Shown: piece by piece, positions 1 through 64,000 of the stretch
Position numbering within the stretch: the first letter of the stretch is position 1
Layout of the letters: each line of letters begins with the position of its first letter
DNA from: Saprospiraceae bacterium
GTDB lineage: Bacteria; Bacteroidota; Bacteroidia; Chitinophagales; Saprospiraceae
Length of the DNA stretch: 64,000 nt
Reading direction: 5' to 3'
Assembly: GCA_047634015.1 (NCBI GenBank)
Contig: JBLIDB010000001.1
Coordinates: 16,094-80,093, forward strand
Made by a program: the position numbers and the translations under genes
Notes under the pieces: generated by a model
What the model saw: the letters and a program-made list of their open reading frames with translations, nothing else
The model's database searches: none
Told to the model about the DNA's origin: nothing

Positions 1-672
1 GTGCTTGATGCACATAAGACTTTGGCCATAGTAGGGAGTACGGGATCTGGGAAGACAACTATTATCAATGTCCTAGCCAGATTCTATGAACTAAGAAATG
101 GGAAAGTCATGATCGATGATCAAGACATCAAAACCATGAACTTGGATTTCTTGCGGAAAAGAATGGCTGTAGTGCTACAAGATGTATTCCTATTTCATGG
201 AACCGTATTTGAGAATATTACACTGCGAGATCCATCAATTTCCTTGGAAGCAGTTCTGGGGGCCTCTAAAATTATCGGTGCTGATAGATATATCCAAGAG
301 ATGTCGGACGGATACGAGCATATTATTACTGAGAGAGGAGGAAACCTGTCTATGGGTCAGCGTCAGTTGATTTCTTTTGTAAGGGCTTTGGTAATAAATC
401 CTGATATTCTAATTCTGGATGAAGCTACTTCATCCATAGATACCGAAACCGAGGAAGTTATTCAGCACGCCATAGAAAAACTGATCGCCAAGCGGAGTTC
501 TATTATCATCGCTCATAGACTCTCTACGATTCGCAATGCTGACTATATTATGGTGATGGATAAAGGAGAAGTTCTTGAATTTGGCAATCATGATACCTTA
601 TTACTCAATGAAGGAGGAAGATATAAGGAGCTTTATGATATGCAGTTTGCCGAAGAAGTCGCAGTAATTTGA
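1..672 (+). CDS. ABC exporter, C-terminal ATP-binding domain (MsbA/ABCB-type); 5' end cut by the window edge
   Basis: The frame is open at base 1. Walker A GSTGSGKTT, ABC signature LSMGQRQ, Walker B ILILDEATS and H-loop IIAHRLST are present. Confidence 0.9.
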   Translation: MLDAHKTLAIVGSTGSGKTTIINVLARFYELRNGKVMIDDQDIKTMNLDFLRKRMAVVLQDVFLFHGTVFENITLRDPSISLEAVLGASKIIGADRYIQEMSDGYEHIITERGGNLSMGQRQLISFVRALVINPDILILDEATSSIDTETEEVIQHAIEKLIAKRSSIIIAHRLSTIRNADYIMVMDKGEVLEFGNHDTLLLNEGGRYKELYDMQFAEEVAVI

Positions 673-754
673 TCCAATTTAGGTCTACATTAATCGAATA
701 AGGAAGCTTAGAAAGCAGAAGTGTCGTAATTTGGTGATATAAAATCAGAAAATT

Positions 755-1204
755 ATGTCTATCGAGCGAATGATAAAAGTAAGTAGAGTGAATCCGCTCT
801 TTTTATTACTTGGCGTAGCAGTATTCTTTGTTGTCTTGTTTTGGCTTGCGAAAGGGATCTTTACCCTATTGTCTTGGGCCTTCCCAGCATTTCTTGTCGG
901 AGCTTTAATCATAAACTATAGGGTTGTATTAGGCTATGTGAAGTGGTTATTCTCTTCTCTTAAGCGTAATCCAGTTTTCGGAATTATAGCAATAGTTCTA
1001 TCCGTGATAGGAATTCCATTCGTTTCTGTTTTCCTATTTATGAGAGCTTTGGCTACTCGAGGAATGGATCAGTCTAGTACGAGTCTTACGAAAATTGGGA
1101 ATTATATTCCTTACGAGGAGGTGGAGGATGACTTTTTAGATTTATCGGAGATAGAAGCCCAAAAGAAATCCATAGATAATGAGTATTCTGATATCTTTAA
1201 ATAA
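755..1204 (+). CDS. Hypothetical small membrane protein
   Basis: 149-aa ORF with about three hydrophobic helices and an acidic C-terminal tail. I recognise no family. Confidence 0.5.
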   Translation: MSIERMIKVSRVNPLFLLLGVAVFFVVLFWLAKGIFTLLSWAFPAFLVGALIINYRVVLGYVKWLFSSLKRNPVFGIIAIVLSVIGIPFVSVFLFMRALATRGMDQSSTSLTKIGNYIPYEEVEDDFLDLSEIEAQKKSIDNEYSDIFK

Positions 1205-1216
1205 GATGTAGTCTTT

Positions 1217-2353
1217 TTGCTGTTACTTATCATTCTAATTATACTCCTTACTATTGTCTATAACTGGCTGTTAATAGATTATTATCGTGAGTGGCGACGT
1301 ACCTGCGCTGAGCAGCTTTTTTTGCATGTAAAAGATCTTCCTTTTTTATCGATTGTAATTGTTAGTCGTAATGAAACTCAGCTTACTTCATGTATTTTAT
1401 CAATAATCAATGGTTCTTATCCAATTGATAGATATGAAATCATTGTCGTTGATGATCATTCTGAAGATGGATCAATTGAAGACGTTACAAATCTCCAAAT
1501 TCAGAATGTCAGCGTAATCCATCTTCACACATGTAATATTCCAGATAATATAATCGCATATAAAAAATATGGACAACAGATAGCCATAGCTAAAGCCAAA
1601 TATGACTGGATCGTAACAACTGATGGGGATTGTCTGTGTCCTAAGGAATGGTTGAAAACTATTGCGTTGTATTCAAAGGGTTATAGCTTGATAACTGGGC
1701 CGATAAAGATGACAGGTTCCTCCAATTGGTTAACACGATTGCAGCAATTCGATGTGATAGGAACGATGATAGGGACTAGTTATGGTATCCACAAGAAATT
1801 TTGGTATAGTGCTAACGCTGCGAATATGGCTTTTGAGAAGCGCTTATATCTTGATTATAAGGAACATGCTATACAAAACAGCTACGCCTCTGGAGATGAT
1901 ATTTTCTTGATTCAATACGCTGCTAAAAGAAATCAGCCGGTTGGATTTGTAAATAAGAAAGCTGCTGTTGTTGAAACTCCAGCAGAAAATACTTGGACTT
2001 CATTTTATAATCAACGCTTGCGATGGGCATCTAAATCCAGTGCCTATGAGGACAGAGGAATGCAAGCTTTAATTTATGCGATAGGGTTTTATAATTTGAC
2101 GCTATTAATTACATTGATTTGGGGAGTATTTAATCTTCAATTAACAGTTCTCATAATAGTACTACTCGCATATTTGAGTAAAAGCATAGCAGAGTATCTT
2201 CTATTTTCAAGCTCTTCGAGTTTCTTTGGATCTGATTATAAATTTCACAATGGGTTGGTATTGTCTGGTCTCTATATTATTTATATTGTGGTAATAGGAT
2301 TCGCTTCAATATTTATTTCCAACTATAACTGGAAAGGAAGAAAGGTGCGCTAA
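1217..2353 (+). CDS. Membrane-bound family 2 glycosyltransferase, processive type
   Basis: D,D,D,QxxRW pattern: VVDDHSEDGS, TTDGDC, SGDDIF, QRLRWA. There are an N-terminal and several C-terminal TM helices. The start is TTG. Confidence 0.75.
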   Translation: MLLLIILIILLTIVYNWLLIDYYREWRRTCAEQLFLHVKDLPFLSIVIVSRNETQLTSCILSIINGSYPIDRYEIIVVDDHSEDGSIEDVTNLQIQNVSVIHLHTCNIPDNIIAYKKYGQQIAIAKAKYDWIVTTDGDCLCPKEWLKTIALYSKGYSLITGPIKMTGSSNWLTRLQQFDVIGTMIGTSYGIHKKFWYSANAANMAFEKRLYLDYKEHAIQNSYASGDDIFLIQYAAKRNQPVGFVNKKAAVVETPAENTWTSFYNQRLRWASKSSAYEDRGMQALIYAIGFYNLTLLITLIWGVFNLQLTVLIIVLLAYLSKSIAEYLLFSSSSSFFGSDYKFHNGLVLSGLYIIYIVVIGFASIFISNYNWKGRKVR

Positions 2354-2511
2354 AAGCTTGTTGTAAATTGGTATTTGAGTCGATTCATGTAGGATTTCAT
2401 TTTAAGCGAGGCGTGATAAGGAGGTATAGCCTTCGTTACGCGACAGAAGATAAACGCTTCACAATAGTGATTTTCGCGCAAGTAAACCAAAGGATCAAAT
2501 TATAACAAGAT

Positions 2512-3267
2512 CTAAGACCGCTCTTCATCGATCAAGCCAATATCTTGGAGTATTTTCATTTGTGGAGCATATGTCAGACTAATATTTTGCTTTGTAAATA
2601 CCTCCTTTGTTTCTCCGTATGTTATTAATCGTTGATTTAATAAAATGACTTTATCAAAATAATCATCAGCAGTACTCAGATCATGATGAACGACTAATAT
2701 GGTTTTCCCAATTGCTGCCATCTCCCTCATGATCTCGATAATTTTATGCTCTGTGAGCATATCCACACCTACAAATGGTTCGTCCATAAAGAATAAATCA
2801 GCACCTTGGCAGATGGCTCTGGCAATGAACACACGCTGCTGTTGACCTCCTGAAAGCGCACCTATCTGGCGATCCGCTAAATCTAATATGTCAAGTTTCT
2901 CCATCGCCTCATCGGCTATTCGATGATCTTCTTTATTCAGTCGCTGGAGAATCTTTTTGTGGGGATACCTACCCATCATAACTATGTCTCGAACCATAGC
3001 AGGGAAATTCCAATCTACGTCGTCCTTCTGAGGTATATAAGCGATGCGCTTCCTTACTTTTTCGACATCTTGGCCGAATACCTGTATGTCTCCAGAGTTT
3101 CTTGGGATGATGCTGAGGATGGATTTAAAGAGTGTTGATTTTCCAGCTCCATTTGGTCCGATAACGCCATAAATAGAACCAGATTCTAGTTCCATATAGA
3201 TGTTACTGAGGACACGTTTGCGATCATAAGAAACTGATAAACCTTTTATTGTAATTACCTTACTCAT
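2512..3267 (-). CDS. Metal (Mn/Zn/Fe-type) ABC transporter ATP-binding protein
   Basis: Walker A GPNGAGKST, signature LSGGQQQR, Walker B FFMDEPFVGVD. It overlaps the upstream binding-protein gene by 4 nt. Confidence 0.85.
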   Translation of the reverse strand: MSKVITIKGLSVSYDRKRVLSNIYMELESGSIYGVIGPNGAGKSTLFKSILSIIPRNSGDIQVFGQDVEKVRKRIAYIPQKDDVDWNFPAMVRDIVMMGRYPHKKILQRLNKEDHRIADEAMEKLDILDLADRQIGALSGGQQQRVFIARAICQGADLFFMDEPFVGVDMLTEHKIIEIMREMAAIGKTILVVHHDLSTADDYFDKVILLNQRLITYGETKEVFTKQNISLTYAPQMKILQDIGLIDEERS

Positions 3268-4268
3268 CGATTTAGTTTAATTACGACAATTGCTGTAATC
3301 GTCAAAAGGAGTCCAAAAATTAGCCCAAGCATTTTCCAATTGGTTCCTGATGGATTAGAATCATGAGTTTGCCCATGATTCTCAATAGAGGCTCCTGAAA
3401 GTGCAGTAACAATTGTCTTTGTATTATATCTCAACATTTCTATATAGGTCGCAGCAGGACTATCTTTATCTCCTAATGAATCCGCGTAAAGACTGCCGCC
3501 TATCTTTACATTGTTATCCGTAGCTAATTGCTGAATCATCTTAGGATTTATCGTGCTCTCAATAAATACGGCAGGCACTTTATTTTCACGAATGACTTTA
3601 TTCACCCTTATTATATCTGCGGTTTGTGCTTCGGCTTCAGTAGAAATTCCCATAATTGCTTCTAATCGAATACCATACCGACGTCCATAATATTGAAAGG
3701 CGTCATGGGATGTTATTAGAATTCGCCTTTTTTCAGGAATCGTACTAATAGCAGATGTGATTTCTTCGTCCAATTTCCGAAGCTCTTTTTCATATTTGGT
3801 GAAATTGGCATTGTATTTACTGGCATTTGCAGGAGATAACTCCACTATAGCATCTCGGATATTTCTGGCATAGATAATACCATTAGAAGCATCCATCCAT
3901 GCATGTGGATCTGTGCTATTTTGATAGACTTGACTACCGAGTACATCTATTCCTTGAGTAACTGTGACCACAGTCCCACCTGTTCCAGAATTGTCGATAA
4001 GTTCATTTATCCACCCTTCAAATGTTAATCCATTGATTAGGATTAGATCGGCATCGGCAACTAAACGAGCATTGCTTGGAGTTGGCTCATGTAAGTGTGG
4101 ATCTCCACCTATAGGGACGATCATTGAGATATCGTGATCAGATCCTATAACCCGCGAAGCGATGTCCTGCAACATAGAAGCAGACGCAACTATCTTTAAT
4201 TTTTCCTGACTTGTAATTGAAAAATTGAAGGACAATATTAGAAAAAGGGTTACAAATATGTTTCTCAT
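3264..4268 (-). CDS. Metal ABC substrate-binding protein (cluster A-I, ZnuA/MntC/TroA family) with a C-terminal TM anchor
   Basis: Motifs DPHLHEPTP, DPHAWMD and SHDAFQYY. It has an N-terminal signal peptide without a lipobox Cys, no His-rich loop, and a hydrophobic C-terminal helix LGLIFGLLLTITAIVVI. Confidence 0.85.
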   Translation of the reverse strand: MRNIFVTLFLILSFNFSITSQEKLKIVASASMLQDIASRVIGSDHDISMIVPIGGDPHLHEPTPSNARLVADADLILINGLTFEGWINELIDNSGTGGTVVTVTQGIDVLGSQVYQNSTDPHAWMDASNGIIYARNIRDAIVELSPANASKYNANFTKYEKELRKLDEEITSAISTIPEKRRILITSHDAFQYYGRRYGIRLEAIMGISTEAEAQTADIIRVNKVIRENKVPAVFIESTINPKMIQQLATDNNVKIGGSLYADSLGDKDSPAATYIEMLRYNTKTIVTALSGASIENHGQTHDSNPSGTNWKMLGLIFGLLLTITAIVVIKLNR

Positions 4269-4927
4269 TATGAATTTTTAATAAATAAGTTTGAAGCAAT
4301 TTGATTGGAGAGCGTAATCGGGCCACTTTGATCAATAGATACCGAGAGAGAAGCGTCATACTCTTCTTTACTTAGAATATGAATCTCACATCCGAGGTAG
4401 ATATTGAGTTTATTAAGATGTTTTAAAAAATCCTTTTGATTATTTTTAACACCTACCAGAATTACTTTTGTTTCTACGGTTGCTCTACTTAGAAGTAATT
4501 GTTCTCTTAATGTAAATCTACCTTCTGCATTAGGTATAGGGTCTCCATGAGGATCATATTTTGGAAATCTTAAGTATTTGTTCAATTTATCAACGAGCAT
4601 ATCTGATTGCACATGCTCTAATTGTTCAGCAATATCATGCACCTCTTCCCATGAGAATCCCAATTTGGTTACCAAAAAAGTTTCCCAAAGTCTGTGCTTA
4701 CGCACTAATTCAGTAGCGATTCTTGCTCCTTGACTACTCAATCGTACTCCTTTATAAGGCTCATAGTGAAGCAAATCTTTGGCTGATAATTTTTTGATCA
4801 TATCAGTTACCGAGGCGGCTGAAGTCTGAACAATATTGGCTATTGCATTGGTGCTAACTTGTTCGGGACTATGCTCATTAATCTTAAAGATCGCTTTGAG
4901 ATAGTTTTCTTCTGTCTGAGTAAGCAT
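4268..4927 (-). CDS. DtxR/MntR-family metal-dependent transcriptional repressor with a C-terminal FeoA/SH3-like domain
   Basis: N-terminus TEENYLKAIF...VSTNAIANIVQTSAASVTDMIKKL (wHTH) and dimerisation region HRLWETFL. It is 219 aa long and is the first gene of the metal-uptake operon. Confidence 0.85.
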   Translation of the reverse strand: MLTQTEENYLKAIFKINEHSPEQVSTNAIANIVQTSAASVTDMIKKLSAKDLLHYEPYKGVRLSSQGARIATELVRKHRLWETFLVTKLGFSWEEVHDIAEQLEHVQSDMLVDKLNKYLRFPKYDPHGDPIPNAEGRFTLREQLLLSRATVETKVILVGVKNNQKDFLKHLNKLNIYLGCEIHILSKEEYDASLSVSIDQSGPITLSNQIASNLFIKNS

Positions 4928-4943
4928 AAACTAAATTATAAGA

Positions 4944-4951
4944 CAAAAATA
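4944..4951 (-). promoter_or_regulatory. Bacteroidota -7 promoter box (TATTTTTG on the minus strand) for the mntR-like operon
   Basis: Matches TAnnTTTG. There are 16 nt between the box and the ATG at 4927. Confidence 0.5.
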
Positions 4952-4952
4952 G

Positions 4953-4976
4953 TATTTTTAGATTAATCTAAAAATA
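4953..4976. promoter_or_regulatory. Perfect 24-bp palindrome, candidate DtxR/MntR operator
   Basis: TATTTTTAGATT/AATCTAAAAATA is a perfect inverted repeat. The core TTAGATTAATCTAA resembles the arms of the DtxR box TTAGGTTAGCCTAACCTAA. It sits immediately upstream of the -7 box of the repressor's own operon. Confidence 0.55.
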
Positions 4977-5058
4977 TAAAGATGGCAGCTCTAAAAAAAT
5001 ACTTGGATATTGCAATTTTGATGATATCATAGGAGTGTGTCAAATTCCAAACAATCCT

Positions 5059-5066
5059 TACATTTG
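5059..5066 (+). promoter_or_regulatory. Bacteroidota -7 promoter box (TACATTTG) for hppA
   Basis: Matches TAnnTTTG. There are 51 nt between the box and the ATG at 5118. Confidence 0.5.
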
Positions 5067-5117
5067 TGGGCTATTTAGACATATAACAATTTTTCATATT
5101 AATAATAATTACTTCTG

Positions 5118-7304
5118 ATGACGCAAAATATTATGTACCTGATCCCTGTATTGGGTGTAATCTCTCTCCTGTTTACCTTTTGGAAATCTTCATGGGTAAG
5201 TAAGCAAGAAGTGGGTTCTGATAAGATGGCAAGAATTGCCAAGAATATATCTGATGGCGCTATGGCCTTTCTTAAGGCAGAATATAAGGTTCTTTCCATA
5301 TTTGTTATCGTTGTAACTGCTTTGATGGCTTGGAGTGGGATGAGTGATGGATCTTCACCTTTGGTAGCTTTATCATTTATTCTTGGAGCTTTTTGTTCAG
5401 CATTAGCTGGTTTTATCGGAATGAAGGTTGCAACAAAAGCGAACGTAAGAACGACACACGCTGCGAGAACAAGTTTGGGTAGGGCCCTTGAAGTTGCATT
5501 TGCTGGTGGCGCTGTAATGGGTATGGGGGTTGTAGGCCTTGGTGTTTTAGGTTTAGGGACTTTGTTTCTTATCTACACTAACATGGGCTGGGAACCAAGC
5601 AAAGTGATCACAGTGATTACTGGTTTCTCATTCGGAGCATCATCTATTGCGCTTTTTGCAAGAGTAGGTGGAGGAATATATACGAAAGCTGCAGATGTCG
5701 GAGCTGACCTTGTAGGAAAAGTAGAAGCAGGTATTCCTGAAGATCACCCTTTGAATCCAGCAACGATTGCAGATAATGTAGGGGACAACGTAGGAGACGT
5801 AGCAGGTATGGGTGCAGATTTATTTGAATCTTATGTTGGTTCTATAATCGGTACTATGGTATTAGGAGCGGCGTTTATTGGCTTAGGTGGTTATGAAGCA
5901 TCGAATGAGTTTGATGGTTTGAATGCAGTTTTATTACCATTAGTTTTAGCGGGATTAGGAATCATTACTTCAATCATCGGTACATTCTTCGTAAAGGTGA
6001 AAGATGGGGGAAATCCTCAGACGGCCTTGAATATGGGAGAGTATATCTCTATGGCGATCATGTTGGTAGCAACATTCTTCATTGTACAATGGATGCTTCC
6101 AGCTTCATGGACATTAGCTAATGGAATGACTTATACTAGTTTAGGTGTTTTCTATGCAGTATTATTTGGTCTTGCGGCTGGATTTGGTATCGGAATGATA
6201 ACTGAGTATTATACAGGAACAGGATCGAAACCTGTACAGTCTATCGTAGATCAGTCTGTTACTGGAGCTGCGACCAACATTATTGCTGGATTAGGAGTAG
6301 GAATGCAATCAACAGCGATTCCTATTTTAATCTTAGCTGCAGCAATTATAGGTGCACATCACTTTGCAGGCTTATATGGTATTGCGATTGCGGCAGTAGG
6401 AATGTTATCTAATACAGGGATTCAATTGGCGGTTGATGCATATGGTCCGATAGCGGATAATGCTGGTGGTATTGCGGAGATGGCGGAATTGCCAAAGGAA
6501 GTAAGACAACGTACAGATAAGTTAGATGCAGTCGGAAATACGACAGCGGCAATAGGTAAAGGATTTGCTATTGGCTCTGCAGCATTGACGACATTGGCAT
6601 TGTTTGCAGCATTTATTACTGCTTACAATATGGCACACCCAGAGACACAACTTGATGGAATAAACATCATGAATCCTAAGGTAATGGCAGCATTGCTTGT
6701 CGGTGGAATGCTACCATTCTTGTTCTCAGCATTATCTATGAATGCTGTAGGCAGAGCTGCAATGGATATGATTCAAGAAGTAAGAAGACAATTCAAAACA
6801 ATTCCTGAATTGACTAAAGCATTAGCCGTTATGAAGAAGAATGATGGTAAAGAAATGGAAGATTGGTCTAAAGAAGATCGGGCAATATTTGATGCTGCAG
6901 ATGGGAAGGCGGAATACGACAAGTGTGTAGAAATCTCAACAAATGCATCTATTAGGGAGATGGTAGTGCCAGGATTACTTGCTATTATTTCTCCAGTAGT
7001 TGTTGGATTCTTAGGAGGAGCTGAAATGTTAGGAGGATTATTGGCGGGTGTAACCGTATGTGGAGTTATGATGGCTATCTTCCAGTCTAATGCTGGTGGT
7101 GCTTGGGATAATGCCAAGAAGATGTTTGAAGAAGGTGTAAAGATCAAAGGAGAGATGTATTACAAGGGATCAGAAGCGCACAAAGCAACAGTAGTGGGTG
7201 ATACAGTGGGAGATCCATTCAAAGATACTTCTGGTCCTTCATTGAATATTTTATTGAAATTAATGACAGTTGTGGCGTTGGTAATCGCTCCTTTTTTAGG
7301 CTAA
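5118..7304 (+). CDS. hppA: Membrane-integral cation-translocating pyrophosphatase, K+-dependent subtype
   Basis: 728 aa with about 16 TM helices. Motifs [29 protein letters not shown] and [24 protein letters not shown] has Ala rather than Lys at the K+-dependence position. Confidence 0.95.
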
Positions 7305-7381
7305 GAACAACAACCATATATCATACGAAATCACTCAAAAAGAGTGAAGGAATCCATTTTTTTGTTATTCATTCGTTAATT

Positions 7382-7416
7382 AAAAGTGCTCATCGACAAC
7401 CGATGGGCACTTTTGG
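7382..7416 (+). terminator. Rho-independent terminator after hppA
   Basis: 10-bp stem GTGCTCATCG/CGATGGGCAC with one G-U pair, loop ACAAC, followed by TTTT. Confidence 0.6.
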
Positions 7417-7498
7417 TATTATATCTGTATATTAATACTTGAATCGATAGAAAGATCGATTTGTAAACTTCAACTTTTTGAGCACAAAAAAATCCAAT

Positions 7499-9769
7499 AT
7501 GATTAGGTTATTGATTCTTACCCTTGTGGGAGGGTTTAGTTTTGCTTTTGGAGGATTCCTTGGGACTGACACCGAGAATGCCTCTGCTGACAATGCTGAA
7601 ATAAACATTAAGAAGGAAGGAACTTTCCTTGATAAGTTCAAAGATATATTCTCAAGTAGTAAAGGTGATCCGACAGACCCTGAGCGCGACAAGGTGATTC
7701 AGAAGACTGTATTGACAGTATTGGAACAAGTACATTTTGATCCAGTTGAGCTCACTGATGAGTTTTCAAGCGAGGTCTTTGATGATTTTCTTGGTGCTAT
7801 AGATGGTAGGAAGCGATTCTTAACAAAAGAAGACATCGCAACTCTTGAAGTATATAGAGATCAATTGGATGATCAAGCCAATCAGGGGTCTTTAGAGTTT
7901 TTTGACTTGGCCATTGGTATCTTGGAAGAAAGAATAGAAGAATCCAAGACTATATGTAAGGAGGTCTTAGCTTCTCCATTTGACTTCAAAGCCGAAGAAA
8001 TACATGAATTTGACCCTGACAAGAAGGATTATCCCGCAAATGCTGAAGCGAGAAAAGAGGTCTGGAGAAAGATGTTAAAGTATGATGCTCTTGATGAATT
8101 AGAGGGGGCGCTCACAAAGCAGGAAAAAGACCTAAAATCCGAAGATCAAGAGGTAGTAGATAATGCTAAAGAAGAAAAGAAGACTCTTGTCGAAATGGAA
8201 ACTGCTGCCAGAGAGGCCGTAGGTGAGACATTTACAGAATGGTTTAAGAACATCGGAAAAGTCAAAAGATCAGATCGATACGAAGCATATATCAATGCTT
8301 TTACGCACATTTTTGACCCGCATTCGGATTATTTTAACCCAAAAGAAAAGCAGGATTTCGATATCAGCATGGGTGGAAAACTTGAAGGTATAGGTGCTAG
8401 ACTCAGAACGGAAGGAGATCTTACTCAAGTCGTATCTATCGTGCCAGGCGGCCCAGTATGGAAGAATAAAGAAATAGAGGTAAATGACTATATACTTGCT
8501 GTGACTCAGAAGGAAGAAGAAGCAGTAGATGTATTTGGGATGCGTATAGATGATGTAGTCTCTATGATTAGAGGAGATAAAGGCACTTTTGTAACATTGA
8601 AAATCCAGAAGAAAGACGGTAGCTCAAAGGATGTAGAGCTCGAAAGAGATGTTGTTAACATCGAAGATTCATTTGCTAAATCAGCGATCCTTGATCTCCC
8701 AGGAACTGTAGATGAAGTAGGTTATATTCATTTGCCAAAGTTTTATAGTTCTTTTGACGGGCCTGAAGGCAATAGCTGTGCTGTTGACGTAGGAGAGGAA
8801 ATAGAAAAGCTTAAAAAGAACAATGTCAATGGAATAATACTCGATCTTAGAAGCAATGGGGGAGGATCCCTACCAGATGTAGTGGATATGACAGGACTCT
8901 TTATAGAAGATGGTCCTATTGTTCAGGTGAAACCTAGAGGACGTGCACCATTCATATATAATGATAAAGACGAAGAAGTAAAATATGATGGACCTCTTAT
9001 TGTGCTTATAAATTCATTTAGTGCTTCTGCTTCTGAAATTCTGGCAGCAGCGCTACAGGATTATGATAGAGCGCTTATCGTAGGGACTCAATCTTATGGT
9101 AAAGGTACTGTACAGAGATTCATAGATCTCGACCGAGCAGTGAGAGGAAATAGTGAGTTCAAGCCATTGGGAGCATTGAAGATTACAATGCAGAAATTCT
9201 ATAGGATAGATGGAGGATCTACTCAGCTTAGAGGTGTAACCCCTGATATCAATCTTCCAGATCGCTATTCTTTGATAGATGTCGGAGAGCGAGAATATCC
9301 GCATGCGATGGCGTGGTCTGAATTATCAGCTTTAGAGTTTGATCAGGATGTATATAAAATCAACAATAAGGAATATTTCAAAAATATCAGTGAGCAGAGA
9401 ATTGCCCAAAGTGATCAATTTGCTTTAATCAACGAGCAAGCCAAGTGGTATAAGGAGAATAGAGATAAAACGTCTTATTCTCTTAATCTTGATAATCACA
9501 GAGCATTCTTGGAAGCGAAGGAAGAAGAATCGGAGAAGTTTTCTGTTATTATGTCAGAGAATATTGAAGGACTCGTTATAAAAAATCTTCCTGAGGATGA
9601 AGAATCGATTGCATTCGATGAGACAACTCAAGCGCGAAATGAAAGCTGGATAAAAGCACGAAATAAGGATATATATCTGGCTGAAGCGCTTGCGATAATG
9701 AGGGATGTTATTAACGGTAAAGCTTACACCAGTATAAGAAAAGATGAGATTGAAAAAACCAATCCATAG
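7499..9769 (+). CDS. Carboxy-terminal processing (tail-specific) protease, peptidase S41
   Basis: PDZ region, catalytic-Ser context FSASASEILA and Lys context GKGTVQ. The signal/anchor is MIRLLILTLVGGFSFAF. I chose the ATG at 7499 over the TTG at 7478. Confidence 0.9.
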   Translation: MIRLLILTLVGGFSFAFGGFLGTDTENASADNAEINIKKEGTFLDKFKDIFSSSKGDPTDPERDKVIQKTVLTVLEQVHFDPVELTDEFSSEVFDDFLGAIDGRKRFLTKEDIATLEVYRDQLDDQANQGSLEFFDLAIGILEERIEESKTICKEVLASPFDFKAEEIHEFDPDKKDYPANAEARKEVWRKMLKYDALDELEGALTKQEKDLKSEDQEVVDNAKEEKKTLVEMETAAREAVGETFTEWFKNIGKVKRSDRYEAYINAFTHIFDPHSDYFNPKEKQDFDISMGGKLEGIGARLRTEGDLTQVVSIVPGGPVWKNKEIEVNDYILAVTQKEEEAVDVFGMRIDDVVSMIRGDKGTFVTLKIQKKDGSSKDVELERDVVNIEDSFAKSAILDLPGTVDEVGYIHLPKFYSSFDGPEGNSCAVDVGEEIEKLKKNNVNGIILDLRSNGGGSLPDVVDMTGLFIEDGPIVQVKPRGRAPFIYNDKDEEVKYDGPLIVLINSFSASASEILAAALQDYDRALIVGTQSYGKGTVQRFIDLDRAVRGNSEFKPLGALKITMQKFYRIDGGSTQLRGVTPDINLPDRYSLIDVGEREYPHAMAWSELSALEFDQDVYKINNKEYFKNISEQRIAQSDQFALINEQAKWYKENRDKTSYSLNLDNHRAFLEAKEEESEKFSVIMSENIEGLVIKNLPEDEESIAFDETTQARNESWIKARNKDIYLAEALAIMRDVINGKAYTSIRKDEIEKTNP

Positions 9770-9803
9770 ATATAGACTGAGAAATTAATAAAGATTGACA
9801 TAC

Positions 9804-9842
9804 TAAAAGCCCGATAATCGTTGATATTGTCGGGCTTTTTTG
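9804..9842 (+). terminator. Rho-independent terminator after the S41 protease gene
   Basis: 11-bp stem AGCCCGATAAT/ATTGTCGGGCT with one G-U pair, 7-nt loop, then a T run. Confidence 0.7.
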
Positions 9843-9854
9843 ATCTTTACGGTG

Positions 9855-11729
9855 ATGGAGTATTTAAAGATTGAAGAGGTATCTAAGAGCTATGGAGAAA
9901 AGTTGTTACTTGATAAGATTAACCTCACGATCAACAAGGGAGATAAGATTGCCCTTATAGCTAAAAATGGAAGTGGCAAGTCTACATTACTTAGAATTAT
10001 AGCAGGGCTTGAATCTGCCGAAGGAGAACAGGCTAATGTCTTGCTTAGTAAACAAGTCAGAGTAGGATTCTTAGATCAAGAACCAGACATAAAAAGTGGA
10101 GCTACAGTTGAGGAAATCTTCCTTAATATAGATATGCCGGCTATAAAGGCGCTGAAATCCTATAAAGCCGCCCTCAATCATCCAGAAAATAAAGGTCTGG
10201 AAGAAGCCGTTTCTGAAATGGAAGATCTTAAGGCTTGGGACATCGAAGCAAAAGGCCATGAAATTCTATTCAGACTAAATTTGACGGATCTAGGGCAGAT
10301 TGCAGATGTCCTTAGTGGAGGTCAGCAGAAGCGGCTCGCTTTGGCAAGAATAATTTTGAGTGAACCAGACTTTCTAATATTAGATGAGCCTACAAATCAT
10401 CTGGATATTGAGATGATAGAGTGGCTGGAAACTTACTTGGGAAATTCTGGTATGACATTATTCATGGTTACACATGATAGATACTTTCTGGAGCGAGTTT
10501 GTAATGAAATAATAGAGCTTGATAAAGGCAATTTATTCATATATAGAGGAAACTATTCCGATTACCTAGAAAAGAAAGGACTTCGAAATCAACAAGAGGA
10601 AGTCGTTCATCATAAGGCCAAGCGATTATTATCCAAGGAGCTCGAGTGGATGCGTCGCCAACCAAAGGCAAGGGGAACCAAGGCTAAGTCAAGAATAGAT
10701 GAATATGAGAAGTTAGATGAAAAGGTAAGTAGTATCACCTTTGACGAGGCCTTTACTATCGAATTGGATTCTACTCGTTTGGGAAAGAAGATATTGGAAT
10801 TTTACGATGTGAGTAAGGGATATGATGGGCGCACGCTGATTAAGGAATTTTGGTATAAATTTAAAAAGGGGGAACGTGTAGGAATAAGTGGCCCCAATGG
10901 GAGTGGAAAGACCACTTTAGTAAAACTCATCACGGGACTTATTAGACCGGATTTAGGTAAAAGAGTCGAGGGAGATACAGTCCAGTTTGGTTACTATACT
11001 CAGGATGGTCTTCAAATGGATGAGGACAAAAGGGTAATTGATGTCATTAGGGATATAGCAGATTATATACCTCTCAAGAAAGGACTTAAATTAAGTGCAG
11101 CTGCACTTTTAGAGCGTTTCATGTTTACCAGGGAGCATCAGCAGGTTTACGTTTCGCAATTGAGTGGAGGAGAAAAGAAGAGGCTACATTTATTAACTAT
11201 ACTCATTAAGAATCCTAACTTCTTGATTCTTGATGAGCCCACAAATGACTTAGACATTCTGACATTAAATGTCTTAGAGAGTTACTTACTCCAATTTCCT
11301 GGCTGCTTGGTTATAATAAGCCATGATCGCTTCTTTATGGATAAGCTAGTAGATCATATGTTTATTTTCACTGGAGAAGATGGACGAATTCAGGACTTCA
11401 ATGGTACATATAGTGAATGGAAAGTAAGTTCGAAAGCGACGCGAAATAAAAAGAAATCGAAAGATATTAAAGGAGTTGTTGAAGTTCCTGAGGTTATAGA
11501 ATCTGAAGAGTCACGCAAACTTTCATATAATGAGAAGCAAGAGTTAAAGCGTTTAGAAAGAGATATTAAAAAACTTGAATCCCGCAAATCAAAAATAGAA
11601 TCTATGTTCAGTTCAGGTCTTACTGACTCAGATGAAATTACTACTCTGTCAAAAGAACTTGGAGAGATAAAATCTACTATCGATAACCACGAAACTCGAT
11701 GGCTCGAACTTTCAGAATTTGACCAATAA
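9855..11729 (+). CDS. ABC-F family ATPase (Uup/YheS-like, two NBDs, no TM domain)
   Basis: Two Walker A motifs (KNGSGKST, PNGSGKTT), two signatures (LSGGQQKR, LSGGEKKR) and a charged coiled-coil C-tail. The track's TTG start at 9840 lies inside the terminator T run, so I prefer the ATG at 9855. Confidence 0.9.
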   Translation: MEYLKIEEVSKSYGEKLLLDKINLTINKGDKIALIAKNGSGKSTLLRIIAGLESAEGEQANVLLSKQVRVGFLDQEPDIKSGATVEEIFLNIDMPAIKALKSYKAALNHPENKGLEEAVSEMEDLKAWDIEAKGHEILFRLNLTDLGQIADVLSGGQQKRLALARIILSEPDFLILDEPTNHLDIEMIEWLETYLGNSGMTLFMVTHDRYFLERVCNEIIELDKGNLFIYRGNYSDYLEKKGLRNQQEEVVHHKAKRLLSKELEWMRRQPKARGTKAKSRIDEYEKLDEKVSSITFDEAFTIELDSTRLGKKILEFYDVSKGYDGRTLIKEFWYKFKKGERVGISGPNGSGKTTLVKLITGLIRPDLGKRVEGDTVQFGYYTQDGLQMDEDKRVIDVIRDIADYIPLKKGLKLSAAALLERFMFTREHQQVYVSQLSGGEKKRLHLLTILIKNPNFLILDEPTNDLDILTLNVLESYLLQFPGCLVIISHDRFFMDKLVDHMFIFTGEDGRIQDFNGTYSEWKVSSKATRNKKKSKDIKGVVEVPEVIESEESRKLSYNEKQELKRLERDIKKLESRKSKIESMFSSGLTDSDEITTLSKELGEIKSTIDNHETRWLELSEFDQ

Positions 11730-11745
11730 AGATCCTCTGATAAAC

Positions 11746-12237
11746 CTATAACGCTTTAAGTTTCTGTTCTATCATTTTCTCATAACTTGGAGAATATCCC
11801 ATCTGTACAGAAACAATATTTCCTTGTCCATCTAGTAACATGGAATATGGTATTCCACTGAGATTTAATTTATTCATTAGCTCTTGGTCCTTATCATGTA
11901 GAAAGGTGTAATCCCATCCATTAGATTCAAACATTTTTTTGGCTCTTCCGATCATCTGAGGGACATCAACGGAGATGGTAAGAATTTCAAGATCATACTT
12001 TTCTTTCCATCCAGGATAGGGTCCTTTTAATGAATTGAGTTCCATCCGACAAGGGCCGCACCAAGTAGCCCAAAGACTTATAAGCTTTGGTTTTCCATTT
12101 TTTAGATGTGATTTCAACTCAAAGGAATTCCCATCCTTGTCTACAACAGCCGCATCGGGAAAGATTTTCTGCCCATTGATCAATGAAGAGGAAATAAATA
12201 AAAGAAATACGAGGAATGCGAATTTGTTTGTTTTCAT
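11746..12237 (-). CDS. Secreted TlpA/ResA-like thiol:disulfide oxidoreductase (thioredoxin fold)
   Basis: Signal peptide and WATWCGPC active site. 163 aa. Confidence 0.85.
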   Translation of the reverse strand: MKTNKFAFLVFLLFISSSLINGQKIFPDAAVVDKDGNSFELKSHLKNGKPKLISLWATWCGPCRMELNSLKGPYPGWKEKYDLEILTISVDVPQMIGRAKKMFESNGWDYTFLHDKDQELMNKLNLSGIPYSMLLDGQGNIVSVQMGYSPSYEKMIEQKLKAL

Positions 12238-12526
12238 GGGTGTCGACTTATGAATGAACGTTAATCAATTAGGTATTTGTCTATAATTCTCCCTTATGAC
12301 TAAGAATAGAACGCCAAGAGATACTTCAAATTTTCTTTTCACTATAAATTAACCCTTTTAATTCCAGTAATCAGGGGTTTGTCATAGTCCTCTCTATAGA
12401 TAAAATTAAGGCTTCAACTATTTGGTTGCCAGATGTGTATATGAATATTTATCTAAAATATAGCCCTTCTTTTCGTGCTAATTTGGATGAATTATTGCCA
12501 TAAATCTTACTGGAGATTTCTAAAGG

Positions 12527-12635
12527 ATGAAAGTGGATATATACCAAAGTCGGTGACCAAACGCTCAAGTTAACCAACTTGGATAAGGTGTTATATCCTA
12601 ATGCTGCCTACACTAAGTCTGAGATAATCCAATAA
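12527..12635 (+). pseudogene. Remnant of the N-terminus of a LigD polymerase/primase-domain (NHEJ) gene
   Basis: MKVDIY then a frameshift in a TATATA run, then KVGDQTLKLTNLDKVLYPNAAYTKSEIIQ*. This matches the start of the M. tuberculosis LigD Pol domain as I recall it (VTLTNADKVLYPATGTTKSDIFDYY). Only about 35 codons survive. Confidence 0.6.
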
Positions 12636-12952
12636 CATCTCAAAATGGCAGATAATAATTGGAGATTATAGTACTGGACACAATGGCATTGATGAAAAAG
12701 GGGATTCATTTTGGTATACTAATCAATTAGAGGAGCTGGAATCTTTAGGTATGAAAGATGCTTTTAGATATTTAGATGGCCAAGTTGAGGAATATTCATG
12801 GTTTAGTCTGTCATCAAGGAAATGGATATGATCACACTTATATATGTGATGTTCTCAAACCATTCATCAGCAAATGCGAGTATCTTCATTCTTATAGAGA
12901 GGCCGGGATTTCAGATCACTCGCCGATGTTACCTGTCCTGGGTAGTCTTTGA
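12628..12952 (+). pseudogene. C-terminal remnant of an endonuclease/exonuclease/phosphatase (EEP, ExoIII-like) gene, frameshifted
   Basis: IIIGDYSTGH (GDFN-like) ...GMKDAFRYLDGQVEEYSWFS...RKWI*. After a +1 shift at about 12824 it reads GYDHTYICD...GISDHSPMLPVL (RIDYI...SDHxPV-like). There is no start codon and the N-terminal half is missing. Confidence 0.6.
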
Positions 12953-12978
12953 CTCAATTCATTATCAATAAACTGGAT

Positions 12979-13677
12979 CTAACTAAAGGGTGATAACAAT
13001 CGGGATATCATCTCAATTCCAGATCTTAGATTTTGACCTTTTGCGGTTGTCTCAGCCGTATATCTTACATCAACAGGAATTTCACTTATTTTAGAATGTG
13101 TAATTTTCGCATGTTTTATAATTTCCATACAAAATTCGAAACCATCATAATTTAAGTTCAAGTCTTGAGCAAGAGAACCACTAATGGCCTTGAGACCTGA
13201 TTGGCTATCTGTGAGATACTTTCCAGTAAGGAGAAAGCTTACAATATTAGCAATACCATTGTAGATACGGCGAGAGGTAGGAATAGAATTTGAACTTATA
13301 AATCGACTACCGATTACAAGGTCAGCATTTATTTCTTCCATGTGCTTAATAAGCCTAGGAATATCTTCAGGATTATGTTGGAGGTCGGCATCTATGGTTA
13401 CTATGATTTGAGCATTTTTAGATGCTGCGAATGCAATACCGGTTTGGGTAGCTGCTCCTGCTCCAAGATTAATAACATGATCCAGGACGTAGGCTTCTTG
13501 GAATTGTTCGGCAATGTCTCTTGTCTTGTCTGTGCTTTGATCATTGACGACAACAACCTGATATAGTCCAAGTGTCAATATTTGGGTGATAAGATCATTT
13601 AGATAGTTGTCTTCATTCTTAGCAGGAATGACAATGTAGATGTCTTTTAGTGAGGTCTTGAATTCTATGTTTTTCAT
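12979..13677 (-). CDS. Soluble family 2 glycosyltransferase, DPM1/polyprenol-phosphate-sugar synthase-like
   Basis: IVIPAKNE, VVVNDQSTDKT and TIDADLQH (DxD) motifs. It is 232 aa with no TM segment and is the last gene of a three-gene operon. Confidence 0.75.
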   Translation of the reverse strand: MKNIEFKTSLKDIYIVIPAKNEDNYLNDLITQILTLGLYQVVVVNDQSTDKTRDIAEQFQEAYVLDHVINLGAGAATQTGIAFAASKNAQIIVTIDADLQHNPEDIPRLIKHMEEINADLVIGSRFISSNSIPTSRRIYNGIANIVSFLLTGKYLTDSQSGLKAISGSLAQDLNLNYDGFEFCMEIIKHAKITHSKISEIPVDVRYTAETTAKGQNLRSGIEMISRLLSPFS

Positions 13678-15087
13678 CTATAGAATTTCATAAATTGCAT
13701 AGCTACCAAAAGTCAAAATATTTTCGCCAAATACTTCCGATACTTTAGATTTGGTTCCATCATTTTGTTTTATTTCAATTACTCGATCTGTGGCAAGTAA
13801 TTGGACGCTTGGGTTTTTATAAATGGTATTTAGCAGTAATTGATACTTTTTCGTTAGAGATTTTTCAGGAGTCTTATCCAATGTATGGGTATAGAGATCA
13901 ATTAAGATATATTTGAAATTTGAAGCCTTAAGAGCCGCAATAATCTTCTCTTTTTCTTTCAAGGCATCTACAAGCCAAAAGAATTGGGGAAGTGTATTGT
14001 CTTGAAAAAGGCGCTCAGTGTTATTCTTTATATCAAAGGCAAAGAAGGTACCTATTTGATATATTAAAGCATTATTAGAATTTATCTTTTCAAGTGCATC
14101 ATTGATATTGCCATAAGACTTGCTTCGTGCTTCTTTAGCACTTATAAGAGATGTGGAATATTGGAAAGTATTATTATCCAAAATACCCTTACCTATGTTA
14201 GCAGTATTCTCTCCTGTTTGCATAGTATTGATATTGGAAATTCGTCCTACCCAACACATAGTTATCCATATTAATAAAAACAAAATAATTATGTTCTTAA
14301 TGGAACCAAAAGAAGGGTAGGCGTTGAATTTATCGTTACTACAAAAGTGTAGAATGCTAGTGAGACCTAAAGGGATTATTAAAAATCCGTACCAGATAAT
14401 TCCTGAACTAAGTGCCAACCATAGAAATGAAAATGGGATAAATACAGCAGCAACAAACTGACCCTTTTCTGAAAGCTTGATTCTATGAACGAGTAGCCAT
14501 AAACTACCTATGAATAGAAGGATTAGTATGGGATAAGTAAAATGATCTCGATTTCCAGAAATTTGGTTCCCGATTACATGTATAGGACGCGAAGCGTAAT
14601 ATGATATATTAAAAATTCCTGTGGTGATACTCTCAATTACACTCTTATCGGAATTAGCAATAAAGCTTTGCCACTTTGTGCCATGATTATTAACTTGACC
14701 ATGGAACTGTGTATATTGGAATGAATAACTAAGACAAAGACTTAAGAAGAGAAAAAACACAACGAGCGATGTGTAAAATAGCTTTCGATGCTTATAAACA
14801 AGACCAAGAAACACTAATGGCAATAGCATGAACAAGGCAAAGCCCAAATCTACATAACGTCCTTGTTGATTTGTATTAGAACTAATATCATAAGGCAGCG
14901 TAAGATATCTGAATAGTAAATCTTCATATCCGAAATAGCGTTGAATTTCATCTCTCTTATCATCACTTATGATCTTGTCCAATTCGATGACAAGCGGATC
15001 TTGCTTAGAATCTTCTTGACTATTAAGCGGGGAGATAGAACTAAATAGAACAACAATTAGTAGAATTAACCTTAACTCTAATCTCAT
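13678..15087 (-). CDS. Polytopic membrane protein with a C-terminal extracytoplasmic domain, function unknown
   Basis: Signal peptide, about 8 TM helices, then about 190 soluble residues. An ATGA overlap with the upstream gene suggests translational coupling, and there is a 0-nt gap to the GT2 gene. Confidence 0.55.
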   Translation of the reverse strand: MRLELRLILLIVVLFSSISPLNSQEDSKQDPLVIELDKIISDDKRDEIQRYFGYEDLLFRYLTLPYDISSNTNQQGRYVDLGFALFMLLPLVFLGLVYKHRKLFYTSLVVFFLFLSLCLSYSFQYTQFHGQVNNHGTKWQSFIANSDKSVIESITTGIFNISYYASRPIHVIGNQISGNRDHFTYPILILLFIGSLWLLVHRIKLSEKGQFVAAVFIPFSFLWLALSSGIIWYGFLIIPLGLTSILHFCSNDKFNAYPSFGSIKNIIILFLLIWITMCWVGRISNINTMQTGENTANIGKGILDNNTFQYSTSLISAKEARSKSYGNINDALEKINSNNALIYQIGTFFAFDIKNNTERLFQDNTLPQFFWLVDALKEKEKIIAALKASNFKYILIDLYTHTLDKTPEKSLTKKYQLLLNTIYKNPSVQLLATDRVIEIKQNDGTKSKVSEVFGENILTFGSYAIYEIL

Positions 15088-16727
15088 TGCTCATTCTTCT
15101 TTTGAGATTCTCTATAATTTGAGATTATAGTAGAAGCGTTGATCTTGGGAGAAGGCTTTTCACCTATCACAAGCTTCATAATAGAAAGGCTTTTTGTATA
15201 GGTATAATTTTTATACATCCAAGGAGAGAATGTAAGGGCCATAACCGCACCGCATAATATAAGTGGCTTAATACTAGCAATAAATTTCTCTTTGGATTGT
15301 ACAAAAATATATAAAAGGCCAGAAAGACCTAATGCAATACAAATACCGCCTGTAACATTGGGGCTTAAATGATATTCTCTTAATCCACTTAGATCGTCTA
15401 AGCGGGCTAAAAGGACAAGACCAAAACCTAAAGATGCTACCGAAAGCATTCCGATAATATCTTTATGGAAATTCCAGAGAGCAAGAAAAAGTGCATAAAC
15501 AAGAAATACACTTAGTACTTTAATTGAAAGTCCATACCCTAACAGAATTCCTATAATCACCACCAACTTAGTATCAAATGGCGTTTCTAATAAAGTGCTT
15601 TGAGAATTATTCTTTTTGTATTCAAATAACCACCACATGACCAAATTTAATGTAACCATTTGGAAAAATAATAGCGCGAGGTCTACTTTGAATTCTATCA
15701 TCCAATGATTTGTAACAGTAGGAGACACCATGAATAACATCACTACTAAGAGAGACATATTGGAAGAAACCTTTAGATGATGATGAGCAAACTCATATAT
15801 TGCGAAGAGACAAAGTATGCCTCCTAAGCTGGAGATAAACATTGTAACTTCTGGACTATCAAAAGCTATATATCCTGTAGACATTACAAGACTCCATGCA
15901 TATGGCGAAAAGCCACTTATCAATGCCCCCGCGTCTGAGATAAGATTGGCAATATTTACATAGTAGTTCCGAGCATCAAACCCCAAAGGAAATGGTGCTT
16001 GCGTGTAGAGATAATTCATCGTCAGATAAACGAGGATAAAAAATGCCAAAAATCCTCCCCAAAAATTGAAACCTTTAGGTTTGGTAATCGGTGACCATAG
16101 AACTCTTTTTACAAAACCAAGAGCTTCTTCATAGTTCAATAGAATGAAAAGTGCCATGATGCCGAGTAAGAGTACCTGGTTCAGTAGCGCAAAAGCTCCC
16201 AAAGCCATCATTATGAATGTATATGCTATAAAGCCAATAGCAATATCCAACAAGGCAAAAGTGAGGCTGGTTTCAGGTGATTCTATTAGTCTCTTTCTCA
16301 AAAACCTTCCAATGCTATAACAAGCCGTAATCAAGAAGAAAGCACTTCCAAGGGTAAAAAGAGCCATGCCCGCTAAATGGAGAAAGTGAGAAAAATCAAG
16401 CGGAGCCTTCCAATAATGATTAAAAGAAAGTGTTATCGCCCATATAATCCCAATCACAAGAAGCAGGACCATTATTCCGTTAACAATGTTAAATTTTAAT
16501 CGATTTAAGAAAAACAATCGATTGTAATACAAAGAGAGGAGGGATCCAATAACTGTAAAAAAGCCAAATAGCTTGAAATATCTGAAATAGCGAAACGAAG
16601 GGCCATATACAACTTGCTTGTTAATGTAATCGATGAATATAATACCCACCCAAAACAAAGCGAATATTAAAAATATCCAATCTTGTAGAGTAAACTTAGA
16701 AATGTATCCGCGTAGACGATCAATCAT
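15084..16727 (-). CDS. Large polytopic membrane protein, possible GT-C-fold glycosyltransferase
   Basis: About 13 predicted TM helices, with an early loop motif PFPLGFDARNYY (an acidic/aromatic loop as in GT-C enzymes). The track's TTG start at 16745 overlaps the -7 box, so I prefer the ATG at 16727. Confidence 0.5.
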   Translation of the reverse strand: MIDRLRGYISKFTLQDWIFLIFALFWVGIIFIDYINKQVVYGPSFRYFRYFKLFGFFTVIGSLLSLYYNRLFFLNRLKFNIVNGIMVLLLVIGIIWAITLSFNHYWKAPLDFSHFLHLAGMALFTLGSAFFLITACYSIGRFLRKRLIESPETSLTFALLDIAIGFIAYTFIMMALGAFALLNQVLLLGIMALFILLNYEEALGFVKRVLWSPITKPKGFNFWGGFLAFFILVYLTMNYLYTQAPFPLGFDARNYYVNIANLISDAGALISGFSPYAWSLVMSTGYIAFDSPEVTMFISSLGGILCLFAIYEFAHHHLKVSSNMSLLVVMLFMVSPTVTNHWMIEFKVDLALLFFQMVTLNLVMWWLFEYKKNNSQSTLLETPFDTKLVVIIGILLGYGLSIKVLSVFLVYALFLALWNFHKDIIGMLSVASLGFGLVLLARLDDLSGLREYHLSPNVTGGICIALGLSGLLYIFVQSKEKFIASIKPLILCGAVMALTFSPWMYKNYTYTKSLSIMKLVIGEKPSPKINASTIISNYRESQKKNEQ

Positions 16728-16742
16728 AATAAAATAGTAGAC

Positions 16743-16750
16743 CAAAGGTA
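16743..16750 (-). promoter_or_regulatory. Bacteroidota -7 promoter box (TACCTTTG on the minus strand) for the membrane-protein/GT2 operon
   Basis: Matches TAnnTTTG. It lies 15 nt upstream of the ATG at 16727. Confidence 0.5.
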
Positions 16751-16791
16751 TAACTTTTATCTGCTTTTAAGGATTGCTATTAACCTTGAAA

Positions 16792-16809
16792 TTAATCTTA
16801 AGAGATTAA
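16792..16809. promoter_or_regulatory. Inverted repeat TTAATCT-N4-AGATTAA in the divergent MarR / membrane-operon intergenic region
   Basis: 7-bp perfect arms. It lies between divergently transcribed units, which is the usual place for a MarR operator. Confidence 0.3.
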
Positions 16810-16871
16810 AGTTCAATGGATTAAATATTGTTTAATTTGTCAACTATTATCAAGATAATTGAATTGCTTTT

Positions 16872-17321
16872 GTGGGATTAGAGAAAGAGATAAAACAGAA
16901 AACACCATTCTCAAATGAAGGCAATAGAGCTTTGGTAAATATTCTATATTCTTCAGGTTGGCTAACGGAGAGGTTGAAATCTCACTTTAAGCCCTATGGA
17001 ATTACTCCGAAGCAATATAATATTCTTCGAATCTTAAATGGTGCTATGGATCCAATGTCCACTTCTCAGATCAGAGCGCGTATGCTTGATAAAATGTCAG
17101 ATGTTACGCGATTAATTGATAGGATGGTTTTAAAGCAATGGATCACAAAAAACGCAAGTAATGTAGATAGAAGGTTGATAGATGTTCGGATAACCTTAAA
17201 AGGGGAAAAGCTTTTAAAGGATATCGATCAGGTTAATCCACCGCTTGACAATATCATATCAAATCTTAATGAGATTGAATGCGCTCAACTTAACATTCTA
17301 TTAGATAAGTTGAGAGGTTGA
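16872..17321 (+). CDS. MarR-family transcriptional regulator
   Basis: 149 aa with a winged-helix core ITPKQYNILRIL...MSTSQIRARMLDKMSDVTRLIDRMVLKQWI...DRR. GTG start. Confidence 0.85.
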   Translation: MGLEKEIKQKTPFSNEGNRALVNILYSSGWLTERLKSHFKPYGITPKQYNILRILNGAMDPMSTSQIRARMLDKMSDVTRLIDRMVLKQWITKNASNVDRRLIDVRITLKGEKLLKDIDQVNPPLDNIISNLNEIECAQLNILLDKLRG

Positions 17322-18596
17322 TTAGACTTGACGCTTCAGAGATCTATGCCGATTTTGTGAAGTCTTCCAGAGAAAAATCATATTTAACATCAATGACGCG
17401 CAAAGGTATAGGCCAATAAAAGGGGTAACTAAGTGAGATGTGCTGCTCAATCCAAACCAATCTCCATAGCTAACAATTATATAGGTTCCTAATCCAAATT
17501 TTACGAATTCTGCGATTAGTGAAACAAAATCATTATCCATTAAGCTCGAATAGGCGAATATTGAGATGAAGAGGAATAAAACATATAGTATGATACTATA
17601 TGTGGTTAGTTCACCTATATGCGTTAGTAAGTGATATGTCATAAGATTAGTGATGATCAACTGTGCCCAAGACCAGGCTTCTAATCCAGAAGGTATATCG
17701 GGGTTATATTTTTGTTGAGAAAACGGGTCTTCGATAATGGTGATAGGATATTTTCTCTTAACATCTTCTGGTCGCCAACCAGTAGGCATGAACCATATGC
17801 GAGCCTTGTCCCAGAGGTCCTCAGCTCTCCAAGCGTCCTTAATAAGCTGCCATAGATGTTGGTAGTTGATCAATATCGGATTCCAAGTATGCACTGGTTT
17901 CTTTACTCCATAAACAGGCGGAATTTCGGGAGATTCTTCTTGGAAAGTGCCAAAGAGTTTATCCCAAATAATAAAAATCGCAGCGTAATTTTTATCAATG
18001 TACTCTGGATTTATGGCATGGTGGACTCTATGATGTGATGGGGTAACTAAGATGTATTCCAAAAACCCCATTCGATTTATAAGCCTCGTGTGATACCAGA
18101 ACTGGGCAAACAAGTGAAGTGGCGCTATAATCGCAATCACCTTTCCAGGGATTCCTACTATAGCCATAGGAATATATAAGAAGAAGTATACACCTACCAC
18201 GGCAGAAATACTTTGACGCAGTGCGCAGGCAAGATTGAATTCTTCACTGGAATGATGAACAATATGACGATTCCACATAAGGTTGATCTCATGATTGAAT
18301 CTATGTGACCAATACGAAGCGAAATCAATAAGGACTAATGCTACTATAAATACTAAAAATGTAGAAGGAATTTTAAATAAAGCCAAATGAGACTCCATCC
18401 ATCCATAACTAATAATTACTATACCAAGTCCAACGACTTCCTTCAGGGTATTGGTAAGTCCGGAACTCAGGCTGGATATAGTATCCATAGATGTCACAAT
18501 CTTTTGAGACATATAAAGACTCATTAGATACTCGATAATTATTAGAATTACAAAACCTGGTATGGCGTATGACAATACAGTTGCATATGCTTCCAT
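17322..18596 (-). CDS. Fatty acid hydroxylase / sterol desaturase superfamily membrane protein with a long hydrophobic C-terminal extension
   Basis: His boxes HRFNH, HIVHH and HHRVHH. It is 424 aa, and about 190 residues with further TM helices follow the catalytic domain. Confidence 0.8.
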   Translation of the reverse strand: MEAYATVLSYAIPGFVILIIIEYLMSLYMSQKIVTSMDTISSLSSGLTNTLKEVVGLGIVIISYGWMESHLALFKIPSTFLVFIVALVLIDFASYWSHRFNHEINLMWNRHIVHHSSEEFNLACALRQSISAVVGVYFFLYIPMAIVGIPGKVIAIIAPLHLFAQFWYHTRLINRMGFLEYILVTPSHHRVHHAINPEYIDKNYAAIFIIWDKLFGTFQEESPEIPPVYGVKKPVHTWNPILINYQHLWQLIKDAWRAEDLWDKARIWFMPTGWRPEDVKRKYPITIIEDPFSQQKYNPDIPSGLEAWSWAQLIITNLMTYHLLTHIGELTTYSIILYVLFLFISIFAYSSLMDNDFVSLIAEFVKFGLGTYIIVSYGDWFGLSSTSHLVTPFIGLYLCASLMLNMIFLWKTSQNRHRSLKRQV

Positions 18597-18702
18597 GAGT
18601 ATTTATTTTTTGACTAAGTTACTATTTCCTACGAATGATGGTGCTGTCTTTGAGAATCGATTGAATTGACGCGTATTAAGTAGGCCTCATTATCAATATT
18701 TC

Positions 18703-18710
18703 TATCTTTG
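18703..18710 (+). promoter_or_regulatory. Bacteroidota -7 promoter box (TATCTTTG) for the PIP-synthase-like gene
   Basis: Matches TAnnTTTG. Only 8 nt separate it from the ATG at 18719, which implies a leaderless or near-leaderless mRNA. Confidence 0.5.
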
Positions 18711-18718
18711 CAATAATT

Positions 18719-19399
18719 ATGGATTATAAGGAAGTCGGTCGGAGGGTTTTATATTTTTTGTTTGATCCACTGGTTCATATTATCAAAAAACTGGGCATAA
18801 CTCCCAATCACATTACCCTTGTGGGTTTGATCTTGAATATTTGGGCAGTATTACATCTTATTAACTATACGGATTGGGCCTTGGTGGCATACGGTGAAAA
18901 TTTAGTTGGATTTGGATTCATACTCGGGTTTGCGGGTTTAATGGATACCATAGACGGGAGATTGGCAAGATTGTATGATATGAAATCAACTTTTGGTGCA
19001 TTTTTCGACTCTGTAATCGATCGATATAGTGAATTCATTATGTTTTTAGGGATACTACTCTACTTTATTCATTTTAATCATATGACAGGATTAGTTTTCG
19101 GGTTTATGGCATTGATGGGTTCGATAATGGTTAGTTATAATCGATCTAGAGCGGAAGCATTAGGTGTTGATTGTAGTGTTGGGTTTATGCAGCGGCCAGA
19201 ACGAATTGTATTCATAGGGCTTTGGACAATAATTTGGGGTGTCCTGTATATGACAGTACCGAGTACTTTTGACTATGAAATCTACGGTGTTGATATCTTT
19301 GCCATTGGTTTTATTTTTCTGGCGATCTCTACTAACATTACAGCCATGCGTCGGATGTTACATTCTCAAAAATTATTGCTTGAACAATCGGGTAATTAA
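18719..19399 (+). CDS. CDP-alcohol phosphatidyltransferase, phosphatidylinositol-phosphate synthase-like
   Basis: Signature DTIDGRLARLYDMKSTFGAFFDSVIDR (DGxxAR...G...D...D). It is 226 aa with about 6 TM helices and is linked to the MIPS and PgpA genes. Confidence 0.75.
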   Translation: MDYKEVGRRVLYFLFDPLVHIIKKLGITPNHITLVGLILNIWAVLHLINYTDWALVAYGENLVGFGFILGFAGLMDTIDGRLARLYDMKSTFGAFFDSVIDRYSEFIMFLGILLYFIHFNHMTGLVFGFMALMGSIMVSYNRSRAEALGVDCSVGFMQRPERIVFIGLWTIIWGVLYMTVPSTFDYEIYGVDIFAIGFIFLAISTNITAMRRMLHSQKLLLEQSGN

Positions 19400-19443
19400 A
19401 TCTATTTCTATCAAACCATTGAAAAACATCGATAGTCATCGCG

Positions 19444-20358
19444 ATGGGTCATTTTAAACATAGATTGGTTGTTGCTGGCATTTTTGCCATAGCTTATGGG
19501 GTTCTGATGGGGCTTTTTGTTGGGTGGAGATCTGATCATACCTTTATGTTCGGCCTTGTGCTTGTTATGATGTTAGCACATAAGGAGTCCTATAAGATTG
19601 TATTGGCCTTATCTGGATTTGCCCTTTTCTGGATTATATACGATGCTTTAAGAATTGCGCCTAATTATAGATTTAATGATGTTCATATTAAGGAACCATA
19701 TGAGATAGAGTTGGCTCTTTTTGGTATCATAGACGCTGGAAAATTAGTAGTCCCATGTGAATGGTTTCTAACTCGAATAAATGATACTGCTTCACTTATT
19801 GCTGGATTCTCATACATTCTCTGGATGCCAGCTCCAATGGCATATGCCTTATATCTGTATTGGAAAGATTGGTCTATCTTATTTGATTTTTCCTATGGTT
19901 TTTTACTGACATGCTTTATCGGTTTTTTCTTTTATTACGCATATCCAGCGGCGCCTCCTTGGTATTTTTTAAATCATGGAGTAGGTACAGATTTTAGTAT
20001 TCCCGGCAGCGAAGGCCTTCTTTCAGAATTTGACAGAATTCTTGGAGTGACCATATTTAATGGTATTTATGCGAAAGGAGGCAATGTATTCTGCGCCATT
20101 CCTTCATTACATTCCGCTTATCCGATGCTTTGCCTATTGACTGCTTTACGACGAAAGACATACACGCTGGCTTTTGTCTTCTTAATATGGGGTTTTGGTA
20201 CATGGTTCGCCGCGGTATATTCTCAACATCATTATATTATAGATGTGTTAATGGGTATATTTTGTGCCATTTTGGGGCACTTTCTCATTGTTAAAATCCA
20301 GAAATTCTCATGGATATCTTCCTTTAAGAAAATATTCTTGAAGGAGCTGTATCTATGA
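19444..20358 (+). CDS. PAP2-superfamily membrane protein, inositol-phosphorylceramide synthase-like
   Basis: C-terminal motifs PSLHSAYP and SQHHYIIDVLMG match the AUR1/IPC-synthase-type PAP2 signature. It is a 304-aa polytopic protein. Confidence 0.65.
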   Translation: MGHFKHRLVVAGIFAIAYGVLMGLFVGWRSDHTFMFGLVLVMMLAHKESYKIVLALSGFALFWIIYDALRIAPNYRFNDVHIKEPYEIELALFGIIDAGKLVVPCEWFLTRINDTASLIAGFSYILWMPAPMAYALYLYWKDWSILFDFSYGFLLTCFIGFFFYYAYPAAPPWYFLNHGVGTDFSIPGSEGLLSEFDRILGVTIFNGIYAKGGNVFCAIPSLHSAYPMLCLLTALRRKTYTLAFVFLIWGFGTWFAAVYSQHHYIIDVLMGIFCAILGHFLIVKIQKFSWISSFKKIFLKELYL

Positions 20359-20489
20359 TATAGTATTACATATTATAATTTCTACCATAGATGCCGCGCA
20401 ATTGGTTTACTCGAAAACGTGAATTTTATTGATCAACATGGCAGGTTCGAGTGTTTTTAACTCTTTCTTTTCTGTTAGATTCAAAATCC

Positions 20490-20497
20490 TACCTTTG
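20490..20497 (+). promoter_or_regulatory. Bacteroidota -7 promoter box (TACCTTTG) for the MIPS operon
   Basis: Matches TAnnTTTG. There are 38 nt between the box and the ATG at 20536. Confidence 0.5.
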
Positions 20498-20535
20498 CGG
20501 TCCTTTTACGAAAAAATAAATAAAACCTCTATTCT

Positions 20536-21804
20536 ATGAGTAATAATTCAAAAGCAACTAAACCGACGGGTACCCTCGGTATTCTTACCCCTGGAATGGG
20601 TGCAGTTGCCACTACATTCATTGCAGGGTGTATAGCTATTAAGAAAGGTATGGCTAAGCCAATCGGTTCACTTACACAAATGGGCCATATTACCGCCGCG
20701 GATGGTAGTCGACGTCGCATAGATGAGATTGTACCACTCCAAGCATTGGGCGATGTAATCTTTGGAGGATGGGATGTACATCCGGATAGCGTATATGATG
20801 CAGCGGTTAATGCAAAAGTTATAGACCGCTATATGATCGAGCAGTTAAAACCTGAACTGGAAGCCATTAAGCCAATGACTGCTTGCTTTGATCAGCGATA
20901 TGTCAAACGACTCCATGGAACGAATGTGAAGACTCAGACCAATAAGATGGAATTGGCAGAAGCGCTGATGGATGATATTAGAAGATTTAAAGAGGAGAAC
21001 AATTGTGATCGATTGGTGATGGTTTGGTGCGGAAGTACAGAAATGTATATTGAAGAATCTGATGTGCATACTACTCTTGCTAAATTAGAAGAAGGACTTA
21101 GAAATAATGACGAGAATATCCCTCCGAGCATGATATATGTTTATGCTGCGGTCAAGATGGGTATTCCATATGCTAATGGAGCGCCTAACTTAAGTTGTGA
21201 TGTGCCAGCTATCTTAGAATTGGCCGCTCAGACACAGACTCCTATAGCAGGGAAAGATTTCAAAACAGGGCAGACGTTTATGAAGACGATCCTCGCTCCT
21301 GGTCTTAAGTCAAGACATCTGGGTATAGAAGGCTGGTTCAGTACTAATATATTGGGTAATAGAGATGGAGAGGTATTGGATGCGCCTGAGAACTTCAAAA
21401 CTAAAGAGGTTTCTAAACTGGGAGTTCTTGAGCAAATATTAGAGCCCGATTTATATCCCGAACTTTATGGTGATATGTATCACAAAGTTCGAATCAATTA
21501 TTATCCACCGAGAGGGGATGCGAAAGAGGGTTGGGATAATATCGATATAAGAGGATGGATGGATTATCCGATGCAAATAAAAGTAGATTTTTTATGTAGA
21601 GATAGCATACTTGCCGCACCATTAGTATTGGATCTTGCGATCTTGTTAGATCTTGCCAAAAGATCTGGTGAGAGCGGTATCCAGCATTGGTTAAGCTACT
21701 ATCTAAAGTCCCCGCAGACCTTACCTGGAGCTAAACCTCAGCACGATTTATTCAAGCAGCATGATGATTTGAATAAAAAACTGTTTGAATTAGCGGGAGA
21801 ATAA
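20536..21804 (+). CDS. ino1: myo-Inositol-1-phosphate (inositol-3-phosphate) synthase
   Basis: 422 aa with N-terminal nucleotide-binding stretch LGILTPGMGAVATTFIAG. Core motifs PYANGAPN, FKTGQT and WFSTNILGNRDG resemble the short archaeal/bacterial MIPS type. Confidence 0.85.
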   Translation: MSNNSKATKPTGTLGILTPGMGAVATTFIAGCIAIKKGMAKPIGSLTQMGHITAADGSRRRIDEIVPLQALGDVIFGGWDVHPDSVYDAAVNAKVIDRYMIEQLKPELEAIKPMTACFDQRYVKRLHGTNVKTQTNKMELAEALMDDIRRFKEENNCDRLVMVWCGSTEMYIEESDVHTTLAKLEEGLRNNDENIPPSMIYVYAAVKMGIPYANGAPNLSCDVPAILELAAQTQTPIAGKDFKTGQTFMKTILAPGLKSRHLGIEGWFSTNILGNRDGEVLDAPENFKTKEVSKLGVLEQILEPDLYPELYGDMYHKVRINYYPPRGDAKEGWDNIDIRGWMDYPMQIKVDFLCRDSILAAPLVLDLAILLDLAKRSGESGIQHWLSYYLKSPQTLPGAKPQHDLFKQHDDLNKKLFELAGE

Positions 21805-21813
21805 AATAATTCG

Positions 21814-22281
21814 ATGAAGTGGTTAGCAACTTTCATTTCATCCGCAGGTGGAGCAGGATATGTGCCTTTTGCACCCGGTACGTGGGGTACACTTGTAGGC
21901 TGTATTATCCTCTATGTTTTATCCTACTTCTTCGTTGGGTTCAATTCAGGATGGCAATTGGTGGGCCTTACAATAGTTCTTAGTGTTTTCAGTCATCAGC
22001 TAATAGCTTTTTTGCCTGATACATGGGTTCATGACGATGGTAGAATTGTAATAGACGAAGTTTTAGGACTTTGGGTAACCTTGTTCTTCCTACCAGTTAC
22101 TCCTACCACTTTGGTGCTTGGATTTATCTTTTTTCGCATTTTTGATATTTGGAAACCGCTTGGGATAAGATATTTCGATCAGCTGAAATCAAACTGGGGA
22201 GTAATTGTCGATGATATAGTGGCAGGTGTCTATGCGAATATTGCGTTAAGAGGAGTAATACTAATTTTGTTATGGATATGA
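21814..22281 (+). CDS. pgpA: Phosphatidylglycerophosphatase A family protein (candidate PIP phosphatase)
   Basis: 155 aa with GGAGYVPFAPGTWGT, DDGRIVIDEVLG and RIFDIWKP motifs typical of PgpA. Confidence 0.8.
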   Translation: MKWLATFISSAGGAGYVPFAPGTWGTLVGCIILYVLSYFFVGFNSGWQLVGLTIVLSVFSHQLIAFLPDTWVHDDGRIVIDEVLGLWVTLFFLPVTPTTLVLGFIFFRIFDIWKPLGIRYFDQLKSNWGVIVDDIVAGVYANIALRGVILILLWI

Positions 22282-22694
22282 CACTGAAGCAAGGCACTCA
22301 GAATGTACCTATTGTAAAATCATTTTTTAGGTATAATGCCTCTGCGATGACAGCAAGCGCATTTGATTTTGGTATTACGCTATTTTGCAAGGAGGTATTA
22401 GGAGTTCACTATTTGGTGTCCGTATTTTTAGGTGCGCTGAGCGGAGGGGTTGTCGCATTTACACTTGGGCGAAACTGGACTTATCTTAGCAAAGACGAAA
22501 AACCGCAAACTCAAGGGGCTAAATATTTGATTATTTGGGTAGGTAGCATATTGTTAAATACATTTGGGGTTTATTTCATAGCAGAAGTCCTTGGCTTTGG
22601 TGAGGAGTATTATATTTATTGGAAAGTAATAACAGCCACTTTGGTTGGAGCCTTTTACAATTTTCCTATGCAGCGATACTTTGTTTTTAAATGA
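22272..22694 (+). CDS. GtrA-family membrane protein (polyprenol-phosphate-sugar translocation family)
   Basis: 140 aa with 4 TM helices. The N-terminal FxxFxxxSxxxxxxDF-like segment and the C-terminus QRYFVFK are typical of GtrA. It overlaps pgpA by 10 nt. Confidence 0.7.
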   Translation: MDMTLKQGTQNVPIVKSFFRYNASAMTASAFDFGITLFCKEVLGVHYLVSVFLGALSGGVVAFTLGRNWTYLSKDEKPQTQGAKYLIIWVGSILLNTFGVYFIAEVLGFGEEYYIYWKVITATLVGAFYNFPMQRYFVFK

Positions 22695-23575
22695 TGTCGG
22701 ATAAAAAAAAGCTTCTGTTTATTATAAACCCCTTTGCTGGATATCGAAGCAAGAATAGGATGCCTAAGCTTATCAATGAGGTCATCTCCAAAGAGATGTT
22801 TGACTATGATATTGAAGAAACTCAATACGCAGGGCATGCTTCTGAGATAGCTGCAGAAGGAGTAACATCCCAGTACAATGCTGTTGTAGCTATTGGTGGT
22901 GATGGGACACTCAATGAAGTGGCTTCATCTCTTATATATACGGATGTTGCATTAGGGATAGTACCAGGAGGTTCTGGTAATGGGATGTCTACACATTTGG
23001 GTATCGGTCGAAGTGCTCGTAAGGCGCTGAGAATTCTTGGAGATTACAATGTCCGCAGAATGGATTCTGTTAAATTGAATGATAGATTCTATCTTAATAT
23101 GGCAGGAATTGGAATAGATGGCCTTGTAGCATATAAGACAAAACTCAATGCAAAAAGAGGTTTTTCGAATTATCTGAAAGGCGCCCTCGTAGAAAGTATC
23201 AAATACAAGAATCAGAAATACACTATTGAGGTAGATGGCAAGGAATATACAGGGAAGTTCCTTTCAGTCAATGTAGCCAATGGATCTATGTTCGGCTATA
23301 ATTTCACTATAGCTGCCGATGCTGACACTTCGGATGGATTATTGGATACACTCATGATCCGTGATGCCCACAAGATTGATTATTTCGGTAATGCTTGGAG
23401 ATTTTGGGCTGGAAGAATTCATAAAAGCAAGTTGGCAAAAACAGCGAAAACATCCTCTTTGAAACTCACTACTTATGAGGATAGTTATATGCATATTGAT
23501 GGCGAAGGTTATCCTTGTCCTCCTGGAGAGTTTGAATTTACGGTTATGAAGGATTCCCTTAATGTGATCTGCTAA
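22691..23575 (+). CDS. DAGK-catalytic-domain lipid kinase (YegS/BmrU/sphingosine-kinase fold)
   Basis: LFIINPFAG, GGDGTLNE and PGGSGNG motifs. 294 aa. It has an ATGA overlap with the GtrA gene. Confidence 0.8.
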   Translation: MMSDKKKLLFIINPFAGYRSKNRMPKLINEVISKEMFDYDIEETQYAGHASEIAAEGVTSQYNAVVAIGGDGTLNEVASSLIYTDVALGIVPGGSGNGMSTHLGIGRSARKALRILGDYNVRRMDSVKLNDRFYLNMAGIGIDGLVAYKTKLNAKRGFSNYLKGALVESIKYKNQKYTIEVDGKEYTGKFLSVNVANGSMFGYNFTIAADADTSDGLLDTLMIRDAHKIDYFGNAWRFWAGRIHKSKLAKTAKTSSLKLTTYEDSYMHIDGEGYPCPPGEFEFTVMKDSLNVIC

Positions 23576-23638
23576 TTTATCTTTGGCTTGTTAACAACTC
23601 ATTTAGAGTAAATTTCACATAATACATCTACAGCTTTC

Positions 23639-23646
23639 TACCTTTG
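23639..23646 (+). promoter_or_regulatory. Bacteroidota -7 promoter box (TACCTTTG) for the DUF5916 gene
   Basis: Matches TAnnTTTG. There are 7 nt between the box and the ATG at 23654. Confidence 0.5.
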
Positions 23647-23653
23647 TGGGCTT

Positions 23654-25870
23654 ATGAGAATTATATTATTCTTTTTTACAATGTGTTCGGTCATTTGGAC
23701 TTATGCACAGGCTGGATTAGAGCTTTCCGAAGTTCAGGTTAAGTCTATCGAATCGGGTCGTGTTACAGTTGATGGAGAGCTGAATGAAGCTTTCTGGATG
23801 GAAATTACTCCGGCCACGGACTTTCAGCAATATTTTCCTACAGATTCTATAAAGGCCCAAGCAAGGACAGAGATTTATCTGGCGTCAGATGATGAGCATC
23901 TATACGTAGGATTAAAGTGTGTTTCTGCAGGCAATAAATGGATCGTTCCTTCTCTTAAACGGGATTACAGGGCAGGAGGTAATGACAATGTAACTTTAGT
24001 TTTTGATTCATTTGATGATCAGACTAATGCAATATTCTTTGGCATCAATCCTGAGGGCGTTATCAGGGAGGGGCTTATTAGCAATGGTGGAAATAGGAGA
24101 GAGGATTTTTCTGAATCATGGGATAATAAATGGGCTGGAACTTCCAAGAAATACGATGGGTATTATACTGCCGAGTTAGCAATTCCATTTAGTACGCTGA
24201 GATATAATGCCGATAATGATAGATGGGGATTAATGTCCTACAGATTCGATACGCAAATCAATGAGTGGAGTACTTGGCCGGGAACACCTCAGAATCAAGT
24301 TTTATTCAACTTAGCCCATATGGGTGAGATAAACTGGGAGGTCGCTCCACCTAAAGGAAAAAAACAAGTAAGTATTATACCTTTTATTTCCGCAGGAGTA
24401 AGCAGGGATTTCGAAGAAGGTACACCTTCAGATAAGTTCATAGAAGTTGGGGGAGATGCTAAAATTGCGCTGACTTCAGGGTTGAATCTAGATCTAACAA
24501 TAAATCCAGATTTCTCTCAAGTGGAAGTAGATCAGCAGATAACTAATCTGGATAGATTCGAATTATTCTTTCCAGAAAGACGCCAGTTCTTTTTAGAAAA
24601 TGCTGATTTGTTTGGTCAGTTTGGATTTCAAAGTATCAATCCATTTTTCTCACGAAGGATCGGCGTTGCGAATGATGTAGAAACAGATAATACGGTTCAA
24701 AATCGAATCTATGGTGGCCTTAGGCTAAGTGGGAAGGTCAATAAAAAGCTGAGAGTGGGGTTGCTGAACATGCATACAGAGTCCAACCATGAGCAAGGGA
24801 TTCCCTCTACAAATTATGCAGTTCTTGCCCTCCAACAAAAAGTTCTTAGTAGATCTAACATCAGCTTTATCGCTGTCAATAAAAACGCTGCCTTAGATAA
24901 TCTTGAGGGTAGTGATTTAAGCAAATTCAATCGAGTTTTTGGTGTAGACTTTAATTATGCTAACAATGATAACACATGGTCAGGTAAGACTTTCGCACAT
25001 ACAGCTCTTACTCAAAATCAAGGTGCAAAATTGAGTCATGGTACAAACTTAAATTATAATAAAAGAGAATTTGGACTTTCTTGGGAGCATGCATATGTGC
25101 AGGATGGTTATAACGCAGAAGTGGGCTTTATAAGAAGGACAAATTATATCAGGATCGCGCCTTCTGGAGAGTTAAGATTCTATCCGGCAGGAAAGAAGCT
25201 GAATACGTTCAACCTTGGTACGGAGACTGAAATGATTTGGAAGACAGGATTTGGGAAGACCGATCATGAGATAAGAATAGGAAGTGAAATTGGATTAACA
25301 AATAGCACACGTCTGGGCGTTTTTTTTAACCATAATTATGTCTACCTGTTTGATGATTTTGATCCAACGGGTACAGACTCAGCTCCCCTAATGGCAGATA
25401 GTGAATACAATTACTGGAATATCGCCGGATTCTGGAGTTCGGATTCCAGAAAGAAGTTGTCCTTTCAATTACGACCATATATAGGTCAGTACTTTAATGG
25501 GAATAGATATGGAACCCGTGGTTCTATATCATTGCGTTATGAGCCAAGAGGATCAATAAGGTTGGATTATTCTGTGAACTATTTTGATATGCCTCATTTA
25601 GATGAGGTGAAAAGTACACTTCTAATAGGTCCAAGAATTGATTACACTTTCTCAAGGTCAGTATTTTCGACTTTGTTTGTTCAGTACAATAGTCAATCTC
25701 AGAATACTAATGTGAATGCACGACTACAATGGCGATTTGCCCCCGTTTCTGACTTTTTCTTAGTCTATACGGACAATTATTTTAGCGGATTAGATCCTTC
25801 GGATCGATTCGCATTAAATGTTAGAAACCGCTCAATCGTAGCAAAGCTTACCTATTGGTTCAATACATAA
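23654..25870 (+). CDS. Secreted CBM9-like / DUF5916 family protein (probable outer-membrane beta-barrel)
   Basis: Signal peptide. The motif NPDFSQVEVDQQITNLDRFELFFPERRQFFLE is one I recognise from DUF5916 proteins. The C-terminus is aromatic (TYWFNT). Confidence 0.65.
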   Translation: MRIILFFFTMCSVIWTYAQAGLELSEVQVKSIESGRVTVDGELNEAFWMEITPATDFQQYFPTDSIKAQARTEIYLASDDEHLYVGLKCVSAGNKWIVPSLKRDYRAGGNDNVTLVFDSFDDQTNAIFFGINPEGVIREGLISNGGNRREDFSESWDNKWAGTSKKYDGYYTAELAIPFSTLRYNADNDRWGLMSYRFDTQINEWSTWPGTPQNQVLFNLAHMGEINWEVAPPKGKKQVSIIPFISAGVSRDFEEGTPSDKFIEVGGDAKIALTSGLNLDLTINPDFSQVEVDQQITNLDRFELFFPERRQFFLENADLFGQFGFQSINPFFSRRIGVANDVETDNTVQNRIYGGLRLSGKVNKKLRVGLLNMHTESNHEQGIPSTNYAVLALQQKVLSRSNISFIAVNKNAALDNLEGSDLSKFNRVFGVDFNYANNDNTWSGKTFAHTALTQNQGAKLSHGTNLNYNKREFGLSWEHAYVQDGYNAEVGFIRRTNYIRIAPSGELRFYPAGKKLNTFNLGTETEMIWKTGFGKTDHEIRIGSEIGLTNSTRLGVFFNHNYVYLFDDFDPTGTDSAPLMADSEYNYWNIAGFWSSDSRKKLSFQLRPYIGQYFNGNRYGTRGSISLRYEPRGSIRLDYSVNYFDMPHLDEVKSTLLIGPRIDYTFSRSVFSTLFVQYNSQSQNTNVNARLQWRFAPVSDFFLVYTDNYFSGLDPSDRFALNVRNRSIVAKLTYWFNT

Positions 25871-26011
25871 ATCAAAAGCTTCATGCGTTTGTCTATAATT
25901 GCCACGCATTTGTATACAATTCAGAACATTGATTTTGAATTTGATCAACATTACGGGGTGTTTCGGGTTTATACCTTCTATTCACTTTATAATACAAATC
26001 AACTACATCTT

Positions 26012-28459
26012 ATGAAAGGAATATTTACGCTCTTACTATTTTTATTTATAGTAATCGGCATGCAAGCGCAGTTCGGCGGATTCGGTGGTGGAGGAGGAAC
26101 CAAAATAAAAGGTAAAATCTCTGGAACTCTCATTGATTCTCTTACTTCAGAACCTATTAGTTACGCCTCATTATCGATGAAGAAATCTGGTAAAGAGAAG
26201 ATATTAAATGGAGCCCTCAGTGAGGATAATGGGGAATTTAGTTTTACTGATGTTGCCCCAGGTATTTATGAAATTGAAATATCATTTATAGGATATACAA
26301 CTAAAATATTAACAGAAGTAGAAACCTCAAAAAAGAACCCAGACAATAAAGTTGGAAAGATCTTTATGGTGACTACTGATTACCTACTCGATGAAATCGA
26401 AATAACTGAAAAACGGGCCCTTATAGAAAGTAAAGTCGATAAGATCGTATTTAATGCGGAAGATGATTCATCAATAGCTGGAGGAGATGCGACGGATGTC
26501 TTGCGAAAGGTTCCGTTGCTGTCTGTAGATCTCGAGGGAAATGTTTCTTTGCGGGGATCTCAGAATGTGAGAATTCTTGTGAACGGAAAGCCTTCTGGAA
26601 TGTTCTCAAGTAATGTGGCTGATGCATTAAAAATGTTTCCTGCTGATCAAATTAAAAAGGTTGAAGTAATCACTTCTCCCGGGGCTAAATATGATGGAGA
26701 AGGCGGAGCTGGAATTATAAATATTATTACAAAAAAGGCCAATGTAGAAGGCGTTGCGGGTACCATTAATGCTTCTGCAGGAACAAGACAAAATAATTCG
26801 AATTTGAATTTGAATATAGGTAAAGGCAGGTTTGGGTTTTCTACCAATGCTTCAGTCTATTATTCCAATCCTGTTAATGCTGAGAACTCATTTTCTCGGA
26901 TTGCAGATAGTGGCGAGGAGCTCTACAGTTTTGAAGGGATTACGAAAAGTTCTAGATTGGGTTTCAGCGGATCGGCAAGTGCGTTTTATGATATTAATGC
27001 ATATAATGCCATTAATTCGGGATTGACGCTGCGTGGATATTCATCTGATCGGGATGGACCCAGTGTAGGTAATTTTGGTGATTTTTCATTTGATAGAACT
27101 ACTGTTGGTGGAAGCCTTTTTAGTGGTTACGATTGGACCTTGGATTATACACGAAAGTTTGAAGATAATGATGTCAAGGAATTAACATTTGCAACTCAGG
27201 TTTCGGGCAATACACAGAATCAAGATAATATTGTTCGCGATGTACTCCTTACTGGAGAAGAACTGCGAAATGATATGATCGATAATGATGGAGATAATCT
27301 TGAAGTAACAGGTCAGGTGGATTATGTACATCCTGTAGGAAAATCCAAATTAGAAATGGGAGCAAAGACGGTTATTAGAACAATAAAAAGTACTTCTGAT
27401 TTTGTTCCAGATAACAATCGTTCTAATGTCTTTGACTATGACCAAGATGTCTATTCTGGATATGTTTCTTATAATTTTCTTGTTGGCAAGCTAAATTTTA
27501 TTACAGGTCTAAGATATGAATACACCGGGATCCAAGGGGATGGGGAAGAGGTTTTACAGAGGTTCTCGAATAGCTACAATAGTTGGTTGCCTAATATCGC
27601 TGTAAGTCTTCCATTTAAGAATTTTAGGAATCTGAAATTGGCTTATAGTAAGAGAATTCAGCGGCCAAGCTTGTTTTATATTAATCCATTTAGGAATACT
27701 TCAGATTTTGCCAATATATCGGAAGGTAATCCAGAGTTGAATCCAGAATTGACGAATCAATTAGAAATGTCCTATAATACAAATGTAGCAGGGTTCACAA
27801 TATTCGGTTCGGTATATTATAAACGTACTACTGATCTAATAGAGAGGGTTTCATTCACTGAATCAGTACCGAACCAGAATGAAGAAGTCCAGATTAATAG
27901 CTTTTCTAATGTAGGAACCAACAATTCAATAGGGGTAAATATATTTACTTCTAAGAGTGTTGGGAATCTTACTGTACGTGGAGGTGGCGATGTTTATACT
28001 TATAATGCTACTGGAATTGTCAATGGCCAAGAATTATCGGCAGATGAGTTGAGTTATCGATTATTCCTAAATGGAGATTTTAAAATATCAGGAACATTAA
28101 AAGCGGATTTCTTTGGCTTTTTTCAAGCTCCGCGGTTTACACTTCAAGGACAGAATCCGAGTTTTTCGATTTTTGGATTTGGACTACGTAAGGAATTTGG
28201 AAAGGCGAGCTTAGGAATTAGAATAATTGAACCATTCAGTGCTAATAAAGCCTTCAATTCTGATATCCAAGGAGATGGATTCCGTTCCGTCTCCTCTTTT
28301 GTATTGCCATTCAGATCTTTTGGATTGAACTTTAGTTACAAATTTGGAAAGGTAGATTTCAAATCCCGTAAGAGTAAGATCAAGAATACTGATCAAAAAG
28401 GTGGAGATGGCGGTCAAGGCGGTCAAGGCGGCCAAAGTGGTGGCGGTGGAGTCGGGTAA
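26012..28459 (+). CDS. TonB-dependent-receptor-like outer membrane beta-barrel protein with an N-terminal CarboxypepD_reg domain
   Basis: Signal peptide MKGIFTLLLFLFIVIGMQAQ. CarboxypepD_reg-like GTLIDSLTSEPISYASL...GIYEIEISFIGY, a plug-like region and alternating beta strands. I prefer the ATG at 26012 over 25883 because the 43-aa extension is not signal-like. Confidence 0.75.
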   Translation: MKGIFTLLLFLFIVIGMQAQFGGFGGGGGTKIKGKISGTLIDSLTSEPISYASLSMKKSGKEKILNGALSEDNGEFSFTDVAPGIYEIEISFIGYTTKILTEVETSKKNPDNKVGKIFMVTTDYLLDEIEITEKRALIESKVDKIVFNAEDDSSIAGGDATDVLRKVPLLSVDLEGNVSLRGSQNVRILVNGKPSGMFSSNVADALKMFPADQIKKVEVITSPGAKYDGEGGAGIINIITKKANVEGVAGTINASAGTRQNNSNLNLNIGKGRFGFSTNASVYYSNPVNAENSFSRIADSGEELYSFEGITKSSRLGFSGSASAFYDINAYNAINSGLTLRGYSSDRDGPSVGNFGDFSFDRTTVGGSLFSGYDWTLDYTRKFEDNDVKELTFATQVSGNTQNQDNIVRDVLLTGEELRNDMIDNDGDNLEVTGQVDYVHPVGKSKLEMGAKTVIRTIKSTSDFVPDNNRSNVFDYDQDVYSGYVSYNFLVGKLNFITGLRYEYTGIQGDGEEVLQRFSNSYNSWLPNIAVSLPFKNFRNLKLAYSKRIQRPSLFYINPFRNTSDFANISEGNPELNPELTNQLEMSYNTNVAGFTIFGSVYYKRTTDLIERVSFTESVPNQNEEVQINSFSNVGTNNSIGVNIFTSKSVGNLTVRGGGDVYTYNATGIVNGQELSADELSYRLFLNGDFKISGTLKADFFGFFQAPRFTLQGQNPSFSIFGFGLRKEFGKASLGIRIIEPFSANKAFNSDIQGDGFRSVSSFVLPFRSFGLNFSYKFGKVDFKSRKSKIKNTDQKGGDGGQGGQGGQSGGGGVG
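28409..28435 (+). repeat. In-frame 9-bp x3 tandem repeat (GGCGGTCAA GGCGGTCAA GGCGGCCAA) encoding GGQGGQGGQ
   Basis: Seen directly in the sequence. It lies in the Gly-rich C-terminal tail of the OMP. Confidence 0.9.
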
Positions 28460-28611
28460 TTCCGCCCTTTCTTGCTAAGGACTATTGTTTTGATTTTTCT
28501 TGTACTTGTGGATTTGCGTAGCTTCGGTGTCGATTATACACGCCTTGTGCATTAGCTTGTCTTAATGGATATATTGTTGTTCAATGCGGGTTAAATATAT
28601 AATGAAGTGCT

Positions 28612-29904
28612 ATGAAACTATGGGATAAGGGATACGACATCAATGCGCGTATTCAGGAATTTACGATAGGGAAGGATCGAGAGCTTGATATCCATCTTGC
28701 AAAGTATGATGTGCTAGGATCGAAAGCACATACGAGAATGCTTTCCTCTATAGGATTGATAGAGGAGGAGGAGAATAAGGAATTGCAGCAGGAGATGGAT
28801 AGCATCCTTTTGCTCATTGAATCGGGAGAATTCGAAATAGAAGAAGGAATAGAAGATGTCCACTCGCAGGTCGAACTCATGTTGATTAAAGCTTTGGGGG
28901 ATATCGGCAAGAAAATTCACCTTGGAAGATCTCGTAATGACCAAGTGCTTTTGGATTTGAGATTATTCTTCAGAGATCAACTTGATCTGATGTCTGAAGT
29001 TACAGGACAACTCGCAACGCTTCTTATCCAACACGCGGATAAAGAAAAGGAAGTCCTAATGCCAGGATATACGCATATGCAGATCGGAATGGTCTCATCT
29101 TTTGGGATGTGGTTCGGAGGATTTGCAGAGGCGCTGATCGATGATATGGACTTTATAAAAGCCGTTCGCCGTGTTGTTAACCGTAATCCTCTTGGTACAG
29201 CAGCAGGATATGGAAGTTCTATTCCATTGGATAGAGACATGACAACGGCAGAATTACAATTCCAAGGGCTTTGTATCAATCCTATCAATGCTCAAATCGG
29301 AAGAGGCAAGACAGAGATGCAAGTAGCGGATGCGATCGCAAGTGTTGCCTTGACGATCAATAAGATGGCGATGGACATTTGTCTCTTTACTAATGAGAAC
29401 TATCACTTTATGTCCTTACCTAAGGAGTATACGACTGGATCTTCTATCATGCCTCACAAAAAAAATCCGGATGTATTTGAATTGATTCGGGCAAAGACCA
29501 ATCTACTCATTGCCTTACCGGGTCAGATAGCAAGCATGATTTCTAATTTGAGTTCTGGGTATCACCGAGATTTTCAGTTGCAGAAGGAGATCTTGTTTCC
29601 AGCGATTTTTGAGCTTCAGAATATCCTCAATCTGGTAATCGAGTGCATTCCGAATCTTAAGATTCATGATACGAAGGTCTATGATGAACAATATAAGTAC
29701 CTCTGGAGTGTAGAGGAGGTAAATAAGAATGTACTCAGTGGAATGACATTCCGAGATGCGTATCGCAGAGTAGGCATGGATATCGAAGCAGGGAAGTATG
29801 ATCCTCCACAGAAGATTGAGCATACACACATAGGTAGTATCAATAATCTTGGATTAGATCGGATGAAAGAGCGGCTTTCACAGATTCTTGAAGGAAAGGC
29901 GTGA
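28612..29904 (+). CDS. argH: Argininosuccinate lyase
   Basis: Fumarate-lyase signature GSSIMPHKKNPD. N-terminal MKLWDKGY...YDVLGSKAHTRML is typical of ArgH. Confidence 0.92.
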   Translation: MKLWDKGYDINARIQEFTIGKDRELDIHLAKYDVLGSKAHTRMLSSIGLIEEEENKELQQEMDSILLLIESGEFEIEEGIEDVHSQVELMLIKALGDIGKKIHLGRSRNDQVLLDLRLFFRDQLDLMSEVTGQLATLLIQHADKEKEVLMPGYTHMQIGMVSSFGMWFGGFAEALIDDMDFIKAVRRVVNRNPLGTAAGYGSSIPLDRDMTTAELQFQGLCINPINAQIGRGKTEMQVADAIASVALTINKMAMDICLFTNENYHFMSLPKEYTTGSSIMPHKKNPDVFELIRAKTNLLIALPGQIASMISNLSSGYHRDFQLQKEILFPAIFELQNILNLVIECIPNLKIHDTKVYDEQYKYLWSVEEVNKNVLSGMTFRDAYRRVGMDIEAGKYDPPQKIEHTHIGSINNLGLDRMKERLSQILEGKA

Positions 29905-29976
29905 CAATTCATTTTTCGCCCACGTCTTAAAAGTATAGAATTCAAAAAAGCAATATCTTGTAGTCAAAGCAATATT

Positions 29977-30993
29977 ATGATAGGAACAATGCCATTAGAG
30001 GAAGCTAAAAAGAGCTTGGAAAGAAGAGGGTATCTTGCAGTAGAGACGGATCCAACAATGGATTTTGAAGCCGAGATCAATCGACTCAAGAAGGAAAAGA
30101 ATGCTATCATTCTGGCGCACTACTACGTTGATTCTGATATTCAGGATATTGCAGACTTCATTGGGGATAGCTTACAGTTGGCGCAAGAGGCAGAGAGAAC
30201 GGATGCAGATATTATTGTTTTTGCTGGCGTCCACTTTATGGCAGAGACAGCTAAGATGTTGAATCCTTCTAAGAAGGTGCTTCTGCCAGATTTGAAAGCA
30301 GGTTGTTCATTGGCAGATTCTTGTCCTCCAAATATATTTCGGAAGTTCAAAGAGAAGCACCCAGAGCATGTAGTGGTTAGTTATATAAACTGTACTGCGG
30401 AGCTCAAGACATTAACAGACATATGCTGCACTTCTTCTAATGCTATCCATGTGATCAATAGCGTGCCTGAAGATCAAGGAATCATATTCGCTCCAGATAA
30501 GAATCTCGGTGCTTATCTTCAGAAGAAGTCTGGAAGAGACAATATGATCCTATGGAATGGAGCATGTATGGTACACGAGATATTCTCTGCGGAGAAGATT
30601 GTCAAAGCCATGGTCAGACATCCAGAGGCTGAATTAATCGCACATCCAGAATGCGAAGCACATATATTGGAGAAGGCGCATTTTATAGGATCTACAAGTG
30701 GATTATTGAGATATACTCAAGAGAGTGATGTCCAAGAATTTATAGTTGCAACGGAATCAGGGATCATCCATCAGATGGAATTGAAGTCTCCTGATAAGAA
30801 TTTCATTCCTGCTCCGCCTAACAACACTTGTGCATGTAATGACTGCCCACATATGAAGCGTAATTCTATAGAGAAATTATACCTCTGTATGGAATACGAA
30901 CTTCCTGAAATTATTCTTGAAGATTGGGTTATAGAAAAAGGAGTAGCTTGTATAGATCGTATGATGGAGATTAGTAAGAAGGCAGGATTGTAG
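29977..30993 (+). CDS. nadA: Quinolinate synthase A
   Basis: ILAHYY, GVHFMAETAK and CxxM cluster-ligand contexts (NGACMVH, CACNDCPHM). 338 aa. Confidence 0.92.
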   Translation: MIGTMPLEEAKKSLERRGYLAVETDPTMDFEAEINRLKKEKNAIILAHYYVDSDIQDIADFIGDSLQLAQEAERTDADIIVFAGVHFMAETAKMLNPSKKVLLPDLKAGCSLADSCPPNIFRKFKEKHPEHVVVSYINCTAELKTLTDICCTSSNAIHVINSVPEDQGIIFAPDKNLGAYLQKKSGRDNMILWNGACMVHEIFSAEKIVKAMVRHPEAELIAHPECEAHILEKAHFIGSTSGLLRYTQESDVQEFIVATESGIIHQMELKSPDKNFIPAPPNNTCACNDCPHMKRNSIEKLYLCMEYELPEIILEDWVIEKGVACIDRMMEISKKAGL

Positions 30994-31347
30994 GATGAAA
31001 GCAGACTAAGTTCTGTTGTCTTATAAAATCTTTTTTTGCTTATAAAGAGTCGTGCCGATTCAGTTTACTTTGTCTTTTTAAGCCCGCAGTCAAGTATGCT
31101 TTTCTTGTCAAAAGACGCGATGCAAATATGAAGACTTCTTTTAGAATGTATGCCGTAAAGATGATGGTAATGATCTAGTGATATCCCGAAATTGTGATTC
31201 ATATTCCCTAAATTTCTCTTGGCAGAATGAATTTTTTATTTAGTAGAAAATATAAATTTACAATCTTGCTACCTCAATATTTCTACTTCATGGATATCCT
31301 TCTTTTTTTTTAAAAGAAAATGAAGAAGAGTTAGAATTGCACTTAGC

Positions 31348-32001
31348 TTACGGAGCCAATCGATTAATCTCCCAGGCTTCCCCATGCTTAGTATAAGTTA
31401 ATCTATCATGCATTCTATTTGCTCTTCCTTGCCAGAATTCTAAATAGTGGGGTTTTAAAACATATCCACCCCAATGCGGAGGTTTTGGAAGTACTGTACT
31501 ATCTTTATAAATACCGCCGATCTCTTCAACACGGTCATCAAGTATTGATCGATCAGGGATTACTTCACTCTGAGGAGACGCCCAAGCACCTACTTGACTT
31601 TCTCGAGGACGGGATTGGAAGTAAGCTTTTGATTTTGCGGTATCGAGCTTGGTAATGGCGCCTTCGATTCTAATTTGTCTTTCGAGTCCTTGCCAGAAGA
31701 ATAGGATTGCGGCTTTGGGGTTCAGGTTGAGTTCTTGACCTTTCCGGCTGCGATAATTCGTGTAAAATATAAAACCCTCTAGCTCTATTCCTTTGATCAA
31801 TAATGTTCTTGAGGAAGGCTGCCCATCTTTGTCTACTGTGGCGAGTGTAAATGTATTGGGTTCTGGGACATCAGGATTTCCGATTGCTTCGCCCAACCAT
31901 TTATTAGCCATAGTAATTGGATCAGATAGAAGATCCTCTTTGTTTAGAGTTGAGCTTTCGTAACTCTGTCTTATATCTTCTAAAGGCAAGTCCTCATTCA
32001 T
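31348..32001 (-). CDS. pdxH: Pyridoxamine 5'-phosphate oxidase
   Basis: RTLLIKG, FYTNYRSRKG, QIRIEG and EFWQGRANRMHDR motifs. It has an ATGA overlap with the upstream RND gene. Confidence 0.92.
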   Translation of the reverse strand: MNEDLPLEDIRQSYESSTLNKEDLLSDPITMANKWLGEAIGNPDVPEPNTFTLATVDKDGQPSSRTLLIKGIELEGFIFYTNYRSRKGQELNLNPKAAILFFWQGLERQIRIEGAITKLDTAKSKAYFQSRPRESQVGAWASPQSEVIPDRSILDDRVEEIGGIYKDSTVLPKPPHWGGYVLKPHYLEFWQGRANRMHDRLTYTKHGEAWEINRLAP

Positions 32002-35000
32002 ACTTCTTCTTCTGTTGCGTACTTTTTTAATATTCCTTTTCTCTCAGTAAGGTATTTTATTCTATAGGCAAGATAGTACATAGCAGGTACAACTACCAGT
32101 GTTAAGAAAGTCGCGAATGTCATTCCATAGATAACAGTCCATGCGAGAGGGCCCCACAAAGAGGTTGTGTTTCCACCAATATAAATCTGAGCATCCAATT
32201 CCGTCAACAAACTAAAGAAATTCATGTTGAATCCTGTCGCCAAGGGGACAAGCCCAAGAATGGTTGTAATAGCTGTCAGCAATACTGGTCGCAATCTTGT
32301 TGCTCCACCTTGAATGATACTATCTTTGATTTCACTTTTTTCGAGTAAGAGCATATGCGGAACTCTTTTTTCTTCTCGTTTACGCTGTATGACAAGGTTA
32401 ATATAATCCACAAGCACGATCGCATTATTAACTACTATTCCGGCTAAGGATATAATTCCAACTCCAGTAAAGATGACAACTATAGTTTTACCTGTTATCG
32501 CATATCCGAGAAATACGCCTATCGTACTAAATACAATAGATAGAATTATAATGAACGGAGAGTAGATAGAATTAAACTGAGCAACAAGAATTATAAAAAT
32601 CGAAAAGAGGGCTAACATGAATGCCCCATTTAGGAAGGCCATGTCTTCCGCTTGTTGTTCTTGTTCTCCAGTAAATACATATGTGACTCCTCTCGGCATA
32701 GTGAAGCTTTCCATCGCTTGTTTTAATTCTGTAACGATCTCATTTGTATTATACCCTTGTATTACTTTAGAATAAACAGTAATATTCCTTTCCTGATCTT
32801 TCCTTTTAATAGCGTTATAACTTGTACTGTAATTATAAGAAGCGACAGCACTAATAGGAATTTGAACTATTTTACCCGTGATCTGATTTCTAAATGTTAT
32901 TTCCTGATTCATTAAGGCCGTAACATTATCTCGATATTTTTTTGACAACCTTACCATTATCGGATATTCATCTTCTCCATCTTTGAATTTAGAAACTTCT
33001 TTTCCAAATACAGAGGTTCGAAGCGCCATGGCTATCTGTGCTGTGGAGAGTCCATATCTTCTGGCGGACTCTCTGTCTATTTTAATTTCTAATTCTGGTT
33101 TAGCGAGCCTTACGTCAGCCTTAAGCCCTTCAACGCCGGGAACTTTTTGTGAATTAAGATATTGAATCACATCTTTAGAAAGGGAAGATAATTGATCAAT
33201 ATCTTCGCCTGTCAATTCTAAACTAATTGGTAGGCCTGTTGGGGGGCCATCGCTATTTTGACCAACTACAATGGATACTCCCGGTTGCTCGCGAACTGCA
33301 TCTCTTATTGCTTGCATGGCATCTGCAGTAGAGATTCCATTTCTTTCTTTGTACTGGACGAATGAAGTTGTAATTCTTGCTTTATGAGGAGTAACTCCGG
33401 GCTCTGGAGGTGTTGAAGGATCATTAGTGTCTTTCCCGATTTGTGTAAGTACTTCTTCTACAATTTCACTATAAGGAACAAGAGCTTGCTTTACATCTTC
33501 TTCGATACCCTTAACTACATCATTGGTTGCCTCTATCCCTGAACCCAATGGCAGGTCTACAAATACATTTACATATTGAGGCTGGCCAGAAGGGAAAAAT
33601 TCTACTTTTGGCATATTGGCCATAAGTAACATTAACGATCCAATCAAAAGTGCTATCATACCTCCAAACATTATAATTGGTCCCGGTCCTTTCAATATAA
33701 ATTTCACGAATCGTTTGTAACTACTTTCAAGTGCTGGAAGCCCACGATTTTGAAAGTAAAACGTGCCTGGACGAAATAAAAAGAAGTTAATCGTAGATAG
33801 CCCAGCTATGAGGACAGCAATATTTCTGGCCCAATTAATTTCTATGAAATGAAAAGCAACGGCAAATAGAAGTAAGATGGCAGCACCAATTAGGACATTT
33901 CTTTGCTTACGTCTTCTCAGCTGTCTCGTGTCGGCTCGTTCATCTACCTTCATAAATCGAGATGTCAATACGGGATTAATAACCAGCGCCACAAAAAGAG
34001 ATGATGTCAATACGGCAATGAGTGTTATTGGAAAAAATTTCATAAACTCACCCATAATCCCTGGCCACATCGCTAGTGGAATAAAGGCGGCAAGTGTAGT
34101 AGCAGTCGAGGCGATAATTGGCATAGCGACTTCTCCAGCCCCGTACTTGGCCGCGTCTGACCCGGAGTATCCTTCTTGCATATATCTATAAATGTTTTCA
34201 ACCACAACGATGGCATTGTCCACTAACAGACCAAGTGCTAAGATCAATCCGAAGAAAACGATCATATTCATGGAGTTGCCCGTTATATCCAACCATAGTA
34301 TTCCTAATAACATAGAAAGAGGAATAGCGATTCCAACGAAAAGGGCGTTCCTAAGACCGAGAAAGAATAGTAGTACAAGAACCACAAGAATGACTCCCGA
34401 TATAATACTATTTTCTAATGTTGATACGGATTCCTCTGTATAAACAGAGGTGTCATTGAATAGGGCTATATTCAACTCAGGAGGAAAGTTCACCCTTTGT
34501 TCTTCGATGACAATTCTAATCTTCGCAGCGACGTCGATTACATTTCCACCTTTTCTTTTCACGATATCAAGGGAGATAACTGGCAGACTATTAGATCTGG
34601 CATAGCTTTCTCTATCCTCAAATCCCAATACCACATCAGCAAAGTCTCGGAGGTATATAGGTTTTCGCTTTTCACTTTTTACAACGACATTTTTAATTTC
34701 ATTTGTGTTCTGAAATTCACCAAGAATCCTAATTGAGCGATTAAAATTCTGATTTGTTATTTCTCCAGCGGACATTGACATATTCTCCTGTGCAATGGCT
34801 TGCTCTACATCATTAAAAGATACTTGTAATGCTTGCATTTTGAGAAGATCAATATTGATCTTGACTTCTCTTTCGAGACCTCCTTTTAATTGTATATTAT
34901 TGATCTCCCGAAGTTGCTCAAACTCGTCTTGAAGCGTCTCGGCGTATTCTCGCAATTCTTCCAAAGCATAATTTCCAGATAGGTTAACCGTCATTATTGG

Positions 35001-35453
35001 AAATTCGGAAAGGTTTACTTCCTCTACACTTGGATCTTGATCCAAGTCATTAGGTAATTCAGACTTAGCCTTCTCTACCGCATCCTTGACTTTACGAAGT
35101 GCGAGATCCTTGTCTTCATCTGCTTCGAATTCTACCAGTATTACAGAAAAATCCTGGATAGATGTTGATTTTATATTCTTAATACCAGAAATCGTAGAGA
35201 TCTCTTTCTCCATGGGACGAGCAACCAAGTTTTCAATCTCCGCTGCAGAGTTACCAAAGTAAGGTGTATTAATGTATATCGTCGGAAGACTTGCTTCTGG
35301 ATACGATTCTTTCGACATGCTCGTATAGGAGCGAAATCCAAATATTACGATCATCAGGATGAGGATCATAATACTCGTTCCATTATCTATCGCGAAGTTG
35401 CTTAGACTAAATGTTCTAAGTTTATCTTTAATACTACTCATTAGAGTTGACAT
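31998..35453 (-). CDS. RND (AcrB/HAE-type) efflux transporter permease, unusually long (1151 aa)
   Basis: 12-TM RND layout with two large periplasmic loops. Conserved TM4 LGLLVDNAIVVVEN and TM10 GIVVNNAIVLVD. There is an extra hydrophobic hairpin in the central cytoplasmic loop. Confidence 0.9.
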   Translation of the reverse strand: MSTLMSSIKDKLRTFSLSNFAIDNGTSIMILILMIVIFGFRSYTSMSKESYPEASLPTIYINTPYFGNSAAEIENLVARPMEKEISTISGIKNIKSTSIQDFSVILVEFEADEDKDLALRKVKDAVEKAKSELPNDLDQDPSVEEVNLSEFPIMTVNLSGNYALEELREYAETLQDEFEQLREINNIQLKGGLEREVKINIDLLKMQALQVSFNDVEQAIAQENMSMSAGEITNQNFNRSIRILGEFQNTNEIKNVVVKSEKRKPIYLRDFADVVLGFEDRESYARSNSLPVISLDIVKRKGGNVIDVAAKIRIVIEEQRVNFPPELNIALFNDTSVYTEESVSTLENSIISGVILVVLVLLFFLGLRNALFVGIAIPLSMLLGILWLDITGNSMNMIVFFGLILALGLLVDNAIVVVENIYRYMQEGYSGSDAAKYGAGEVAMPIIASTATTLAAFIPLAMWPGIMGEFMKFFPITLIAVLTSSLFVALVINPVLTSRFMKVDERADTRQLRRRKQRNVLIGAAILLLFAVAFHFIEINWARNIAVLIAGLSTINFFLFRPGTFYFQNRGLPALESSYKRFVKFILKGPGPIIMFGGMIALLIGSLMLLMANMPKVEFFPSGQPQYVNVFVDLPLGSGIEATNDVVKGIEEDVKQALVPYSEIVEEVLTQIGKDTNDPSTPPEPGVTPHKARITTSFVQYKERNGISTADAMQAIRDAVREQPGVSIVVGQNSDGPPTGLPISLELTGEDIDQLSSLSKDVIQYLNSQKVPGVEGLKADVRLAKPELEIKIDRESARRYGLSTAQIAMALRTSVFGKEVSKFKDGEDEYPIMVRLSKKYRDNVTALMNQEITFRNQITGKIVQIPISAVASYNYSTSYNAIKRKDQERNITVYSKVIQGYNTNEIVTELKQAMESFTMPRGVTYVFTGEQEQQAEDMAFLNGAFMLALFSIFIILVAQFNSIYSPFIIILSIVFSTIGVFLGYAITGKTIVVIFTGVGIISLAGIVVNNAIVLVDYINLVIQRKREEKRVPHMLLLEKSEIKDSIIQGGATRLRPVLLTAITTILGLVPLATGFNMNFFSLLTELDAQIYIGGNTTSLWGPLAWTVIYGMTFATFLTLVVVPAMYYLAYRIKYLTERKGILKKYATEEEV

Positions 35454-36591
35454 TTAAATTGATCAATTCTTGATTGCTTAGGTTTCTTGTCCCTTTAGTT
35501 ACAAGTACATCAGAGATAGAAAGCCCTTCTTCTACTATAATATCATTATTTGTAGCCTCTCCTGTTTTGATATACGTCTTAGTCGCTCTCCATTTATTGT
35601 CTTCTTTAGGTTTTGCGATATAGACATATTGGGTACCATCTACTTCTTGCATTATCGATTGGAGTGGAATAGTAATTACTTCAGATGCTGATAATTCCTT
35701 CAACTTGATTTGCGCAAGCAAGTTCGGTTTAAGAAGTGAAGATCTCTTTGAAGGTGTGATTTCTAATTTCAAAGTTCTATTGGAAGGATTTATACTACGA
35801 CCTAAAAGACTTATTTTTCCGGTAGTGCTTAAGTCAATGCTTGGAAAGTCTAAGTCTACTATTGCACCTCTCTTGACAATTCGTAGATATTGCTCTGGAA
35901 GATCAGTTGCGATCTTGATGTTAGATGTGTTAAGGATTTGAATAATTGGCATACCCGGACTTGCTAGTTCCCCTTGCTTCATAAATTCCATATCTACATA
36001 TCCAGATATTGGGGCATATACGCTGGCTTTCGTTTGTTGGAATCGAATCGTCTCCAGTGATTTTTCAAGTTGTTCAACTCTGTTTTTCGCTTGAAGGAAT
36101 TGAATCTCCGAACCTATTTTCTGATTCCATAGACGTTCTTGTCTGACAAAAACATCTTTAGCAAGCGAAAGCGAAGTTTCTACTTCTGCGATTTGCATAT
36201 CCAGAGATTCTAAATCTAAGGTGGCTATTAATTGCTTTTTCTTTACGTAGTCCCCTTCTTTTACCAGGAGGCTTGTGATGCGTCCGGGTACCTCACTGAC
36301 GACATTTGCTATGTCATCACTTATTACTGTCCCTTGTAGCTCTATAAATCGATCAAATACTCCTTTACTCAGATGCATTGTGTCTACTAATTTTGCTTTT
36401 TCCTGTAGCGTAGGATCCAAGACCACCAGTTTTTCAGTAATTACTTTGATTTCTTTTTGCAAAGTGGCCATTTCAAATTTCTTAGAAGAGAGCACCACTT
36501 TAAGGCCTTCAAGATTTTCGGGTATTATTTCCTTTTTACTGCAAGCGGTCAAAAGGGAAAGTGCAATTATTGGGAGTAGAAATTTATACAT
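35434..36591 (-). CDS. RND efflux periplasmic adaptor (membrane fusion protein), lipoprotein
   Basis: Lipobox LLTAC, with lipoyl/beta-barrel/coiled-coil organisation. It overlaps the pump gene by 20 nt. Confidence 0.85.
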   Translation of the reverse strand: MYKFLLPIIALSLLTACSKKEIIPENLEGLKVVLSSKKFEMATLQKEIKVITEKLVVLDPTLQEKAKLVDTMHLSKGVFDRFIELQGTVISDDIANVVSEVPGRITSLLVKEGDYVKKKQLIATLDLESLDMQIAEVETSLSLAKDVFVRQERLWNQKIGSEIQFLQAKNRVEQLEKSLETIRFQQTKASVYAPISGYVDMEFMKQGELASPGMPIIQILNTSNIKIATDLPEQYLRIVKRGAIVDLDFPSIDLSTTGKISLLGRSINPSNRTLKLEITPSKRSSLLKPNLLAQIKLKELSASEVITIPLQSIMQEVDGTQYVYIAKPKEDNKWRATKTYIKTGEATNNDIIVEEGLSISDVLVTKGTRNLSNQELINLNVNSNE

Positions 36592-36606
36592 GATATTTCG
36601 ATTGTA

Positions 36607-38016
36607 TTATTTGTTGTAGTCTAAGACTTGTCCGGTAGCTATATCAAGATCTGTCTTAGCCGTAATTAGATCAAAAAGGGAGTTAATATATTGTGCTTGG
36701 GATTGATATAATGATCCTTCAGCTTGTGTTACTTCTACACTGCTTCCTACTCCTTCTTGGTATTTGATTTTAGATTTATTATAGATTTTTTCATTTAAGG
36801 AAAGTGCTCTTTTTGCGGCACTAATAGAGGATTTTGCATTGTTAAGATTTTGTTGCGCATTGATAACTTGAAGGGTCATAGCTCTATCAAATTCACTTAA
36901 CTCTATTTCTCTTTTTGCAATTTCTATTTTTTTCTGTTCTATTTTACTTTTCGTGTATCCTCCATCATAAATTGGAATTCGAGCACTTAGGCCTATAGAG
37001 CCATTTCCAAGAAATCCAGCTTCATTGCCATTGAATAATCCATTTCGACTAAGTGTTTGTCCATAGCCTACTTTAGCAGAAACGCTAGGGATATATCCTT
37101 GCTTAATTCTTACAAGGTCGGCTTGATCGAGGTCTATTGCTTGTATTAATAATTGATGTTCTGGTCTTCTTTCTACGGCTATCGTTGCTATGTACTCATT
37201 AGGATTTATAAGCAGTAATTCAACTTCTTTTTCGAGATCTCCGGTGATGATTAGTTCTTGAAGCACCGGATACGCCATTTGATATTTTAGTACATTATAA
37301 CTTACTTCAACAAGGCGTTGTATTTTCTCTTTTTCGATACTAAGATTTTCTAACGAAAGTTGTAATCGATCTACATCAAGTTCTTCAGCGAATCCGTTTT
37401 CATAAATAATGCGAGTTTCCCTAAGCGCATTTGTAATATTATCAATGTTATTATTTATTATACCGATGTTACGTTGAACGACGAGTACGTTCTGATATGC
37501 CCTTGTGACATTAGATATAATATCTTGTTCTGTTAGCTTTACTTGATTAGCGGAAAGGCTCATAAATTTCCTGGCAGCTTTTAGTCCTTTTAGAAAGTTG
37601 CCATCGAATACTAAAACCTCTCCTTTCAAGCCAAAGTTTAAAGATTGCTTTTGCTGAAAAGCAATATTAAAAGTTTGGGGATCAGGAATATTATTAGGTG
37701 TAATAGTTCCATTTTCAGTGGTAACCTTTTCGCCTACTAAGACGCCATAGACTGCTGGTGAAATAAAATCTTGTACTGGTGATTGAGGTAACTGATAGAA
37801 GTATGTATAATTCACATCACCATTGAAGCGAGGCATGCCTATAGACTTCGCTTCCTTGTATTGCCACTTACTATTATCATGATCTAATTTGGCAACTTTC
37901 ATTTTGGAATGATTCTCTAATGCGTAATCTATCGCTTGCGTCAGTGTATAATTGTCTTGCGCATTGAGCGAGAAGATGGAAAACAGGAGATATATTATTA
38001 AAGTGTATCGCTGCAT
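36607..38016 (-). CDS. TolC-family outer membrane efflux protein
   Basis: Signal peptide and two tandem OEP repeats. 469 aa. It lies in the operon with the MFP and RND genes. Confidence 0.85.
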   Translation of the reverse strand: MQRYTLIIYLLFSIFSLNAQDNYTLTQAIDYALENHSKMKVAKLDHDNSKWQYKEAKSIGMPRFNGDVNYTYFYQLPQSPVQDFISPAVYGVLVGEKVTTENGTITPNNIPDPQTFNIAFQQKQSLNFGLKGEVLVFDGNFLKGLKAARKFMSLSANQVKLTEQDIISNVTRAYQNVLVVQRNIGIINNNIDNITNALRETRIIYENGFAEELDVDRLQLSLENLSIEKEKIQRLVEVSYNVLKYQMAYPVLQELIITGDLEKEVELLLINPNEYIATIAVERRPEHQLLIQAIDLDQADLVRIKQGYIPSVSAKVGYGQTLSRNGLFNGNEAGFLGNGSIGLSARIPIYDGGYTKSKIEQKKIEIAKREIELSEFDRAMTLQVINAQQNLNNAKSSISAAKRALSLNEKIYNKSKIKYQEGVGSSVEVTQAEGSLYQSQAQYINSLFDLITAKTDLDIATGQVLDYNK

Positions 38017-38624
38017 TATTCGAAAAATTTATAGTCTTTTAAATGTTCATGGCCATAAGAAGAGAGAAGGCCATATAGATGATACATAACATGTTGTTTG
38101 ACCAACGCTTGGGGATCAAAGTCTTTGAATGAAACAATTACATCATCGGCAATAGCCCATGAAGAAGCAACATAAAATGTACTCACTAAATCTGGATCCA
38201 GATTCTGGCGATAATATCTTTCTTCCATGCCCCTTTCTATGTTGGATTTGATTTCTGCTTTGAGAAAAACATTATGAAAGTCTTTTGAGAGTTTCCATTG
38301 CAAAGGATAATATTTCCGCATATCATAGATAAAAGAAGGTCCAAGATCTTTTAGAATAGTAAGAAAGTATTCTGCTATTTGTACCATTTCGTCAATGGCG
38401 TTGACACTTTTGGATTGGATACTAGCAAATACATCAGCATCTCTTTTTTGCTGTTGCTCAATTGCTCCTTGAATTAGAGCTTCCTTATTGGCATAGTACT
38501 GATATAAGGTTTTTTTGCTCATGCCAAGAGATTTGGATATATCATCCATACTCACAGATTTGACCCCATATCGCATGAAGCGCTCAAGGGACTTTTCTGT
38601 AATCTCATGAAGTGTCTCATTCAT
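38016..38624 (-). CDS. TetR/AcrR-family transcriptional regulator
   Basis: N-terminal HTH VSMDDISKSLGMSKKTLYQYYANKEAL. I chose the start at ATG 38624 because a -7 box overlaps the track's TTG start. Its stop overlaps the tolC-like start by 1 nt. Confidence 0.85.
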   Translation of the reverse strand: MNETLHEITEKSLERFMRYGVKSVSMDDISKSLGMSKKTLYQYYANKEALIQGAIEQQQKRDADVFASIQSKSVNAIDEMVQIAEYFLTILKDLGPSFIYDMRKYYPLQWKLSKDFHNVFLKAEIKSNIERGMEERYYRQNLDPDLVSTFYVASSWAIADDVIVSFKDFDPQALVKQHVMYHLYGLLSSYGHEHLKDYKFFE

Positions 38625-38628
38625 CTTG

Positions 38629-38636
38629 CAAAAATA
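38629..38636 (-). promoter_or_regulatory. Bacteroidota -7 promoter box (TATTTTTG on the minus strand) for the tetR-tolC-MFP-RND operon
   Basis: Matches TAnnTTTG. There are 4 nt between the box and the ATG at 38624. Confidence 0.45.
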
Positions 38637-38650
38637 TATCAATTAAACTC

Positions 38651-38680
38651 AGGAAACTTCAAAAGGTTTTTAAGTTTCCT
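38651..38680. promoter_or_regulatory. Inverted repeat AGGAAACTT-N12-AAGTTTCCT, candidate TetR operator
   Basis: Perfect 9-bp arms spanning the expected -33 region of the tetR promoter. Confidence 0.4.
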
Positions 38681-38818
38681 TTAAAGAATTAAAGATGGGG
38701 ATTCGTTAATTATACGGCAATATGTATGGCGGATTTCGAAACTTTGAAATAAATGGACGTCAATTTTTTTTAGCTCCACTTTTGAGTCTTAATCATCTGG
38801 ATATACTATCTTGGTATT

Positions 38819-39916
38819 ATGAGTGAGAAGATTACGATTCTTGGATGTATGTCTGGCAGTTCTCTTGATGGATTGGATATGGCTGTTTGTGAGTTTGAGG
38901 GTTCTACAATTGAATCTATTCAGTGGAAATGTTTGTTAGCTGATACAATGGCGTATCCTAAGTCTTTGCAAGAGAAACTTGCTGGTGCTACAAGTCTTAG
39001 TGCAAAGGAATATTTGGAATTGGAGGTGGAATTTTCTGAATTCTGCGCATCTGCAATTTTACAGATCGTTGAAGATGAGCGGCTTGAAGTAGACTATGTT
39101 GCGTCCCATGGGCACACTATATTTCACTATCCAGATCTGAACTTTACTGCGCAGATAGGATCCGCTGCAACGATTGCTGAGCTGACCGGAATACCTACGA
39201 TCAATAACTTCAGAGCGAACGATATAGCAAAAGGAGGGCAGGGAGCACCACTTGCGCCAATTGCAGAGCAATGGATCTATTCGGGATATGATTTATATAT
39301 AAATCTTGGCGGGATCGCTAATGTGAGTTACCATAATGGTGAATTGATTACATCATTTGATAGTTGTCCATGTAATCAAGTATTGAATGTGCTTGCTAAA
39401 GAGAAAGGACTTGAATATGATAGTGGAGGAAACATTGCAAGACGGGGTACTATTATAGAAGAGATCTTAGATGAAAGTCTAACAACTGATTATATGGCTT
39501 TGCCCGCGCCTAAATCTCTGGATAATACTTGGGTAATGAATGATTTTGCGCCAAGTTATTTGGATCAGAAAAGTGCTGTCGAAGATCGATTAGCGACAAT
39601 GACGGAATTCATTGCTATACAGTTGTCATTGGATATCAAACGTATGACTGCGGCAAGGCCCAATGATAAATTAACAGTTCTTGTCACAGGAGGAGGAACT
39701 CATAACAAATTCCTTATCGAATCTCTTGATATGCATACGGGAGATCTGATTGCCATTGTTAAGCCGGACGAAATGACGATAAATTTTAAAGAAGCAATCT
39801 TAATGTCATTCATGGGATATCTAAGGATGCAAAAGGTGCCCAACACACTTCCTTCTGTGACAGGAGCAAGTAGTCCAACATTAGGTGGTAGTTTGAGTAT
39901 TCCGCTCAAAGCCTAA
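38819..39916 (+). CDS. anmK: Anhydro-N-acetylmuramic acid kinase
   Basis: N-terminal GCMSGSSLDGLDMAV (the MSGTSxDGxD motif), GGQGAPL and GGGTHN motifs. 365 aa. Confidence 0.9.
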   Translation: MSEKITILGCMSGSSLDGLDMAVCEFEGSTIESIQWKCLLADTMAYPKSLQEKLAGATSLSAKEYLELEVEFSEFCASAILQIVEDERLEVDYVASHGHTIFHYPDLNFTAQIGSAATIAELTGIPTINNFRANDIAKGGQGAPLAPIAEQWIYSGYDLYINLGGIANVSYHNGELITSFDSCPCNQVLNVLAKEKGLEYDSGGNIARRGTIIEEILDESLTTDYMALPAPKSLDNTWVMNDFAPSYLDQKSAVEDRLATMTEFIAIQLSLDIKRMTAARPNDKLTVLVTGGGTHNKFLIESLDMHTGDLIAIVKPDEMTINFKEAILMSFMGYLRMQKVPNTLPSVTGASSPTLGGSLSIPLKA

Positions 39917-39974
39917 TGAAACTATATCCAACAAAAAGAGAAATTTTGGGAAGCCAAGCCGTAAGCACCTCTAT

Positions 39975-40640
39975 TTGAAAAGTTTACAGAAGCTTATACT
40001 AGATTCGCTTTCTGCGTTCAGTATACTTCCGAAATCTTATTATCAATCAACTAATGTCCTTGAACTCTCTCGAGACTTACTGGGTAAGATAATCGTATCC
40101 CAATTTGGTGATATTTCTATGGCCGGAAGGATAGTAGAGACGGAAGCTTATAGAGCTCCAGAGGATAGAGGATCTCATGCTTTTGGTAATAAAAGAACAC
40201 CGAGAACGGAGACCATGTATAATGAAGGAGGTAGCGCCTACATTTATCTTTGTTACGGCAGGCATCACCTATGTAATGTCGTAACTGGACCAAAAAAAAA
40301 CCGCTCATGCTGTGCTAATAAGAGCTATTGAACCAATAGCGGGAATATAGATACAATGATGGAGCGAAGAAAGGTGAAAAAATCATCTGTCCAGCTAACT
40401 AATGGACCTTGGAAGTGGACATCTGCTATGGGGATTACAACATCAAGCAATGGCATTATTTATTGGGAGGAAAATAGCCCGATAAGAATCTATCAAGGGG
40501 ATAATATAAATCATAGTTATATTATTGCAGGACCCAGAGTGGGTATCAAGTATGCTCAGGCTTGGGCGCATATGCCATGGAGATACAGAATTAAGGACAA
40601 TATTTATACCAGTAAGCCCGAGAATGTGAATTATGATTAA
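39975..40640 (+). pseudogene. DNA-3-methyladenine glycosylase (Mpg/AAG family) broken by two frameshifts
   Basis: Frame 0 reads IVETEAYRAPEDRGSHAF...YIYLCYGRHHLCNVVTGPKK up to an A9 run (40292-40300). The conserved AHAVLIRAIEPIAGI is in frame +1 and ends at a TAG. Frame 0 resumes with IDTMMERRK...NGPWKWTSAMGI...PRVGIKYA...PWRY. Confidence 0.8.
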
Positions 40641-40755
40641 ATCAGGGTACTACATTTGTTTCATTTTCCTTTAGATTCGAGAGAGGATTATAGGAGTGAA
40701 ACATTAATCTATTCTTAACTGACAATATTTGAACAAATACGTCATTATAGTACAT

Positions 40756-42024
40756 ATGCAACGATTCAAAATTGTTATTCTCGCCCTTTGCAGTTTTACC
40801 ATGGTGTTTTCTTTAGTTGCCCAAGAGGAGTTGCTTTATGAAGATCATATATACTTAGAACATATCAAGTCTGTCCAGCTGAGCCACCAAGGATTGAGTA
40901 CATCTTTACCGCTTGTGGATCTTGGTTCTTCAGCGAAGTTGAAACTTTCATTTGATGATATTTTAGGGGGTGATAGAGAATATACATATCGCTTGATCCA
41001 TTGTGATAAAGATTGGCAACCATCGGAATTGGATGAATCTCAATATTTAGATGGGTTCAATGATGAAGAGATTAGAGATTATGAATATTCGATCGGTACT
41101 CGCATAGATTTCACTAACTATACGCTGGAACTTCCCAATAATGACGTCAATTGGCGTATTTCAGGCAATTTTCTATTGGTAGTTCGAGATAATGATTCTG
41201 ATGAATTGGCCTTTTCGCGCAGATTTATGGTGGCTGAAAAACAAGTTGTTGTAAATGTAGATATAAAAAGAGCCCTCTTAGCCAGCAAATCATTGACACA
41301 CCAAGAATTGATAATTGCTATTAATAATAGGAACTTTCCCGTCTCTAATCCTCAGCGGGAAATTTTCGTTACCGCGATTCAAAATGGTAGGTGGGATATC
41401 GCCCAAGAAAATATAATCCCACAGTTTGTAATCGGAGACCAAATAGAATTCAATAGGGCAAAGAGAATAAGTTTTCCGGCATTCAATGAGTTTAGAGGAG
41501 TGGATATACGCTCCTTGCGGTCACGCGGATTTGGTGTTCGCAACATTGAAGTGAAAGAAGATGGTATTCGAATGATAGTTGAAAAGGATCGAAAGAGACA
41601 GGGTATTACGTATTCAAATGTAAGTGACTTAAACGGAAATTATATAATTCAATCTTTAGAGTACAATCAAGATCATATCAGGAGTGACTATATAGAGACC
41701 TCTTTCGCTATAGAGAACCGGGATATCATTCTTGATGGGGATGTATATCTGATTGGGAAGTTTACAGACTGGAAACCATTGGAGGAATTCCGGCTCAAAT
41801 ATGACTATGACTTGCAACTTTACTATGGCGGGGGATTATTGAAACAAGGCTATTACGATTATCAGTATGTAGTATTATATGATGATGAGACATATGATCC
41901 AAGCTATTTCGAAGGGAGTAATTTTGCTACGGATAATGATTATGTTGTATTAGTATACTATAGATCGCTTACCGGTCGATATGATAGATTGATCGGAGTT
42001 ACTAGTTTAATCTCGGAATTTTAG
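40756..42024 (+). CDS. Type IX secretion system plug protein family (DUF5103)
   Basis: Signal peptide, then YEDHIYLEHIKSVQL...LSFDDILGGDREYTYRLIHCDKDWQPSEL...SGNFLLVV. I recall this pattern from DUF5103/T9SS plug proteins. Confidence 0.65.
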   Translation: MQRFKIVILALCSFTMVFSLVAQEELLYEDHIYLEHIKSVQLSHQGLSTSLPLVDLGSSAKLKLSFDDILGGDREYTYRLIHCDKDWQPSELDESQYLDGFNDEEIRDYEYSIGTRIDFTNYTLELPNNDVNWRISGNFLLVVRDNDSDELAFSRRFMVAEKQVVVNVDIKRALLASKSLTHQELIIAINNRNFPVSNPQREIFVTAIQNGRWDIAQENIIPQFVIGDQIEFNRAKRISFPAFNEFRGVDIRSLRSRGFGVRNIEVKEDGIRMIVEKDRKRQGITYSNVSDLNGNYIIQSLEYNQDHIRSDYIETSFAIENRDIILDGDVYLIGKFTDWKPLEEFRLKYDYDLQLYYGGGLLKQGYYDYQYVVLYDDETYDPSYFEGSNFATDNDYVVLVYYRSLTGRYDRLIGVTSLISEF

Positions 42025-42153
42025 ACACTTTTCGGCACTTTCATCTATTCTCATCATAATTTGATATAAATATAGGTCTCACCTATCGATGGACTTTTAC
42101 CTTAGCCTCCACAACGGAGATTTGATTTCTCTGATCAATCAAATTCAGGATTT

Positions 42154-43578
42154 ATGAGATGTATTTTACTTATTTTAATTATTGGGTTTTTAAATGTTCC
42201 AACTTTCGCTCAAGAAGTATGGGATTTGGAAAAGTGCCTTAGTTATGCGATTGAGCATAGTATCGATATACAGCAATCCGACTATCAAATTGATGATGCT
42301 GCTATTCAGACGAAGATCAGTGAAAGTCAGAGGTATCCAAGTTTAAATGCTGGAATAAGCACAAACTGGAACTCAGGCCGTACTGTAGATCCCACTACTA
42401 ATGATTTTAACAATGCAACGTTTTTTTCGAATGGATATCAGGTCAATTCTGGAGTGTTACTCTATGGTGGCGGAAGATTGAAAAAGTCAATCGAACAAAG
42501 TAGGGTTAATGAATCAGCCGCTGATGCCGACAAGTCTTCGATAATCAATACAATCACTCTGAACGTTGTAGGAGCATATTTTGAAGTCTTATTTGCAAAG
42601 GATAATCTATCCAATGCTCAGGTTCAACTTAAAACTATCAGGGATCAAATCGATCAAATGCAAAAAATGGTTGAGGCTGGAAGTAGAGCGCAATTCGAAA
42701 TATATGATTTAGAGGCGCAACAAGCTACCGCAGATCAGCAAATCACGCTCGCCGAAAATCGAATAGATTTGGGATTTTTAAACCTGAAAGGGTTGATGAA
42801 TTTTGACCCTTCATCTGAGTTGGATTTAGCAATTCCTCCTGTTGAGCAAAAAGTATACTCAGATCCCGAATTATCCTCATTTGAGGAGATATTAGAGAGA
42901 GTGGTATCCTCGAGACCGGAGTTAAGAGCCTATGATCTGCGTTTGGCAAGCGCTGAAAAGGGTGTAGAAATTGCGGAATCGCAGCTTTTACCAACTTTAA
43001 GTTTTGGAGTAAATTTTGGAACAAATTATTCTGCTCAGGCAAAAAAAGTAGATGGAGGAAATAGTGAAGATATATTCCAACAAGTCACTATCGATAATGT
43101 GCCTGCACTCTTGGGGACTTCACAGTTTGTTCCTAGCTCATTTAGTACGATCCCTTACATTGCACAAATAGCGGACAACAAGTCTTTAGGCTTTGGATTT
43201 AGTGCTAATATTCCGATTTATAACAACTACAATACGAAGGGGAATATAGAACGTTCTAAAATCAACGTATTAAATCAAAAAGCCGAAAGAGACAAATACA
43301 GTATCAACCTACGGAATACTTTAGGGCAGTTGATTACTGATGTTAAGGCAGCAAAGCGTAATTTGGACGCAGCAATTAAAGTTTTGTCGGCACGTGAAAT
43401 AGCATTTGAGAATGCAGAGAAAAGGTATAATCTGGGAGCAATAAATTCTTTCGATTATACCAGTATTCAAGATCAGATGAATCAAGGGCGAACAGATCAA
43501 ATCATTGCAAAATATGATTACATGCTGAAAGCAAAAGTTTTAGATTTTTATCAAGGATATCCAGTAAGTCTTAAGTAA
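42154..43578 (+). CDS. TolC-family outer membrane efflux protein
   Basis: Signal peptide and two OEP repeats. 474 aa. Confidence 0.85.
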   Translation: MRCILLILIIGFLNVPTFAQEVWDLEKCLSYAIEHSIDIQQSDYQIDDAAIQTKISESQRYPSLNAGISTNWNSGRTVDPTTNDFNNATFFSNGYQVNSGVLLYGGGRLKKSIEQSRVNESAADADKSSIINTITLNVVGAYFEVLFAKDNLSNAQVQLKTIRDQIDQMQKMVEAGSRAQFEIYDLEAQQATADQQITLAENRIDLGFLNLKGLMNFDPSSELDLAIPPVEQKVYSDPELSSFEEILERVVSSRPELRAYDLRLASAEKGVEIAESQLLPTLSFGVNFGTNYSAQAKKVDGGNSEDIFQQVTIDNVPALLGTSQFVPSSFSTIPYIAQIADNKSLGFGFSANIPIYNNYNTKGNIERSKINVLNQKAERDKYSINLRNTLGQLITDVKAAKRNLDAAIKVLSAREIAFENAEKRYNLGAINSFDYTSIQDQMNQGRTDQIIAKYDYMLKAKVLDFYQGYPVSLK

Positions 43579-43602
43579 AAAGGCGTATTAATAAAATAAC
43601 TC

Positions 43603-44961
43603 ATGGCTCGAAAAAAGAAAAAAAGTAGACGTTGGCTCATAATTGTTCTTGTTCTGGTATTAGCAGCACTTTTAGGCGCTTATTGGTTCAAGAAAAATGC
43701 GGAACCCAAAGGTGAAGAAATAGAAGTGGCTGAAGTAGAGAAGCGAACTATCAAGGAGACGGTCTCTGCGAGTGGTAGAATCTATCCCGAAGTAGAAGTG
43801 GTTATCAGTTCAGATGTCTCGGGAGAAATTGTAAACCTCTATGTAGAGGAAGGAGATTCTGTTGTTACTGGACAATTATTGCTAAAGATAGATCCAGAAG
43901 CATACCTTTCTACAGTGCAAAGAGGAGCGGCGAATCTGAATAATGCAAAGGCACAATTATCATCTTCCAGAGCGCAAATAGAAACGAACAGGGCTCAGAA
44001 AATGGAATTGGAAACGCAATTGAAACAAGCCAAACGCGTCCATGATAGAAACCGTGAATTGTTTAAGCAAGGAGTTGTTTCGCAAGCTCAATTTGATGAG
44101 ACACTAGCTCAAGTAGAAGCAACGCAAGCAAGTATTAATTCTTCAGATGCCGGGATTAGAGCCTCTTCTGAAAATGCTAAGGCGGCAGAATTTATGGTGG
44201 CAAGTAATGAAGCCTCTCTTCAGGAATTACGAACCAATCTGAGTCGCACATCTATAAAAGCACCAAACAGTGGTGTTATCTCAAGTCTATCAGTAGAAAA
44301 AGGAGAGCGAGTTGTAGGAACAGCCCAAATGGCCGGAACTGAAATTATGCGTATTTCTAATCTTAATACGATGGAAGCTCAAGTGGAAGTAAGTGAAAAT
44401 GATATTTTAAAGGTTTCATTTGGAGATAAAGTAGAGATAGAAGTAGATGCATATATAGATAAGAAATTTGCAGGTACTGTTACTGAAATTGCAAATAGTG
44501 CTACTAATGTGGCAGGAACAACTAGTGCCACTGCTTCGTTGAACACTGACCAAGTGACTAATTTTATAGTTAAGATTAGATTGGATCCTGCGTCATATGC
44601 CTCTGAAGTGGCAAGTGGGATTCAGTATCCATTCAGACCAGGAATGTCAGCATCTGTAGATATTATTACAGATGTAAGAGAGGATGTTCTCACAGTTCCT
44701 ATTCAAGCGGTTACTGTTCGATTAGAAGATGAAGATGCTGATGAAGAGAAATATGATGAAGTAGTATTTACGAACGAAGCAGATACGGTTAGAAAAATAA
44801 AAATAACTACAGGTATTCAGGATGATGAATACATAGAGATAACGAATGGTGTGGAAGATGGCCTATCAGTAGTTAGTGGCCCTTATAGTTCGTTGTCGAA
44901 AGTGCTTAAAGATGGCACCAGTATTAGAATAAAAGAAGAGGATAAGAAAAAAGACGAGTAA
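43603..44961 (+). CDS. Efflux periplasmic adaptor (HlyD/MacA-like) with a long coiled-coil hairpin
   Basis: N-terminal TM anchor, lipoyl motif, about 120-aa heptad-rich alpha-hairpin and a beta-barrel C-terminal part. Confidence 0.85.
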   Translation: MARKKKKSRRWLIIVLVLVLAALLGAYWFKKNAEPKGEEIEVAEVEKRTIKETVSASGRIYPEVEVVISSDVSGEIVNLYVEEGDSVVTGQLLLKIDPEAYLSTVQRGAANLNNAKAQLSSSRAQIETNRAQKMELETQLKQAKRVHDRNRELFKQGVVSQAQFDETLAQVEATQASINSSDAGIRASSENAKAAEFMVASNEASLQELRTNLSRTSIKAPNSGVISSLSVEKGERVVGTAQMAGTEIMRISNLNTMEAQVEVSENDILKVSFGDKVEIEVDAYIDKKFAGTVTEIANSATNVAGTTSATASLNTDQVTNFIVKIRLDPASYASEVASGIQYPFRPGMSASVDIITDVREDVLTVPIQAVTVRLEDEDADEEKYDEVVFTNEADTVRKIKITTGIQDDEYIEITNGVEDGLSVVSGPYSSLSKVLKDGTSIRIKEEDKKKDE

Positions 44962-45036
44962 TCATTTTTTTAAGACTTGTATTTAATTGACTGCATAGGC
45001 AAATATATCTTCTTGTAGAATAGAAAGTAAAATCGC

Positions 45037-45648
45037 GTGAATATCCAATGTGAAAGGGGGATTATACTTTTTGTCAGAAAACCAGAACTTGGAAAAGTGA
45101 AGACTCGTTTAGCCGCTGAGGTAGGTAACGAGGAGGCTCTTGAGATTTATAATATATTGCTAGCTCATACTAAGGAGGTTGTCTCTAAGGTAGATGCGCG
45201 TGTCTATGTATTTTATGCTGAAGAGGTAGTTCAGGATGACTTATGGACTTCAGTTGCATATTCTAAGGAGCTTCAAGTAGAAAGAGATTTAGGTGGTAGG
45301 ATGCTTGTAGCGTTTCAAAGTGTATTACATAATTGCCGAAACGTTCTAATCATAGGAAGTGATTGTGCTCAATTAAGACCCAGACATTTAGAAGAGGCTT
45401 GGTGTAAATTAGAATCTTCAGATGTTGTAGTAGGACCCAGTCTTGATGGTGGATACTATTTGTTGGGGATGAAAAGGGCACATGATAATTTGTTTCTGGA
45501 TATACCTTGGAGCACTGATGCCGTCGCAAATGTAACCCGAGAGCGGGTTACAAAATTGGAGTTATTATTAGAGGAAATAGAAGTTCTTTCTGATATAGAT
45601 TATAAAGAAGATTGGGACAGGTATGGAGCTTCATTTATATTAAAGTGA
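45037..45648 (+). CDS. DUF2064 / TIGR04282-type glycosyltransferase-like protein
   Basis: N-terminal IILFVRKPELGKVKTRLA and IGSDCAQL, DGGYYLLG motifs. GTG start. Confidence 0.65.
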   Translation: MNIQCERGIILFVRKPELGKVKTRLAAEVGNEEALEIYNILLAHTKEVVSKVDARVYVFYAEEVVQDDLWTSVAYSKELQVERDLGGRMLVAFQSVLHNCRNVLIIGSDCAQLRPRHLEEAWCKLESSDVVVGPSLDGGYYLLGMKRAHDNLFLDIPWSTDAVANVTRERVTKLELLLEEIEVLSDIDYKEDWDRYGASFILK

Positions 45649-45786
45649 CTAAAGAACGAACCAAGATGGCTACGAAAAACTGATTGACAGCCAGGTACTT
45701 CGACGTTTTCTCTTTCGTTGGGGCAGTTTTCTCGACAATCAGCCGAATTCTTAAATCACATCATTAGAGCCATTATAAGAATAGAC

Positions 45787-46677
45787 TTAAGAATGTGAGT
45801 CAATCAATTGTTGAATTTCTTCTTCTGATATTTCTGGTGTGCCTCCACGTTTAGAGGCAGTAATACTGCCTACAGCGCAAGCATAACGCAATGCTTCTTC
45901 GATAATATCTCCTTTCAGTTTTCGAGTTATATATGCAGCTAAAAATCCATCCCCTGCACCAACAGTGTCCTTAATATCCGTAGGAAATACGGATTGAATA
46001 AAAAAGGAATCCCCATCATAACAGATTGCCCCTTCAGCTCCAAGAGTAGCAATTACTTCGTTATAATTGTAATGTTTTTGAATTGCTATTATTTGATCTT
46101 TCTGTGATAGCTCTGAGTATCCAAGCCATGTAGCGAGCATGAGAAGTTCCGATTCATTCATACGTAATGTATCAGCAGACTCAACCATTTGCATGATTGT
46201 TGATTGCCCATAATTTCCAGCCCGTAGATTGATATCGCAAATCTTATTCTTTGCATGTGGAAGTAGGCTAAAAAGGGTAGACCGCGATCTTTCATCTCTT
46301 AGAGCAAGACTACTATAGGCCAAAGCTTTACTTGATTTGACCAAATCGATTATTCTCTGATCTACCTGAATATCATCCCAAGCCACGGGTCTTACAATAT
46401 TATACTTTGGTTCTCCTTTTGAGCTAAGTTCTATTTCCACTTTACTTGTCTCTAAGGACTTGTGTCGCTGGATGAAATGAGTATGATTGACCTTATTCGC
46501 AACAGTTTTTAAAAGTTCATCACCAAGAATATCATTACCGATAGATGTAACAATAAATGCATCAAGCCCAAGACTATCCGCTCTGTTTACTATATTAAAT
46601 GGAGCACCCCCTACGACTTTTCCATTGGGAAGCATATCCCAAAGTAATTCTCCGAAACAAACTAAATCTACTTTCAT
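45787..46677 (-). CDS. PfkB-family carbohydrate kinase
   Basis: N-terminal GGAPFN and C-terminal DTVGAGDGFLAAY motifs. 296 aa. Confidence 0.85.
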   Translation of the reverse strand: MKVDLVCFGELLWDMLPNGKVVGGAPFNIVNRADSLGLDAFIVTSIGNDILGDELLKTVANKVNHTHFIQRHKSLETSKVEIELSSKGEPKYNIVRPVAWDDIQVDQRIIDLVKSSKALAYSSLALRDERSRSTLFSLLPHAKNKICDINLRAGNYGQSTIMQMVESADTLRMNESELLMLATWLGYSELSQKDQIIAIQKHYNYNEVIATLGAEGAICYDGDSFFIQSVFPTDIKDTVGAGDGFLAAYITRKLKGDIIEEALRYACAVGSITASKRGGTPEISEEEIQQLIDSHS

Positions 46678-47210
46678 GATGTAATCGGAGTAAGCGCATG
46701 AAGCTCTTTAAGTAATTGTTGGGCATCCTTATAACCAGAAGATAACTTTATCTTTTTTAGACTACCTCCGTCTAGGTAAACGATTGTAGGATAGTCAAGT
46801 CTACCATCCAAGAATTTTACAGCTAATTTATTAGTTTTTCTTCTTCCTATTTTTACACTTTCATAGGTTTCTCCTTTGAATTGAATGGCCTCCTTTTGTT
46901 CAGCGTTGAGTTTGACTAAGACATAGTTTTTATTGAGAAACGCTACAACAGCAGGATCAGTAAATGTGTTTTGATCCATCTTCTTACACCAGCCACACCA
47001 ACCTGTATATACATCGACAAGAATTTTGCGGCTCCCAATATTCTTCATTTGCTCAAGGTCCTCGATACTAAACCAATTCAATCCTGCTTCCGTGGTCTCG
47101 AAAGGCGCTACGCCAAAGCCATTATCAGACAGATTACAACTGGGAGATAAAATGATCGAAGTGGCAAAAATGGCAACAATTAGGTACTTCATAATTAGAG
47201 TTTTAATCAA
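46674..47210 (-). CDS. Secreted thioredoxin-fold protein (DUF255/Thioredoxin_7-like)
   Basis: Signal/lipoprotein-like N-terminus and a WCGWCK redox motif. It has an ATGA overlap with the kinase gene. Confidence 0.7.
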   Translation of the reverse strand: MIKTLIMKYLIVAIFATSIILSPSCNLSDNGFGVAPFETTEAGLNWFSIEDLEQMKNIGSRKILVDVYTGWCGWCKKMDQNTFTDPAVVAFLNKNYVLVKLNAEQKEAIQFKGETYESVKIGRRKTNKLAVKFLDGRLDYPTIVYLDGGSLKKIKLSSGYKDAQQLLKELHALTPITS

Positions 47211-47288
47211 TGGGCCACTATGGTTTACATTGTGATCTAACTAAAAGGCGAAAATACGAAGAGAATATTTTGAAAGACTCAAGAGAAA

Positions 47289-48692
47289 TTAAGCATGAAT
47301 ACCAGAGAGGCTCATTTTTACTTGCTTCTCTAGTTCTTGAAGAGCATCTTTTATAAGGGGATCTGTATCTATGAGATCTTCGACAGTCTTACATGAGTAG
47401 ATAACTGTGCTATGATCTCTACCTCCAAAGTTATCACCTATCGCTTTCAATGAACTATTAGTATGGTGTTTGGCAAGATACATAGAGAGTTGACGAGCCA
47501 TTACAACTTCTCTTTTCCTTGTTTTTCCTTGAATTTTGTCTACAGGTATTTTCAAGTACTCGGAAACAAGTTGTTTGATATTGTCAATGGTAATTTCCTT
47601 ACTTACACCGCTAACGAACCCTTGAACAACATGCTTAGCAAGGTTTATATCTATTTCCTTGTCGTTAAGCGAAGATTGGGCGATAAGCGATACAAGCACA
47701 CCTTCAAGCTCTCTAACATTATCCTTTACATTGTAAGAGATGAATTCCATCACGTTATTCCCAATAGTAGCAACCCCTTCTGAATCTATCTTAGAAGATA
47801 AAATCGCCATTCGGGTTTCGAAATCAGGAGCTTGAAGATCAGCAGATAGACCCCACTTGAATCTGGAGATCAATCTATCTTGAATGCCTTCCAGAGATTT
47901 AGGAGGACAATCAGAAGTAATAATAATCTGCTTGCCAATCTGATGTAGATGATTGAAAATATTAAAAAATATCTCCTGTGTCTTCATTTTATTAGACAGA
48001 AACTGGATGTCATCTACTATTAGGATATCTATAGTCTGATAGAAATTCACTAATTCATTTACAGAATTCTTCTTTATAGATTCTATAATTTGATTTGTAA
48101 ATCGCTCAGTACTAATATATAGTGTGTTCTTTTTTGGAAACCTTTGTTTGACTTCATTGCCGATAGCATGAGCCAAATGTGTCTTTCCTAATCCAACATC
48201 TCCGTATACAACTAAAGGATTAAAGGCAGTTCCTCCAGGATTCTTAGCAATAGCCATTCCAGCACTTCTTGCCAATTTATTACAATCGCCTTCTATAAAG
48301 TTATCGAAGGTGTATTTTGGATTGAGTTGAGGGTCTACTCTAAGTTTCTTAATGCCAGGAATTACGAAAGGATTTCGGATGTTTTGTGATGAATAGAATT
48401 GTCTTTCATTAGAAGAATTAGCTTGTCGACCAGCATTTTGATGGTCATCAAGAAGAACTTGATATTCTAATTTGCCTTCTTCGCCAAGTTCTTGACGAAT
48501 GGTCTTTTTTAACAATCCGACATAATTCTCTTCGAGCCATTCATAATAGAATGTATTGGGAACCTGAATGGTGAGGGAACTATTATCTAACTTAATAGGC
48601 TTAATTGGTTCGAACCACGTTTTAAATGTTTGCGCATTTATACTTTTTCTAATTGCCTGAAGACAATTGTCCCATACGCTAATGTGGTCCAT
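47289..48692 (-). CDS. dnaA: Chromosomal replication initiator protein DnaA
   Basis: Walker A GDVGLGKTHL, Walker B ILIVDDIQF and the domain IV motif FGGRDHSTVIYSC. ATG at 48692, two codons inside the TTG start given in the track. Confidence 0.95.
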   Translation of the reverse strand: MDHISVWDNCLQAIRKSINAQTFKTWFEPIKPIKLDNSSLTIQVPNTFYYEWLEENYVGLLKKTIRQELGEEGKLEYQVLLDDHQNAGRQANSSNERQFYSSQNIRNPFVIPGIKKLRVDPQLNPKYTFDNFIEGDCNKLARSAGMAIAKNPGGTAFNPLVVYGDVGLGKTHLAHAIGNEVKQRFPKKNTLYISTERFTNQIIESIKKNSVNELVNFYQTIDILIVDDIQFLSNKMKTQEIFFNIFNHLHQIGKQIIITSDCPPKSLEGIQDRLISRFKWGLSADLQAPDFETRMAILSSKIDSEGVATIGNNVMEFISYNVKDNVRELEGVLVSLIAQSSLNDKEIDINLAKHVVQGFVSGVSKEITIDNIKQLVSEYLKIPVDKIQGKTRKREVVMARQLSMYLAKHHTNSSLKAIGDNFGGRDHSTVIYSCKTVEDLIDTDPLIKDALQELEKQVKMSLSGIHA

Positions 48693-48922
48693 AGACAATG
48701 CAGTTGTTCACGAAGTTATTAAAAATAATAAGCTTTTGGGATGGCGAGAATTAACTCTCAGCTTTATGCAAAGATGAAGATAAAATATGTTTAATCGAGC
48801 ATGAATGACAAGAAGTTTGACATATATTTTATCGTTATATAAATATTCTATGAAATTGATTATCAGTGGGTTATGGATGATAATTCGTGAAATATATAAG
48901 TCTTTGATTTTTAGGGTTGTTC

Positions 48923-49837
48923 TTAAATAACTTGAATATTAGTGGAATTTTGCACTCTTCTTTTTCGACCTTTCTCAAAATAAATGTCTATACGTCCCAA
49001 TAACATTCCTCCCCACCCCGCTTGGTTTATTACGACAGGTTCTCCTTCCATATTTTTCTCAATTCTGGGCTCTCGAAGGAAGGTATGTGTATGACCGCCA
49101 AGAATAAGGTCCGTATGCTTGGTTTGCTGTGCAAGTTTGACATCAGAAATTTTGTCACTGCGATATTCATATCCGAGATGACTTAAGCAGATCACATAGT
49201 GACAACCCATATCATTGTATAATATATCTTCATGCTTTTTAGCAGCAGCTATAGGATCGTTATAGACTACTTTGCCATACATCTCCGGAGCAACAAGCCC
49301 CTCTAACTCAATTCCCAATCCGTAGATACCAACTTTGATTCCTTCATACTCCCAGATTTTATACGGGAAGGTTTTGTCATGGAGCGCACTATCTTGAACA
49401 TTGTAATTACTATTAATGAATGGGAAGTTAGCATGGGGTAATTGTTTTATCAAGCCATCTATACCTGCATCAAAATCATGATTACCTATAGTGCCAGCAT
49501 CATAGCCCATCTCCGACATAACTTTCATTTCAATTTCTCCACCGAATAGATTGAAATATGGTGTTCCCTGAAATATGTCACCACAATCTAAGAGCAATAC
49601 ATCTCTTCCTTCCTTTCTAATAGAATCAATTAGTGCGGCTCTCTTAGCAACTCCACCTTGTCCTGCATTGCGACTTCCATCCATAGGGAAAGGGTCAAGT
49701 CTACTATGTACATCATTCGTATGAAGAATTGTTAATCCAAATATGTCATCTAATTCAATAGCACTTAGTGGAAGTGTATTGAGATATGCTAAGGCAGCAG
49801 TATAGGATGTTCTCTGTATAAATTTTCTTCTATTCAT
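48923..49837 (-). CDS. Metallophosphatase domain protein (N-terminal half of a UshA-type 5'-nucleotidase) with a Tat signal
   Basis: Twin-arginine motif NRRKFIQ. Motifs TNDVHS, DCGDIFQG, GNHDFD and GGHTH. Confidence 0.85.
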   Translation of the reverse strand: MNRRKFIQRTSYTAALAYLNTLPLSAIELDDIFGLTILHTNDVHSRLDPFPMDGSRNAGQGGVAKRAALIDSIRKEGRDVLLLDCGDIFQGTPYFNLFGGEIEMKVMSEMGYDAGTIGNHDFDAGIDGLIKQLPHANFPFINSNYNVQDSALHDKTFPYKIWEYEGIKVGIYGLGIELEGLVAPEMYGKVVYNDPIAAAKKHEDILYNDMGCHYVICLSHLGYEYRSDKISDVKLAQQTKHTDLILGGHTHTFLREPRIEKNMEGEPVVINQAGWGGMLLGRIDIYFEKGRKRRVQNSTNIQVI

Positions 49838-50585
49838 GGCTCATATTTGTAACTCTCCCTTCTATGCGCGCATATTGGGTTGATCCAGATTCTGTGTCTC
49901 TCATTATGTGTTCGACAAATGATTCTCTTATTAATAATTCAAGATCTTGCCGATCATACTTTCTTAGAAATGCACTTCCTGAACCACCGCCCGCGATGTA
50001 GTCCGGTAATGCAAACGTGTACGTCTTATTAAGATCTAAGGCAGCACCATTGATCATAATATCATGGGCAGTCTGATCTTTAATTTTGTAAGAGACTCCT
50101 TTTGATATCGGCCAACCACGACCCTTTGCCATATGATCCATGAATTCTTTGACACCATTACCATCAGCAGTTATGATTGATATCTTATTATCAAATGGCA
50201 TCACTTCAAATACTTCACCTATAGTAATAGGACCAGCGGCTAATGAAGGCACTCGAATACCTCCTGAATTTTGAACTGCAAAATCAATTGTTAGATTGGA
50301 GTTTCTTGTTGCTTCTTCTAAAAGCATGTCACTAAGCCAATTACCGATATTGGATTCTGGACTTTCTTTTCTAAGGATTGTATCCAAATGACCAATAACT
50401 TCATTCATTTCGGCATCCATTTGCGTACGATATGGGATCAGCATATCTGCGACTTCTTGATCAGGAGTGATTTCAGCTTCTGAGATACGCTTGTAGTCAA
50501 CGTCTGTATCAGTAACGTAATAGGTGCTTTTACATCCGCTTAACGCTAAAAAAAGTAGTGCTGCTATGAGATATATGTGCTTCAT
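49830..50585 (-). CDS. 5'-nucleotidase C-terminal (substrate-binding) domain lipoprotein
   Basis: Lipobox LSGC. The C-terminal domain pattern is QNSGGIR...GEVFEVMPFDN...DYIAGGG. It overlaps the downstream metallophosphatase gene by 8 nt. Confidence 0.8.
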   Translation of the reverse strand: MKHIYLIAALLFLALSGCKSTYYVTDTDVDYKRISEAEITPDQEVADMLIPYRTQMDAEMNEVIGHLDTILRKESPESNIGNWLSDMLLEEATRNSNLTIDFAVQNSGGIRVPSLAAGPITIGEVFEVMPFDNKISIITADGNGVKEFMDHMAKGRGWPISKGVSYKIKDQTAHDIMINGAALDLNKTYTFALPDYIAGGGSGSAFLRKYDRQDLELLIRESFVEHIMRDTESGSTQYARIEGRVTNMSHE

Positions 50586-51097
50586 GAGAAATAGAGTTCA
50601 ACTTCTTTTCTAATACCCATTCGAACCTTATTGCCGATGGCTTTAGTAGATTGAGAATCTACCTGATATAGGTTACTAATGAATTCTGACTTGTCTTCCT
50701 TTTCAAGAGCGGCATACGCACTAGTTATGCTGGCCTGCGTCTCTTCCTTCAGTAATGTCATCATCTGCCATAATTGGGAGGAGATGTATATCTGTTGGGA
50801 AAGATTGTGTTCGTATTCTTTCTGTACAGCAATCAATAGGGTGGATTGAAGATTGCTCGCGGTTATATCACCCGTATTAAGTCGTATGATTAATCCTGGT
50901 ATCCCAATTCGTTCTGTTAATAGGGCAAGGCGTTCATATGCTTGTAACCTTAGTCCTACTTGTTCATTGGATAAGGCCGCTTTGTTCTTGGATATTTCTA
51001 TAGCGTATTGCTGACGATAGAATTGTCGCATCAAAAAGTACACCACCAGGGCCGGAACACTATATCGGACTACTTCGAGTAAAGCTTCGATAATCAT
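50582..51097 (-). CDS. Hypothetical protein (one N-terminal TM helix), first gene of the split-nucleotidase operon
   Basis: 171-aa ORF with an ATGA overlap onto the downstream gene. I recognise no family. Confidence 0.5.
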   Translation of the reverse strand: MIIEALLEVVRYSVPALVVYFLMRQFYRQQYAIEISKNKAALSNEQVGLRLQAYERLALLTERIGIPGLIIRLNTGDITASNLQSTLLIAVQKEYEHNLSQQIYISSQLWQMMTLLKEETQASITSAYAALEKEDKSEFISNLYQVDSQSTKAIGNKVRMGIRKEVELYFS

Positions 51098-51163
51098 ATC
51101 GCAATATTACCCTTAGTAACGACAATTCCAAGGATTGACTTGTAGAGTATGATAGAGATGAAC

Positions 51164-51171
51164 TAACTTTG
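51164..51171 (+). promoter_or_regulatory. Bacteroidota -7 promoter box (TAACTTTG) for the erpA/iscA-like gene
   Basis: Matches TAnnTTTG. There are 39 nt between the box and the ATG at 51211. Confidence 0.5.
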
Positions 51172-51210
51172 TGTAACAGATGTTAGATTAGAGCATAAAC
51201 GTGGATCATC

Positions 51211-51558
51211 ATGACAGAAACTATAGTACAAAGCCCAGTAAAACTTACTGAATCTGCCATCAAGCAGTTGAAAAGAATAAAAGCAGATCAAAAACTCGAT
51301 GATATGCATGGTATACGAGTAGGTGTCAAAGGCGGCGGCTGCTCGGGATTTACCTATGTTTTGGGCTTTGATGTAGCTAAGGAGAAAGACCAAGAGTTCC
51401 AGATAGGAGATCTAAAGGTCTTGATGGAGAAGTCCCATGGTATCTATCTTATCGGTATGGAGATAGACTGGCACGAAGGCCTTAATAATCGTGGCTTTAC
51501 TTTCAATAACCCAAATGCAGATGAGACATGTGGGTGTGGGACGAGTTTTTCGGCGTAA
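51211..51558 (+). CDS. A-type iron-sulfur cluster carrier (IscA/ErpA/HesB family)
   Basis: VKGGGCSGF and C-terminal CGCGTSF cysteine motifs. 115 aa. Confidence 0.9.
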   Translation: MTETIVQSPVKLTESAIKQLKRIKADQKLDDMHGIRVGVKGGGCSGFTYVLGFDVAKEKDQEFQIGDLKVLMEKSHGIYLIGMEIDWHEGLNNRGFTFNNPNADETCGCGTSFSA

Positions 51559-51587
51559 GCATATTTAGGATTAAACATTTTTAATTT

Positions 51588-53696
51588 TTATTCCTCAAAT
51601 TGAGAAATATTCACAGCTACACCATTCAACACAGCATTTCCGGTTAGGACATCAAGGTCTTCTCCATTAGTTAACAAATTCATATTTGCTCCAGGTTTGC
51701 TTTTGGCAACTGAAAGATTGGCTTCTTCATCCGTATGTCCCCAACCTTGAGGAATACTTATCACGCCAGCCATCATCTGATCTGTTACTTCCGCTTCTAT
51801 TTGTAATGTGCCAGCCACAGAGGAGACAGTCACTTTATCTCCTTTTGTGATTTTATAACGCTCAGCATCATCAGGGTTGATAAGTACAGTACATTCATTT
51901 CGACCTTTTACCAAACGATAGGAATTATGGCACCAAGTATTGTGACTACGCAGTAATCTGCGACCTATGAGAAGCAATGGGAATTCTTCTGAAGAATTAT
52001 CATGATTTTCTAATTTCGACTTTAAGCGATTCATGTCCTCCAGCATCGGAGCAGGAGTAAGTTGGATGCGGCCATCATCAGTTTGCATTCTTTCGGTAAG
52101 ACAAGTTTGTAATGGTCCGAGATCTATGCCATTAGGATTTTCTAATAAGGTAGAAATTGAAATCCCTTCTTTATCCTGAGCTCGCCATCCCATCTCAAGC
52201 ATCATTTCGGGATTCAATTGTAATGGATCTTCTTCTTTAAGTTTGGCAGCGAGCATATTTAGAATTTCCCAGTCATGGCGCTGAGTTTCTTCTTTTTCAA
52301 AAAGCGGTGAGGCATACTTTACTGTATTGCGCACTGCCAGATTATTGAATGGGATATCATATTGTGACTCTTCAAGCGCTACAGTGCCTGGCAAGATTAT
52401 ATCTGCATGTCTAGTTGTCTCGTTGATATACGGATCTATAGCAACATAGAATTCAAGAGACTCAAAAGCTGTTTTTAATTTCCCCGCATCGGGACATGAT
52501 AATAGCGGATTACCAGCTACTGTTACCATTGCTCTAATTTGCCCTTCTCCAGGAGTGAGGATTTCATCTGCCATGGTGGCTACTGGGAATTCTCCATTAT
52601 AATAAGGTAGGCCTTTTACGCGAGACTGGTATTTCCCATAATTGCTGGGTCTTCCTTTTTTAGAGGTAAGCTTTACAAGGTCATATGCGGGTTGGGTAAA
52701 CATAGCGCCACCTCTATTGTCGAAATTTCCAGAGAGAATATTGAACACATTGGTGAGCCATATACATAATCCTCCAAATTGCTGTGTTGATGCTCCCATC
52801 CGACTATAGACTACCCCTGAAGTCGAAGCGGTTAGTTCTTCAACAATTCTGTATATACTATTGGCAGCAATACCAGTTATTTGTTCAACTTTAGCTGGAG
52901 TATACTCAGAAACTACATTTTGGATTTCTTCGACACCATCTATAATCGAATTTAGATGTCTTAGGTTGATTTTCTTCTTTTCAAGTAGTACAGAAATCAT
53001 TCCTGCTAAAAGGTAAGCATCTGAACCGGGTTTTATAAAAAGATGTTCATCTGATTTTTTGGCAGTTTCTGTTTTACGAGGATCTATAACTACGACCTTT
53101 CCACCGCGCTTTTGAATGGCCTTCATTCGAGTGGGGAAGTCAGGGCAAGTCATCATGCTGCCATTGGATATCATAGGATTCCCACCGATGATAATCATAT
53201 ATTGCGTATGGTCTATGTCTGCAACAGGCAGTAAGTTTCCATGACCGAACATATAATTCGAAGCAAAATGATGTGGGAGTTGATCGACAGAAGAAGCGCT
53301 GAATCGATTTCTGGTTTTTAATGCTCTTAGTAATAAGGGCATGAATAAAGCATTCCCTAATTTATGCGCATTGGGATTCCCAAGATATGTGCCTACGGCA
53401 TTTTGACCATGTGAGGATTGTATGTCAGATATTTTTTTGACTACTTCGTTTATTGCTACTTCCCAACTTATAGATTCCCACCCATTGGCTGTCTTTCTTA
53501 CGGGTGTTTTCAAGCGATCGGGATCGCTATAGAAATCCTGTAATGCCACGGCCTTGGGGCAGATATGTCCGCGACTCAATACGTCATCCTTATTACCTCT
53601 AATACTCAGGATTTCTTTTTCCTGATATTTGATTTCAAGCCCACACATTGCTTCACATATATTACAAGTGCGATAGTGAGTATTTATAGCTGACAT
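51588..53696 (-). CDS. Cytoplasmic molybdopterin (bis-MGD) oxidoreductase family protein
   Basis: N-terminal 4Fe-4S motif CNICEAMCGL...GHICPK, with molybdopterin and C-terminal beta-barrel domains. It is 702 aa with no Tat signal. Substrate unknown. Confidence 0.8.
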   Translation of the reverse strand: MSAINTHYRTCNICEAMCGLEIKYQEKEILSIRGNKDDVLSRGHICPKAVALQDFYSDPDRLKTPVRKTANGWESISWEVAINEVVKKISDIQSSHGQNAVGTYLGNPNAHKLGNALFMPLLLRALKTRNRFSASSVDQLPHHFASNYMFGHGNLLPVADIDHTQYMIIIGGNPMISNGSMMTCPDFPTRMKAIQKRGGKVVVIDPRKTETAKKSDEHLFIKPGSDAYLLAGMISVLLEKKKINLRHLNSIIDGVEEIQNVVSEYTPAKVEQITGIAANSIYRIVEELTASTSGVVYSRMGASTQQFGGLCIWLTNVFNILSGNFDNRGGAMFTQPAYDLVKLTSKKGRPSNYGKYQSRVKGLPYYNGEFPVATMADEILTPGEGQIRAMVTVAGNPLLSCPDAGKLKTAFESLEFYVAIDPYINETTRHADIILPGTVALEESQYDIPFNNLAVRNTVKYASPLFEKEETQRHDWEILNMLAAKLKEEDPLQLNPEMMLEMGWRAQDKEGISISTLLENPNGIDLGPLQTCLTERMQTDDGRIQLTPAPMLEDMNRLKSKLENHDNSSEEFPLLLIGRRLLRSHNTWCHNSYRLVKGRNECTVLINPDDAERYKITKGDKVTVSSVAGTLQIEAEVTDQMMAGVISIPQGWGHTDEEANLSVAKSKPGANMNLLTNGEDLDVLTGNAVLNGVAVNISQFEE

Positions 53697-53782
53697 ATTA
53701 AGGCATTTATTCTTAAGATTCCTAAAGTCGGTAGAATATTTAGCAGTAGGATCAGAAATGTGCAGTAATATTTGGCATTCGT

Positions 53783-54145
53783 TTAATAATCCAATTGACG
53801 GAGCTCCTTTTTTAGAACTCTTGTTAATTTCAAAACGACTAAATCATAAGAATGATCAATTAATTCAAAAACCAATTTATCTGTCAACTCTCGTTCTATA
53901 TAGACGGTATTCCAGTGTTTTTTATTCATATGAAATCCAGCAATAATATCAGTATATTCATCTCGTAGCTCCATAGAACGATCTGGATCACATTTAAGGT
54001 TTATACTTGCTTCTTCATTATTCAGTGGAGTAAGTGCAAACATCTTTCCCATTACCTTAAAAACCAAAGTAACATCATCAAACGGGAATTCCTCAGTAAC
54101 ACCTGATTTGTTAATACAATATGACTGAACATCCTCGTAATTCAT
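53783..54145 (-). CDS. MmcQ/YjbR family protein
   Basis: 120 aa with FPFDDVTLVFKVMGKMFAL and HMNKKHWNTV motifs. Confidence 0.75.
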   Translation of the reverse strand: MNYEDVQSYCINKSGVTEEFPFDDVTLVFKVMGKMFALTPLNNEEASINLKCDPDRSMELRDEYTDIIAGFHMNKKHWNTVYIERELTDKLVFELIDHSYDLVVLKLTRVLKKELRQLDY

Positions 54146-54299
54146 GCTTTACTTTGTTTAGAAGGCAATATATGAATTATTAATTCTTAGAATTGTGTCA
54201 ATATTTCCGAGTGAAGAACAAGAGTATTCGATTTTAAAATGCGATTTTGGCGTTAAACTTTATCATCTGTTCACCTTAAACTGAATTTAATTATTGTGT

Positions 54300-55034
54300 A
54301 TGGAACGAATAAATTTTGATGTATTAAGTGTAATTGTTCCACTATATAATGAAGAGAAAACCATTGAGTCTATTCTTCAGAAATTATTGAATGTAAAATT
54401 AGATTATGGTATAACAATGGAGATACTTATCATTGATGATTGTTCTACTGATACCTCTATCAGGCGAGTACGGGACTTTATTACTGCTCATCGTGACGAT
54501 TCCATTTCTTTGATTTCTCACGAAAGGAATCGTGGGAAGGGCGCAGCGATTCATGCGGGCATAGAAAAGAGTACAGGGCAGTTTATAATAGTCCAAGATG
54601 CGGATTTGGAATATGATCCTAATGATTTCAATGATATGCTGGCTCCTATTATTCAGGGACATGCGGATATAGTCTATGGATCGCGATTTATTGGAAGCAA
54701 ACCACATAGGATGTTGTTTTTTTGGCATTCGATTGGCAATAAGATATTGACCTTATTATGTAATTTCTTCTCAAATTTGAATTTGTCAGATATGGAGACT
54801 TGTTACAAACTGATAAAAAGAGAGTATTTACTTTCTATGAATCTAAAAGAAAAGCGTTTTGGATTTGAACCTGAAGTCACCATAAAGCTATCCAGAATTC
54901 CAACTGTAAAATTCTATGAAGTCGGAATTGCATATTATGGGCGTACGTTCTCGGATGGCAAGAAGATAAACTACAAAGATGGATTTAGAGCCATCTATTG
55001 CATTTTCAAATATGGACTTTTTAGAAATTTATAG
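54300..55034 (+). CDS. Soluble family 2 glycosyltransferase, DPM1-like (second copy in the window)
   Basis: VIVPLYNEE, IIDDCSTD, QDADLEYDP and YGSRF motifs. I prefer the ATG at 54300 over the TTG at 54294. Confidence 0.8.
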   Translation: MERINFDVLSVIVPLYNEEKTIESILQKLLNVKLDYGITMEILIIDDCSTDTSIRRVRDFITAHRDDSISLISHERNRGKGAAIHAGIEKSTGQFIIVQDADLEYDPNDFNDMLAPIIQGHADIVYGSRFIGSKPHRMLFFWHSIGNKILTLLCNFFSNLNLSDMETCYKLIKREYLLSMNLKEKRFGFEPEVTIKLSRIPTVKFYEVGIAYYGRTFSDGKKINYKDGFRAIYCIFKYGLFRNL

Positions 55035-55051
55035 AAGAGAAATAATCAATA

Positions 55052-56725
55052 CTAATTTCCAATTTTTGAAACGCGAAAGCCCGCAGATAAATCAGTTGAT
55101 CTGAGATAAATGTCATAGTCTTTGCTTGTCAATCTTCTATTGCAAGGAATGTCATGATTGAAGCATCTACTCGAATTTATAGTCTTGAAATAATCGAAAC
55201 CTATCGATATTTCTTTTACTTGTGGAGTTGGATACGTATGAGGAATGACTAAACTTGATAAGTCTCGCATATTTGGGTTTAGGGCTGCTCGGCAAAAAAA
55301 CAGGACAGAACAAATAGACAATGCTACTATAAAAAAATAGAGTTTATTAATAAGTCTATTCAGATTTATAAGGGTTAGCAATTCTTTAAAGACTAATGCA
55401 AGACCTAAAAACAAAAAGCCGTAAGCGAATCTTACGTCAGGAGCGGTTAGAAACCAAAAGACGAAATTGGCAAGTACTACAAGACTAGCAAGGATGGTTT
55501 TTGAATTACGTTTGTAAATACTATTTATCAATACAAATATGATGAATGTATTACTTGAAATAAGGATCTTATTAATAGCATCTTGGTGATTCCACCATGG
55601 ACCTATCCATTGAGTGATGCTCATATCCAGAGATGCCAATTTCCCTGGGCTACGTGCCCAGGCTCTAACCACTCCGGTTTCGAAAGACAAAGATTCTATT
55701 GGAACTTTCCAGTCTGGAGAAAAGATATCGATGCCTTCGAATGGGTATATGAGATAACCTGAAAGATAGTAGTTTCTAAGAACGAAAGGGGCAAATGCAA
55801 ATACTCCGATTATTGCTGATCTGTATAGTAAGCTGATTCTGTTTTCTTGGAGTAGAATCAAACCTAAACATAAGACAGTCATGCTTATGGCACTTAATTT
55901 ATACGTGATAATTATTGCTGAAAGTAATACTACAGCATAAATTATATCTGGTTTCTTGGATAAATTGATTTCTAATACAAGATTGAATAGATATATAAGA
56001 AGTAGTGCACACGATATATCTGAGGAAAGAGAACTAATATGCTTTGGAAAAAGCAAGAACATAAGTGAAACCAAAAGCGTATAAAATATAGTATCAATAG
56101 TTTTCTTACTTTTTATTTTGTTAACGATAGTAGAGAATATCTTGGTACTAATTATAAGAAACAAGATGATGTTTAAGGGATAAACCAATAAATGTGTTCC
56201 TTTAAAAAAATCCGAAATTTCTAATGTGAATAGTGCCGATATAGGAAAGAACATAGAATTGAATCCAAATTGAGGTTGGAAATTAGCCAGTCCTGGAACT
56301 ACGGGAAAAGAACGAATCCACTTTACTGATTGTGTATGATATAGGCCGGAGTCAAATGTGTAAATCTCTTTCGAGGCAATTAGAGATAGAAAGAGGAATG
56401 TGATTGTGAAAAAGATTGTTTCCTTTCTATTCGTTGTGATCTTGGGTATTAACACACAAATACGAAGGCTTTTATCGTGTCTTGAAAGGTAGAAATACAG
56501 AGGTATAACTAAAAGAGAAAACGATAAAAGGAAAGTGCTATTGATAGGAGTTATGAGCGAAGCATAGCCAGTGATAAGTGAAATACCTACAAATCCACAA
56601 ACCGCTATGCTATTCAGACATTCAATTTTGAATGGGGTTAGTTTTTCTATTAAGACTTTGAATATTTGCCCGGCAGCAAAAATGAGGGCGAAACAAATAA
56701 TGGTATAAAAGAGGATTATTATCAT
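55052..56725 (-). CDS. Large polytopic membrane protein, function unknown (O-antigen-polymerase/GT-C-like topology)
   Basis: 557 aa with at least 12 TM helices and a loop motif YHTQSVKWIRSFPVVPGLANFQPQFGFNS. It is convergent with the GT2 gene across a 17-nt gap. Confidence 0.5.
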   Translation of the reverse strand: MIIILFYTIICFALIFAAGQIFKVLIEKLTPFKIECLNSIAVCGFVGISLITGYASLITPINSTFLLSFSLLVIPLYFYLSRHDKSLRICVLIPKITTNRKETIFFTITFLFLSLIASKEIYTFDSGLYHTQSVKWIRSFPVVPGLANFQPQFGFNSMFFPISALFTLEISDFFKGTHLLVYPLNIILFLIISTKIFSTIVNKIKSKKTIDTIFYTLLVSLMFLLFPKHISSLSSDISCALLLIYLFNLVLEINLSKKPDIIYAVVLLSAIIITYKLSAISMTVLCLGLILLQENRISLLYRSAIIGVFAFAPFVLRNYYLSGYLIYPFEGIDIFSPDWKVPIESLSFETGVVRAWARSPGKLASLDMSITQWIGPWWNHQDAINKILISSNTFIIFVLINSIYKRNSKTILASLVVLANFVFWFLTAPDVRFAYGFLFLGLALVFKELLTLINLNRLINKLYFFIVALSICSVLFFCRAALNPNMRDLSSLVIPHTYPTPQVKEISIGFDYFKTINSSRCFNHDIPCNRRLTSKDYDIYLRSTDLSAGFRVSKIGN

Positions 56726-56783
56726 GACCAGGGCGAAACACTAAAGTAAGATTATGGCAATAGTAATTTCATTTGAGGGGTAT

Positions 56784-56815
56784 AAAAAAAGAGGCCCTGC
56801 ATTGCAAGACCTCTT
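56784..56815 (-). terminator. Rho-independent terminator after icd
   Basis: On the minus strand the stem is AGAGGTC/GGCCTCT with one G-U pair, followed by T7 (A run 56784-56790 on the plus strand). Confidence 0.6.
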
Positions 56816-56845
56816 TATATATTGAGTGAATTCTACAGAATTCGA

Positions 56846-58069
56846 TTACATATTCTTGATGATCTCATCACCGAATTCAGAACACTTCAACTTAGTTGCG
56901 CCCTTCATCAATCTTTCGAAATCATAAGTAACATGCTTTGTTTTGATAGCGCCTTTGATTCCTTTTTCGATCATATTGGCAGCTTTCTTCCAGCCCATAT
57001 ATCTCAACATCATAACACCTGATAAGATAACAGAACTTGGATTTACTTTATCCTGTCCTGCATACTTAGGAGCAGTACCGTGAGTCGCTTCAAATACTGC
57101 GATTCCAGTTTCATAATTAATATTTGCTCCTGGAGCGATACCGATACCACCTACTGCAGCAGCAAGTGCATCAGAAATATAATCTCCATTAAGATTAAGA
57201 GTAGCGATAACATCATACTCTGCAGGTCTGAGTAAGATCTGTTGTAAGAATGCATCTGCGATTACATCTTTTACGATAATCTCATTTCCTTTATTATCGA
57301 TTACTTGCCATGGTCCGCCATCAAGATCCGTAGCACCGAATTCTCTCTTAGCAAGATCATAACCCCATTCTTTAAATTTACCTTCTGTAAATTTCATGAT
57401 GTTGCCCTTATGTACTAAGGTTACAGACTTCGCTTTCTCGGCAATAGCGTGCTTAATTGCTGCGCTTACGAGACGCTCTGTTCCTTCTAGAGATACTGGC
57501 TTTACACCAAGAGAACATGTATCAGGGAATCTAATACCCGTAACACCCATCTCATCGATAAGGAATCTCTTAACTTTTTCATTTTCTTCAGTACCATGCA
57601 GGTATTCGATACCAGCGTAGATATCTTCTGTATTCTCTCTGAAGATTGTCATATCCACTAATCCCGGCTTCTTGACAGGACTCGGAACGCCTCTGTACCA
57701 CTTTACAGGACGAACACATGCATATAAGTCAAGGATCTGGCGAATAGCAACGTTTAGCGATCTAAATCCTCCTCCTACTGGAGTCGTAAGGGGCCCTTTA
57801 ATAGCAACTAAATGCTCGGCAATGGTATCAGTTGTTGCCGCTGGCAACCATTCTCCAGTTTTCTCATTTGCCTTCTCACCAGCAAAAACTTCTTTCCAGT
57901 GGATTTTTCTTTTACCGTCGAATGCCTTTTCAACAGCTGCGTCGAGAACTCTTACAGAAGCTGCCCAAATATCGGGACCGATTCCGTCTCCTTCTATAAA
58001 TGGGATAATGGGATCATTTGGAACTTGCAATTTGCCCCTACTGGACATTGTGATTTTAGTGCCGCTCAT
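56846..58069 (-). CDS. icd: NADP-dependent isocitrate dehydrogenase (homodimeric, E. coli type)
   Basis: [22 protein letters not shown] and [13 protein letters not shown] motifs. 407 aa. Confidence 0.95.
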
Positions 58070-58141
58070 ATAGTATCTTTTTTAATCTCACCCTGGCAGG
58101 GATATCGATTGATGAGGTAATTGTTTTTTGAAAAAGTCGCG

Positions 58142-58149
58142 CAAAGGTA
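58142..58149 (-). promoter_or_regulatory. Bacteroidota -7 promoter box (TACCTTTG on the minus strand) for icd
   Basis: Matches TAnnTTTG. It lies about 70 nt upstream of the ATG at 58069. Confidence 0.5.
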
Positions 58150-58203
58150 GGGATTCTATTGCTTCTATGGCAGTGTTATTGATGGTACTTAACACATAAG
58201 GTG

Positions 58204-58211
58204 TACTTTTG
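58204..58211 (+). promoter_or_regulatory. Bacteroidota -7 promoter box (TACTTTTG) for ruvB
   Basis: Matches TAnnTTTG. It overlaps the track's GTG start, which argues for the ATG at 58231. Confidence 0.5.
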
Positions 58212-58230
58212 TATGATTATTAACAGACAT

Positions 58231-59256
58231 ATGAATTCAAATCTCGACCCTTCCGCAGAAATCTTAAGTACAGATGAGAAGCAATTGGAGAGGGCGCTCA
58301 GACCTACAGAACTTAAAGATTTCAGCGGTCAGCCTAAGATCGTTGAGAATCTCAAAGTATTCATCCAGGCGGCCAATATGCGAGGGGAGGCAATGGATCA
58401 CGTCCTCCTTCACGGACCTCCTGGATTAGGAAAAACGACCTTATCTCATATTGTATCTAATGAATTAGGTTCAGAATTAAAGCTTACTTCTGGTCCCGTA
58501 TTGGAGAAGCCTGGTGACCTCGCGGGATTACTTACCAATCTTCAGGAAGGAGATGTTCTATTCATAGATGAGATTCATCGACTCAATAATGTCGTTGAGG
58601 AGTATCTCTATTCGGCGATGGAGGATTACCGAATAGATATAATGATTGATTCGGGTCCGAATGCGAGAAGTATTCAACTAAATATTAGTCCATTTACGTT
58701 AATTGGGGCTACTACAAGGATGGGATTACTTACTCCTCCGCTAAGAGCAAGATTTGGTATTACATGTCATCTTGATTATTATGATGTCGAGACGTTAAGA
58801 AAAATTGTTAAAAGAAGCTCGGCCCTTCTTGATATTGAAATTACGGAAGAAGGAGCACATGAGATTGCTCGTAGAAGCCGTGGTACTCCAAGAATAGCCA
58901 ACGCGCTGCTAAGACGCGTAAGAGACTTCGCTCAAGTCAAGGGGGATGGCCGAATAGATCTCGAGATTTCTAAGTATGCCCTGCAAGCCTTGGATGTAGA
59001 TGAATTAGGGCTTGATGAGATGGACAATCGTATTCTGACCACTATGATTTCTAAGTTCAAGGGTGGACCCGTAGGGCTTGGAACCATAGCTACAGCAGTA
59101 GGAGAGGAGTCCGGGACAATCGAAGAAGTCTATGAGCCATTCTTAATAATGGAAGGCTTCATCCAACGTACTCAAAGAGGTAGAGTCTGCACAGATAAGG
59201 CATATCAACATCTTCAGATCTCAAAGCCAAAAGATACGGGATCTCTATTCGAATAA
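58231..59256 (+). CDS. ruvB: Holliday junction branch migration helicase RuvB
   Basis: [12 protein letters not shown], Walker [10 protein letters not shown], Walker [10 protein letters not shown] and the sensor motif [16 protein letters not shown]. Confidence 0.95.
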
Positions 59257-59297
59257 AAGGCCTCCGACGCATTGGACGAAAAGTATATTCGCTTCAA

Positions 59298-59624
59298 TTA
59301 AGCTTGAGCTGTAGGAGTAAAGTTCATTGGAGGATATTGATTGGCATCATTCTTTACTGAGATAGGACCGTGTTGCGATTCGTATTTTTTGATATTGTCG
59401 GCAAGGGCCTTGAGAAAACGCTTAGCATGCTCTGGTGTTACAATTACTCGAGATTTGACTTTGGCCTTTGGGATGTTAGGAAGCATCCTTATGAAATCTA
59501 AAACAAACTCAGAGTGAGAATGTGAGATAATCGCAAGGTTTGCATACACACCATCTGCCATATCTTCGGGTAGATCGATACTTATTTGGTTCTGCTTCGG
59601 GGCATTCTTTTTTTCGTCGGCCAT
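59298..59624 (-). CDS. DUF3467 domain protein
   Basis: GVYANLAIISHSHSEFVLDFI...VKSRVIVTPEHAKRFLKAL is a pattern I recall from DUF3467. 108 aa. Confidence 0.65.
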   Translation of the reverse strand: MADEKKNAPKQNQISIDLPEDMADGVYANLAIISHSHSEFVLDFIRMLPNIPKAKVKSRVIVTPEHAKRFLKALADNIKKYESQHGPISVKNDANQYPPMNFTPTAQA

Positions 59625-59771
59625 GTCTATCGAATTAATGTAGACTGCAAGTATAATACATTGTACTTAGTTCCGACGTATTAGTATCATTTCAAGTTGG
59701 ACCTAATCCTTTTGTTTTAAAACATATTAAATTATTTTATCATTTGTTAACAACTGATTTATAATAATTTA

Positions 59772-59779
59772 TACATTTG
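59772..59779 (+). promoter_or_regulatory. Bacteroidota -7 promoter box (TACATTTG) upstream of the small-ORF/PspC pair
   Basis: Matches TAnnTTTG. It lies about 100 nt upstream of the ATG at 59880. Confidence 0.4.
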
Positions 59780-59879
59780 TGATGAAAGTAATACTCGAAC
59801 TTTCAACCTAAGCCATTCTGAGATCTGATATTCTAATCAGTTCAAAACCAAACTCTTTCTATTACTCATTTTAGAACCT

Positions 59880-60089
59880 ATGACTCACTCTACTTACGTG
59901 GACAGCTTATACATGTCCAGCCCTCAATCTCGACTTAAAGGAGAAACACTTCTCTTAGTTTTTATTATTATCTTCGGTCTTTTAGGCCTCGGTTTGTGCT
60001 TCGGATTTTGCAACCCAGATTCTTCTGGAATCAAGAACAGTGTCTCACAACTCGAGTTATCACAAGCGCATATTGATAACAGACATTAA
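59880..60089 (+). CDS. Possible small membrane protein (one TM helix), unverified
   Basis: 69-aa ORF with a TM helix LLLVFIIIFGLLGLGLCFGF. It overlaps the PspC-domain ORF in another frame. No family is recognised. Confidence 0.3.
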   Translation: MTHSTYVDSLYMSSPQSRLKGETLLLVFIIIFGLLGLGLCFGFCNPDSSGIKNSVSQLELSQAHIDNRH

Positions 60090-60291
60090 GAATAAACTTG
60101 AAAAATACGGATTCGGTGTATGCCAATACATCGGACATAAGGCTGGTATATCTTCATCTACCATCCGCAAGTATTTTATATATATGTCTTTTATTACTGT
60201 AGGCTCTCCTTTGATTATATATCTATTTACAGCCTTCTGGTTAGATATCAAACGACACCTACGCGATAGGGATAATGTTATAGTGGACTAA
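60040..60291 (+). CDS. PspC-domain membrane protein
   Basis: YGFGVCQYIGHKAGISSSTIRKYFIYMSFITVGSPLIIYL matches the PspC domain pattern. The true start is uncertain (ATG 60040 or TTG 60073). Confidence 0.65.
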   Translation: MSHNSSYHKRILITDIKNKLEKYGFGVCQYIGHKAGISSSTIRKYFIYMSFITVGSPLIIYLFTAFWLDIKRHLRDRDNVIVD

Positions 60292-60352
60292 TGCGGATTA
60301 GGTTAATCGTTGATTATTGTCCATCCTGACTTAAATAAATTATTTGTTACTC

Positions 60353-61027
60353 TTACTGAGAAAATGCATACTGTACTATGTTTGCTCCCATTTGCAACGC
60401 TGCTAATCGCTTTTCGATAGGGTCGTTATGGACCTCTTGGTCTTCCCACCCGTCTCCTAGGTCAGATTCATAGGAGTAATAACTTACAAGCCTCCCTTCC
60501 CATATCAATCCGAACCCTTGAGCAGGCATATCATCATGCTTATGAATCTTGGGTGGACCATTTTTAAATTCAAATTTTTGATGGTAGATATCATGTTCGA
60601 ATGGTAACTCCACGAAGTCTAATTCAGGAAAGACTTTCTTCATTGCAGGGCGTACGAAGATATCCATGCCGTAATTATCATCGATGTGCAGGAAACCACC
60701 GGCCATAAGATATGTTCTGAGATTTTCCGCATCAGCATCCGAGAATACTACGTTGCCATGTCCTGTCATATGGAGGAATGAATAATTAAAAATTTCAGCA
60801 TTACCCACTTCTACTGTAGCATAACGGGCATCGATATTCATACCTAGTTGATCATTGCAGAATAAGGCAAGATTATTGAGCGCCGTTGGATCCGAATACC
60901 AGTCACCTCCACCTGCGTATTTTAGTAAGGCTATTTCTGTTTTTTCTTCCAGTGTAGACCAAGCTGTAGTAATTAGAGCAACGCTTAATAAAAACATAGA
61001 TAGCTTCATTCCTGATATTTGTTTCAT
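60353..61027 (-). CDS. DUF4159 domain protein (secreted)
   Basis: Signal peptide. LKYAGGGDWYSDPTALNNL is a motif I recall as characteristic of DUF4159. Confidence 0.65.
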   Translation of the reverse strand: MKQISGMKLSMFLLSVALITTAWSTLEEKTEIALLKYAGGGDWYSDPTALNNLALFCNDQLGMNIDARYATVEVGNAEIFNYSFLHMTGHGNVVFSDADAENLRTYLMAGGFLHIDDNYGMDIFVRPAMKKVFPELDFVELPFEHDIYHQKFEFKNGPPKIHKHDDMPAQGFGLIWEGRLVSYYSYESDLGDGWEDQEVHNDPIEKRLAALQMGANIVQYAFSQ

Positions 61028-61133
61028 TCGTTATTTCTATGAAGTAATTTAAGAATTAAGGTGATTAAAGAGAGTAAAAAAACGTAGAGCTATAGCTGTA
61101 AATAAGTTATACGTTGTCATCTTCTTTTTTTAA

Positions 61134-61835
61134 TTACTTTAATGCATTTAGATGTGCACATGCTACCATCGCCGCTGTTTCTGCCCGCAGTCTTGAAGAT
61201 CCCAAATTTACACCAATTGCACCAGCGGATTTGGCTAATCCAACTTCTTCTATTGTAAAGTCACCTTCTGGACCAATGAGTATAACGCTTGGGCTTTGAT
61301 TCTTTGTAAAATTCCAGAGATCCTTATTATCTGGATTATAATTGGCGACGTAAAGAGTGGTATCGGCTTTTTGGTCTGTTATACTTTGAATAAACTTCTG
61401 ATATGGTATAGCTTCATGGAGTATTGGAAGATGATATTTCAATGATTGTTTTGCAGCGCTAACGATCACTTTCTGTAATCTTTCGACCTTAAGGTTTTTA
61501 CGTTCAGATCTTGCAGTTATCAGGGGTATGATTGAAGTCACTCCAATTTCGGTTATCTTCTCTAGTAACCATTCTAATCTTGTTGTATTCTTGATTAGCC
61601 CAAAAGCGATAGTAGGATAGGAAGGTGGTTTATGTTGCTGTCTATGGATTATGTCGGTGATGACTTCATTTCTACCTATAGCTGATATGCGAGCTTCATA
61701 GGAATTACCATTACCATCCATAACATTTATAAGCTCACCTACTTTTTTTCTTAATACTCGACTACAATGCTGCGCCTCTTGATCTATGAGTGTAAGTGTA
61801 TTTTCGTTAATCAAAGTTGAGAAGAACATATTCAT
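61134..61835 (-). CDS. rsmE: 16S rRNA (uracil1498-N3)-methyltransferase RsmE
   Basis: N-terminal HCSRVLRKKVGE (PUA-like) and C-terminal ILIGPEGDFT...LGSSRLRAETA SPOUT knot motif. Confidence 0.88.
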   Translation of the reverse strand: MNMFFSTLINENTLTLIDQEAQHCSRVLRKKVGELINVMDGNGNSYEARISAIGRNEVITDIIHRQQHKPPSYPTIAFGLIKNTTRLEWLLEKITEIGVTSIIPLITARSERKNLKVERLQKVIVSAAKQSLKYHLPILHEAIPYQKFIQSITDQKADTTLYVANYNPDNKDLWNFTKNQSPSVILIGPEGDFTIEEVGLAKSAGAIGVNLGSSRLRAETAAMVACAHLNALK

Positions 61836-61840
61836 AGGGC

Positions 61841-61848
61841 CAAAGGTA
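61841..61848 (-). promoter_or_regulatory. Bacteroidota -7 promoter box (TACCTTTG on the minus strand) for rsmE
   Basis: Matches TAnnTTTG. There are 5 nt between the box and the ATG at 61835. Confidence 0.45.
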
Positions 61849-61896
61849 TCTTCCTTCTACAAATAATATTGCCCTAAATCTATAGCGTAAGGTTTA

Positions 61897-61904
61897 TACC
61901 TTTG
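61897..61904 (+). promoter_or_regulatory. Bacteroidota -7 promoter box (TACCTTTG) upstream of rseP
   Basis: Matches TAnnTTTG. It lies about 165 nt upstream of the ATG at 62070. Confidence 0.4.
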
Positions 61905-62069
61905 CGCAGCTTTTATATACGAGATGAACTTTCTAATGAATTATAGGATTTACTATGCCATAGGGCAAGAGGTCTTGATGATTGAGCTTAGGAATGAGAA
62001 AAGAATAAGTTGTTATCTTTTCGCCATTCCCTAATTTTGATACTTAACGAATAAACGGAGCGTAGATAT

Positions 62070-63401
62070 ATGGATGTAGTTATCATGGTGGCCCAACTGA
62101 CGTTGTCACTTTCAATATTAGTCATATTACACGAATGTGGGCACTTCTTCCCAGCTCGATGGTTTAATACAAGAGTAGAGAAATTTTATCTTTTTTTTGA
62201 TGCGGGTTTTTCCCTATTGAAATTCAAAAGAGGAGATACCGAATATGGCATCGGTTGGCTTCCATTAGGAGGTTACGTCAAGATATCAGGGATGATAGAT
62301 GAGTCTTTTGATAAAGATCAAATGGCTGGTCCTGTTCAGCCTTGGGAGTTTAGATCGAAACCGGCTTGGCAACGATTAATAATTATGTTAGGTGGAGTAA
62401 CCGTTAATTTTATCCTGGCTGTTATAGTTTTCGCTGGAATATTTCTCTATTGGGGAGAAAGTTTTATGCTCAATGAAGATGCTACTTATGGTATAGCAGT
62501 AGAAAAGTTTGGAGAAGAGTTGGGTCTAAGAGATGGAGATCAAATATTGGAAATCGGGGATTATAAACTTACAGAGTTTAATGAATACGAAGTTGTTAGA
62601 AAACTGGTTATCGATAGGGCAGAAGTAATTAAAGTAAGGAGAGATAATCAAACCCTAAGTCTCCAAGTTCATGATTCAACTATCCAGAAAATAAGTCAGT
62701 ACGACAATAGAGAGGAGGTGCTTTTTACCTTACGACTTCCACTGACAGTAGGCGAAGTAGCTAAAGGAATGGAAGCGGAAAAGATAGGGCTGAAGGCGGA
62801 GGATAAGATCATAGGGATCAATGGCAAGGAGATTCGATTCTTCCATGAATTTACGAAAGAAGCGAAAACGCTTAAAAATAAAAAATCGAATATTAATGTG
62901 ATCCGTGTTGCAGATACATTGTTCATGAATGTCTCATTTGACAGTTTGGGGCGCCTTGGATTTATACCATTTGGCCCAGATAAGTTTTTCGAAATCTCAA
63001 AACGTGATTTTACAGTTGGGAAGGCTTTACATGAAGGGCTGAACCGTACTGTAGGATTTATTACAGATCAGATGAAGGCTTTTGGACAGATATTCAGAGG
63101 AAAAATGAAAGCAACGGAATCTGTAGGAAGTTTTATTTCGATAGGTAAGATGTATGGAGGAACATGGGACTGGCGTCGATTCTGGTCTATGACAGCTATG
63201 CTCTCTGCACTTTTAGGATTTATCAATCTACTACCTATTCCAGCTTTGGATGGCGGTCATGTAATGTTCTTACTATGGGAAGTGATTACAGGACGTAAGC
63301 CAAGTGATAAATTTTTAGAATACAGCACACTGTTAGGATTTTTGTTAATAATATGCCTAATGATTTTCGCTGTAGGAATAGATATAATGAGACATATTTA
63401 A
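62070..63401 (+). CDS. rseP: RIP site-2 metalloprotease RseP (peptidase M50)
   Basis: HECGHF zinc motif, two PDZ-like segments and the C-terminal NLLPIPALDGGH motif. Confidence 0.92.
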   Translation: MDVVIMVAQLTLSLSILVILHECGHFFPARWFNTRVEKFYLFFDAGFSLLKFKRGDTEYGIGWLPLGGYVKISGMIDESFDKDQMAGPVQPWEFRSKPAWQRLIIMLGGVTVNFILAVIVFAGIFLYWGESFMLNEDATYGIAVEKFGEELGLRDGDQILEIGDYKLTEFNEYEVVRKLVIDRAEVIKVRRDNQTLSLQVHDSTIQKISQYDNREEVLFTLRLPLTVGEVAKGMEAEKIGLKAEDKIIGINGKEIRFFHEFTKEAKTLKNKKSNINVIRVADTLFMNVSFDSLGRLGFIPFGPDKFFEISKRDFTVGKALHEGLNRTVGFITDQMKAFGQIFRGKMKATESVGSFISIGKMYGGTWDWRRFWSMTAMLSALLGFINLLPIPALDGGHVMFLLWEVITGRKPSDKFLEYSTLLGFLLIICLMIFAVGIDIMRHI

Positions 63402-63408
63402 GCTTCAG

Positions 63409-63936
63409 ATGCAGGATTATTTTGATTTTTTTGCGATTAAGCGCCGATTTAAAATTGATAGAAAAGCGCTAAGATTAAAGTATATAAGCAATAGTCGAGC
63501 TTATCATCCAGATTTCTTCACCATGGAGGACGGGGATAAACAGGAGGAAGTATTGCGTCTTTCCACCCTAAACAATAAGGCGTATCAAGTACTCTTCGAG
63601 GAGAGGAAGAGAATGCAGCACTTACTATCACTATATGATATGTTTCCCGAAGAGGGGCAGTCACAAGTGCCTCAGGAATTCCTTATGGATATGATGGAAG
63701 TTAATGAACAATTATTGGACGCCCAAATGTCGGAAGATCAGAAAGCAATTTCAGGTGTCATTAATGAATTAGAGGCTATAAACGCTGATCTTGCCTCTGT
63801 GGCGAATAAAGCCATGACCGATTGGGATGAAAATCAAGATAAGAATAAACTCACCGAGATTAAAGATATCTATCTAAAACAGCAATATCTAAGACGACTT
63901 CAAGATCGCTTAAAGGGAGTAGATCCAGAATTTTGA
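63409..63936 (+). CDS. hscB: J-domain Fe-S co-chaperone HscB-like protein
   Basis: J-domain with HPD (RAYHPDFF), followed by a helical C-terminal domain. 175 aa. Confidence 0.7.
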   Translation: MQDYFDFFAIKRRFKIDRKALRLKYISNSRAYHPDFFTMEDGDKQEEVLRLSTLNNKAYQVLFEERKRMQHLLSLYDMFPEEGQSQVPQEFLMDMMEVNEQLLDAQMSEDQKAISGVINELEAINADLASVANKAMTDWDENQDKNKLTEIKDIYLKQQYLRRLQDRLKGVDPEF

Positions 63937-64000
63937 TTGATCCTTTAGCTTCTTTTTGCGATAAAGTTCTCGATAGTACTTTGGAATTCGCCCAGTGTCT

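Follow-up and report, generated by a model that had tools for sequence, protein, structure and literature searches.

The interval 12979-23575 of the 64-kb window (the whole stretch of Saprospiraceae DNA that we analysed) raises the question of whether its genes together specify one pathway for a glycosylated inositol lipid, as a preliminary description of the region had proposed. All of the open reading frames named in that description were found where it had placed them, and its family calls proved right when checked. The interval consists of two blocks, which the ORF map confirms to lie on opposite strands: a triad of genes on the - strand (12979-16727), encoding a DPMS/PpgS-like GT2 and proteins of 469 and 547 aa (M469 and M553), and an inositol block on the + strand (18719-23575). 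Our homology assignments and synteny map rest on tool results, and we read them as probably showing two separable modules that stand side by side, namely a known inositol-lipid operon (Module I, 17322-28459) and a glycosylation module (Module T).

By family content, the + strand block matches the inositol-lipid cluster BT_1522-BT_1526 of B. thetaiotaomicron, which has been characterised experimentally (Heaver et al. 2022, PMC9246714); five families are common to both, but the gene order is not the same. The phosphatidylinositol-phosphate (PIP) synthase (18719-19399; CDP-OH_P_transf), in whose translation a DxxDGxxAR...GxxxDxxxD motif is legible, has the curated BT_1523 model as its best NCBIfam match (NF052561 PIPSynBT1523, 213 bits, below the equivalog cut-off of 350). 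Likewise, the AUR1/BT_1522-like phosphoinositol-(dihydro)ceramide synthase (IPC synthase, 19444-20358; PAP2_3 4e-18) is best matched by the phosphoinositol dihydroceramide synthase model NF052609, again short of the cut-off (264 bits against 480), and our alignment A3 shows no variation at its catalytic positions, H223, H262/H263 and D267. Next come a MIPS enzyme (myo-inositol-1-phosphate synthase, 20536-21804; NAD_binding_5 3e-92, Inos-1-P_synth 5e-32), which is missing at the corresponding position in a 91% relative (L035), a BT_1525-like PIP phosphatase of the PgpA family (21814-22281; PgpA 4e-38) and a BT_1524-like small membrane protein of the GtrA family (22272-22694; GtrA_DPMS_TM 3e-12). 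The PIP phosphatase function of a PgpA family member has been shown in B. thetaiotaomicron, where knockout of the GtrA-like gene gave no lipid phenotype (PMC9246714). The last gene of the interval, which the preliminary description had left unnamed, encodes a YegS/BmrU-family lipid kinase (22691-23575; Pfam DAGK_cat and YegS_C). It exceeds the cut-off of TIGR00147 (124.5 bits against 118.65) and is translationally coupled to the GtrA gene, starting at 22691 where the latter ends at 22694. Taken alone, the inositol block is an already described pathway (PMC9246714).

The inositol genes cluster in 80 loci from metagenomes and in over 10 from Saprospiraceae, and in this family the conserved unit is larger. 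It runs from a divergent fatty acid (FA) hydroxylase gene through those for PIP synthase, IPC synthase, MIPS, PgpA, GtrA and kinase to two further + strand genes identified with Pfam, which encode a DUF5916 protein with a borderline CBM9-like domain (23654-25870) and an outer-membrane barrel (CarboxypepD_reg, Plug and OMP_b-brl_3; 25883-28459). The entire unit occurs without the triad in L115/L116 and L117-L119. DUF5916 adjoins inositol genes in L027, L030/L031 and L115-L119, and the barrel follows it, with neighbours unchanged, in L027, L031, L115 and L117; together with the hydroxylase, these two are conserved companions of Module I. The kinase is present in all Saprospiraceae inositol clusters seen and in 0 of 79 distant clusters. 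The coupled kinase, the 424-aa hydroxylase, DUF5916 and the barrel are additions to the B. thetaiotaomicron gene set. In other Bacteroidota, the inositol clusters contain another CarboxypepD_reg barrel (DUF5686).

The GtrA gene, which the preliminary description had listed alongside the GT2 and the candidate transferases, belongs to the core of the inositol cluster across Bacteroidota, adjoining PgpA in 29 metagenome loci that all lack the triad. Because it stays with the inositol block throughout Bacteroidota where the triad is absent, we do not count it with the triad. By homology to the B. thetaiotaomicron enzymes, MIPS would supply inositol phosphate, the CDP-alcohol transferase would make PIP-DAG, and the PgpA-type phosphatase would convert this to PI-DAG, from which the AUR1-like PAP2 enzyme would shift phosphoinositol to (dihydro)ceramide and free DAG; the coupled YegS-type kinase plausibly recycles the DAG.

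The linkage between the two blocks had been called purely positional, and it is still so after comparison of synteny, neighbours and families. Four loci from two deep branches (the window, L006/L007, L030/L031 and L032) have the blocks side by side, and on the L001/L027 contig of a third branch they are about 11 kb apart. L030/L031 and L032 repeat the full arrangement of the window, with IPC synthases 48-50% and M553 44-46% identical to those of the window, and together they form the basal branch of the hydroxylase-linked clade in an NJ tree. Because the full arrangement recurs in this basal branch, the adjacency looks ancestral and long retained. A lack of co-occurrence or synteny, which would count against a shared pathway, is not what we found: the arrangement recurs in a branch as distant as 48% IPC synthase identity, and both modules co-occur in every genome that could be checked. 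This includes two of two unlinked MAGs tested (CAZFWJ01 and JAHDDE01), in which the hydroxylase and inositol operon (L115/L116 and L117-L119) and the triad (L022 and L016) are on separate contigs.

Adjacency is nevertheless confined to those four loci, and in most triad loci the blocks are apart: in about 15 of the 21 assessable ones, the neighbouring 8-10 kb contain no inositol genes. Thirteen triad loci are flanked by ACOX-SH3_3 upstream and GT4-h245 downstream, and these carry no hydroxylase; the triad of L033 is flanked by GT4, ABC transporter and GDP-mannose-dehydratase-type genes and that of L034 by a sulfotransferase-GT fusion. Conversely, the triad was found in 0 of 79 inositol clusters of other Bacteroidota. 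As a control against inherited synteny, both classes of triad have Exo_endo_phos-Ku-LigD and Trx-ABCF at their flanks, the former being at least as syntenic with the triad as the inositol genes are, which indicates that unrelated genes are equally syntenic.

These patterns bear on the proposal of a bacterial GIPC/PIM-like lipid, in which the triad would glycosylate the inositol headgroup of PI-DAG or PI-ceramide, or the hydroxyl added by the hydroxylase, at the periplasmic face. The GT2 would make the polyprenyl-phosphate sugar, GtrA would flip it, and DUF5916 and the barrel would aid placement of the product in the outer membrane. Besides the recurrent adjacency, the short distance in L001/L027 and the co-occurrence (which says nothing if the inositol operon is universal in Saprospiraceae), this proposal draws on the presence of all generic component classes and on the hydroxylase, which bridges the modules in a possible shared-pathway pattern. 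Comparison of the two triad classes shows far quicker divergence of M553 than of the hydroxylase (36-39% versus 64-65% identity), a difference that would fit a change of acceptor. Counting against the proposal are the many triads far from inositol genes, their absence from the other Bacteroidota clusters, the fidelity of GtrA to the inositol genes, an adjacency retained no better than that of Ku-LigD, and literature searches that turned up no bacterial glyco-IPC.

The claim that every component class of the PIM and GIPC pathways is encoded does not hold at the level of specific families, as the region has no homologue of GT4 PimA/B, GT87 PimE, GT32 or GT8. The mycobacterial PIM/LM pathway comprises the PIP synthase PgsA1, Ino1, the GT4 enzymes PimA/PimB', PatA, the GT2 Ppm1 and the GT87 PimE. 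Like it, the window would make PI via a PIP intermediate and has a DPMS-like GT2 with a polytopic candidate transferase, but between 12 and 28.5 kb it has no GT4 mannosyltransferase, acyltransferase or GT87-family protein, and the GT-C signal of the triad is PMT_2 rather than GT87. In fungi and plants, the GIPC pathway uses AUR1/IPCS, the hydroxylases Sur2/Scs7, and Csg1/Sur1 (GT32), IPUT1 (GT8) and GMT1 (GT64), its headgroup glycosyltransferases being nucleotide-sugar-dependent Golgi enzymes of unrelated families. The window has in common with it the AUR1-like IPC synthase and a member of the FA_hydroxylase superfamily, which may or may not act on sphingolipids, but the region holds none of those headgroup glycosyltransferases. 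The component calls and the recurrent adjacency survive from the original proposal, while the inositol block is already known and the triad is mostly elsewhere. Because most related genomes carry the two modules apart, a glycosylated inositol lipid is only possible, and we regard it as unlikely.

Between the blocks lies the hinge gene of the locus, which encodes the FA_hydroxylase-superfamily di-iron membrane oxygenase (17322-18596, - strand; Pfam FA_hydroxylase 6e-29). In every Saprospiraceae locus seen it adjoins the triad, the inositol operon or both, and it is 61-65% identical in all lineages compared. It stands beside the PIP synthase gene with no triad in L115-L119, and beside the triad with no inositol genes in L009, L011, L013, L014 and L018, where a response regulator, a histidine kinase, Psd and CdsA lie upstream of it. 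A MarR-family regulator (16872-17321, + strand; Pfam MarR 6e-8), divergent from the triad, occurs only where triad and hydroxylase adjoin (the window, L006, L001, L012, L009-L011 and L018), and locus comparison found none in L005, L013, L014, L030, L115 or L117. Direct reading of the M553/MarR intergenic region (16728-16871) shows a -7 box of the Bacteroidota type, TACCTTTG, some 20 nt upstream of the M553 ATG; the box is kept in L006 and L012, the remainder of the region is unalignable, and a search of it for a conserved palindrome found none.

Such a distribution could also mean that hydroxylase and triad form a unit of their own that acts on some other membrane lipid, such as an amino lipid or lipid A. 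Under MarR control, this lipid would receive a hydroxyl and, subsequently or independently, a sugar, and the inositol operon would be only a neighbour. Hydroxylase and triad adjoin in all loci of the hydroxylase-linked clade, and in L001, L012 and the five loci with two-component, Psd and CdsA flanks the hydroxylase keeps with the triad rather than with inositol genes; MarR, too, occurs only where the two adjoin. Among curated NCBIfam models, the hydroxylase is matched best by that of the ornithine-lipid hydroxylase OlsE, and ArnT, which modifies lipid A, belongs to the PMT_2 family. The OlsE match is, however, far below its cut-off (72 bits against 475), the ACOX-flanked triads do without a hydroxylase, and in CAZFWJ01 and JAHDDE01 a 64-65% identical hydroxylase sits beside the inositol operon where the triad is absent, so that we give this explanation little credence.

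Our preferred reading, of two separable modules, requires the triad to be considered in its own right. Its gene order is constant in all of the more than 25 loci, with the GT2 gene after that of M469 in every locus reaching that far. The GT2 (12979-13677, - strand; Pfam Glycos_transf_2 4e-28) is best matched in NCBIfam by PpgS (150 bits, full length, below cut-off) and among solved structures by P. furiosus DPMS (5mlz, 1.4e-19), with ArnC and GtrB also matching in the PDB; TM prediction found no membrane segment, and we predict a soluble polyprenyl-phosphate sugar synthase. M553 (15084-16727, - strand) is polytopic and all-helical, and M469 (13678-15087, - strand), whose start codon shares a 4-bp overlap with the M553 stop, combines a signal-anchor, an acidic conserved loop (E47, R50, Y51, E55 and D67), about six more TM helices and a C-terminal alpha/beta domain. 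The two are non-homologous, and neither has a Pfam match or a sequence match in the PDB, nor M469 one in NCBIfam. Elsewhere, a counterpart of M469 is fused C-terminally to M553 homologues in proteins of about 1000 aa (hhalign probability 100%, E 9e-59). Close homologues of M553 (n = 51) all come from Saprospiraceae MAGs, and a profile search reached 646 representatives. Of 60 distant family members, 17 have a PMT_2 match, mapping to residues 281-418 (best E 1e-6), and an Asp, a Lys and an Asp in predicted loops are invariant across 126 diverse members; the invariant D251, in the loop PFPLGFDARNYY, is likely catalytic. A second pair of GT2 and polytopic protein was seen within the 64-kb window.

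That these membrane proteins are GT-C-like, as first described, is supported by weak but independent and recurrent signals, namely PMT_2, the fusion and the AF2 model of M469 (pLDDT 78), whose top Foldseek matches are STT3, DPY19, AftD and AglB (E 0.025-0.4, TM-score 0.27), whereas the predicted fold of M553 (pLDDT 84.6) had no PDB match at E<=0.001. It seems improbable that M553 and M469 instead serve the soluble GT2 as its membrane anchor, activator or flippase, like the polytopic membrane partner of mycobacterial Ppm1, with the sugar used by enzymes encoded elsewhere: the GT2 without a TM segment, the lack of a fold match for M553, the weak matches of M469 and the absence of a flippase gene from the triad outside the window lineage would all fit, but the PMT_2 matches, the invariant loop residues, a Foldseek list led by GT-C enzymes rather than transporters, and a fused architecture resembling large GT-C enzymes speak against it.

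The triad is closest in kind to three-component systems for extracytoplasmic glycosylation (GtrA/GtrB/Gtr-type, CsbB/GtcA/YfhO and ArnC/ArnEF/ArnT; PMC7389260, PMC8035078, PMC11127046), with which it shares a GT2 related to polyprenyl-phosphate glycosyltransferases in an operon with polytopic proteins carrying PMT_2/GT-C signals, and a GtrA-family gene 5.5 kb away. It differs in that this GtrA gene is part of the inositol operon, in that the C-terminal TM helices seen in GtrB are missing from the GT2, and in that the putative transferase is split into two non-homologous proteins with no Pfam model above threshold, M553 matching no solved fold. We infer that Module T, MarR included, is a polyprenyl-phosphate-sugar-dependent system for periplasmic glycosylation. 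The soluble GT2 would load a sugar onto polyprenyl phosphate at the cytoplasmic face, and once flipped the sugar would be passed by the PMT_2-related M553, through D251, to an extracytoplasmic acceptor, with M469 as the obligate working partner to which M553 is fused in other lineages. Because Module T is usually away from inositol genes, this acceptor is more likely to be a surface glycan, LPS or another envelope molecule than the inositol lipid that Module I would make beside it.

The preliminary description had proposed that one ~10.6-kb neighbourhood (12979-23575) encodes a glycosylated inositol-lipid pathway resembling those for mycobacterial PIM and for GIPC. All of the ORFs that it named lie between these coordinates, and their families were verified using Pfam and NCBIfam. 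The minus strand encodes a GT2 glycosyltransferase of 232 aa (12979-13677), two membrane proteins without a family match, which we refer to as M469 (469 aa, 13678-15087) and M553 (547 aa, 15084-16727, with its ATG at 16727), and a fatty-acid (FA) hydroxylase of 424 aa (17322-18596). On the plus strand are a MarR regulator (16872-17321), a CDP-alcohol phosphatidyltransferase (the PIP synthase, 18719-19399), a PAP2_3 protein (the AUR1-like IPC synthase, 19444-20358), the inositol-phosphate synthase MIPS (20536-21804), a PgpA-type phosphatase, a GtrA-family protein (22272-22694) that overlaps both PgpA and the next gene, and that gene, a YegS/BmrU lipid kinase (22691-23575). The G+C content of the window is ~38%, and neither an Rfam family nor a tRNA was found in it; a DnaA gene (47289-48698, minus strand) places it near the chromosomal replication-initiator locus. 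The Saprospiraceae inositol operons compared here are all from MAGs; M469 is 100% identical to an NCBI protein from a Saprospiraceae MAG, and every close homologue of M553 is likewise from a MAG of this family.

The GT2, M469 and M553 genes make up a triad with the order M553-M469-GT2 in every locus recovered, and in the window they are joined by a 4-bp overlap (15084-15087) and a zero gap (13677/13678). Among 1.84 billion representatives, 646 relatives of M553 were recovered with a profile search, many of them ~1000 aa long. One of these long proteins, P0375, matches M553 over residues 15-545 and the M469 profile over residues 580-1009 (hhalign probability 100%, E 9e-59), and because the two are fused in proteins of this type, M553 and M469 are regarded as parts of one functional unit. 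The idea that M469 is a duplicate of M553 was rejected (hhalign probability 0.6%). The GT2 is nearest to polyprenyl-phosphate glycosyltransferases, with a full-length match to the PpgS model (150 bits) and matches to P. furiosus DPMS (5mlz, 1.4e-19), ArnC and GtrB, and by homology it is predicted to be an enzyme of this type; no TM segment was found in it.

To assign a fold to the two membrane proteins, we relied on AF2 models and distant family members. The M553 model (pLDDT 84.6) gave nothing at E<=0.001 in a Foldseek search of the PDB, in which unrelated transporters and complex I subunits came out on top and AftA ranked 26, so a GT-C fold of M553 cannot be claimed from structure. Profile searches of PDB sequences with the M553 and M469 alignments were empty even at E<=10. 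PMT_2, the ArnT/PMT family of GT-C enzymes, matched 17 of 60 distant members of the M553 family in Pfam (best E 1e-6), and other families each matched at most two. The PMT_2 region corresponds to M553 residues 281-418, and ~30 residues upstream of it lies the loop PFPLGFDARNYY, of which the Pro, Asp (D251) and Tyr are invariant in 126 diverse members. The M469 model (pLDDT 78) had GT-C enzymes as its top Foldseek matches, namely STT3 (E 0.025, probability 0.87), DPY19, AftD and AglB, all of them weak (E 0.025-0.4, TM-scores ~0.27). Together these matches are suggestive of a GT-C fold for M553/M469, which appear to form a new branch among the PMT_2-type GT-C enzymes. We infer that the triad carries out periplasmic glycosylation from a polyprenyl-phosphate sugar, its transferase being GT-C-like and split in two, and as such it is a variant, so far undescribed, of a glycosylation system of known kind. 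It may work in the same way as the three-component GtrA/GtrB/Gtr, CsbB/GtcA/YfhO and ArnC/ArnT systems (PMC7389260, PMC8035078, PMC11127046), but unlike them it comes without a flippase gene of its own, and its transferase is divided between two proteins outside all family models.

Several MAGs carry two copies of the triad or two M469 homologues (loci L019 and L021 in CAZJTO01, L009 and L024 in CALHUZ01, and proteins P0025 and P0223, with locus tags AAFQ02_00950 and AAFQ02_09300), so single genomes may contain a small family of triads, or else these bins may be strain-mixed. Elsewhere in the window, a second GT2 of the DPMS/AglJ/ArnC-like kind (54294-55034, plus strand) faces, in convergent orientation, a polytopic protein of 557 aa assigned to the "LIC_10190 family membrane protein" model (55052-56725, minus strand; NF047510, 248 bits, above the cut-off). 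The two look like a further pair of a polyprenyl-phosphate-sugar GT2 and a membrane transferase, indicating that such pairs are not rare in this genome.

The second module is the inositol operon, in which MIPS, a CDP-alcohol PIP synthase, a PgpA-type phosphatase and an AUR1-like PAP2 synthase are encoded together, a grouping that recurs in more than 90 loci. In B. thetaiotaomicron, inositol lipids (PI-DAG and PI-dihydroceramide) have been shown experimentally to be made by BT_1526 (MIPS), BT_1523 (PIP synthase), BT_1525 (PgpA-type PIP phosphatase) and BT_1522 (PI-DHC synthase), while the GtrA-motif protein BT_1524 had no lipid phenotype when knocked out (Heaver et al. 2022, PMC9246714). All five families of the BT_1522-1526 cluster are present in the window with catalytic motifs intact, and the window operon is a divergent member of this group with lineage-specific additions. 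The top curated models were PIPSynBT1523 for the PIP synthase (213 bits against a cut-off of 350) and phosphoinositol dihydroceramide synthase for the IPC synthase (264 bits against a cut-off of 480); judged by their sequences, both are divergent homologues, not equivalogs by NCBI's criterion. The operon, predicted to make PI-DAG and PI-dihydroceramide, is known biology in a new family, and searches of the available literature turned up no report on inositol lipids of the Saprospiraceae.

By following two IPC-synthase homologues to their contigs in the MAGs CAZFWJ01 and JAHDDE01, we found the order NTP_transf_3, FA-hydroxylase (minus strand), and then PIP synthase, IPC synthase, MIPS, PgpA, GtrA, kinase, DUF5916 and OMP (plus strand), with no triad. 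From this arrangement, the conserved Saprospiraceae unit extends from the hydroxylase through the operon to the outer-membrane barrel, corresponding to 17322-28459 in the window. The hydroxylase is 61-65% identical to the window copy in all lineages. Orthology between the 424-aa hydroxylase of the window and the 229-aa hydroxylase of other Bacteroidota inositol clusters was rejected (blastp E 0.04). The lipid kinase shows translational coupling to GtrA and occurs in every Saprospiraceae inositol operon, as opposed to none of 79 operons of other Bacteroidota; it could recycle diacylglycerol released by the IPC-synthase reaction. An outer-membrane barrel with an N-terminal CarboxypepD_reg domain always accompanies the inositol genes: in the Saprospiraceae, DUF5916 and an OMP_b-brl_3/Plug protein (23654-28459, plus strand), and in other Bacteroidota, DUF5686, which directly follows GtrA in 29 loci (e.g., L091, 5458-8001, and L055, 3523-6054). 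The barrel could serve in the transport or surface exposure of inositol lipids. In a 91% relative (L035, RCNE010021382.1), PgpA directly follows the IPC synthase and MIPS is gone from the operon (2377-2432), so the presence of MIPS at this position varies between near relatives.

To place the operon among other Bacteroidota, we used the IPC-synthase alignment to scan metagenomes and obtained 80 loci, of which 79 were distant (37-47% identity). GtrA adjoins PgpA in 29 of these 79 and is present in 19 of the 27 that span at least 15 kb, while M553, M469, the window-type hydroxylase, MarR and the kinase were found in none. Many of the distant loci are long sphingolipid operons (~25 metagenome loci besides L091, 1-10870, and L055, 1-10879) encoding an SPT-like aminotransferase, a GNAT protein, an epimerase-type reductase, MIPS, PgpA, GtrA and DUF5686, as well as a PIPS-DUF4833 fusion and a short FA-hydroxylase next to the IPC synthase; the aminotransferase, GNAT and reductase set resembles the bacterial ceramide-synthesis trio. 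GtrA is thus a core gene of inositol clusters across Bacteroidota, which sharpens the question raised by the phenotype-less BT_1524 knockout. The preliminary description had listed a GtrA-type protein among the components of its pathway. GtrA accompanies inositol genes in loci that have no triad, and so it cannot be counted as supplied for the GT2 operon. No GtrA was found within 10 kb of the triad at any locus without an adjacent inositol operon.

We mapped the window proteins onto 119 loci, and a neighbour-joining tree of M553 resolved two clades. In the hydroxylase-linked clade, the hydroxylase is always upstream of M553, often with MarR. The window has the inositol operon directly beside the hydroxylase, as do L006/L007 (M553 79% identical) and the loci L030/L031 and L032 of the basal branch (44-46% identical in M553 and 48-50% in the IPC synthase). 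On the L001/L027 contig the modules lie ~11 kb apart, separated by ~7 kb of sulfate-assimilation genes and by inverted DUF5916 and OMP genes, and L012 resembles this contig as far as it extends. In L009, L011, L013, L014 and L018, the 5-8 kb past the hydroxylase encode a LuxR-type regulator, a histidine kinase, Psd, CdsA, an Rce1-like protein and PdxJ, and no inositol genes. The ACOX-linked clade (13 loci, M553 at most 41% identical) has ACOX-SH3_3 and a small ORF on one side of the triad and GT4, a 245-aa ORF, Exo_endo_phos, Ku and LigD on the other, with neither the hydroxylase nor inositol genes within 10 kb; the cultured Saprospirales strain GYS_P2D (WUUP01) carries an ACOX-linked triad. 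Among more distant members, one triad, on a 2.1-Mb contig, neighbours GT4, an ABC transporter and a pair of GDP-mannose-dehydratase-type genes, and a fused protein of the family neighbours a sulfotransferase-glycosyltransferase fusion. Identity to M553 falls from 61% to 36%, as compared with 61-65% for the hydroxylase, making the two triad classes unusually divergent from each other.

Outside the closest relative, the region between M553 and MarR does not align, and a search of it for an inverted repeat in common gave none; a conserved MarR operator was rejected, as the palindrome TTAATCT-N4-AGATTAA occurs in the window only. Bacteroidota-type -7 boxes (TAnnTTTG) were found by eye, as sigma-70 models are unsuited to the differing promoters of Bacteroidota. 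One, TACCTTTG, is just 5' of the M553 ATG (16790-16810) and occurs also in L006 and L012, and another, TATCTTTG, is just 5' of the PIP synthase ATG (18700-18718). In the 740-bp "empty" gap between Trx and the GT2, a stretch at 12537-12937 (plus strand) joins LigD residues 15-52 directly to residues 131-226 of Exo_endo_phos, the scar left when ~3.6 kb, with Ku and the bulk of an NHEJ operon, were deleted; the operon is intact at this position in L001, L005, L006 and L008.

The proposal that the two blocks stay adjacent in relatives holds in part. Adjacency recurs in four loci from basal and derived branches, which suggests an ancestral arrangement that was long kept, and the modules are 11 kb apart in one or two more; the modules are unlinked, however, in most triad loci (~15 assessable ones), in 5 Saprospiraceae inositol loci and in 79 distant inositol loci, and adjacency is not conserved across the phylogenetic range of both partners. 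In CAZFWJ01 and JAHDDE01 the modules co-occur unlinked, with ACOX-linked triads on other contigs (L022 and L016), and both modules are present in all seven genomes or contigs checkable for co-occurrence. The hydroxylase always adjoins one of the two modules. In both clades the triad also has Exo_endo_phos-Ku-LigD and Trx-ABCF at its flanks; these unrelated genes match or exceed the inositol genes in their synteny with it, so a retained neighbourhood is weak evidence of function here.

The default reading, which we consider probable, is that of two separable modules, with the triad probably acting on an acceptor other than an inositol lipid. Functional coupling of the triad and the inositol operon is possible, if rather unlikely. 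Slightly more doubtful is its specific form, in which one Saprospiraceae lineage brought a rapidly diverging copy of the split GT-C/GT2 system found across the family next to its hydroxylase and inositol operon and would use it to build a glycosylated (hydroxy-)inositol phospholipid or phosphoceramide, an analogue of GIPC/PIM outside Actinobacteria, via a previously unrecognised two-subunit GT-C. The position that there is no synteny at all is rejected by L030/L031, L032 and the L001/L027 contig. As for the likeness to PIM and GIPC, the sole glycosyltransferase domain in the 9.8-28.5 kb region is the DPMS-like GT2. The GT4 enzymes PimA/PimB' and the GT87 enzyme PimE of mycobacterial PIM/LM synthesis are not in this region, where none of 15 proteins had a Glycos_transf_1/GT4 or GT87 Pfam match, and the nucleotide-sugar-dependent headgroup GT32/GT8/GT64 of fungal and plant GIPC are likewise absent. 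The term therefore holds for the generic component classes, which are present, and not for the defining glycosyltransferases. In sum, the observation of the neighbourhood is confirmed, its interpretation is partly supported, and the proposed link is a hypothesis that can be tested and has modest support.

Apart from this link, M553/M469 constitute an uncharacterised two-part membrane protein family of 646 representatives, often fused and always with a DPMS-like GT2 beside it, and environmental Saprospiraceae have an inositol-lipid operon with new conserved companions, namely a lipid kinase, FA-hydroxylase, DUF5916 and an outer-membrane barrel. The searchable literature yielded no report of a bacterial glyco-IPC, and if the modules are coupled, they would be the first pathway for a glycosylated inositol lipid among Gram-negative bacteria, which could be tested with B. 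thetaiotaomicron, as it already makes PI-DAG and PI-DHC.

What the first reader, a model, noticed from the sequence alone, without database searches (positions are those of the whole stretch)
18703..23575. Inositol-lipid biosynthesis locus in two tight transcription units
Seen directly: unit 1 is a CDP-alcohol phosphatidyltransferase (DGxxAR..G..D..D signature) followed by a PAP2 protein with the AUR1/IPC-synthase-type PSLH...HHYxxD motifs. Unit 2 is MIPS, PgpA, GtrA and a DAGK-fold kinase joined by a 9-nt gap, a 10-nt overlap and a 4-nt overlap, and each unit has its own TAnnTTTG box. Established knowledge: MIPS, a PIP synthase and a PIP phosphatase make phosphatidylinositol in actinobacteria. 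An IPC-synthase-like PAP2 then gives inositol phosphorylceramide. As far as I recall, a comparable cluster was characterised in Bacteroides thetaiotaomicron (BT_1522-BT_1526). The MIPS here looks like the short archaeal/bacterial type, and the operon carries two extra genes, so this version may make something beyond PI/IPC.
Basis: partly seen in the sequence, partly recalled or inferred. Interest (0 to 1): 0.7.

Follow-up and report, generated by a model that had tools for sequence, protein, structure and literature searches.

The report
Inositol lipid genes with extra kinase
This is a sea-ice Saprospiraceae version of the inositol-lipid gene cluster already characterised in the gut bacterium Bacteroides thetaiotaomicron; its core is ordinary, but it carries one extra, tightly coupled lipid kinase whose role has not been tested.

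Summary

Five genes (PIP synthase, AUR1-like PAP2, MIPS, PgpA, GtrA) correspond one-to-one to BT_1523, 1522, 1526, 1525 and 1524, the published B. thetaiotaomicron PI / phosphoinositol-dihydroceramide cluster.

Two details are wrong:
- GtrA is not an extra gene, because BT_1524 is a GtrA protein.
- The MIPS is the BT_1526 type (57% identical), not a distinguishing "archaeal" type.

The only real addition is a soluble YegS/BmrU/DgkB-family lipid kinase, translationally coupled to GtrA. It recurs after GtrA in 13 other, mostly Saprospiraceae-labelled, loci.

In 44 of 80 related genome loci the PAP2 gene is collinear with SPT, bCerS-like and CerR-like ceramide genes. This supports a ceramide acceptor. 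The window, about 9 kb beyond each of its ends, and its whole 10-member clade lack linked ceramide genes, so the sphingolipid end product is inferred, not shown.

The kinase may recycle the diacylglycerol released by the PAP2 step, or it may phosphorylate a sphingoid base or ceramide. Its substrate is unresolved.

Verdict: a new variant of a known system, of modest interest.

The parts
18703..18710 (+). TATCTTTG, a Bacteroidota -7-type promoter box for unit 1, ending 8 nt before the PIPS start codon. This implies a very short or absent 5' leader.
   Evidence: Seen in the sequence. A TATCTTG block lies 5-10 nt before the PIPS ATG in L001-L006. The transcription start site has not been mapped.
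18719..19399 (+). Phosphatidylinositol-phosphate synthase (CDP-alcohol phosphatidyltransferase), the BT_1523 counterpart. About 6 hydrophobic segments. Catalytic motif at 18944-19021.
   Evidence: PF01066 at 51 bits. Best NCBIfam model is PIPSynBT1523 at 213 bits (below the 350 equivalog cutoff), followed by archaetidylinositol-phosphate synthase and PIPSynth. Best PDB hits are 5D91 and 6H53 PIP synthases. Motif located. Next to a PAP2 gene in 62 of 80 loci.
19444..20358 (+). AUR1-like PAP2_3 phospho-head-group transferase, the BT_1522 counterpart and the predicted phosphoinositol-dihydroceramide (IPC) synthase. PSLH at 20101-20112, HHYIID at 20227-20244.
   Evidence: PF14378 at 66 bits. The only NCBIfam hit is PhinosDhcerSyn at 263.6 bits, full length but below the 480 cutoff. 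The only PDB hits are yeast AUR1 at E 9e-12, with the YPAAPPWY, PSLHS and HHY..D blocks aligned. Homologues are collinear with SPT/bCerS/CerR in 44 of 80 loci. 44 of 53 near-invariant columns are kept in every member of its clade.
20490..20507 (+). TACCTTTG box plus conserved downstream bases (TAnnTTTGnnnnCCnnTT). Internal promoter for unit 2, 38 nt before the MIPS ATG.
   Evidence: It is the only conserved block in the PAP2/MIPS spacer across 7 loci. A box lies at -42 to -60 in every locus that has MIPS. No Rfam match in the spacer.
20536..21804 (+). myo-Inositol-3-phosphate synthase, the BT_1526 counterpart. Soluble.
   Evidence: PF07994 at 310 bits and PF01658 at 111 bits. 7NWR (BT_1526) matches at 526 bits, with 57% identity over 413 residues.
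21814..22281 (+). PgpA-family lipid phosphatase, the BT_1525 counterpart and the predicted PIP phosphatase (PIP to PI).
   Evidence: PF04608 at 131 bits. Follows MIPS in 46 of 80 loci. BT_1525 was shown to be the PIP phosphatase in PMC9246714.
22272..22694 (+). GtrA-family small membrane protein, the BT_1524 counterpart. Overlaps PgpA by 10 nt and the kinase by 4 nt.
   Evidence: PF04138 at 47 bits. Present in 43 of 80 loci. The BT1524 mutant has less IPC and more PI (PMC8791184). An RNA contig covers 22629-22828 across the junction with the kinase.
22691..23575 (+). Soluble YegS/Rv2252/BmrU/DgkB-family lipid kinase, the one gene with no counterpart in BT_1522-26. GGDGT at 22895-22909, DGEG at 23498-23509.
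   Evidence: PF00781 and PF19279. TIGR00147 scores 124.5, above its 118.65 cutoff. Best PDB hit is S. aureus DgkB 2QV7 at E 3e-19, with GGDGT and DGE aligned. No hydrophobic segment. Follows GtrA in L001-6, L020, L026, L036, L081, L083, L085 and L087. Follows CerR in L082.
17322..18596 (-). Divergently transcribed FA_hydroxylase-family membrane protein (424 aa). A possible accessory lipid hydroxylase, whose membership of the system is uncertain.
   Evidence: PF04116 at 102 bits. Same position and orientation in L001-L005 only. It is not the short 211-aa FA_hydroxylase found inside 21 other clusters. No PDB relative.

Best explanation
The locus encodes the Bacteroides-type pathway for inositol phospholipids, split into two promoter-headed units, with one added lipid kinase.

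Proposed steps:
1. MIPS converts glucose-6-phosphate to inositol-3-phosphate in the cytoplasm.
2. The CDP-alcohol transferase condenses inositol-3-phosphate with CDP-diacylglycerol to give phosphatidylinositol phosphate (PIP).
3. The PgpA-type phosphatase removes the phosphate to give phosphatidylinositol (PI).
4. The GtrA-like membrane protein helps PI reach the next enzyme, most simply by moving it to the outer leaflet of the inner membrane.
5. The AUR1-like PAP2 enzyme transfers phosphoinositol from PI to dihydroceramide. This gives phosphoinositol-dihydroceramide and releases diacylglycerol (DAG).
6. The extra soluble kinase, translated in tandem with GtrA, most likely phosphorylates that DAG back to phosphatidic acid. 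DAG would then cycle as a carrier, as DgkB does for lipoteichoic-acid synthesis.

Basis for each step: steps 1, 2, 3 and 5 are assigned by homology to genes tested genetically and biochemically in B. thetaiotaomicron. Step 4 rests on one mutant phenotype there. Step 6, and the availability of ceramide in this organism, are inferences.
For: - One-to-one domain match to BT_1522-26.
- MIPS is 57% identical to the BT_1526 crystal structure.
- PIPS and PAP2 have the BT1523 and phosphoinositol-dihydroceramide-synthase NCBIfam models as full-length best hits. PAP2 hits only AUR1 in the PDB, and its catalytic His/His/Asp are conserved.
- The five genes co-occur across Bacteroidota: PIPS in 62, MIPS in 47, PgpA in 46 and GtrA in 43 of 80 PAP2 loci.
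- PAP2 homologues are collinear with a bona fide SPT (NCBIfam SerpalmtaseCFB, 679 bits against a 640 cutoff), a GNAT-fold bCerS-like gene and a CerR-like reductase in 44 of 80 loci.
- The neighbouring clade in the PAP2 tree includes L085, L026 and L036, which carry ceramide, inositol and kinase genes in one run.
- The GtrA mutant of B. thetaiotaomicron accumulates PI and loses IPC (PMC8791184). CerR is periplasmic in Caulobacter (PMC11087976), which fits a periplasm-facing transfer step.
- Kinase: its best PDB match is DgkB, with GGDGT and DGE kept. It is soluble. It has a conserved 4-nt overlap or short gap with GtrA in 8 loci. It directly follows PAP2 in L038.
- Precedents: DgkB recycles DAG and needs a membrane partner (PMC11962490). 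Family member Rv2252 is a DAG kinase tied to PI/PIM synthesis (PMC3229680).
- Metatranscriptome contigs cross the PIPS/PAP2 and GtrA/kinase junctions.
Against: - PIPS and PAP2 score below NCBIfam's equivalog cutoffs (213 against 350, and 264 against 480), so they are distant members.
- No SPT, bCerS or CerR homologue lies in the 64-kb window or about 9 kb beyond either end. None is linked in any of the 10 loci of the window's PAP2 clade. That clade has two substitutions at otherwise near-invariant positions: F123 to S/A in all 10 members and A191 to G in 9 of 10.
- Against a DAG-kinase role: in L082 a 40%-identical homologue sits in an SPT-bCerS-CerR-kinase operon with no inositol genes. L085 also carries a classical DgkA beside the cluster. 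70 of 80 clusters manage without a linked kinase.
- The RNA evidence is three contigs of about 150-200 nt at depth 4 and could be DNA carry-over.
- No lipid or enzyme data exist for this organism.
Confidence: 0.68

Rival explanations
1. Same pathway, but the kinase acts on a sphingolipid. It would be a dihydrosphingosine or (dihydro)ceramide kinase that diverts or tunes backbone flux between head-group classes, or makes a phosphorylated sphingolipid, as P. gingivalis PG1348 and Caulobacter CpgB do.
For: - L082 has an SPT-bCerS-CerR-kinase operon with no inositol genes within 5 kb upstream or 8 kb downstream.
- L026, L036 and L085 put the kinase in the same run as the ceramide genes.
- PG1348 is a DAGK-fold dihydrosphingosine kinase in the same phylum, and deleting it shifts sphingolipid head-group ratios (PMC9045371).
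- CpgB is a soluble cytoplasmic ceramide kinase of this fold (PMC10331486).
- L085 has a separate DgkA that could handle DAG.
Against: - The closest solved relatives are DgkB, BmrU and YegS. Human SphK1 is not hit at E <= 0.001.
- In 13 of 15 sphingolipid- or inositol-linked contexts in other loci the kinase's immediate partner is GtrA in the inositol half, not a ceramide gene.
- I could not compare the sequence directly with PG1348 or CpgB.
Confidence: 0.3
2. The organism makes PI but no sphingolipid. Its clade lost or never had ceramide synthesis, and the PAP2 enzyme transfers phosphoinositol to another acceptor or acts as a lipid phosphatase.
For: - No ceramide genes lie in the window, beyond its ends, or in any of the 10 loci of its PAP2 clade.
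- Two substitutions run through the clade next to invariant residues.
Against: - In B. thetaiotaomicron the SPT gene (BT_0870) is also unlinked from BT_1522-26. Unlinked ceramide genes are reported as normal in Bacteroidota (PMC11334938).
- The catalytic residues and 44 of 53 near-invariant positions are retained.
- The nearest other PAP2 clades are ceramide-linked.
Confidence: 0.15
3. The kinase is only a neighbour of the cluster. It would be a housekeeping lipid kinase that happens to lie downstream, with no specific link to inositol lipids.
For: Homologues at 38-40% identity occur in unrelated contexts (L084 and L086). 70 of 80 PAP2 loci have no kinase nearby.
Against: - The start and stop codons overlap with GtrA (ATGA) here and in L004, L006 and L081.
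- The adjacency persists down to 37-48% kinase identity and through rearranged gene orders (L026, L036, L085, L087).
- An RNA contig spans the junction.
Confidence: 0.08
4. The locus makes a soluble inositol compound (di-myo-inositol phosphate), or uses the CDP-inositol route proposed for B. vulgatus and Prevotella.
For: A weak partial match of the transferase to the DIPP-synthase domain (NCBIfam 61 bits; PDB 4MND at E 3.5e-6).
Against: - No NTP-transferase (cytidylyltransferase) or HAD hydrolase gene lies in or beside the locus.
- The DIPPS model scores 61 bits against a 580 cutoff, while the PIP-synthase models score 107-213 bits.
- A PgpA lipid phosphatase and an AUR1-like lipid transferase are present.
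Confidence: 0.02

Closest known systems
Bacteroides thetaiotaomicron BT_1522-BT_1526 inositol-lipid cluster (Heaver et al. 2022, PMC9246714; Sartorio et al. 2022, PMC8791184)
   Same: The same five protein families with the same predicted chemistry: MIPS, PIP synthase, PgpA-type PIP phosphatase, GtrA-like protein and AUR1-like phosphoinositol-dihydroceramide synthase. PIPS sits directly next to PAP2, and MIPS-PgpA-GtrA are contiguous. Ceramide genes are unlinked, as in B. thetaiotaomicron. A CarboxypepD_reg-domain outer-membrane protein lies nearby (25883-28459), comparable to BT_1527.
   Different: - Gene order is PIPS-PAP2 | MIPS-PgpA-GtrA-kinase, with a conserved internal promoter box between the two units.
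- A sixth gene, a soluble DAGK_cat lipid kinase, is added.
- The proteins are distant: MIPS is 57% identical, and PIPS and PAP2 score below the NCBIfam equivalog cutoffs.
- The host is a free-living Saprospiraceae-like bacterium from sea-ice and brine metagenomes, not a gut commensal.
Yeast AUR1 inositol phosphorylceramide synthase (PDB 9VJ3, 9IVC)
   Same: It is the only solved relative of the PAP2 protein (E 9e-12). The PAAPPWY, PSLHS and HHY..D blocks align.
   Different: Only about 165 residues align. There is no Kei1-like subunit gene here. Many other Bacteroidota clusters instead carry a DUF4833 gene just upstream of PAP2, but this window does not.
Actinobacterial PI pathway (MIPS, PgsA1/PIP synthase, PIP phosphatase) and Rv2252
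   Same: PI is made through a PIP intermediate by a CDP-alcohol transferase. The PDB PIP synthases 5D91 and 6H53 are the best hits. Rv2252, a member of the same TIGR00147 kinase family, is a DAG kinase tied to PI/PIM synthesis (PMC3229680).
   Different: The MIPS is not the actinobacterial type (TIGR03450 scores 22 bits against a 638 cutoff). There are no mannosyltransferases. A sphingolipid-type PAP2 transferase is present.
S. aureus DgkB (PDB 2QV7) DAG-recycling kinase with its membrane recruiter GdpS (PMC11962490)
   Same: It is the best solved match to the kinase. The GGDGT and DGE motifs are conserved, and both enzymes are soluble. The logic is the same: recycling DAG released by a head-group transfer on the outer face of the membrane. 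The gene here is paired with a small membrane protein.
   Different: The match is only 72 bits, and none of the DAG-kinase equivalog models reaches its cutoff. The partner here is a GtrA protein, not a GGDEF protein. No activity data exist.
P. gingivalis PG1348 dihydrosphingosine kinase and Caulobacter CpgB ceramide kinase
   Same: Both have the DAGK_cat fold, are soluble, are found in sphingolipid-producing bacteria and influence which sphingolipid head-group classes accumulate. A homologue of the window kinase sits in an SPT-bCerS-CerR operon (L082).
   Different: Their sequences could not be retrieved for direct comparison, so orthology is untested.

Membership tests
BT_1522-26-type inositol-lipid (PI / phosphoinositol-dihydroceramide) cluster | BT_1526-type myo-inositol-3-phosphate synthase | tested here: met
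   7NWR matches at 526 bits with 57% identity over 413 residues. Both Pfam MIPS domains are present.
BT_1522-26-type inositol-lipid (PI / phosphoinositol-dihydroceramide) cluster | PIP synthase equivalent to BT_1523, with the CDP-alcohol transferase motif | tested here: inconclusive
   The motif D-x2-DG-x2-AR-x8-G-x3-D-x3-D is present. PIPSynBT1523 is the full-length best hit, but at 213 bits it is below the 350-bit equivalog cutoff. PDB PIP synthases are the best hits.
BT_1522-26-type inositol-lipid (PI / phosphoinositol-dihydroceramide) cluster | AUR1-like PAP2 phosphoinositol-dihydroceramide synthase equivalent to BT_1522 | tested here: inconclusive
   PhinosDhcerSyn is the only NCBIfam hit. 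It covers residues 14-296 of 304 but scores 263.6 against a 480 cutoff. AUR1 is the only PDB hit, and the catalytic H223, H263 and D267 are conserved.
BT_1522-26-type inositol-lipid (PI / phosphoinositol-dihydroceramide) cluster | PgpA-family PIP phosphatase and GtrA-like protein contiguous with MIPS | tested here: met
   PF04608 at 131 bits and PF04138 at 47 bits. A 9-nt gap and a 10-nt overlap. The same trio occurs in 43-46 of 80 loci.
BT_1522-26-type inositol-lipid (PI / phosphoinositol-dihydroceramide) cluster | Ceramide supply (SPT, ceramide synthase, reductase) in the same genome | not testable with these tools
   None lies in the window or about 9 kb beyond either end. The whole genome is not available.
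BT_1522-26-type inositol-lipid (PI / phosphoinositol-dihydroceramide) cluster | PI and inositol phosphoceramide actually produced | not testable with these tools
   Needs lipidomics.
Di-myo-inositol-phosphate (IPCT/DIPPS) solute synthesis | Inositol-phosphate cytidylyltransferase domain or partner gene | tested here: not met
   No NTP-transferase domain occurs in any gene from 12979 to 30993. The IPCT/DIPPS model scores 61 bits against a 580 cutoff and matches only the transferase half.
B. vulgatus/Prevotella-type alternative inositol cluster | NTP transferase plus HAD hydrolase next to the phosphatidyltransferase | tested here: not met
   Neither domain is present in the locus or its flanks.
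YegS/Rv2252/BmrU lipid kinase family (TIGR00147) | Score above the curated subfamily cutoff, GGDGT nucleotide motif, C-terminal YegS_C domain | tested here: met
   124.5 bits against a 118.65 cutoff. PF00781 and PF19279 are present. GGDGT and DGEG are present.
DgkB-type diacylglycerol kinase (functional class) | Equivalog-level similarity to a characterised DAG kinase, or demonstrated DAG phosphorylation | tested here: not met
   All the DAG-kinase and lipid-kinase equivalog models score far below their cutoffs, for example PRK13337 at 92 against 385. DgkB is the best PDB hit, but at only 72 bits. Activity has not been tested.

The most novel reading that the evidence does not exclude
In a Saprospiraceae lineage the GtrA-kinase pair is a functional module, with the small membrane protein presenting a lipid to the soluble kinase or docking the kinase at the membrane. 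Its product would go beyond the Bacteroides pathway: a phosphorylated sphingolipid (ceramide-1-phosphate or dihydrosphingosine-1-phosphate), or a head-group-phosphorylated inositol lipid, since YegS phosphorylates phosphatidylglycerol in vitro. That would give a free-living bacterium a phosphoinositide-like or S1P-like lipid made from a single operon.
Probability: 0.2. Interest if true: 0.6.

Novelty: new variant of a known kind. Interest (0 to 1): 0.36.

Why it matters
The Bacteroides inositol-lipid cluster has been presented as a trait of host-associated Bacteroidetes. This window shows it in a sea-ice bacterium.

The comparison set adds two points. AUR1-like PAP2 genes occur in more than 571 species genomes across environmental Bacteroidota. 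They are often fused with SPT, bCerS and CerR genes into 9-10-gene sphingolipid operons.

The added kinase is not mentioned in either B. thetaiotaomicron study. It gives a testable handle on two open points of that pathway: what GtrA/BT_1524 does, and what happens to the diacylglycerol by-product or how ceramide flux is controlled.

None of this overturns current understanding. It extends a known pathway.

Tried and rejected
1. **GtrA/GtrB/GT-C glycosylation triad.** I considered the upstream minus-strand operon (GT2 at 12979-13677 plus two polytopic proteins without Pfam hits at 13678-16745) as part of such a triad decorating the inositol lipid. Rejected: the operon is not conserved with the cluster, and only L004 shares one of its genes.
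2. **Ceramide genes near the window.** tblastn of SPT, bCerS and CerR against the window, Pfam on 39 window ORFs and a look about 9 kb past each end found nothing.
3. **SPT in the complete chromosome of clade member L020.** I tried to detect it through the longest_contig column of a homologue search. The search saturated at 77% identity or above and gave no answer.
4. **Sigma-70 promoter and intrinsic-terminator scans.** Hit counts were at or below shuffled expectation, so they are uninformative, as expected for Bacteroidota.
5. **Rfam scan of 16700-24000 at E <= 1.** No hits, so there is no known riboswitch in the 177-nt spacer.
6. **PDB sequence search with the FA_hydroxylase neighbour.** Only chance-level hits.
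7. **The window's FA_hydroxylase as the cluster-internal one.** I tested whether it is the same as the short FA_hydroxylase found inside other clusters. There was no tblastn hit at E <= 1e-3, so it belongs to a different subfamily.
8. **Direct comparison of the kinase with PG1348 or CpgB.** Not possible, because their sequences could not be obtained with the tools.
9. **Di-myo-inositol-phosphate and CDP-inositol routes.** Rejected for lack of a cytidylyltransferase and a HAD hydrolase.

Full report
**Observation.**
Each carries the stated Pfam domain above its gathering cutoff:
- CDP-OH_P_transf at 18719-19399
- PAP2_3 at 19444-20358
- both MIPS domains at 20536-21804
- PgpA at 21814-22281
- GtrA at 22272-22694
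- DAGK_cat + YegS_C at 22691-23575

The quoted motifs are present: D-x2-DG-x2-AR-x8-G-x3-D-x3-D at 18944-19021, PSLH at 20101-20112 and HHYIID at 20227-20244. The spacings are 44, 177, 9, -10 and -4 nt. TATCTTTG lies at 18703-18710 and TACCTTTG at 20490-20497.

**Are the promoter boxes more than chance?**
As a bare 8-mer, TAnnTTTG is not enriched in the window (59 found, 65 expected). Its placement is not random, however. Fifteen of the 59 copies fall in the 12% of the window that is non-coding (p = 0.003), and 10 of those 15 face a gene start within 100 nt.

Comparative data are stronger. In seven related loci the PAP2/MIPS spacer has diverged (54% mean column identity), yet the block TAnnTTTGnnnnCCnnTT is kept. 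It lies 42-60 nt before the MIPS ATG in every locus that has MIPS. Upstream of PIPS, all six relatives keep a TATCTTG block 5-10 nt before the ATG, which implies a very short or absent leader.

Sigma-70 and terminator scans were at background, and Rfam found nothing. An ice metatranscriptome yields small contigs that cross the PIPS/PAP2 junction (19393-19543) and the GtrA/kinase junction (22629-22828). This fits co-transcription within each unit, but the evidence is thin and DNA carry-over cannot be excluded.

**What it is.**
The source is a Bacteroidota chromosome. The window also carries DnaA, RuvB, NadA, a T9SS component and TonB-type receptors. It was recovered from ice and brine metagenomes. 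The closest genomes are uncultured Saprospiraceae/Saprospirales, with 51-60% PAP2 identity.

The five core genes correspond one-to-one to the B. thetaiotaomicron cluster, which two 2022 studies dissected genetically and biochemically:

| B. thetaiotaomicron gene | Function |
|---|---|
| BT_1526 | MIPS |
| BT_1525 | PgpA-type PIP phosphatase |
| BT_1524 | GtrA-like protein |
| BT_1523 | PIP synthase |
| BT_1522 | phosphoinositol-dihydroceramide synthase |

- **MIPS:** 57% identical to the BT_1526 crystal structure 7NWR (526 bits).
- **Transferase:** the best NCBIfam model is PIPSynBT1523, and the best solved relatives are actinobacterial PIP synthases.
- **PAP2 protein:** its only NCBIfam hit is the phosphoinositol-dihydroceramide synthase model. 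Its only PDB hits are yeast AUR1, with the catalytic blocks aligned.

Both membrane-enzyme matches are full length but below the equivalog cutoffs (213 against 350, and 264 against 480). These are therefore distant members, not close orthologues.

GtrA is not an extra gene, because BT_1524 is a GtrA-motif protein. GtrA also follows PgpA in 43 of 80 related loci.

The MIPS is not a distinguishing "short archaeal" type. It is the BT_1526 type, and it scores higher against eukaryotic enzymes (194 and 179 bits) than against the Archaeoglobus enzyme (157 bits) or the actinobacterial model (22 bits).

The di-myo-inositol-phosphate alternative and the CDP-inositol route both fail. No cytidylyltransferase or HAD gene is present.

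**Context across Bacteroidota.**
A genome scan with a PAP2 alignment found more than 571 species genomes with a relative, and I analysed the best 80 loci. PIPS, MIPS, PgpA and GtrA lie beside PAP2 in 62, 47, 46 and 43 loci respectively.

PAP2 is collinear with three ceramide-type genes in 44 of the 80 loci: 34 together with inositol genes and 10 without them. The three genes are:
- a serine palmitoyltransferase that passes NCBIfam's curated CFB-group equivalog cutoff (679 bits against 640);
- a GNAT-fold protein of about 375 aa, bCerS-like;
- an epimerase-fold reductase, CerR-like.

This is strong guilt-by-association evidence that this PAP2 family uses ceramide as its acceptor. Many clusters also carry DUF4833 (47 loci) and a short FA_hydroxylase (21 loci) just upstream of PAP2. 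The window has neither.

**The caveat on the end product.**
The window has no SPT, bCerS or CerR homologue, and neither do the roughly 9 kb beyond each of its ends. In an NJ tree the window's PAP2 falls in a monophyletic group of 10 loci. All 10 have inositol genes plus the kinase, and none has linked ceramide genes. The neighbouring clade contains L085, L026 and L036, which carry all three modules in one run.

Lack of linkage is not absence. SPT (BT_0870) is unlinked in B. thetaiotaomicron as well, and unlinked ceramide genes are reported as usual for Bacteroidota. The enzyme also shows no decay: 44 of 53 near-invariant positions are kept in all 10 members. Only two substitutions run through the clade, F123 to S/A in all 10 members and A191 to G in 9 of 10.

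Even so, inositol phosphoceramide as the end product in this organism is an inference. My attempt to find SPT in a complete chromosome of the clade failed because the homologue search saturated.

**The kinase.**
This is the only real novelty. It is a soluble protein of the YegS/Rv2252/BmrU family (TIGR00147, above cutoff). Its closest solved relative is S. aureus DgkB, and GGDGT and DGE are conserved.

Where the kinase and its homologues sit:
- It is present in only 10 of the 80 genome loci, all labelled Saprospiraceae or close to it.
- It follows GtrA here and in 13 other loci: L001-6, L020, L026, L036, L081, L083, L085 and L087. The junction is a 4-nt overlap or a short gap, and the adjacency holds down to 37-48% identity and through rearranged gene orders.
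- In L038 it directly follows PAP2.
- In L082 a 40%-identical homologue is the fourth gene of an SPT-bCerS-CerR-kinase operon with no inositol genes nearby.
- Two other homologues, at 38-40% identity, sit in unrelated contexts.
- Neither B. thetaiotaomicron paper mentions a kinase in the cluster.

**Most likely mechanism.**
Steps 1-3 and 5 follow the B. thetaiotaomicron pathway by homology:
1. Glucose-6-phosphate to inositol-3-phosphate (MIPS).
2. Inositol-3-phosphate plus CDP-DAG to PIP (PIPS).
3. PIP to PI (PgpA-type phosphatase).
4. GtrA acts between PI and IPC.
5. PI plus dihydroceramide to phosphoinositol-dihydroceramide plus DAG (PAP2).

For step 4, the BT1524 mutant accumulates PI and loses IPC. 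PAP2 active sites generally face away from the cytoplasm (established knowledge of the family), and the ceramide reductase is periplasmic in Caulobacter. The simplest inferred role for GtrA is therefore to deliver PI to the outer leaflet.

For the kinase I favour DAG salvage. The head-group transfer releases one DAG per IPC, and a soluble DgkB-type kinase returns it to phosphatidic acid and so to CDP-DAG. This parallels DgkB in lipoteichoic-acid synthesis, where the soluble kinase also needs a membrane protein to dock it. Family member Rv2252 is a DAG kinase tied to PI/PIM synthesis.

The main rival is a dihydrosphingosine or ceramide kinase, like P. gingivalis PG1348 or Caulobacter CpgB. The L082 context and the separate DgkA in L085 favour that reading.

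I rate DAG salvage at about 0.4, a sphingolipid kinase at about 0.3, and other roles (PI or PG head-group kinase, or no functional link) as the remainder. No computation available here separates them.

**Novelty and verdict.**
The core is an already characterised kind of system, found here in a new lineage and habitat. The split two-promoter layout and the GtrA-coupled kinase make it a variant.

The kinase and the wider distribution in environmental Bacteroidota, including the fused ceramide-inositol operons, are of moderate interest to specialists.

**Limits of the analysis.**
- Presence and absence calls rest on tblastn thresholds, and some loci are cut by contig ends.
- Some MAG labels are doubtful.
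- The tree is a single NJ tree without support values.
- There is no lipid or enzyme evidence for this organism.

Noticed in passing
window 17322-18596 (-): A 424-aa FA_hydroxylase-family membrane protein is transcribed divergently from the PIPS gene, with a 122-nt shared spacer. It holds the same position in L001-L005. It is a different subfamily from the 211-aa FA_hydroxylase found inside 21 other clusters, and its C-terminal 200 residues match no family. It could be a lipid hydroxylase acting on these lipids.
   Followed up: partly
L-loci, e.g. L049:1-10900, L057:600-10900, L036:8700-17000, L085:639-11959: Many environmental Bacteroidota (Chitinophagaceae, Cytophagales, Flavobacteriales and Bacteroidales MAGs, and some Saprospiraceae) carry single-strand 9-14-gene runs that combine SPT, bCerS-like, CerR-like, MIPS, PgpA, GtrA, PIPS, DUF4833, sometimes FA_hydroxylase, and PAP2. 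This contrasts with the statement in the literature that ceramide genes are not co-located in Bacteroidota.
   Followed up: partly
47 loci, e.g. L085:1337-1861; absent from the window: A soluble DUF4833 protein of about 170 aa is encoded immediately upstream of the AUR1-like PAP2 gene in 47 of 87 loci. It is an uncharacterised, tightly linked partner, possibly an accessory subunit in the way Kei1 is for yeast Aur1. Loci in which PIPS abuts PAP2 directly, including the window, lack it.
   Followed up: partly
window 22704-22711: An A8 homopolymer lies at codons 5-7 of the kinase (MMSDKKKL). The one metatranscriptome contig covering it has one extra A, which would shift the reading frame. At depth 4 this may be a strain variant or an assembly or sequencing slip.
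   Followed up: no
window 25883-28459 (+), also 23654-25870 (+): A CarboxypepD_reg + Plug + beta-barrel outer-membrane protein and a DUF5916 protein follow the kinase here and in L001-L006. CarboxypepD_reg-domain proteins also flank the cluster in B. thetaiotaomicron (BT_1527), L085 and L087, so the association recurs. It has no known meaning.
   Followed up: partly
window 1217-2353 (+): A 378-aa GT2 protein that also passes the Pfam cutoff for Glyco_transf_21, the ceramide glucosyltransferase family (27 bits against 21.7). It lies 17 kb from the cluster and could be a lipid glycosyltransferase.
   Followed up: no
window 12979-16745 (-): An operon of a 232-aa GT2 protein and two large polytopic membrane proteins (469 and 553 aa) that match no Pfam family. 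It is not conserved next to the inositol cluster in other genomes.
   Followed up: partly
L006, L020, L083: Three members of the window's clade have PIPS, PAP2, PgpA, GtrA and the kinase but no MIPS within the locus. L026 and L036 have MIPS but no PgpA. The clusters therefore tolerate loss or relocation of single steps.
   Followed up: no
L026, L071: Contigs carrying typical Bacteroidota-type clusters are labelled Halioglobus sp. (Gammaproteobacteria) and Williamsia sp. (Actinomycetota). These are probably mis-binned MAG contigs.
   Followed up: no
window 17946-17976: In metagenome run X1, a 31-nt contig at depth about 1400 (against 12 for the rest of the window) matches inside the FA_hydroxylase gene with 3 mismatches. 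It is probably a conserved His-box word shared with a much more abundant organism.
   Followed up: no

Follow-up and report, generated by a model that had tools for sequence, protein, structure and literature searches.

A GtrA-family protein and a DgkB/YegS/SphK-fold lipid kinase encoded at the tail of a sphingolipid/inositol-lipid operon from Saprospiraceae-like Bacteroidota

The locus described here raises the question of what a GtrA-family membrane protein and a soluble lipid kinase are doing at the end of an inositol-lipid operon. The minimal PI/IPC route requires neither, as a sequence-only reading of the same DNA had claimed and as our analysis upheld. The stretch analysed (the window) comprises 64,000 nucleotides, and the features of the locus are listed in Table 1. 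The PIP synthase-like protein scored 213 bits against the NCBIfam model NF052561 (PIPSynBT1523), under the equivalog cutoff of 350, and the IPC synthase-like protein scored 263.6 bits against NF052609 (PhinosDhcerSyn), under the cutoff of 480; the motifs PSLH and SQHHYIID were seen in the translation of the latter. The PIP phosphatase role given for the PgpA-type protein BT_1525 is taken from the work on Bacteroides thetaiotaomicron (Heaver 2022, PMC9246714).

Table 1. Features of the locus (positions are those of the window).
Feature	Position	Strand	Basis
PIP synthase-like CDP-alcohol phosphatidyltransferase (BT_1523-like)	18719..19399	+	PF01066 51.4 bits
IPC synthase-like PAP2_3 enzyme (phosphoinositol-dihydroceramide, BT_1522-like)	19444..20358	+	PF14378 66.3 bits
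TACCTTTG box (Bacteroidota -7 type, TAnnTTTG)	20490..20497	+	read from sequence
MIPS (myo-inositol-1-phosphate synthase)	20536..21804	+	PF07994 310 bits, PF01658 110.8 bits
PgpA-family phosphatase, counterpart of BT_1525 PIP phosphatase	21814..22281	+	PF04608 130.9 bits
GtrA-family small membrane protein	22272..22694	+	PF04138 47.3 bits
DAGK_cat + YegS_C lipid kinase, last gene of unit	22691..23575	+	PF00781 101 bits, PF19279 66.3 bits
TACCTTTG box, 7 nt before DUF5916 gene start (ATG 23654)	23639..23646	+	read from sequence

The ORFs, their domains and the overlaps of 10 and 4 nt by which the GtrA and kinase genes had been described as joined to the operon were all confirmed. The GtrA gene starts at an ATG at 22272 and the PgpA gene stops at a TGA at 22279–22281, giving the 10 nt overlap; a second in-frame ATG at 22278 gives a classical ATGA overlap of 4 nt. 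The GtrA and kinase genes share 4 nt, the kinase starting at an ATG at 22691 and GtrA ending with the TGA at 22692–22694; a further kinase ATG lies at 22694. The junction between the GtrA stop and the kinase start was kept in 10/10 same-genus genomes and in distant relatives with kinase identity down to approximately 43%, and because of this recurrence the overlap is regarded as more than chance. The PgpA-GtrA-kinase trio was found in all ten same-genus genomes and in one genome of another genus (G011). MIPS and the trio were located on separate contigs in several of the same-genus genomes. These genes form the end of a sphingolipid/inositol-lipid operon from a Saprospiraceae-like Bacteroidota genome, with GtrA and the kinase as two independent additions.

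The TAnnTTTG consensus is an established promoter element of Bacteroides. The TACCTTTG box approximately 40 nt 5' of the MIPS start is a candidate promoter of the MIPS-PgpA-GtrA-kinase unit, and the second such box suggests a separate transcription start past the kinase. A scan of positions 18400–24000 for sigma-70 promoters and terminators returned the same counts as shuffled sequences and is uninformative for Bacteroidota.

The GtrA-family protein is 140 amino acids long. Its match to PF04138 (GtrA_DPMS_TM; cutoff 26.1 bits) spans residues 24–139 and profile positions 5–117, and a profile search of the whole genome identified one GtrA-family gene (48 bits). Four hydrophobic segments (approximately residues 25–42, 43–66, 82–108 and 113–132) and a charged loop (64–81) were delineated using a crude hydropathy scan, which is not a topology predictor. 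In an alignment of 15 GtrA sequences Asp32, Gly54, Gly58 and Trp69 were conserved, Arg67, Gln81 and Asn130 were nearly so and position 84 was occupied by Lys or Arg. The kinase-coupled proteins carried approximately 17 more N-terminal residues than those from kinase-less clusters in the same alignment.

Conservation of the gene neighbourhood, which had been proposed as a check, was borne out for GtrA. PgpA and GtrA were direct neighbours in the window, in 10/10 same-genus genomes and in G011, in the metagenome contigs L032, L034 and L150, in the Dysgonomonadaceae representative L092 and in G103, G304, G233, G296 and G018, which belong to other families. This adjacency held in all of the full clusters examined, from several families, usually in the order MIPS-PgpA-GtrA. 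The core arrangement of the BT_1522–BT_1526 type, with GtrA after PgpA and with MIPS, PIPS and IPC synthase nearby, was present in the window and likewise in G103, G304, G233, G296, G018, L092 and L150. In B. thetaiotaomicron the protein BT_1524, which has a Gtr-A motif, is encoded between BT_1525 (PgpA) and BT_1523 (Heaver 2022, PMC9246714). BT_1524 and the window GtrA are both small integral membrane proteins bearing a GtrA motif, and both are encoded immediately after a PgpA-type phosphatase in a cluster with MIPS, PIPS and IPC synthase; the next gene is PIPS in B. thetaiotaomicron, whereas it is the kinase in the window. Judged by position and family, the window GtrA is the positional counterpart of BT_1524. 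GtrA is therefore a known core gene rather than a novelty, being kept beside PgpA in all of the full clusters examined and in the BT_1524 locus; among the non-enzymatic members of the Bacteroidota inositol-lipid clusters, none is more faithfully conserved.

The flippase-type proteins GtrA of Shigella phage and GtcA of Listeria (PMC7389260) share PF04138, a length of approximately 140 amino acids and four hydrophobic segments with the window protein. In GtcA the residues Arg95 (TM3) and Asn132 (TM4) are essential (PMC7389260); the Lys/Arg position 84, where segment 3 begins, and Asn130 in segment 4 are their candidate counterparts in the inositol-cluster proteins, the likeness being one of segment position. 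Unlike the Gtr systems, the window GtrA has no adjacent GtrB-type GT2 or GT-C partner. Its conserved neighbours are the inositol-lipid enzymes, so the lipid that it handles may not be a polyprenyl-phosphate sugar. For the proposed tie to polyprenol-phosphate sugars no conserved partner genes were found.

Two arrangements that would give GtrA a dedicated partner were weighed, and together they appear very improbable. GtrA and the kinase could form one unit in which GtrA docks the kinase or presents lipid to it, much as GdpS docks DgkB at the membrane in S. aureus. The overlap of the GtrA stop with the kinase start across the clade, the longer N-terminus of the kinase-coupled proteins and the persistence of the pair where PgpA is separated (L036) or undetected (L038) are in keeping with this. 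However, a kinase is missing from the majority of clusters with GtrA, and the majority of kinases lack an adjoining GtrA; the kinase occurs without GtrA in L151, and the order in L092 is kinase-PgpA-GtrA. No longer proteins containing GtrA, as would arise from fusion to PgpA, to the kinase or to a GT2, turned up in a search, which is weak evidence. Alternatively, GtrA could serve an upstream operon in a Gtr-like glycosylation of the inositol lipid: a GT2 gene without transmembrane segments (12979–13677) and two ORFs for polytopic membrane proteins lie 6–9 kb upstream, and for either arrangement it counts that GtrA is the sole member of its family in the genome. These genes are on the opposite strand. 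Against this reading, homologues of the polytopic gene are separated from the cluster, on other contigs, in the majority of same-genus genomes, and some genomes that lack IPC synthase carry them as well. A three-component Gtr system (GtrA, GtrB GT2 and GT-C transferase) with conserved partners was not found. The Gtr-like reading was rejected because the GtrA and GT2/polytopic loci are not kept together.

Deletion of BT_1524 phenocopied the wild type by TLC, with no lipid phenotype (Heaver 2022, PMC9246714). GtrA is thus not essential for synthesis, since the knockout still made PI-DHC. We propose that what GtrA would handle is a lipid-phosphate-cyclitol head group, that of PI or PI-dihydroceramide, which it might for instance shift from one side of the inner membrane to the other or within this membrane. 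Flipping or translocation of this lipid is put forward on pure inference; such a role would fit the absence of a compositional phenotype in the knockout. In its boldest form, which we consider rather unlikely, BT_1524-type proteins might be the first GtrA-family members to act on a non-polyprenyl lipid, with PI or phosphoinositol-dihydroceramide as the lipid carried across the inner membrane. The active sites of PAP2 enzymes are on the outward side; if this form were true, flipping of PI or PI-DHC would feed either a PAP2-type IPC synthase facing outward or an outer-membrane export route and would explain the unchanged total lipid composition on deletion of BT_1524. If the kinase also took DAG, a DAG carrier cycle would be closed inside one operon. 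In chemical terms, the phospho-cyclitol head group is similar to the phospho-hexose carried by undecaprenyl-phosphate-glucose.

The kinase (294 amino acids) scored 124.5 bits against TIGR00147 (cutoff 118.65) in addition to the domain matches in Table 1. The GGDG motif (Gly69-Gly70-Asp71-Gly72) and the C-terminal Asp270-Gly271 were invariant in the alignment. No transmembrane segment was found (highest 19-residue hydropathy 1.16), and the predicted model had a pLDDT of 89.4. In its domains, GGDG motif, C-terminal Asp, soluble character and two-domain fold it agrees with the soluble lipid kinases of the YegS/Rv2252/BmrU type. A search of the PDB with the model gave near-equal fold matches to DgkB, BmrU, SphK1 and YegS (TMq 0.72–0.83), among which DgkB and SphK1 are inseparable. 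DgkB, BmrU and YegS were matched over the full length in both sequence and fold; the fold match to SphK1 was equally good, whereas its sequence match covered the N-terminal domain only. These features point to a soluble ATP-dependent lipid kinase of the DgkB/YegS/SphK fold.

The closest solved structure is S. aureus DgkB (PDB entries 2QV7/2QVL; sequence E value 3e-19, Foldseek TM 0.80–0.82). Both proteins are soluble and their GGDG and C-terminal DGE motifs align, at 20–21% identity. The ATP-loop motif differs, being GSGNG in the window kinase and GT(V/C)ND in DgkB and BmrU; we take GSGN to be the form found in sphingosine kinases. The Caulobacter ceramide kinase CpgB (PMC10331486) is likened by description: it belongs to the wider CERK/SphK/DAGK family and acts in anionic sphingolipid head-group synthesis, but both its phylum and its operon (cpgABC) differ from those of the window kinase.

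The genome encodes no DAGK_cat protein besides this kinase, one strong member of the family was found in each of five further genomes, and the family tree tracks taxonomy. In 15 loci of the Bacteroides/Prevotella type the kinase gene is beside and divergent to spt; the spt of one of them (L080) is bona fide (NF047600, 717.8 bits, cutoff 640). Within the clade of the window, the kinase is the fourth gene of an spt-GNAT-epimerase-kinase series in L151, where neither inositol genes nor an IPC synthase lie nearby, and it closes the series IPCS-spt-GNAT-epimerase-MIPS-PgpA-GtrA-kinase in L150; the spt genes of these two loci scored 679.6 and 677.6 bits. The window's own genome has a bona fide spt (704.8 bits), followed by a GNAT-like gene, on contig C14. 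A different setting was found in 12 loci in which a family member is directly beside, and in most cases directly downstream of, a gene for an LtaS-like Sulfatase-family membrane protein, these neighbours being weak matches to LTA synthase and phosphoglycerol transferase models. Bona fide SPT is absent from 4/5 genomes with this pairing. Genomes that carry a family member but no bona fide CFB-type SPT include those of approximately ten same-order relatives, a complete Bacteroidales chromosome and Desulfosediminicola.

Conservation of the kinase next to MIPS, the counterpart of the check made for GtrA, did not hold. The kinase is linked to the inositol cluster only in a Saprospiraceae subclade and in one Dysgonomonadaceae MAG (L092), and the trees indicate that it joined the cluster independently in each. 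None was found near five other full inositol clusters with IPC synthase, within the approximately 5–10 kb fetched on each side. The kinase is not part of the inositol-cluster core.

It belongs instead to the Bacteroidota cerK/dhSphK1 family, of which this lineage has a single copy, a group with one main copy per genome, a taxonomy-congruent tree and synteny with ceramide genes, although the window's own spt is on another contig. According to one preprint (10.64898/2026.08.10.744002), BT_0871 lies beside spt (BT_0870) and is called cerK, a ceramide-1-phosphate-making enzyme. BT_0871 would belong with the window kinase to the single-copy DAGK_cat+YegS_C family, whose members have spt as their neighbour in Bacteroides/Prevotella loci, and it differs in lying beside spt, whereas the window kinase is beside the inositol module. 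The window kinase is approximately 36–38% identical to the B. xylanisolvens member and lacks the C-terminal tail of about 50 amino acids or more seen in many Bacteroidales kinases. Orthology to BT_0871 is probable from synteny in other Bacteroides genomes and from the family. PG1348 (dhSphK1), the only such gene in P. gingivalis, phosphorylates NBD-dihydrosphingosine (PMC9045371). Its fold is likewise of the two-domain DgkB/SphK type, the catalytic Asp lying in GGDG, and like the window kinase it has no second gene of this kind beside it in the genome of a Bacteroidota member that makes sphingolipids, but its reported substrate is the free base and not ceramide (PMC9045371); we infer that it too is an ortholog.

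The substrate had been held to be undecidable from sequence, which is too pessimistic, since the ceramide/sphingoid kinase family (BT_0871, PG1348) is indicated by both orthology and synteny. Of the substrates suggested earlier, sphingolipids and DAG are the realistic options, and orthology and synteny favour the former. Phosphorylation of PI or the inositol head group found no support in neighbourhood or orthology and was dropped; it had been considered by analogy with YegS, for which PG kinase activity is reported. The link of Rv2252 to PIM synthesis was given no weight here.

DAG is the live alternative, as members of the family in SPT-less genomes and beside LtaS-like genes indicate that its substrates are not restricted to sphingolipids. 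IPC synthase converts PI and dihydroceramide to PI-dihydroceramide and releases DAG. A DgkB-like diacylglycerol kinase could recycle this DAG to phosphatidate and CDP-DAG for the PIP synthase, and might be dual-specific for DAG and ceramide; in Staphylococcus, DgkB together with LtaS makes DAG a recycled carrier. We regard this, the main rival, as possible, if unlikely. The closest solved relatives by sequence are DgkB and BmrU (E value 1e-39 over the full length with a profile, compared with the single-sequence value given above), IPC synthase is encoded in the same cluster, enzymes of the LtaS-like type release DAG, four of the five genomes with that pairing lack a bona fide SPT, family members occur in SPT-less relatives, and the kinase entered an inositol cluster twice. 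However, the genome also carries a DgkA-type gene (PF01219, 108.7 bits), the characterized or named members of the family are sphingolipid kinases, the L151 kinase follows ceramide genes away from any IPC synthase and the five full clusters with IPC synthase have no kinase nearby.

A sphinganine kinase like dhSphK1, which would drain or buffer the free base and control the flow to dihydroceramide and PI-dihydroceramide, seems improbable. In E. coli PG1348 phosphorylated NBD-dihydrosphingosine and not NBD-sphingosine, and its deletion raised PG-DHC (PMC9045371); the window kinase shares its fold and probably its family. Against this, dhS1P was still produced in the P. gingivalis mutant, and the substrates tried in that study did not include DAG or ceramide (PMC9045371). 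The Bacteroides gene is described as a ceramide-1-phosphate enzyme (10.64898/2026.08.10.744002). In L151 and L150, moreover, the kinase comes after the acyltransferase and reductase, i.e. after ceramide has been made.

The reading that we favour, with somewhat better than even confidence, is that of a dihydroceramide or sphingoid 1-kinase. The kinase would most likely phosphorylate the 1-hydroxyl of dihydroceramide, possibly that of sphinganine and possibly DAG, and its product would be a phosphorylated sphingolipid parallel to PI-dihydroceramide. A ceramide module (spt, GNAT-like acyltransferase, epimerase-family reductase and kinase) and an inositol module (MIPS, PgpA and GtrA) would have been joined in one operon in this lineage and later rearranged, which would account for the kinase being located here.

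The sphingolipids and inositol lipids of Bacteroidota shape host–microbe interactions, and ceramide-1-phosphate is reported as a ligand of host APOL9. The locus refines the annotation of two genes and does not overturn current knowledge. The GtrA-like gene is a clear target for studying the movement or presentation of inositol lipids. Members of the kinase family occur in three contexts, beside spt, beside inositol genes and, in genomes without spt, beside LtaS-like transferases, which frames the question of ceramide versus DAG. A single operon can bring together the ceramide, inositol and kinase genes in environmental Saprospiraceae-like bacteria, which provides a compact, transferable set for reconstitution.

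The GtrA-family gene (140 aa, PF04138) and the lipid-kinase gene (294 aa, DAGK_cat and YegS_C domains) had been described in the sequence-only reading as coupled by overlaps to the genes for myo-inositol-1-phosphate synthase (MIPS) and PgpA; the ORF coordinates and junction sequences bear this out. The GtrA ATG lies 10 nt within PgpA, an alternative ATG at 22278 forming an ATGA junction with it, and the kinase ATG forms an ATGA with the GtrA stop codon. As candidate promoter boxes precede both MIPS and the gene after the kinase, MIPS-PgpA-GtrA-kinase looks like one unit with the kinase as its apparent end.

Features of the inositol-lipid operon and related loci. Bare coordinates are window positions; L, G, C and P numbers denote loci, genomes, contigs and kinase-family proteins.
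Feature	Location	Strand	Basis or remark
PIP-synthase-like (PIPS)	18719-19399	+	ORF, profile match
IPC-synthase-like (IPCS), PAP2_3	19444-20358	+	ORF, profile match
TACCTTTG box, candidate promoter	20490-20497	+	upstream of MIPS; read from sequence
MIPS	20536-21804	+	ORF, profile match
PgpA	21814-22281	+	ORF, profile match
GtrA-family ORF	22272-22694	+	ORF, profile match
DAGK_cat+YegS_C kinase	22691-23575	+	ORF, profile match
Second TACCTTTG-type box, candidate promoter	23639-23646	+	ahead of gene after kinase; read from sequence
GT2 operon	12979-16745	-	TM-less GT2 (232 aa); two polytopic proteins (469 and 553 aa), no Pfam match
MarR gene	16872-17321		divergent from GT2 operon
LtaS-like loci	L093:8118-9995; also L041, L060, L062, L065, L073, L075, L082, L084, L100, L109		L093 representative
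Tail-bearing kinases	P0111, P0113, P0116, P0117, P0118, P0120; G343:C1:610421-611296
Second GtrA-like copies	G001:C72:16731-17102; G003:C1:64277-64642; G004:C29:83080-83445		profile match; examples among others
DUF4833/PIPS	L135:11456-12745; L138:10451-10987; L150:1-266	- (L135, L138)

Two loci from the window's own clade carry the kinase with a serine palmitoyltransferase gene (spt; 679.6 and 677.6 bits). L151 reads spt-GNAT-epimerase-kinase, the kinase being fourth and inositol genes absent; L150 reads IPCS-spt-GNAT-epimerase-MIPS-PgpA-GtrA-kinase, the kinase being last. In the window's genome spt (704.8 bits) and a GNAT-like gene are on a different contig. MIPS and IPCS-PgpA-GtrA-kinase are on different contigs in several same-genus genomes, and the invariant block is therefore PgpA-GtrA-kinase, not MIPS-PgpA.

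The neighbourhood check suggested in the sequence-only reading gave a divided result: GtrA stays beside PgpA across families, the kinase only in part. PgpA directly adjoins GtrA in 10/10 same-genus genomes and G011, on metagenome contigs L032, L034 and L150, in one Dysgonomonadaceae MAG, and in G103, G304, G233, G296 and G018 (these five grouped as different families within the order or class, G018 being elsewhere given as the same family). The kinase lies inside the inositol cluster only in a Saprospiraceae subclade and that Dysgonomonadaceae MAG; none was found within the ~5-10 kb fetched on each side of five other full inositol clusters.

Elsewhere, the kinase is divergent from an adjoining spt in 15 Bacteroides/Prevotella-type loci, and the only spt scored among them (L080) is bona fide, with 717.8 bits (cut-off 640). 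Twelve loci have the kinase next to an LtaS-like Sulfatase-family membrane protein, mostly immediately downstream of it; the pair has the look of a recycling module made up of a transferase and a DAG kinase. These neighbours (600-690 aa) match LTA synthase and phosphoglycerol transferase models weakly; one locus is from Desulfosediminicola, and bona fide SPT is missing from 4/5 such genomes. In 20 loci the kinase is followed by a SUI1/YciH-like gene, probably its ancestral position. This gene is immediately 3' (L039:10915-11268 and 19 others) in Sphingobacteriaceae, Hymenobacteraceae, Flavobacteriales, Bacteroidales and one Saprospiraceae MAG (L043).

The kinase is soluble by hydropathy (model pLDDT 89.4) and shows full-length matches to bacterial DgkB, BmrU and YegS, with SphK1 equal in fold; GGDG and a C-terminal Asp-Gly are invariant in the alignment. 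No other DAGK_cat gene occurs in the window's genome, which also carries a separate DgkA-type gene. A scan of species genomes gave hundreds of relatives across Bacteroidota at 30-42% identity. The tree of 113 sequences tracks taxonomy, and 5/5 genomes checked hold one strong member and a much weaker paralogue, which identifies the window kinase as the vertically inherited representative of a kinase found throughout Bacteroidota, rather than an added paralogue. Its family includes members that have been named or characterized, and the window copy has been relocated. Bacteroidales members bear a charged, probably helical C-terminal tail of ~50 aa or more, absent from the window kinase and its Saprospiraceae relatives.

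IPC-synthase homologues are rare (7/301 sampled Bacteroidota genomes). The typical layout in the G103, G304, G233, G296 and G018 group is spt, GNAT-like, epimerase-family reductase, MIPS, PgpA, GtrA, CarboxypepD_reg/DUF5686, PIPS (with DUF4833), fatty-acid hydroxylase and IPC synthase. This supercluster is long and co-directional (L135:9472-19585; also L134, L133, L138); its GNAT-like gene (373 aa) is a candidate ceramide synthase. One genome has DUF4833 joined to the PIPS C-terminus, and others have it as a separate neighbouring gene; it therefore probably also takes part in the inositol-lipid pathway. The window PIPS (226 aa) is without it. A 424-aa FA_hydroxylase-family protein (17322-18596, -) is head-to-head with the window PIPS gene, and 206-aa FA_hydroxylase genes lie between PIPS and IPC synthase within related clusters, which suggests a sphingolipid or acyl hydroxylase of the same pathway. 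In G018 a sphingolipid delta-4 desaturase-like gene (FA_desaturase and Lipid_DES; L138:17069-18136, -) lies between reductase and MIPS; desaturated sphingoid bases are uncommon in bacteria. DUF5916/CBM9-like and OMP_b-brl_3/CarboxypepD_reg proteins are encoded downstream of the operon (23654-28459, +), and a CarboxypepD_reg+DUF5686 protein (~850 aa) lies between GtrA and PIPS in related clusters. A CarboxypepD_reg protein (BT_1527 homologue) is also reported near inositol-lipid clusters (Heaver 2022, PMC9246714); an outer-membrane partner is possibly conserved with them.

The GtrA-like gene is known from the literature: the B. thetaiotaomicron cluster BT_1522 to BT_1526 includes BT_1524, a GtrA-motif membrane protein between a PgpA-type PIP phosphatase and PIP synthase, which was left 'hypothetical' and whose deletion gave a wild-type TLC pattern (Heaver 2022, PMC9246714). 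A hydropathy profile gives the window protein four hydrophobic segments, and some of its conserved positions may correspond to residues that are essential in Listeria GtcA (PMC7389260). It might handle or translocate the phospho-inositol lipid, which would agree with the silent BT_1524 knockout. The cluster copy is the only GtrA-family gene in the window's genome; in most genomes of the genus a second, related one lies elsewhere (E 1e-31 to 1e-37 against the cluster GtrA profile). Kinase-followed GtrA proteins have ~17 extra N-terminal residues (22272-22330; columns 1-22 of GtrA alignment A2) with a conserved (N/K)VP..(S)F.R stretch, absent from GtrA of kinase-less clusters.

A Gtr-type system glycosylating the inositol lipid was also considered, as genes for a TM-less GT2 and for two polytopic membrane proteins lie 6-9 kb upstream. 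Most genomes of the genus carry the homologue of the polytopic gene on another contig than the inositol cluster, and genomes without IPC synthase have homologues too, so this system is unsupported and was rejected, the loci not being conserved together. The GT2/polytopic operon itself is kept across the genus without such co-location.

For the kinase, we lean slightly towards a dihydroceramide or sphingoid 1-kinase. This reading draws on spt-operon synteny in the window's clade, on BT_0871, which lies beside spt BT_0870 and is called cerK, a ceramide-1-phosphate-making enzyme, in a 2026 preprint (10.64898/2026.08.10.744002), and on PG1348, the sole such gene in P. gingivalis, which phosphorylated NBD-dihydrosphingosine in lysates (PMC9045371). 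Ceramide-1-phosphate is a reported APOL9a/2 ligand. The main rival, recycling of the DAG released by IPC synthase, seems rather unlikely, though it would fit a DgkB-like family with members after LtaS-like transferases and in genomes that lack bona fide SPT, among them Desulfosediminicola and one complete chromosome from Bacteroidales. A dual-specificity kinase would reconcile the two.

GtrA and the kinase look like independent modules brought together by operon history, since each is mostly found without the other and a search for longer proteins containing the GtrA sequence, itself weak evidence, found no fusions with PgpA, the kinase or a GT2. The finding of the two genes in the operon is real, and both are of known kinds. 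The conserved, unexplained GtrA gene is worth follow-up, as is the mixed linkage of the kinase family to spt, inositol genes and LtaS-like genes.
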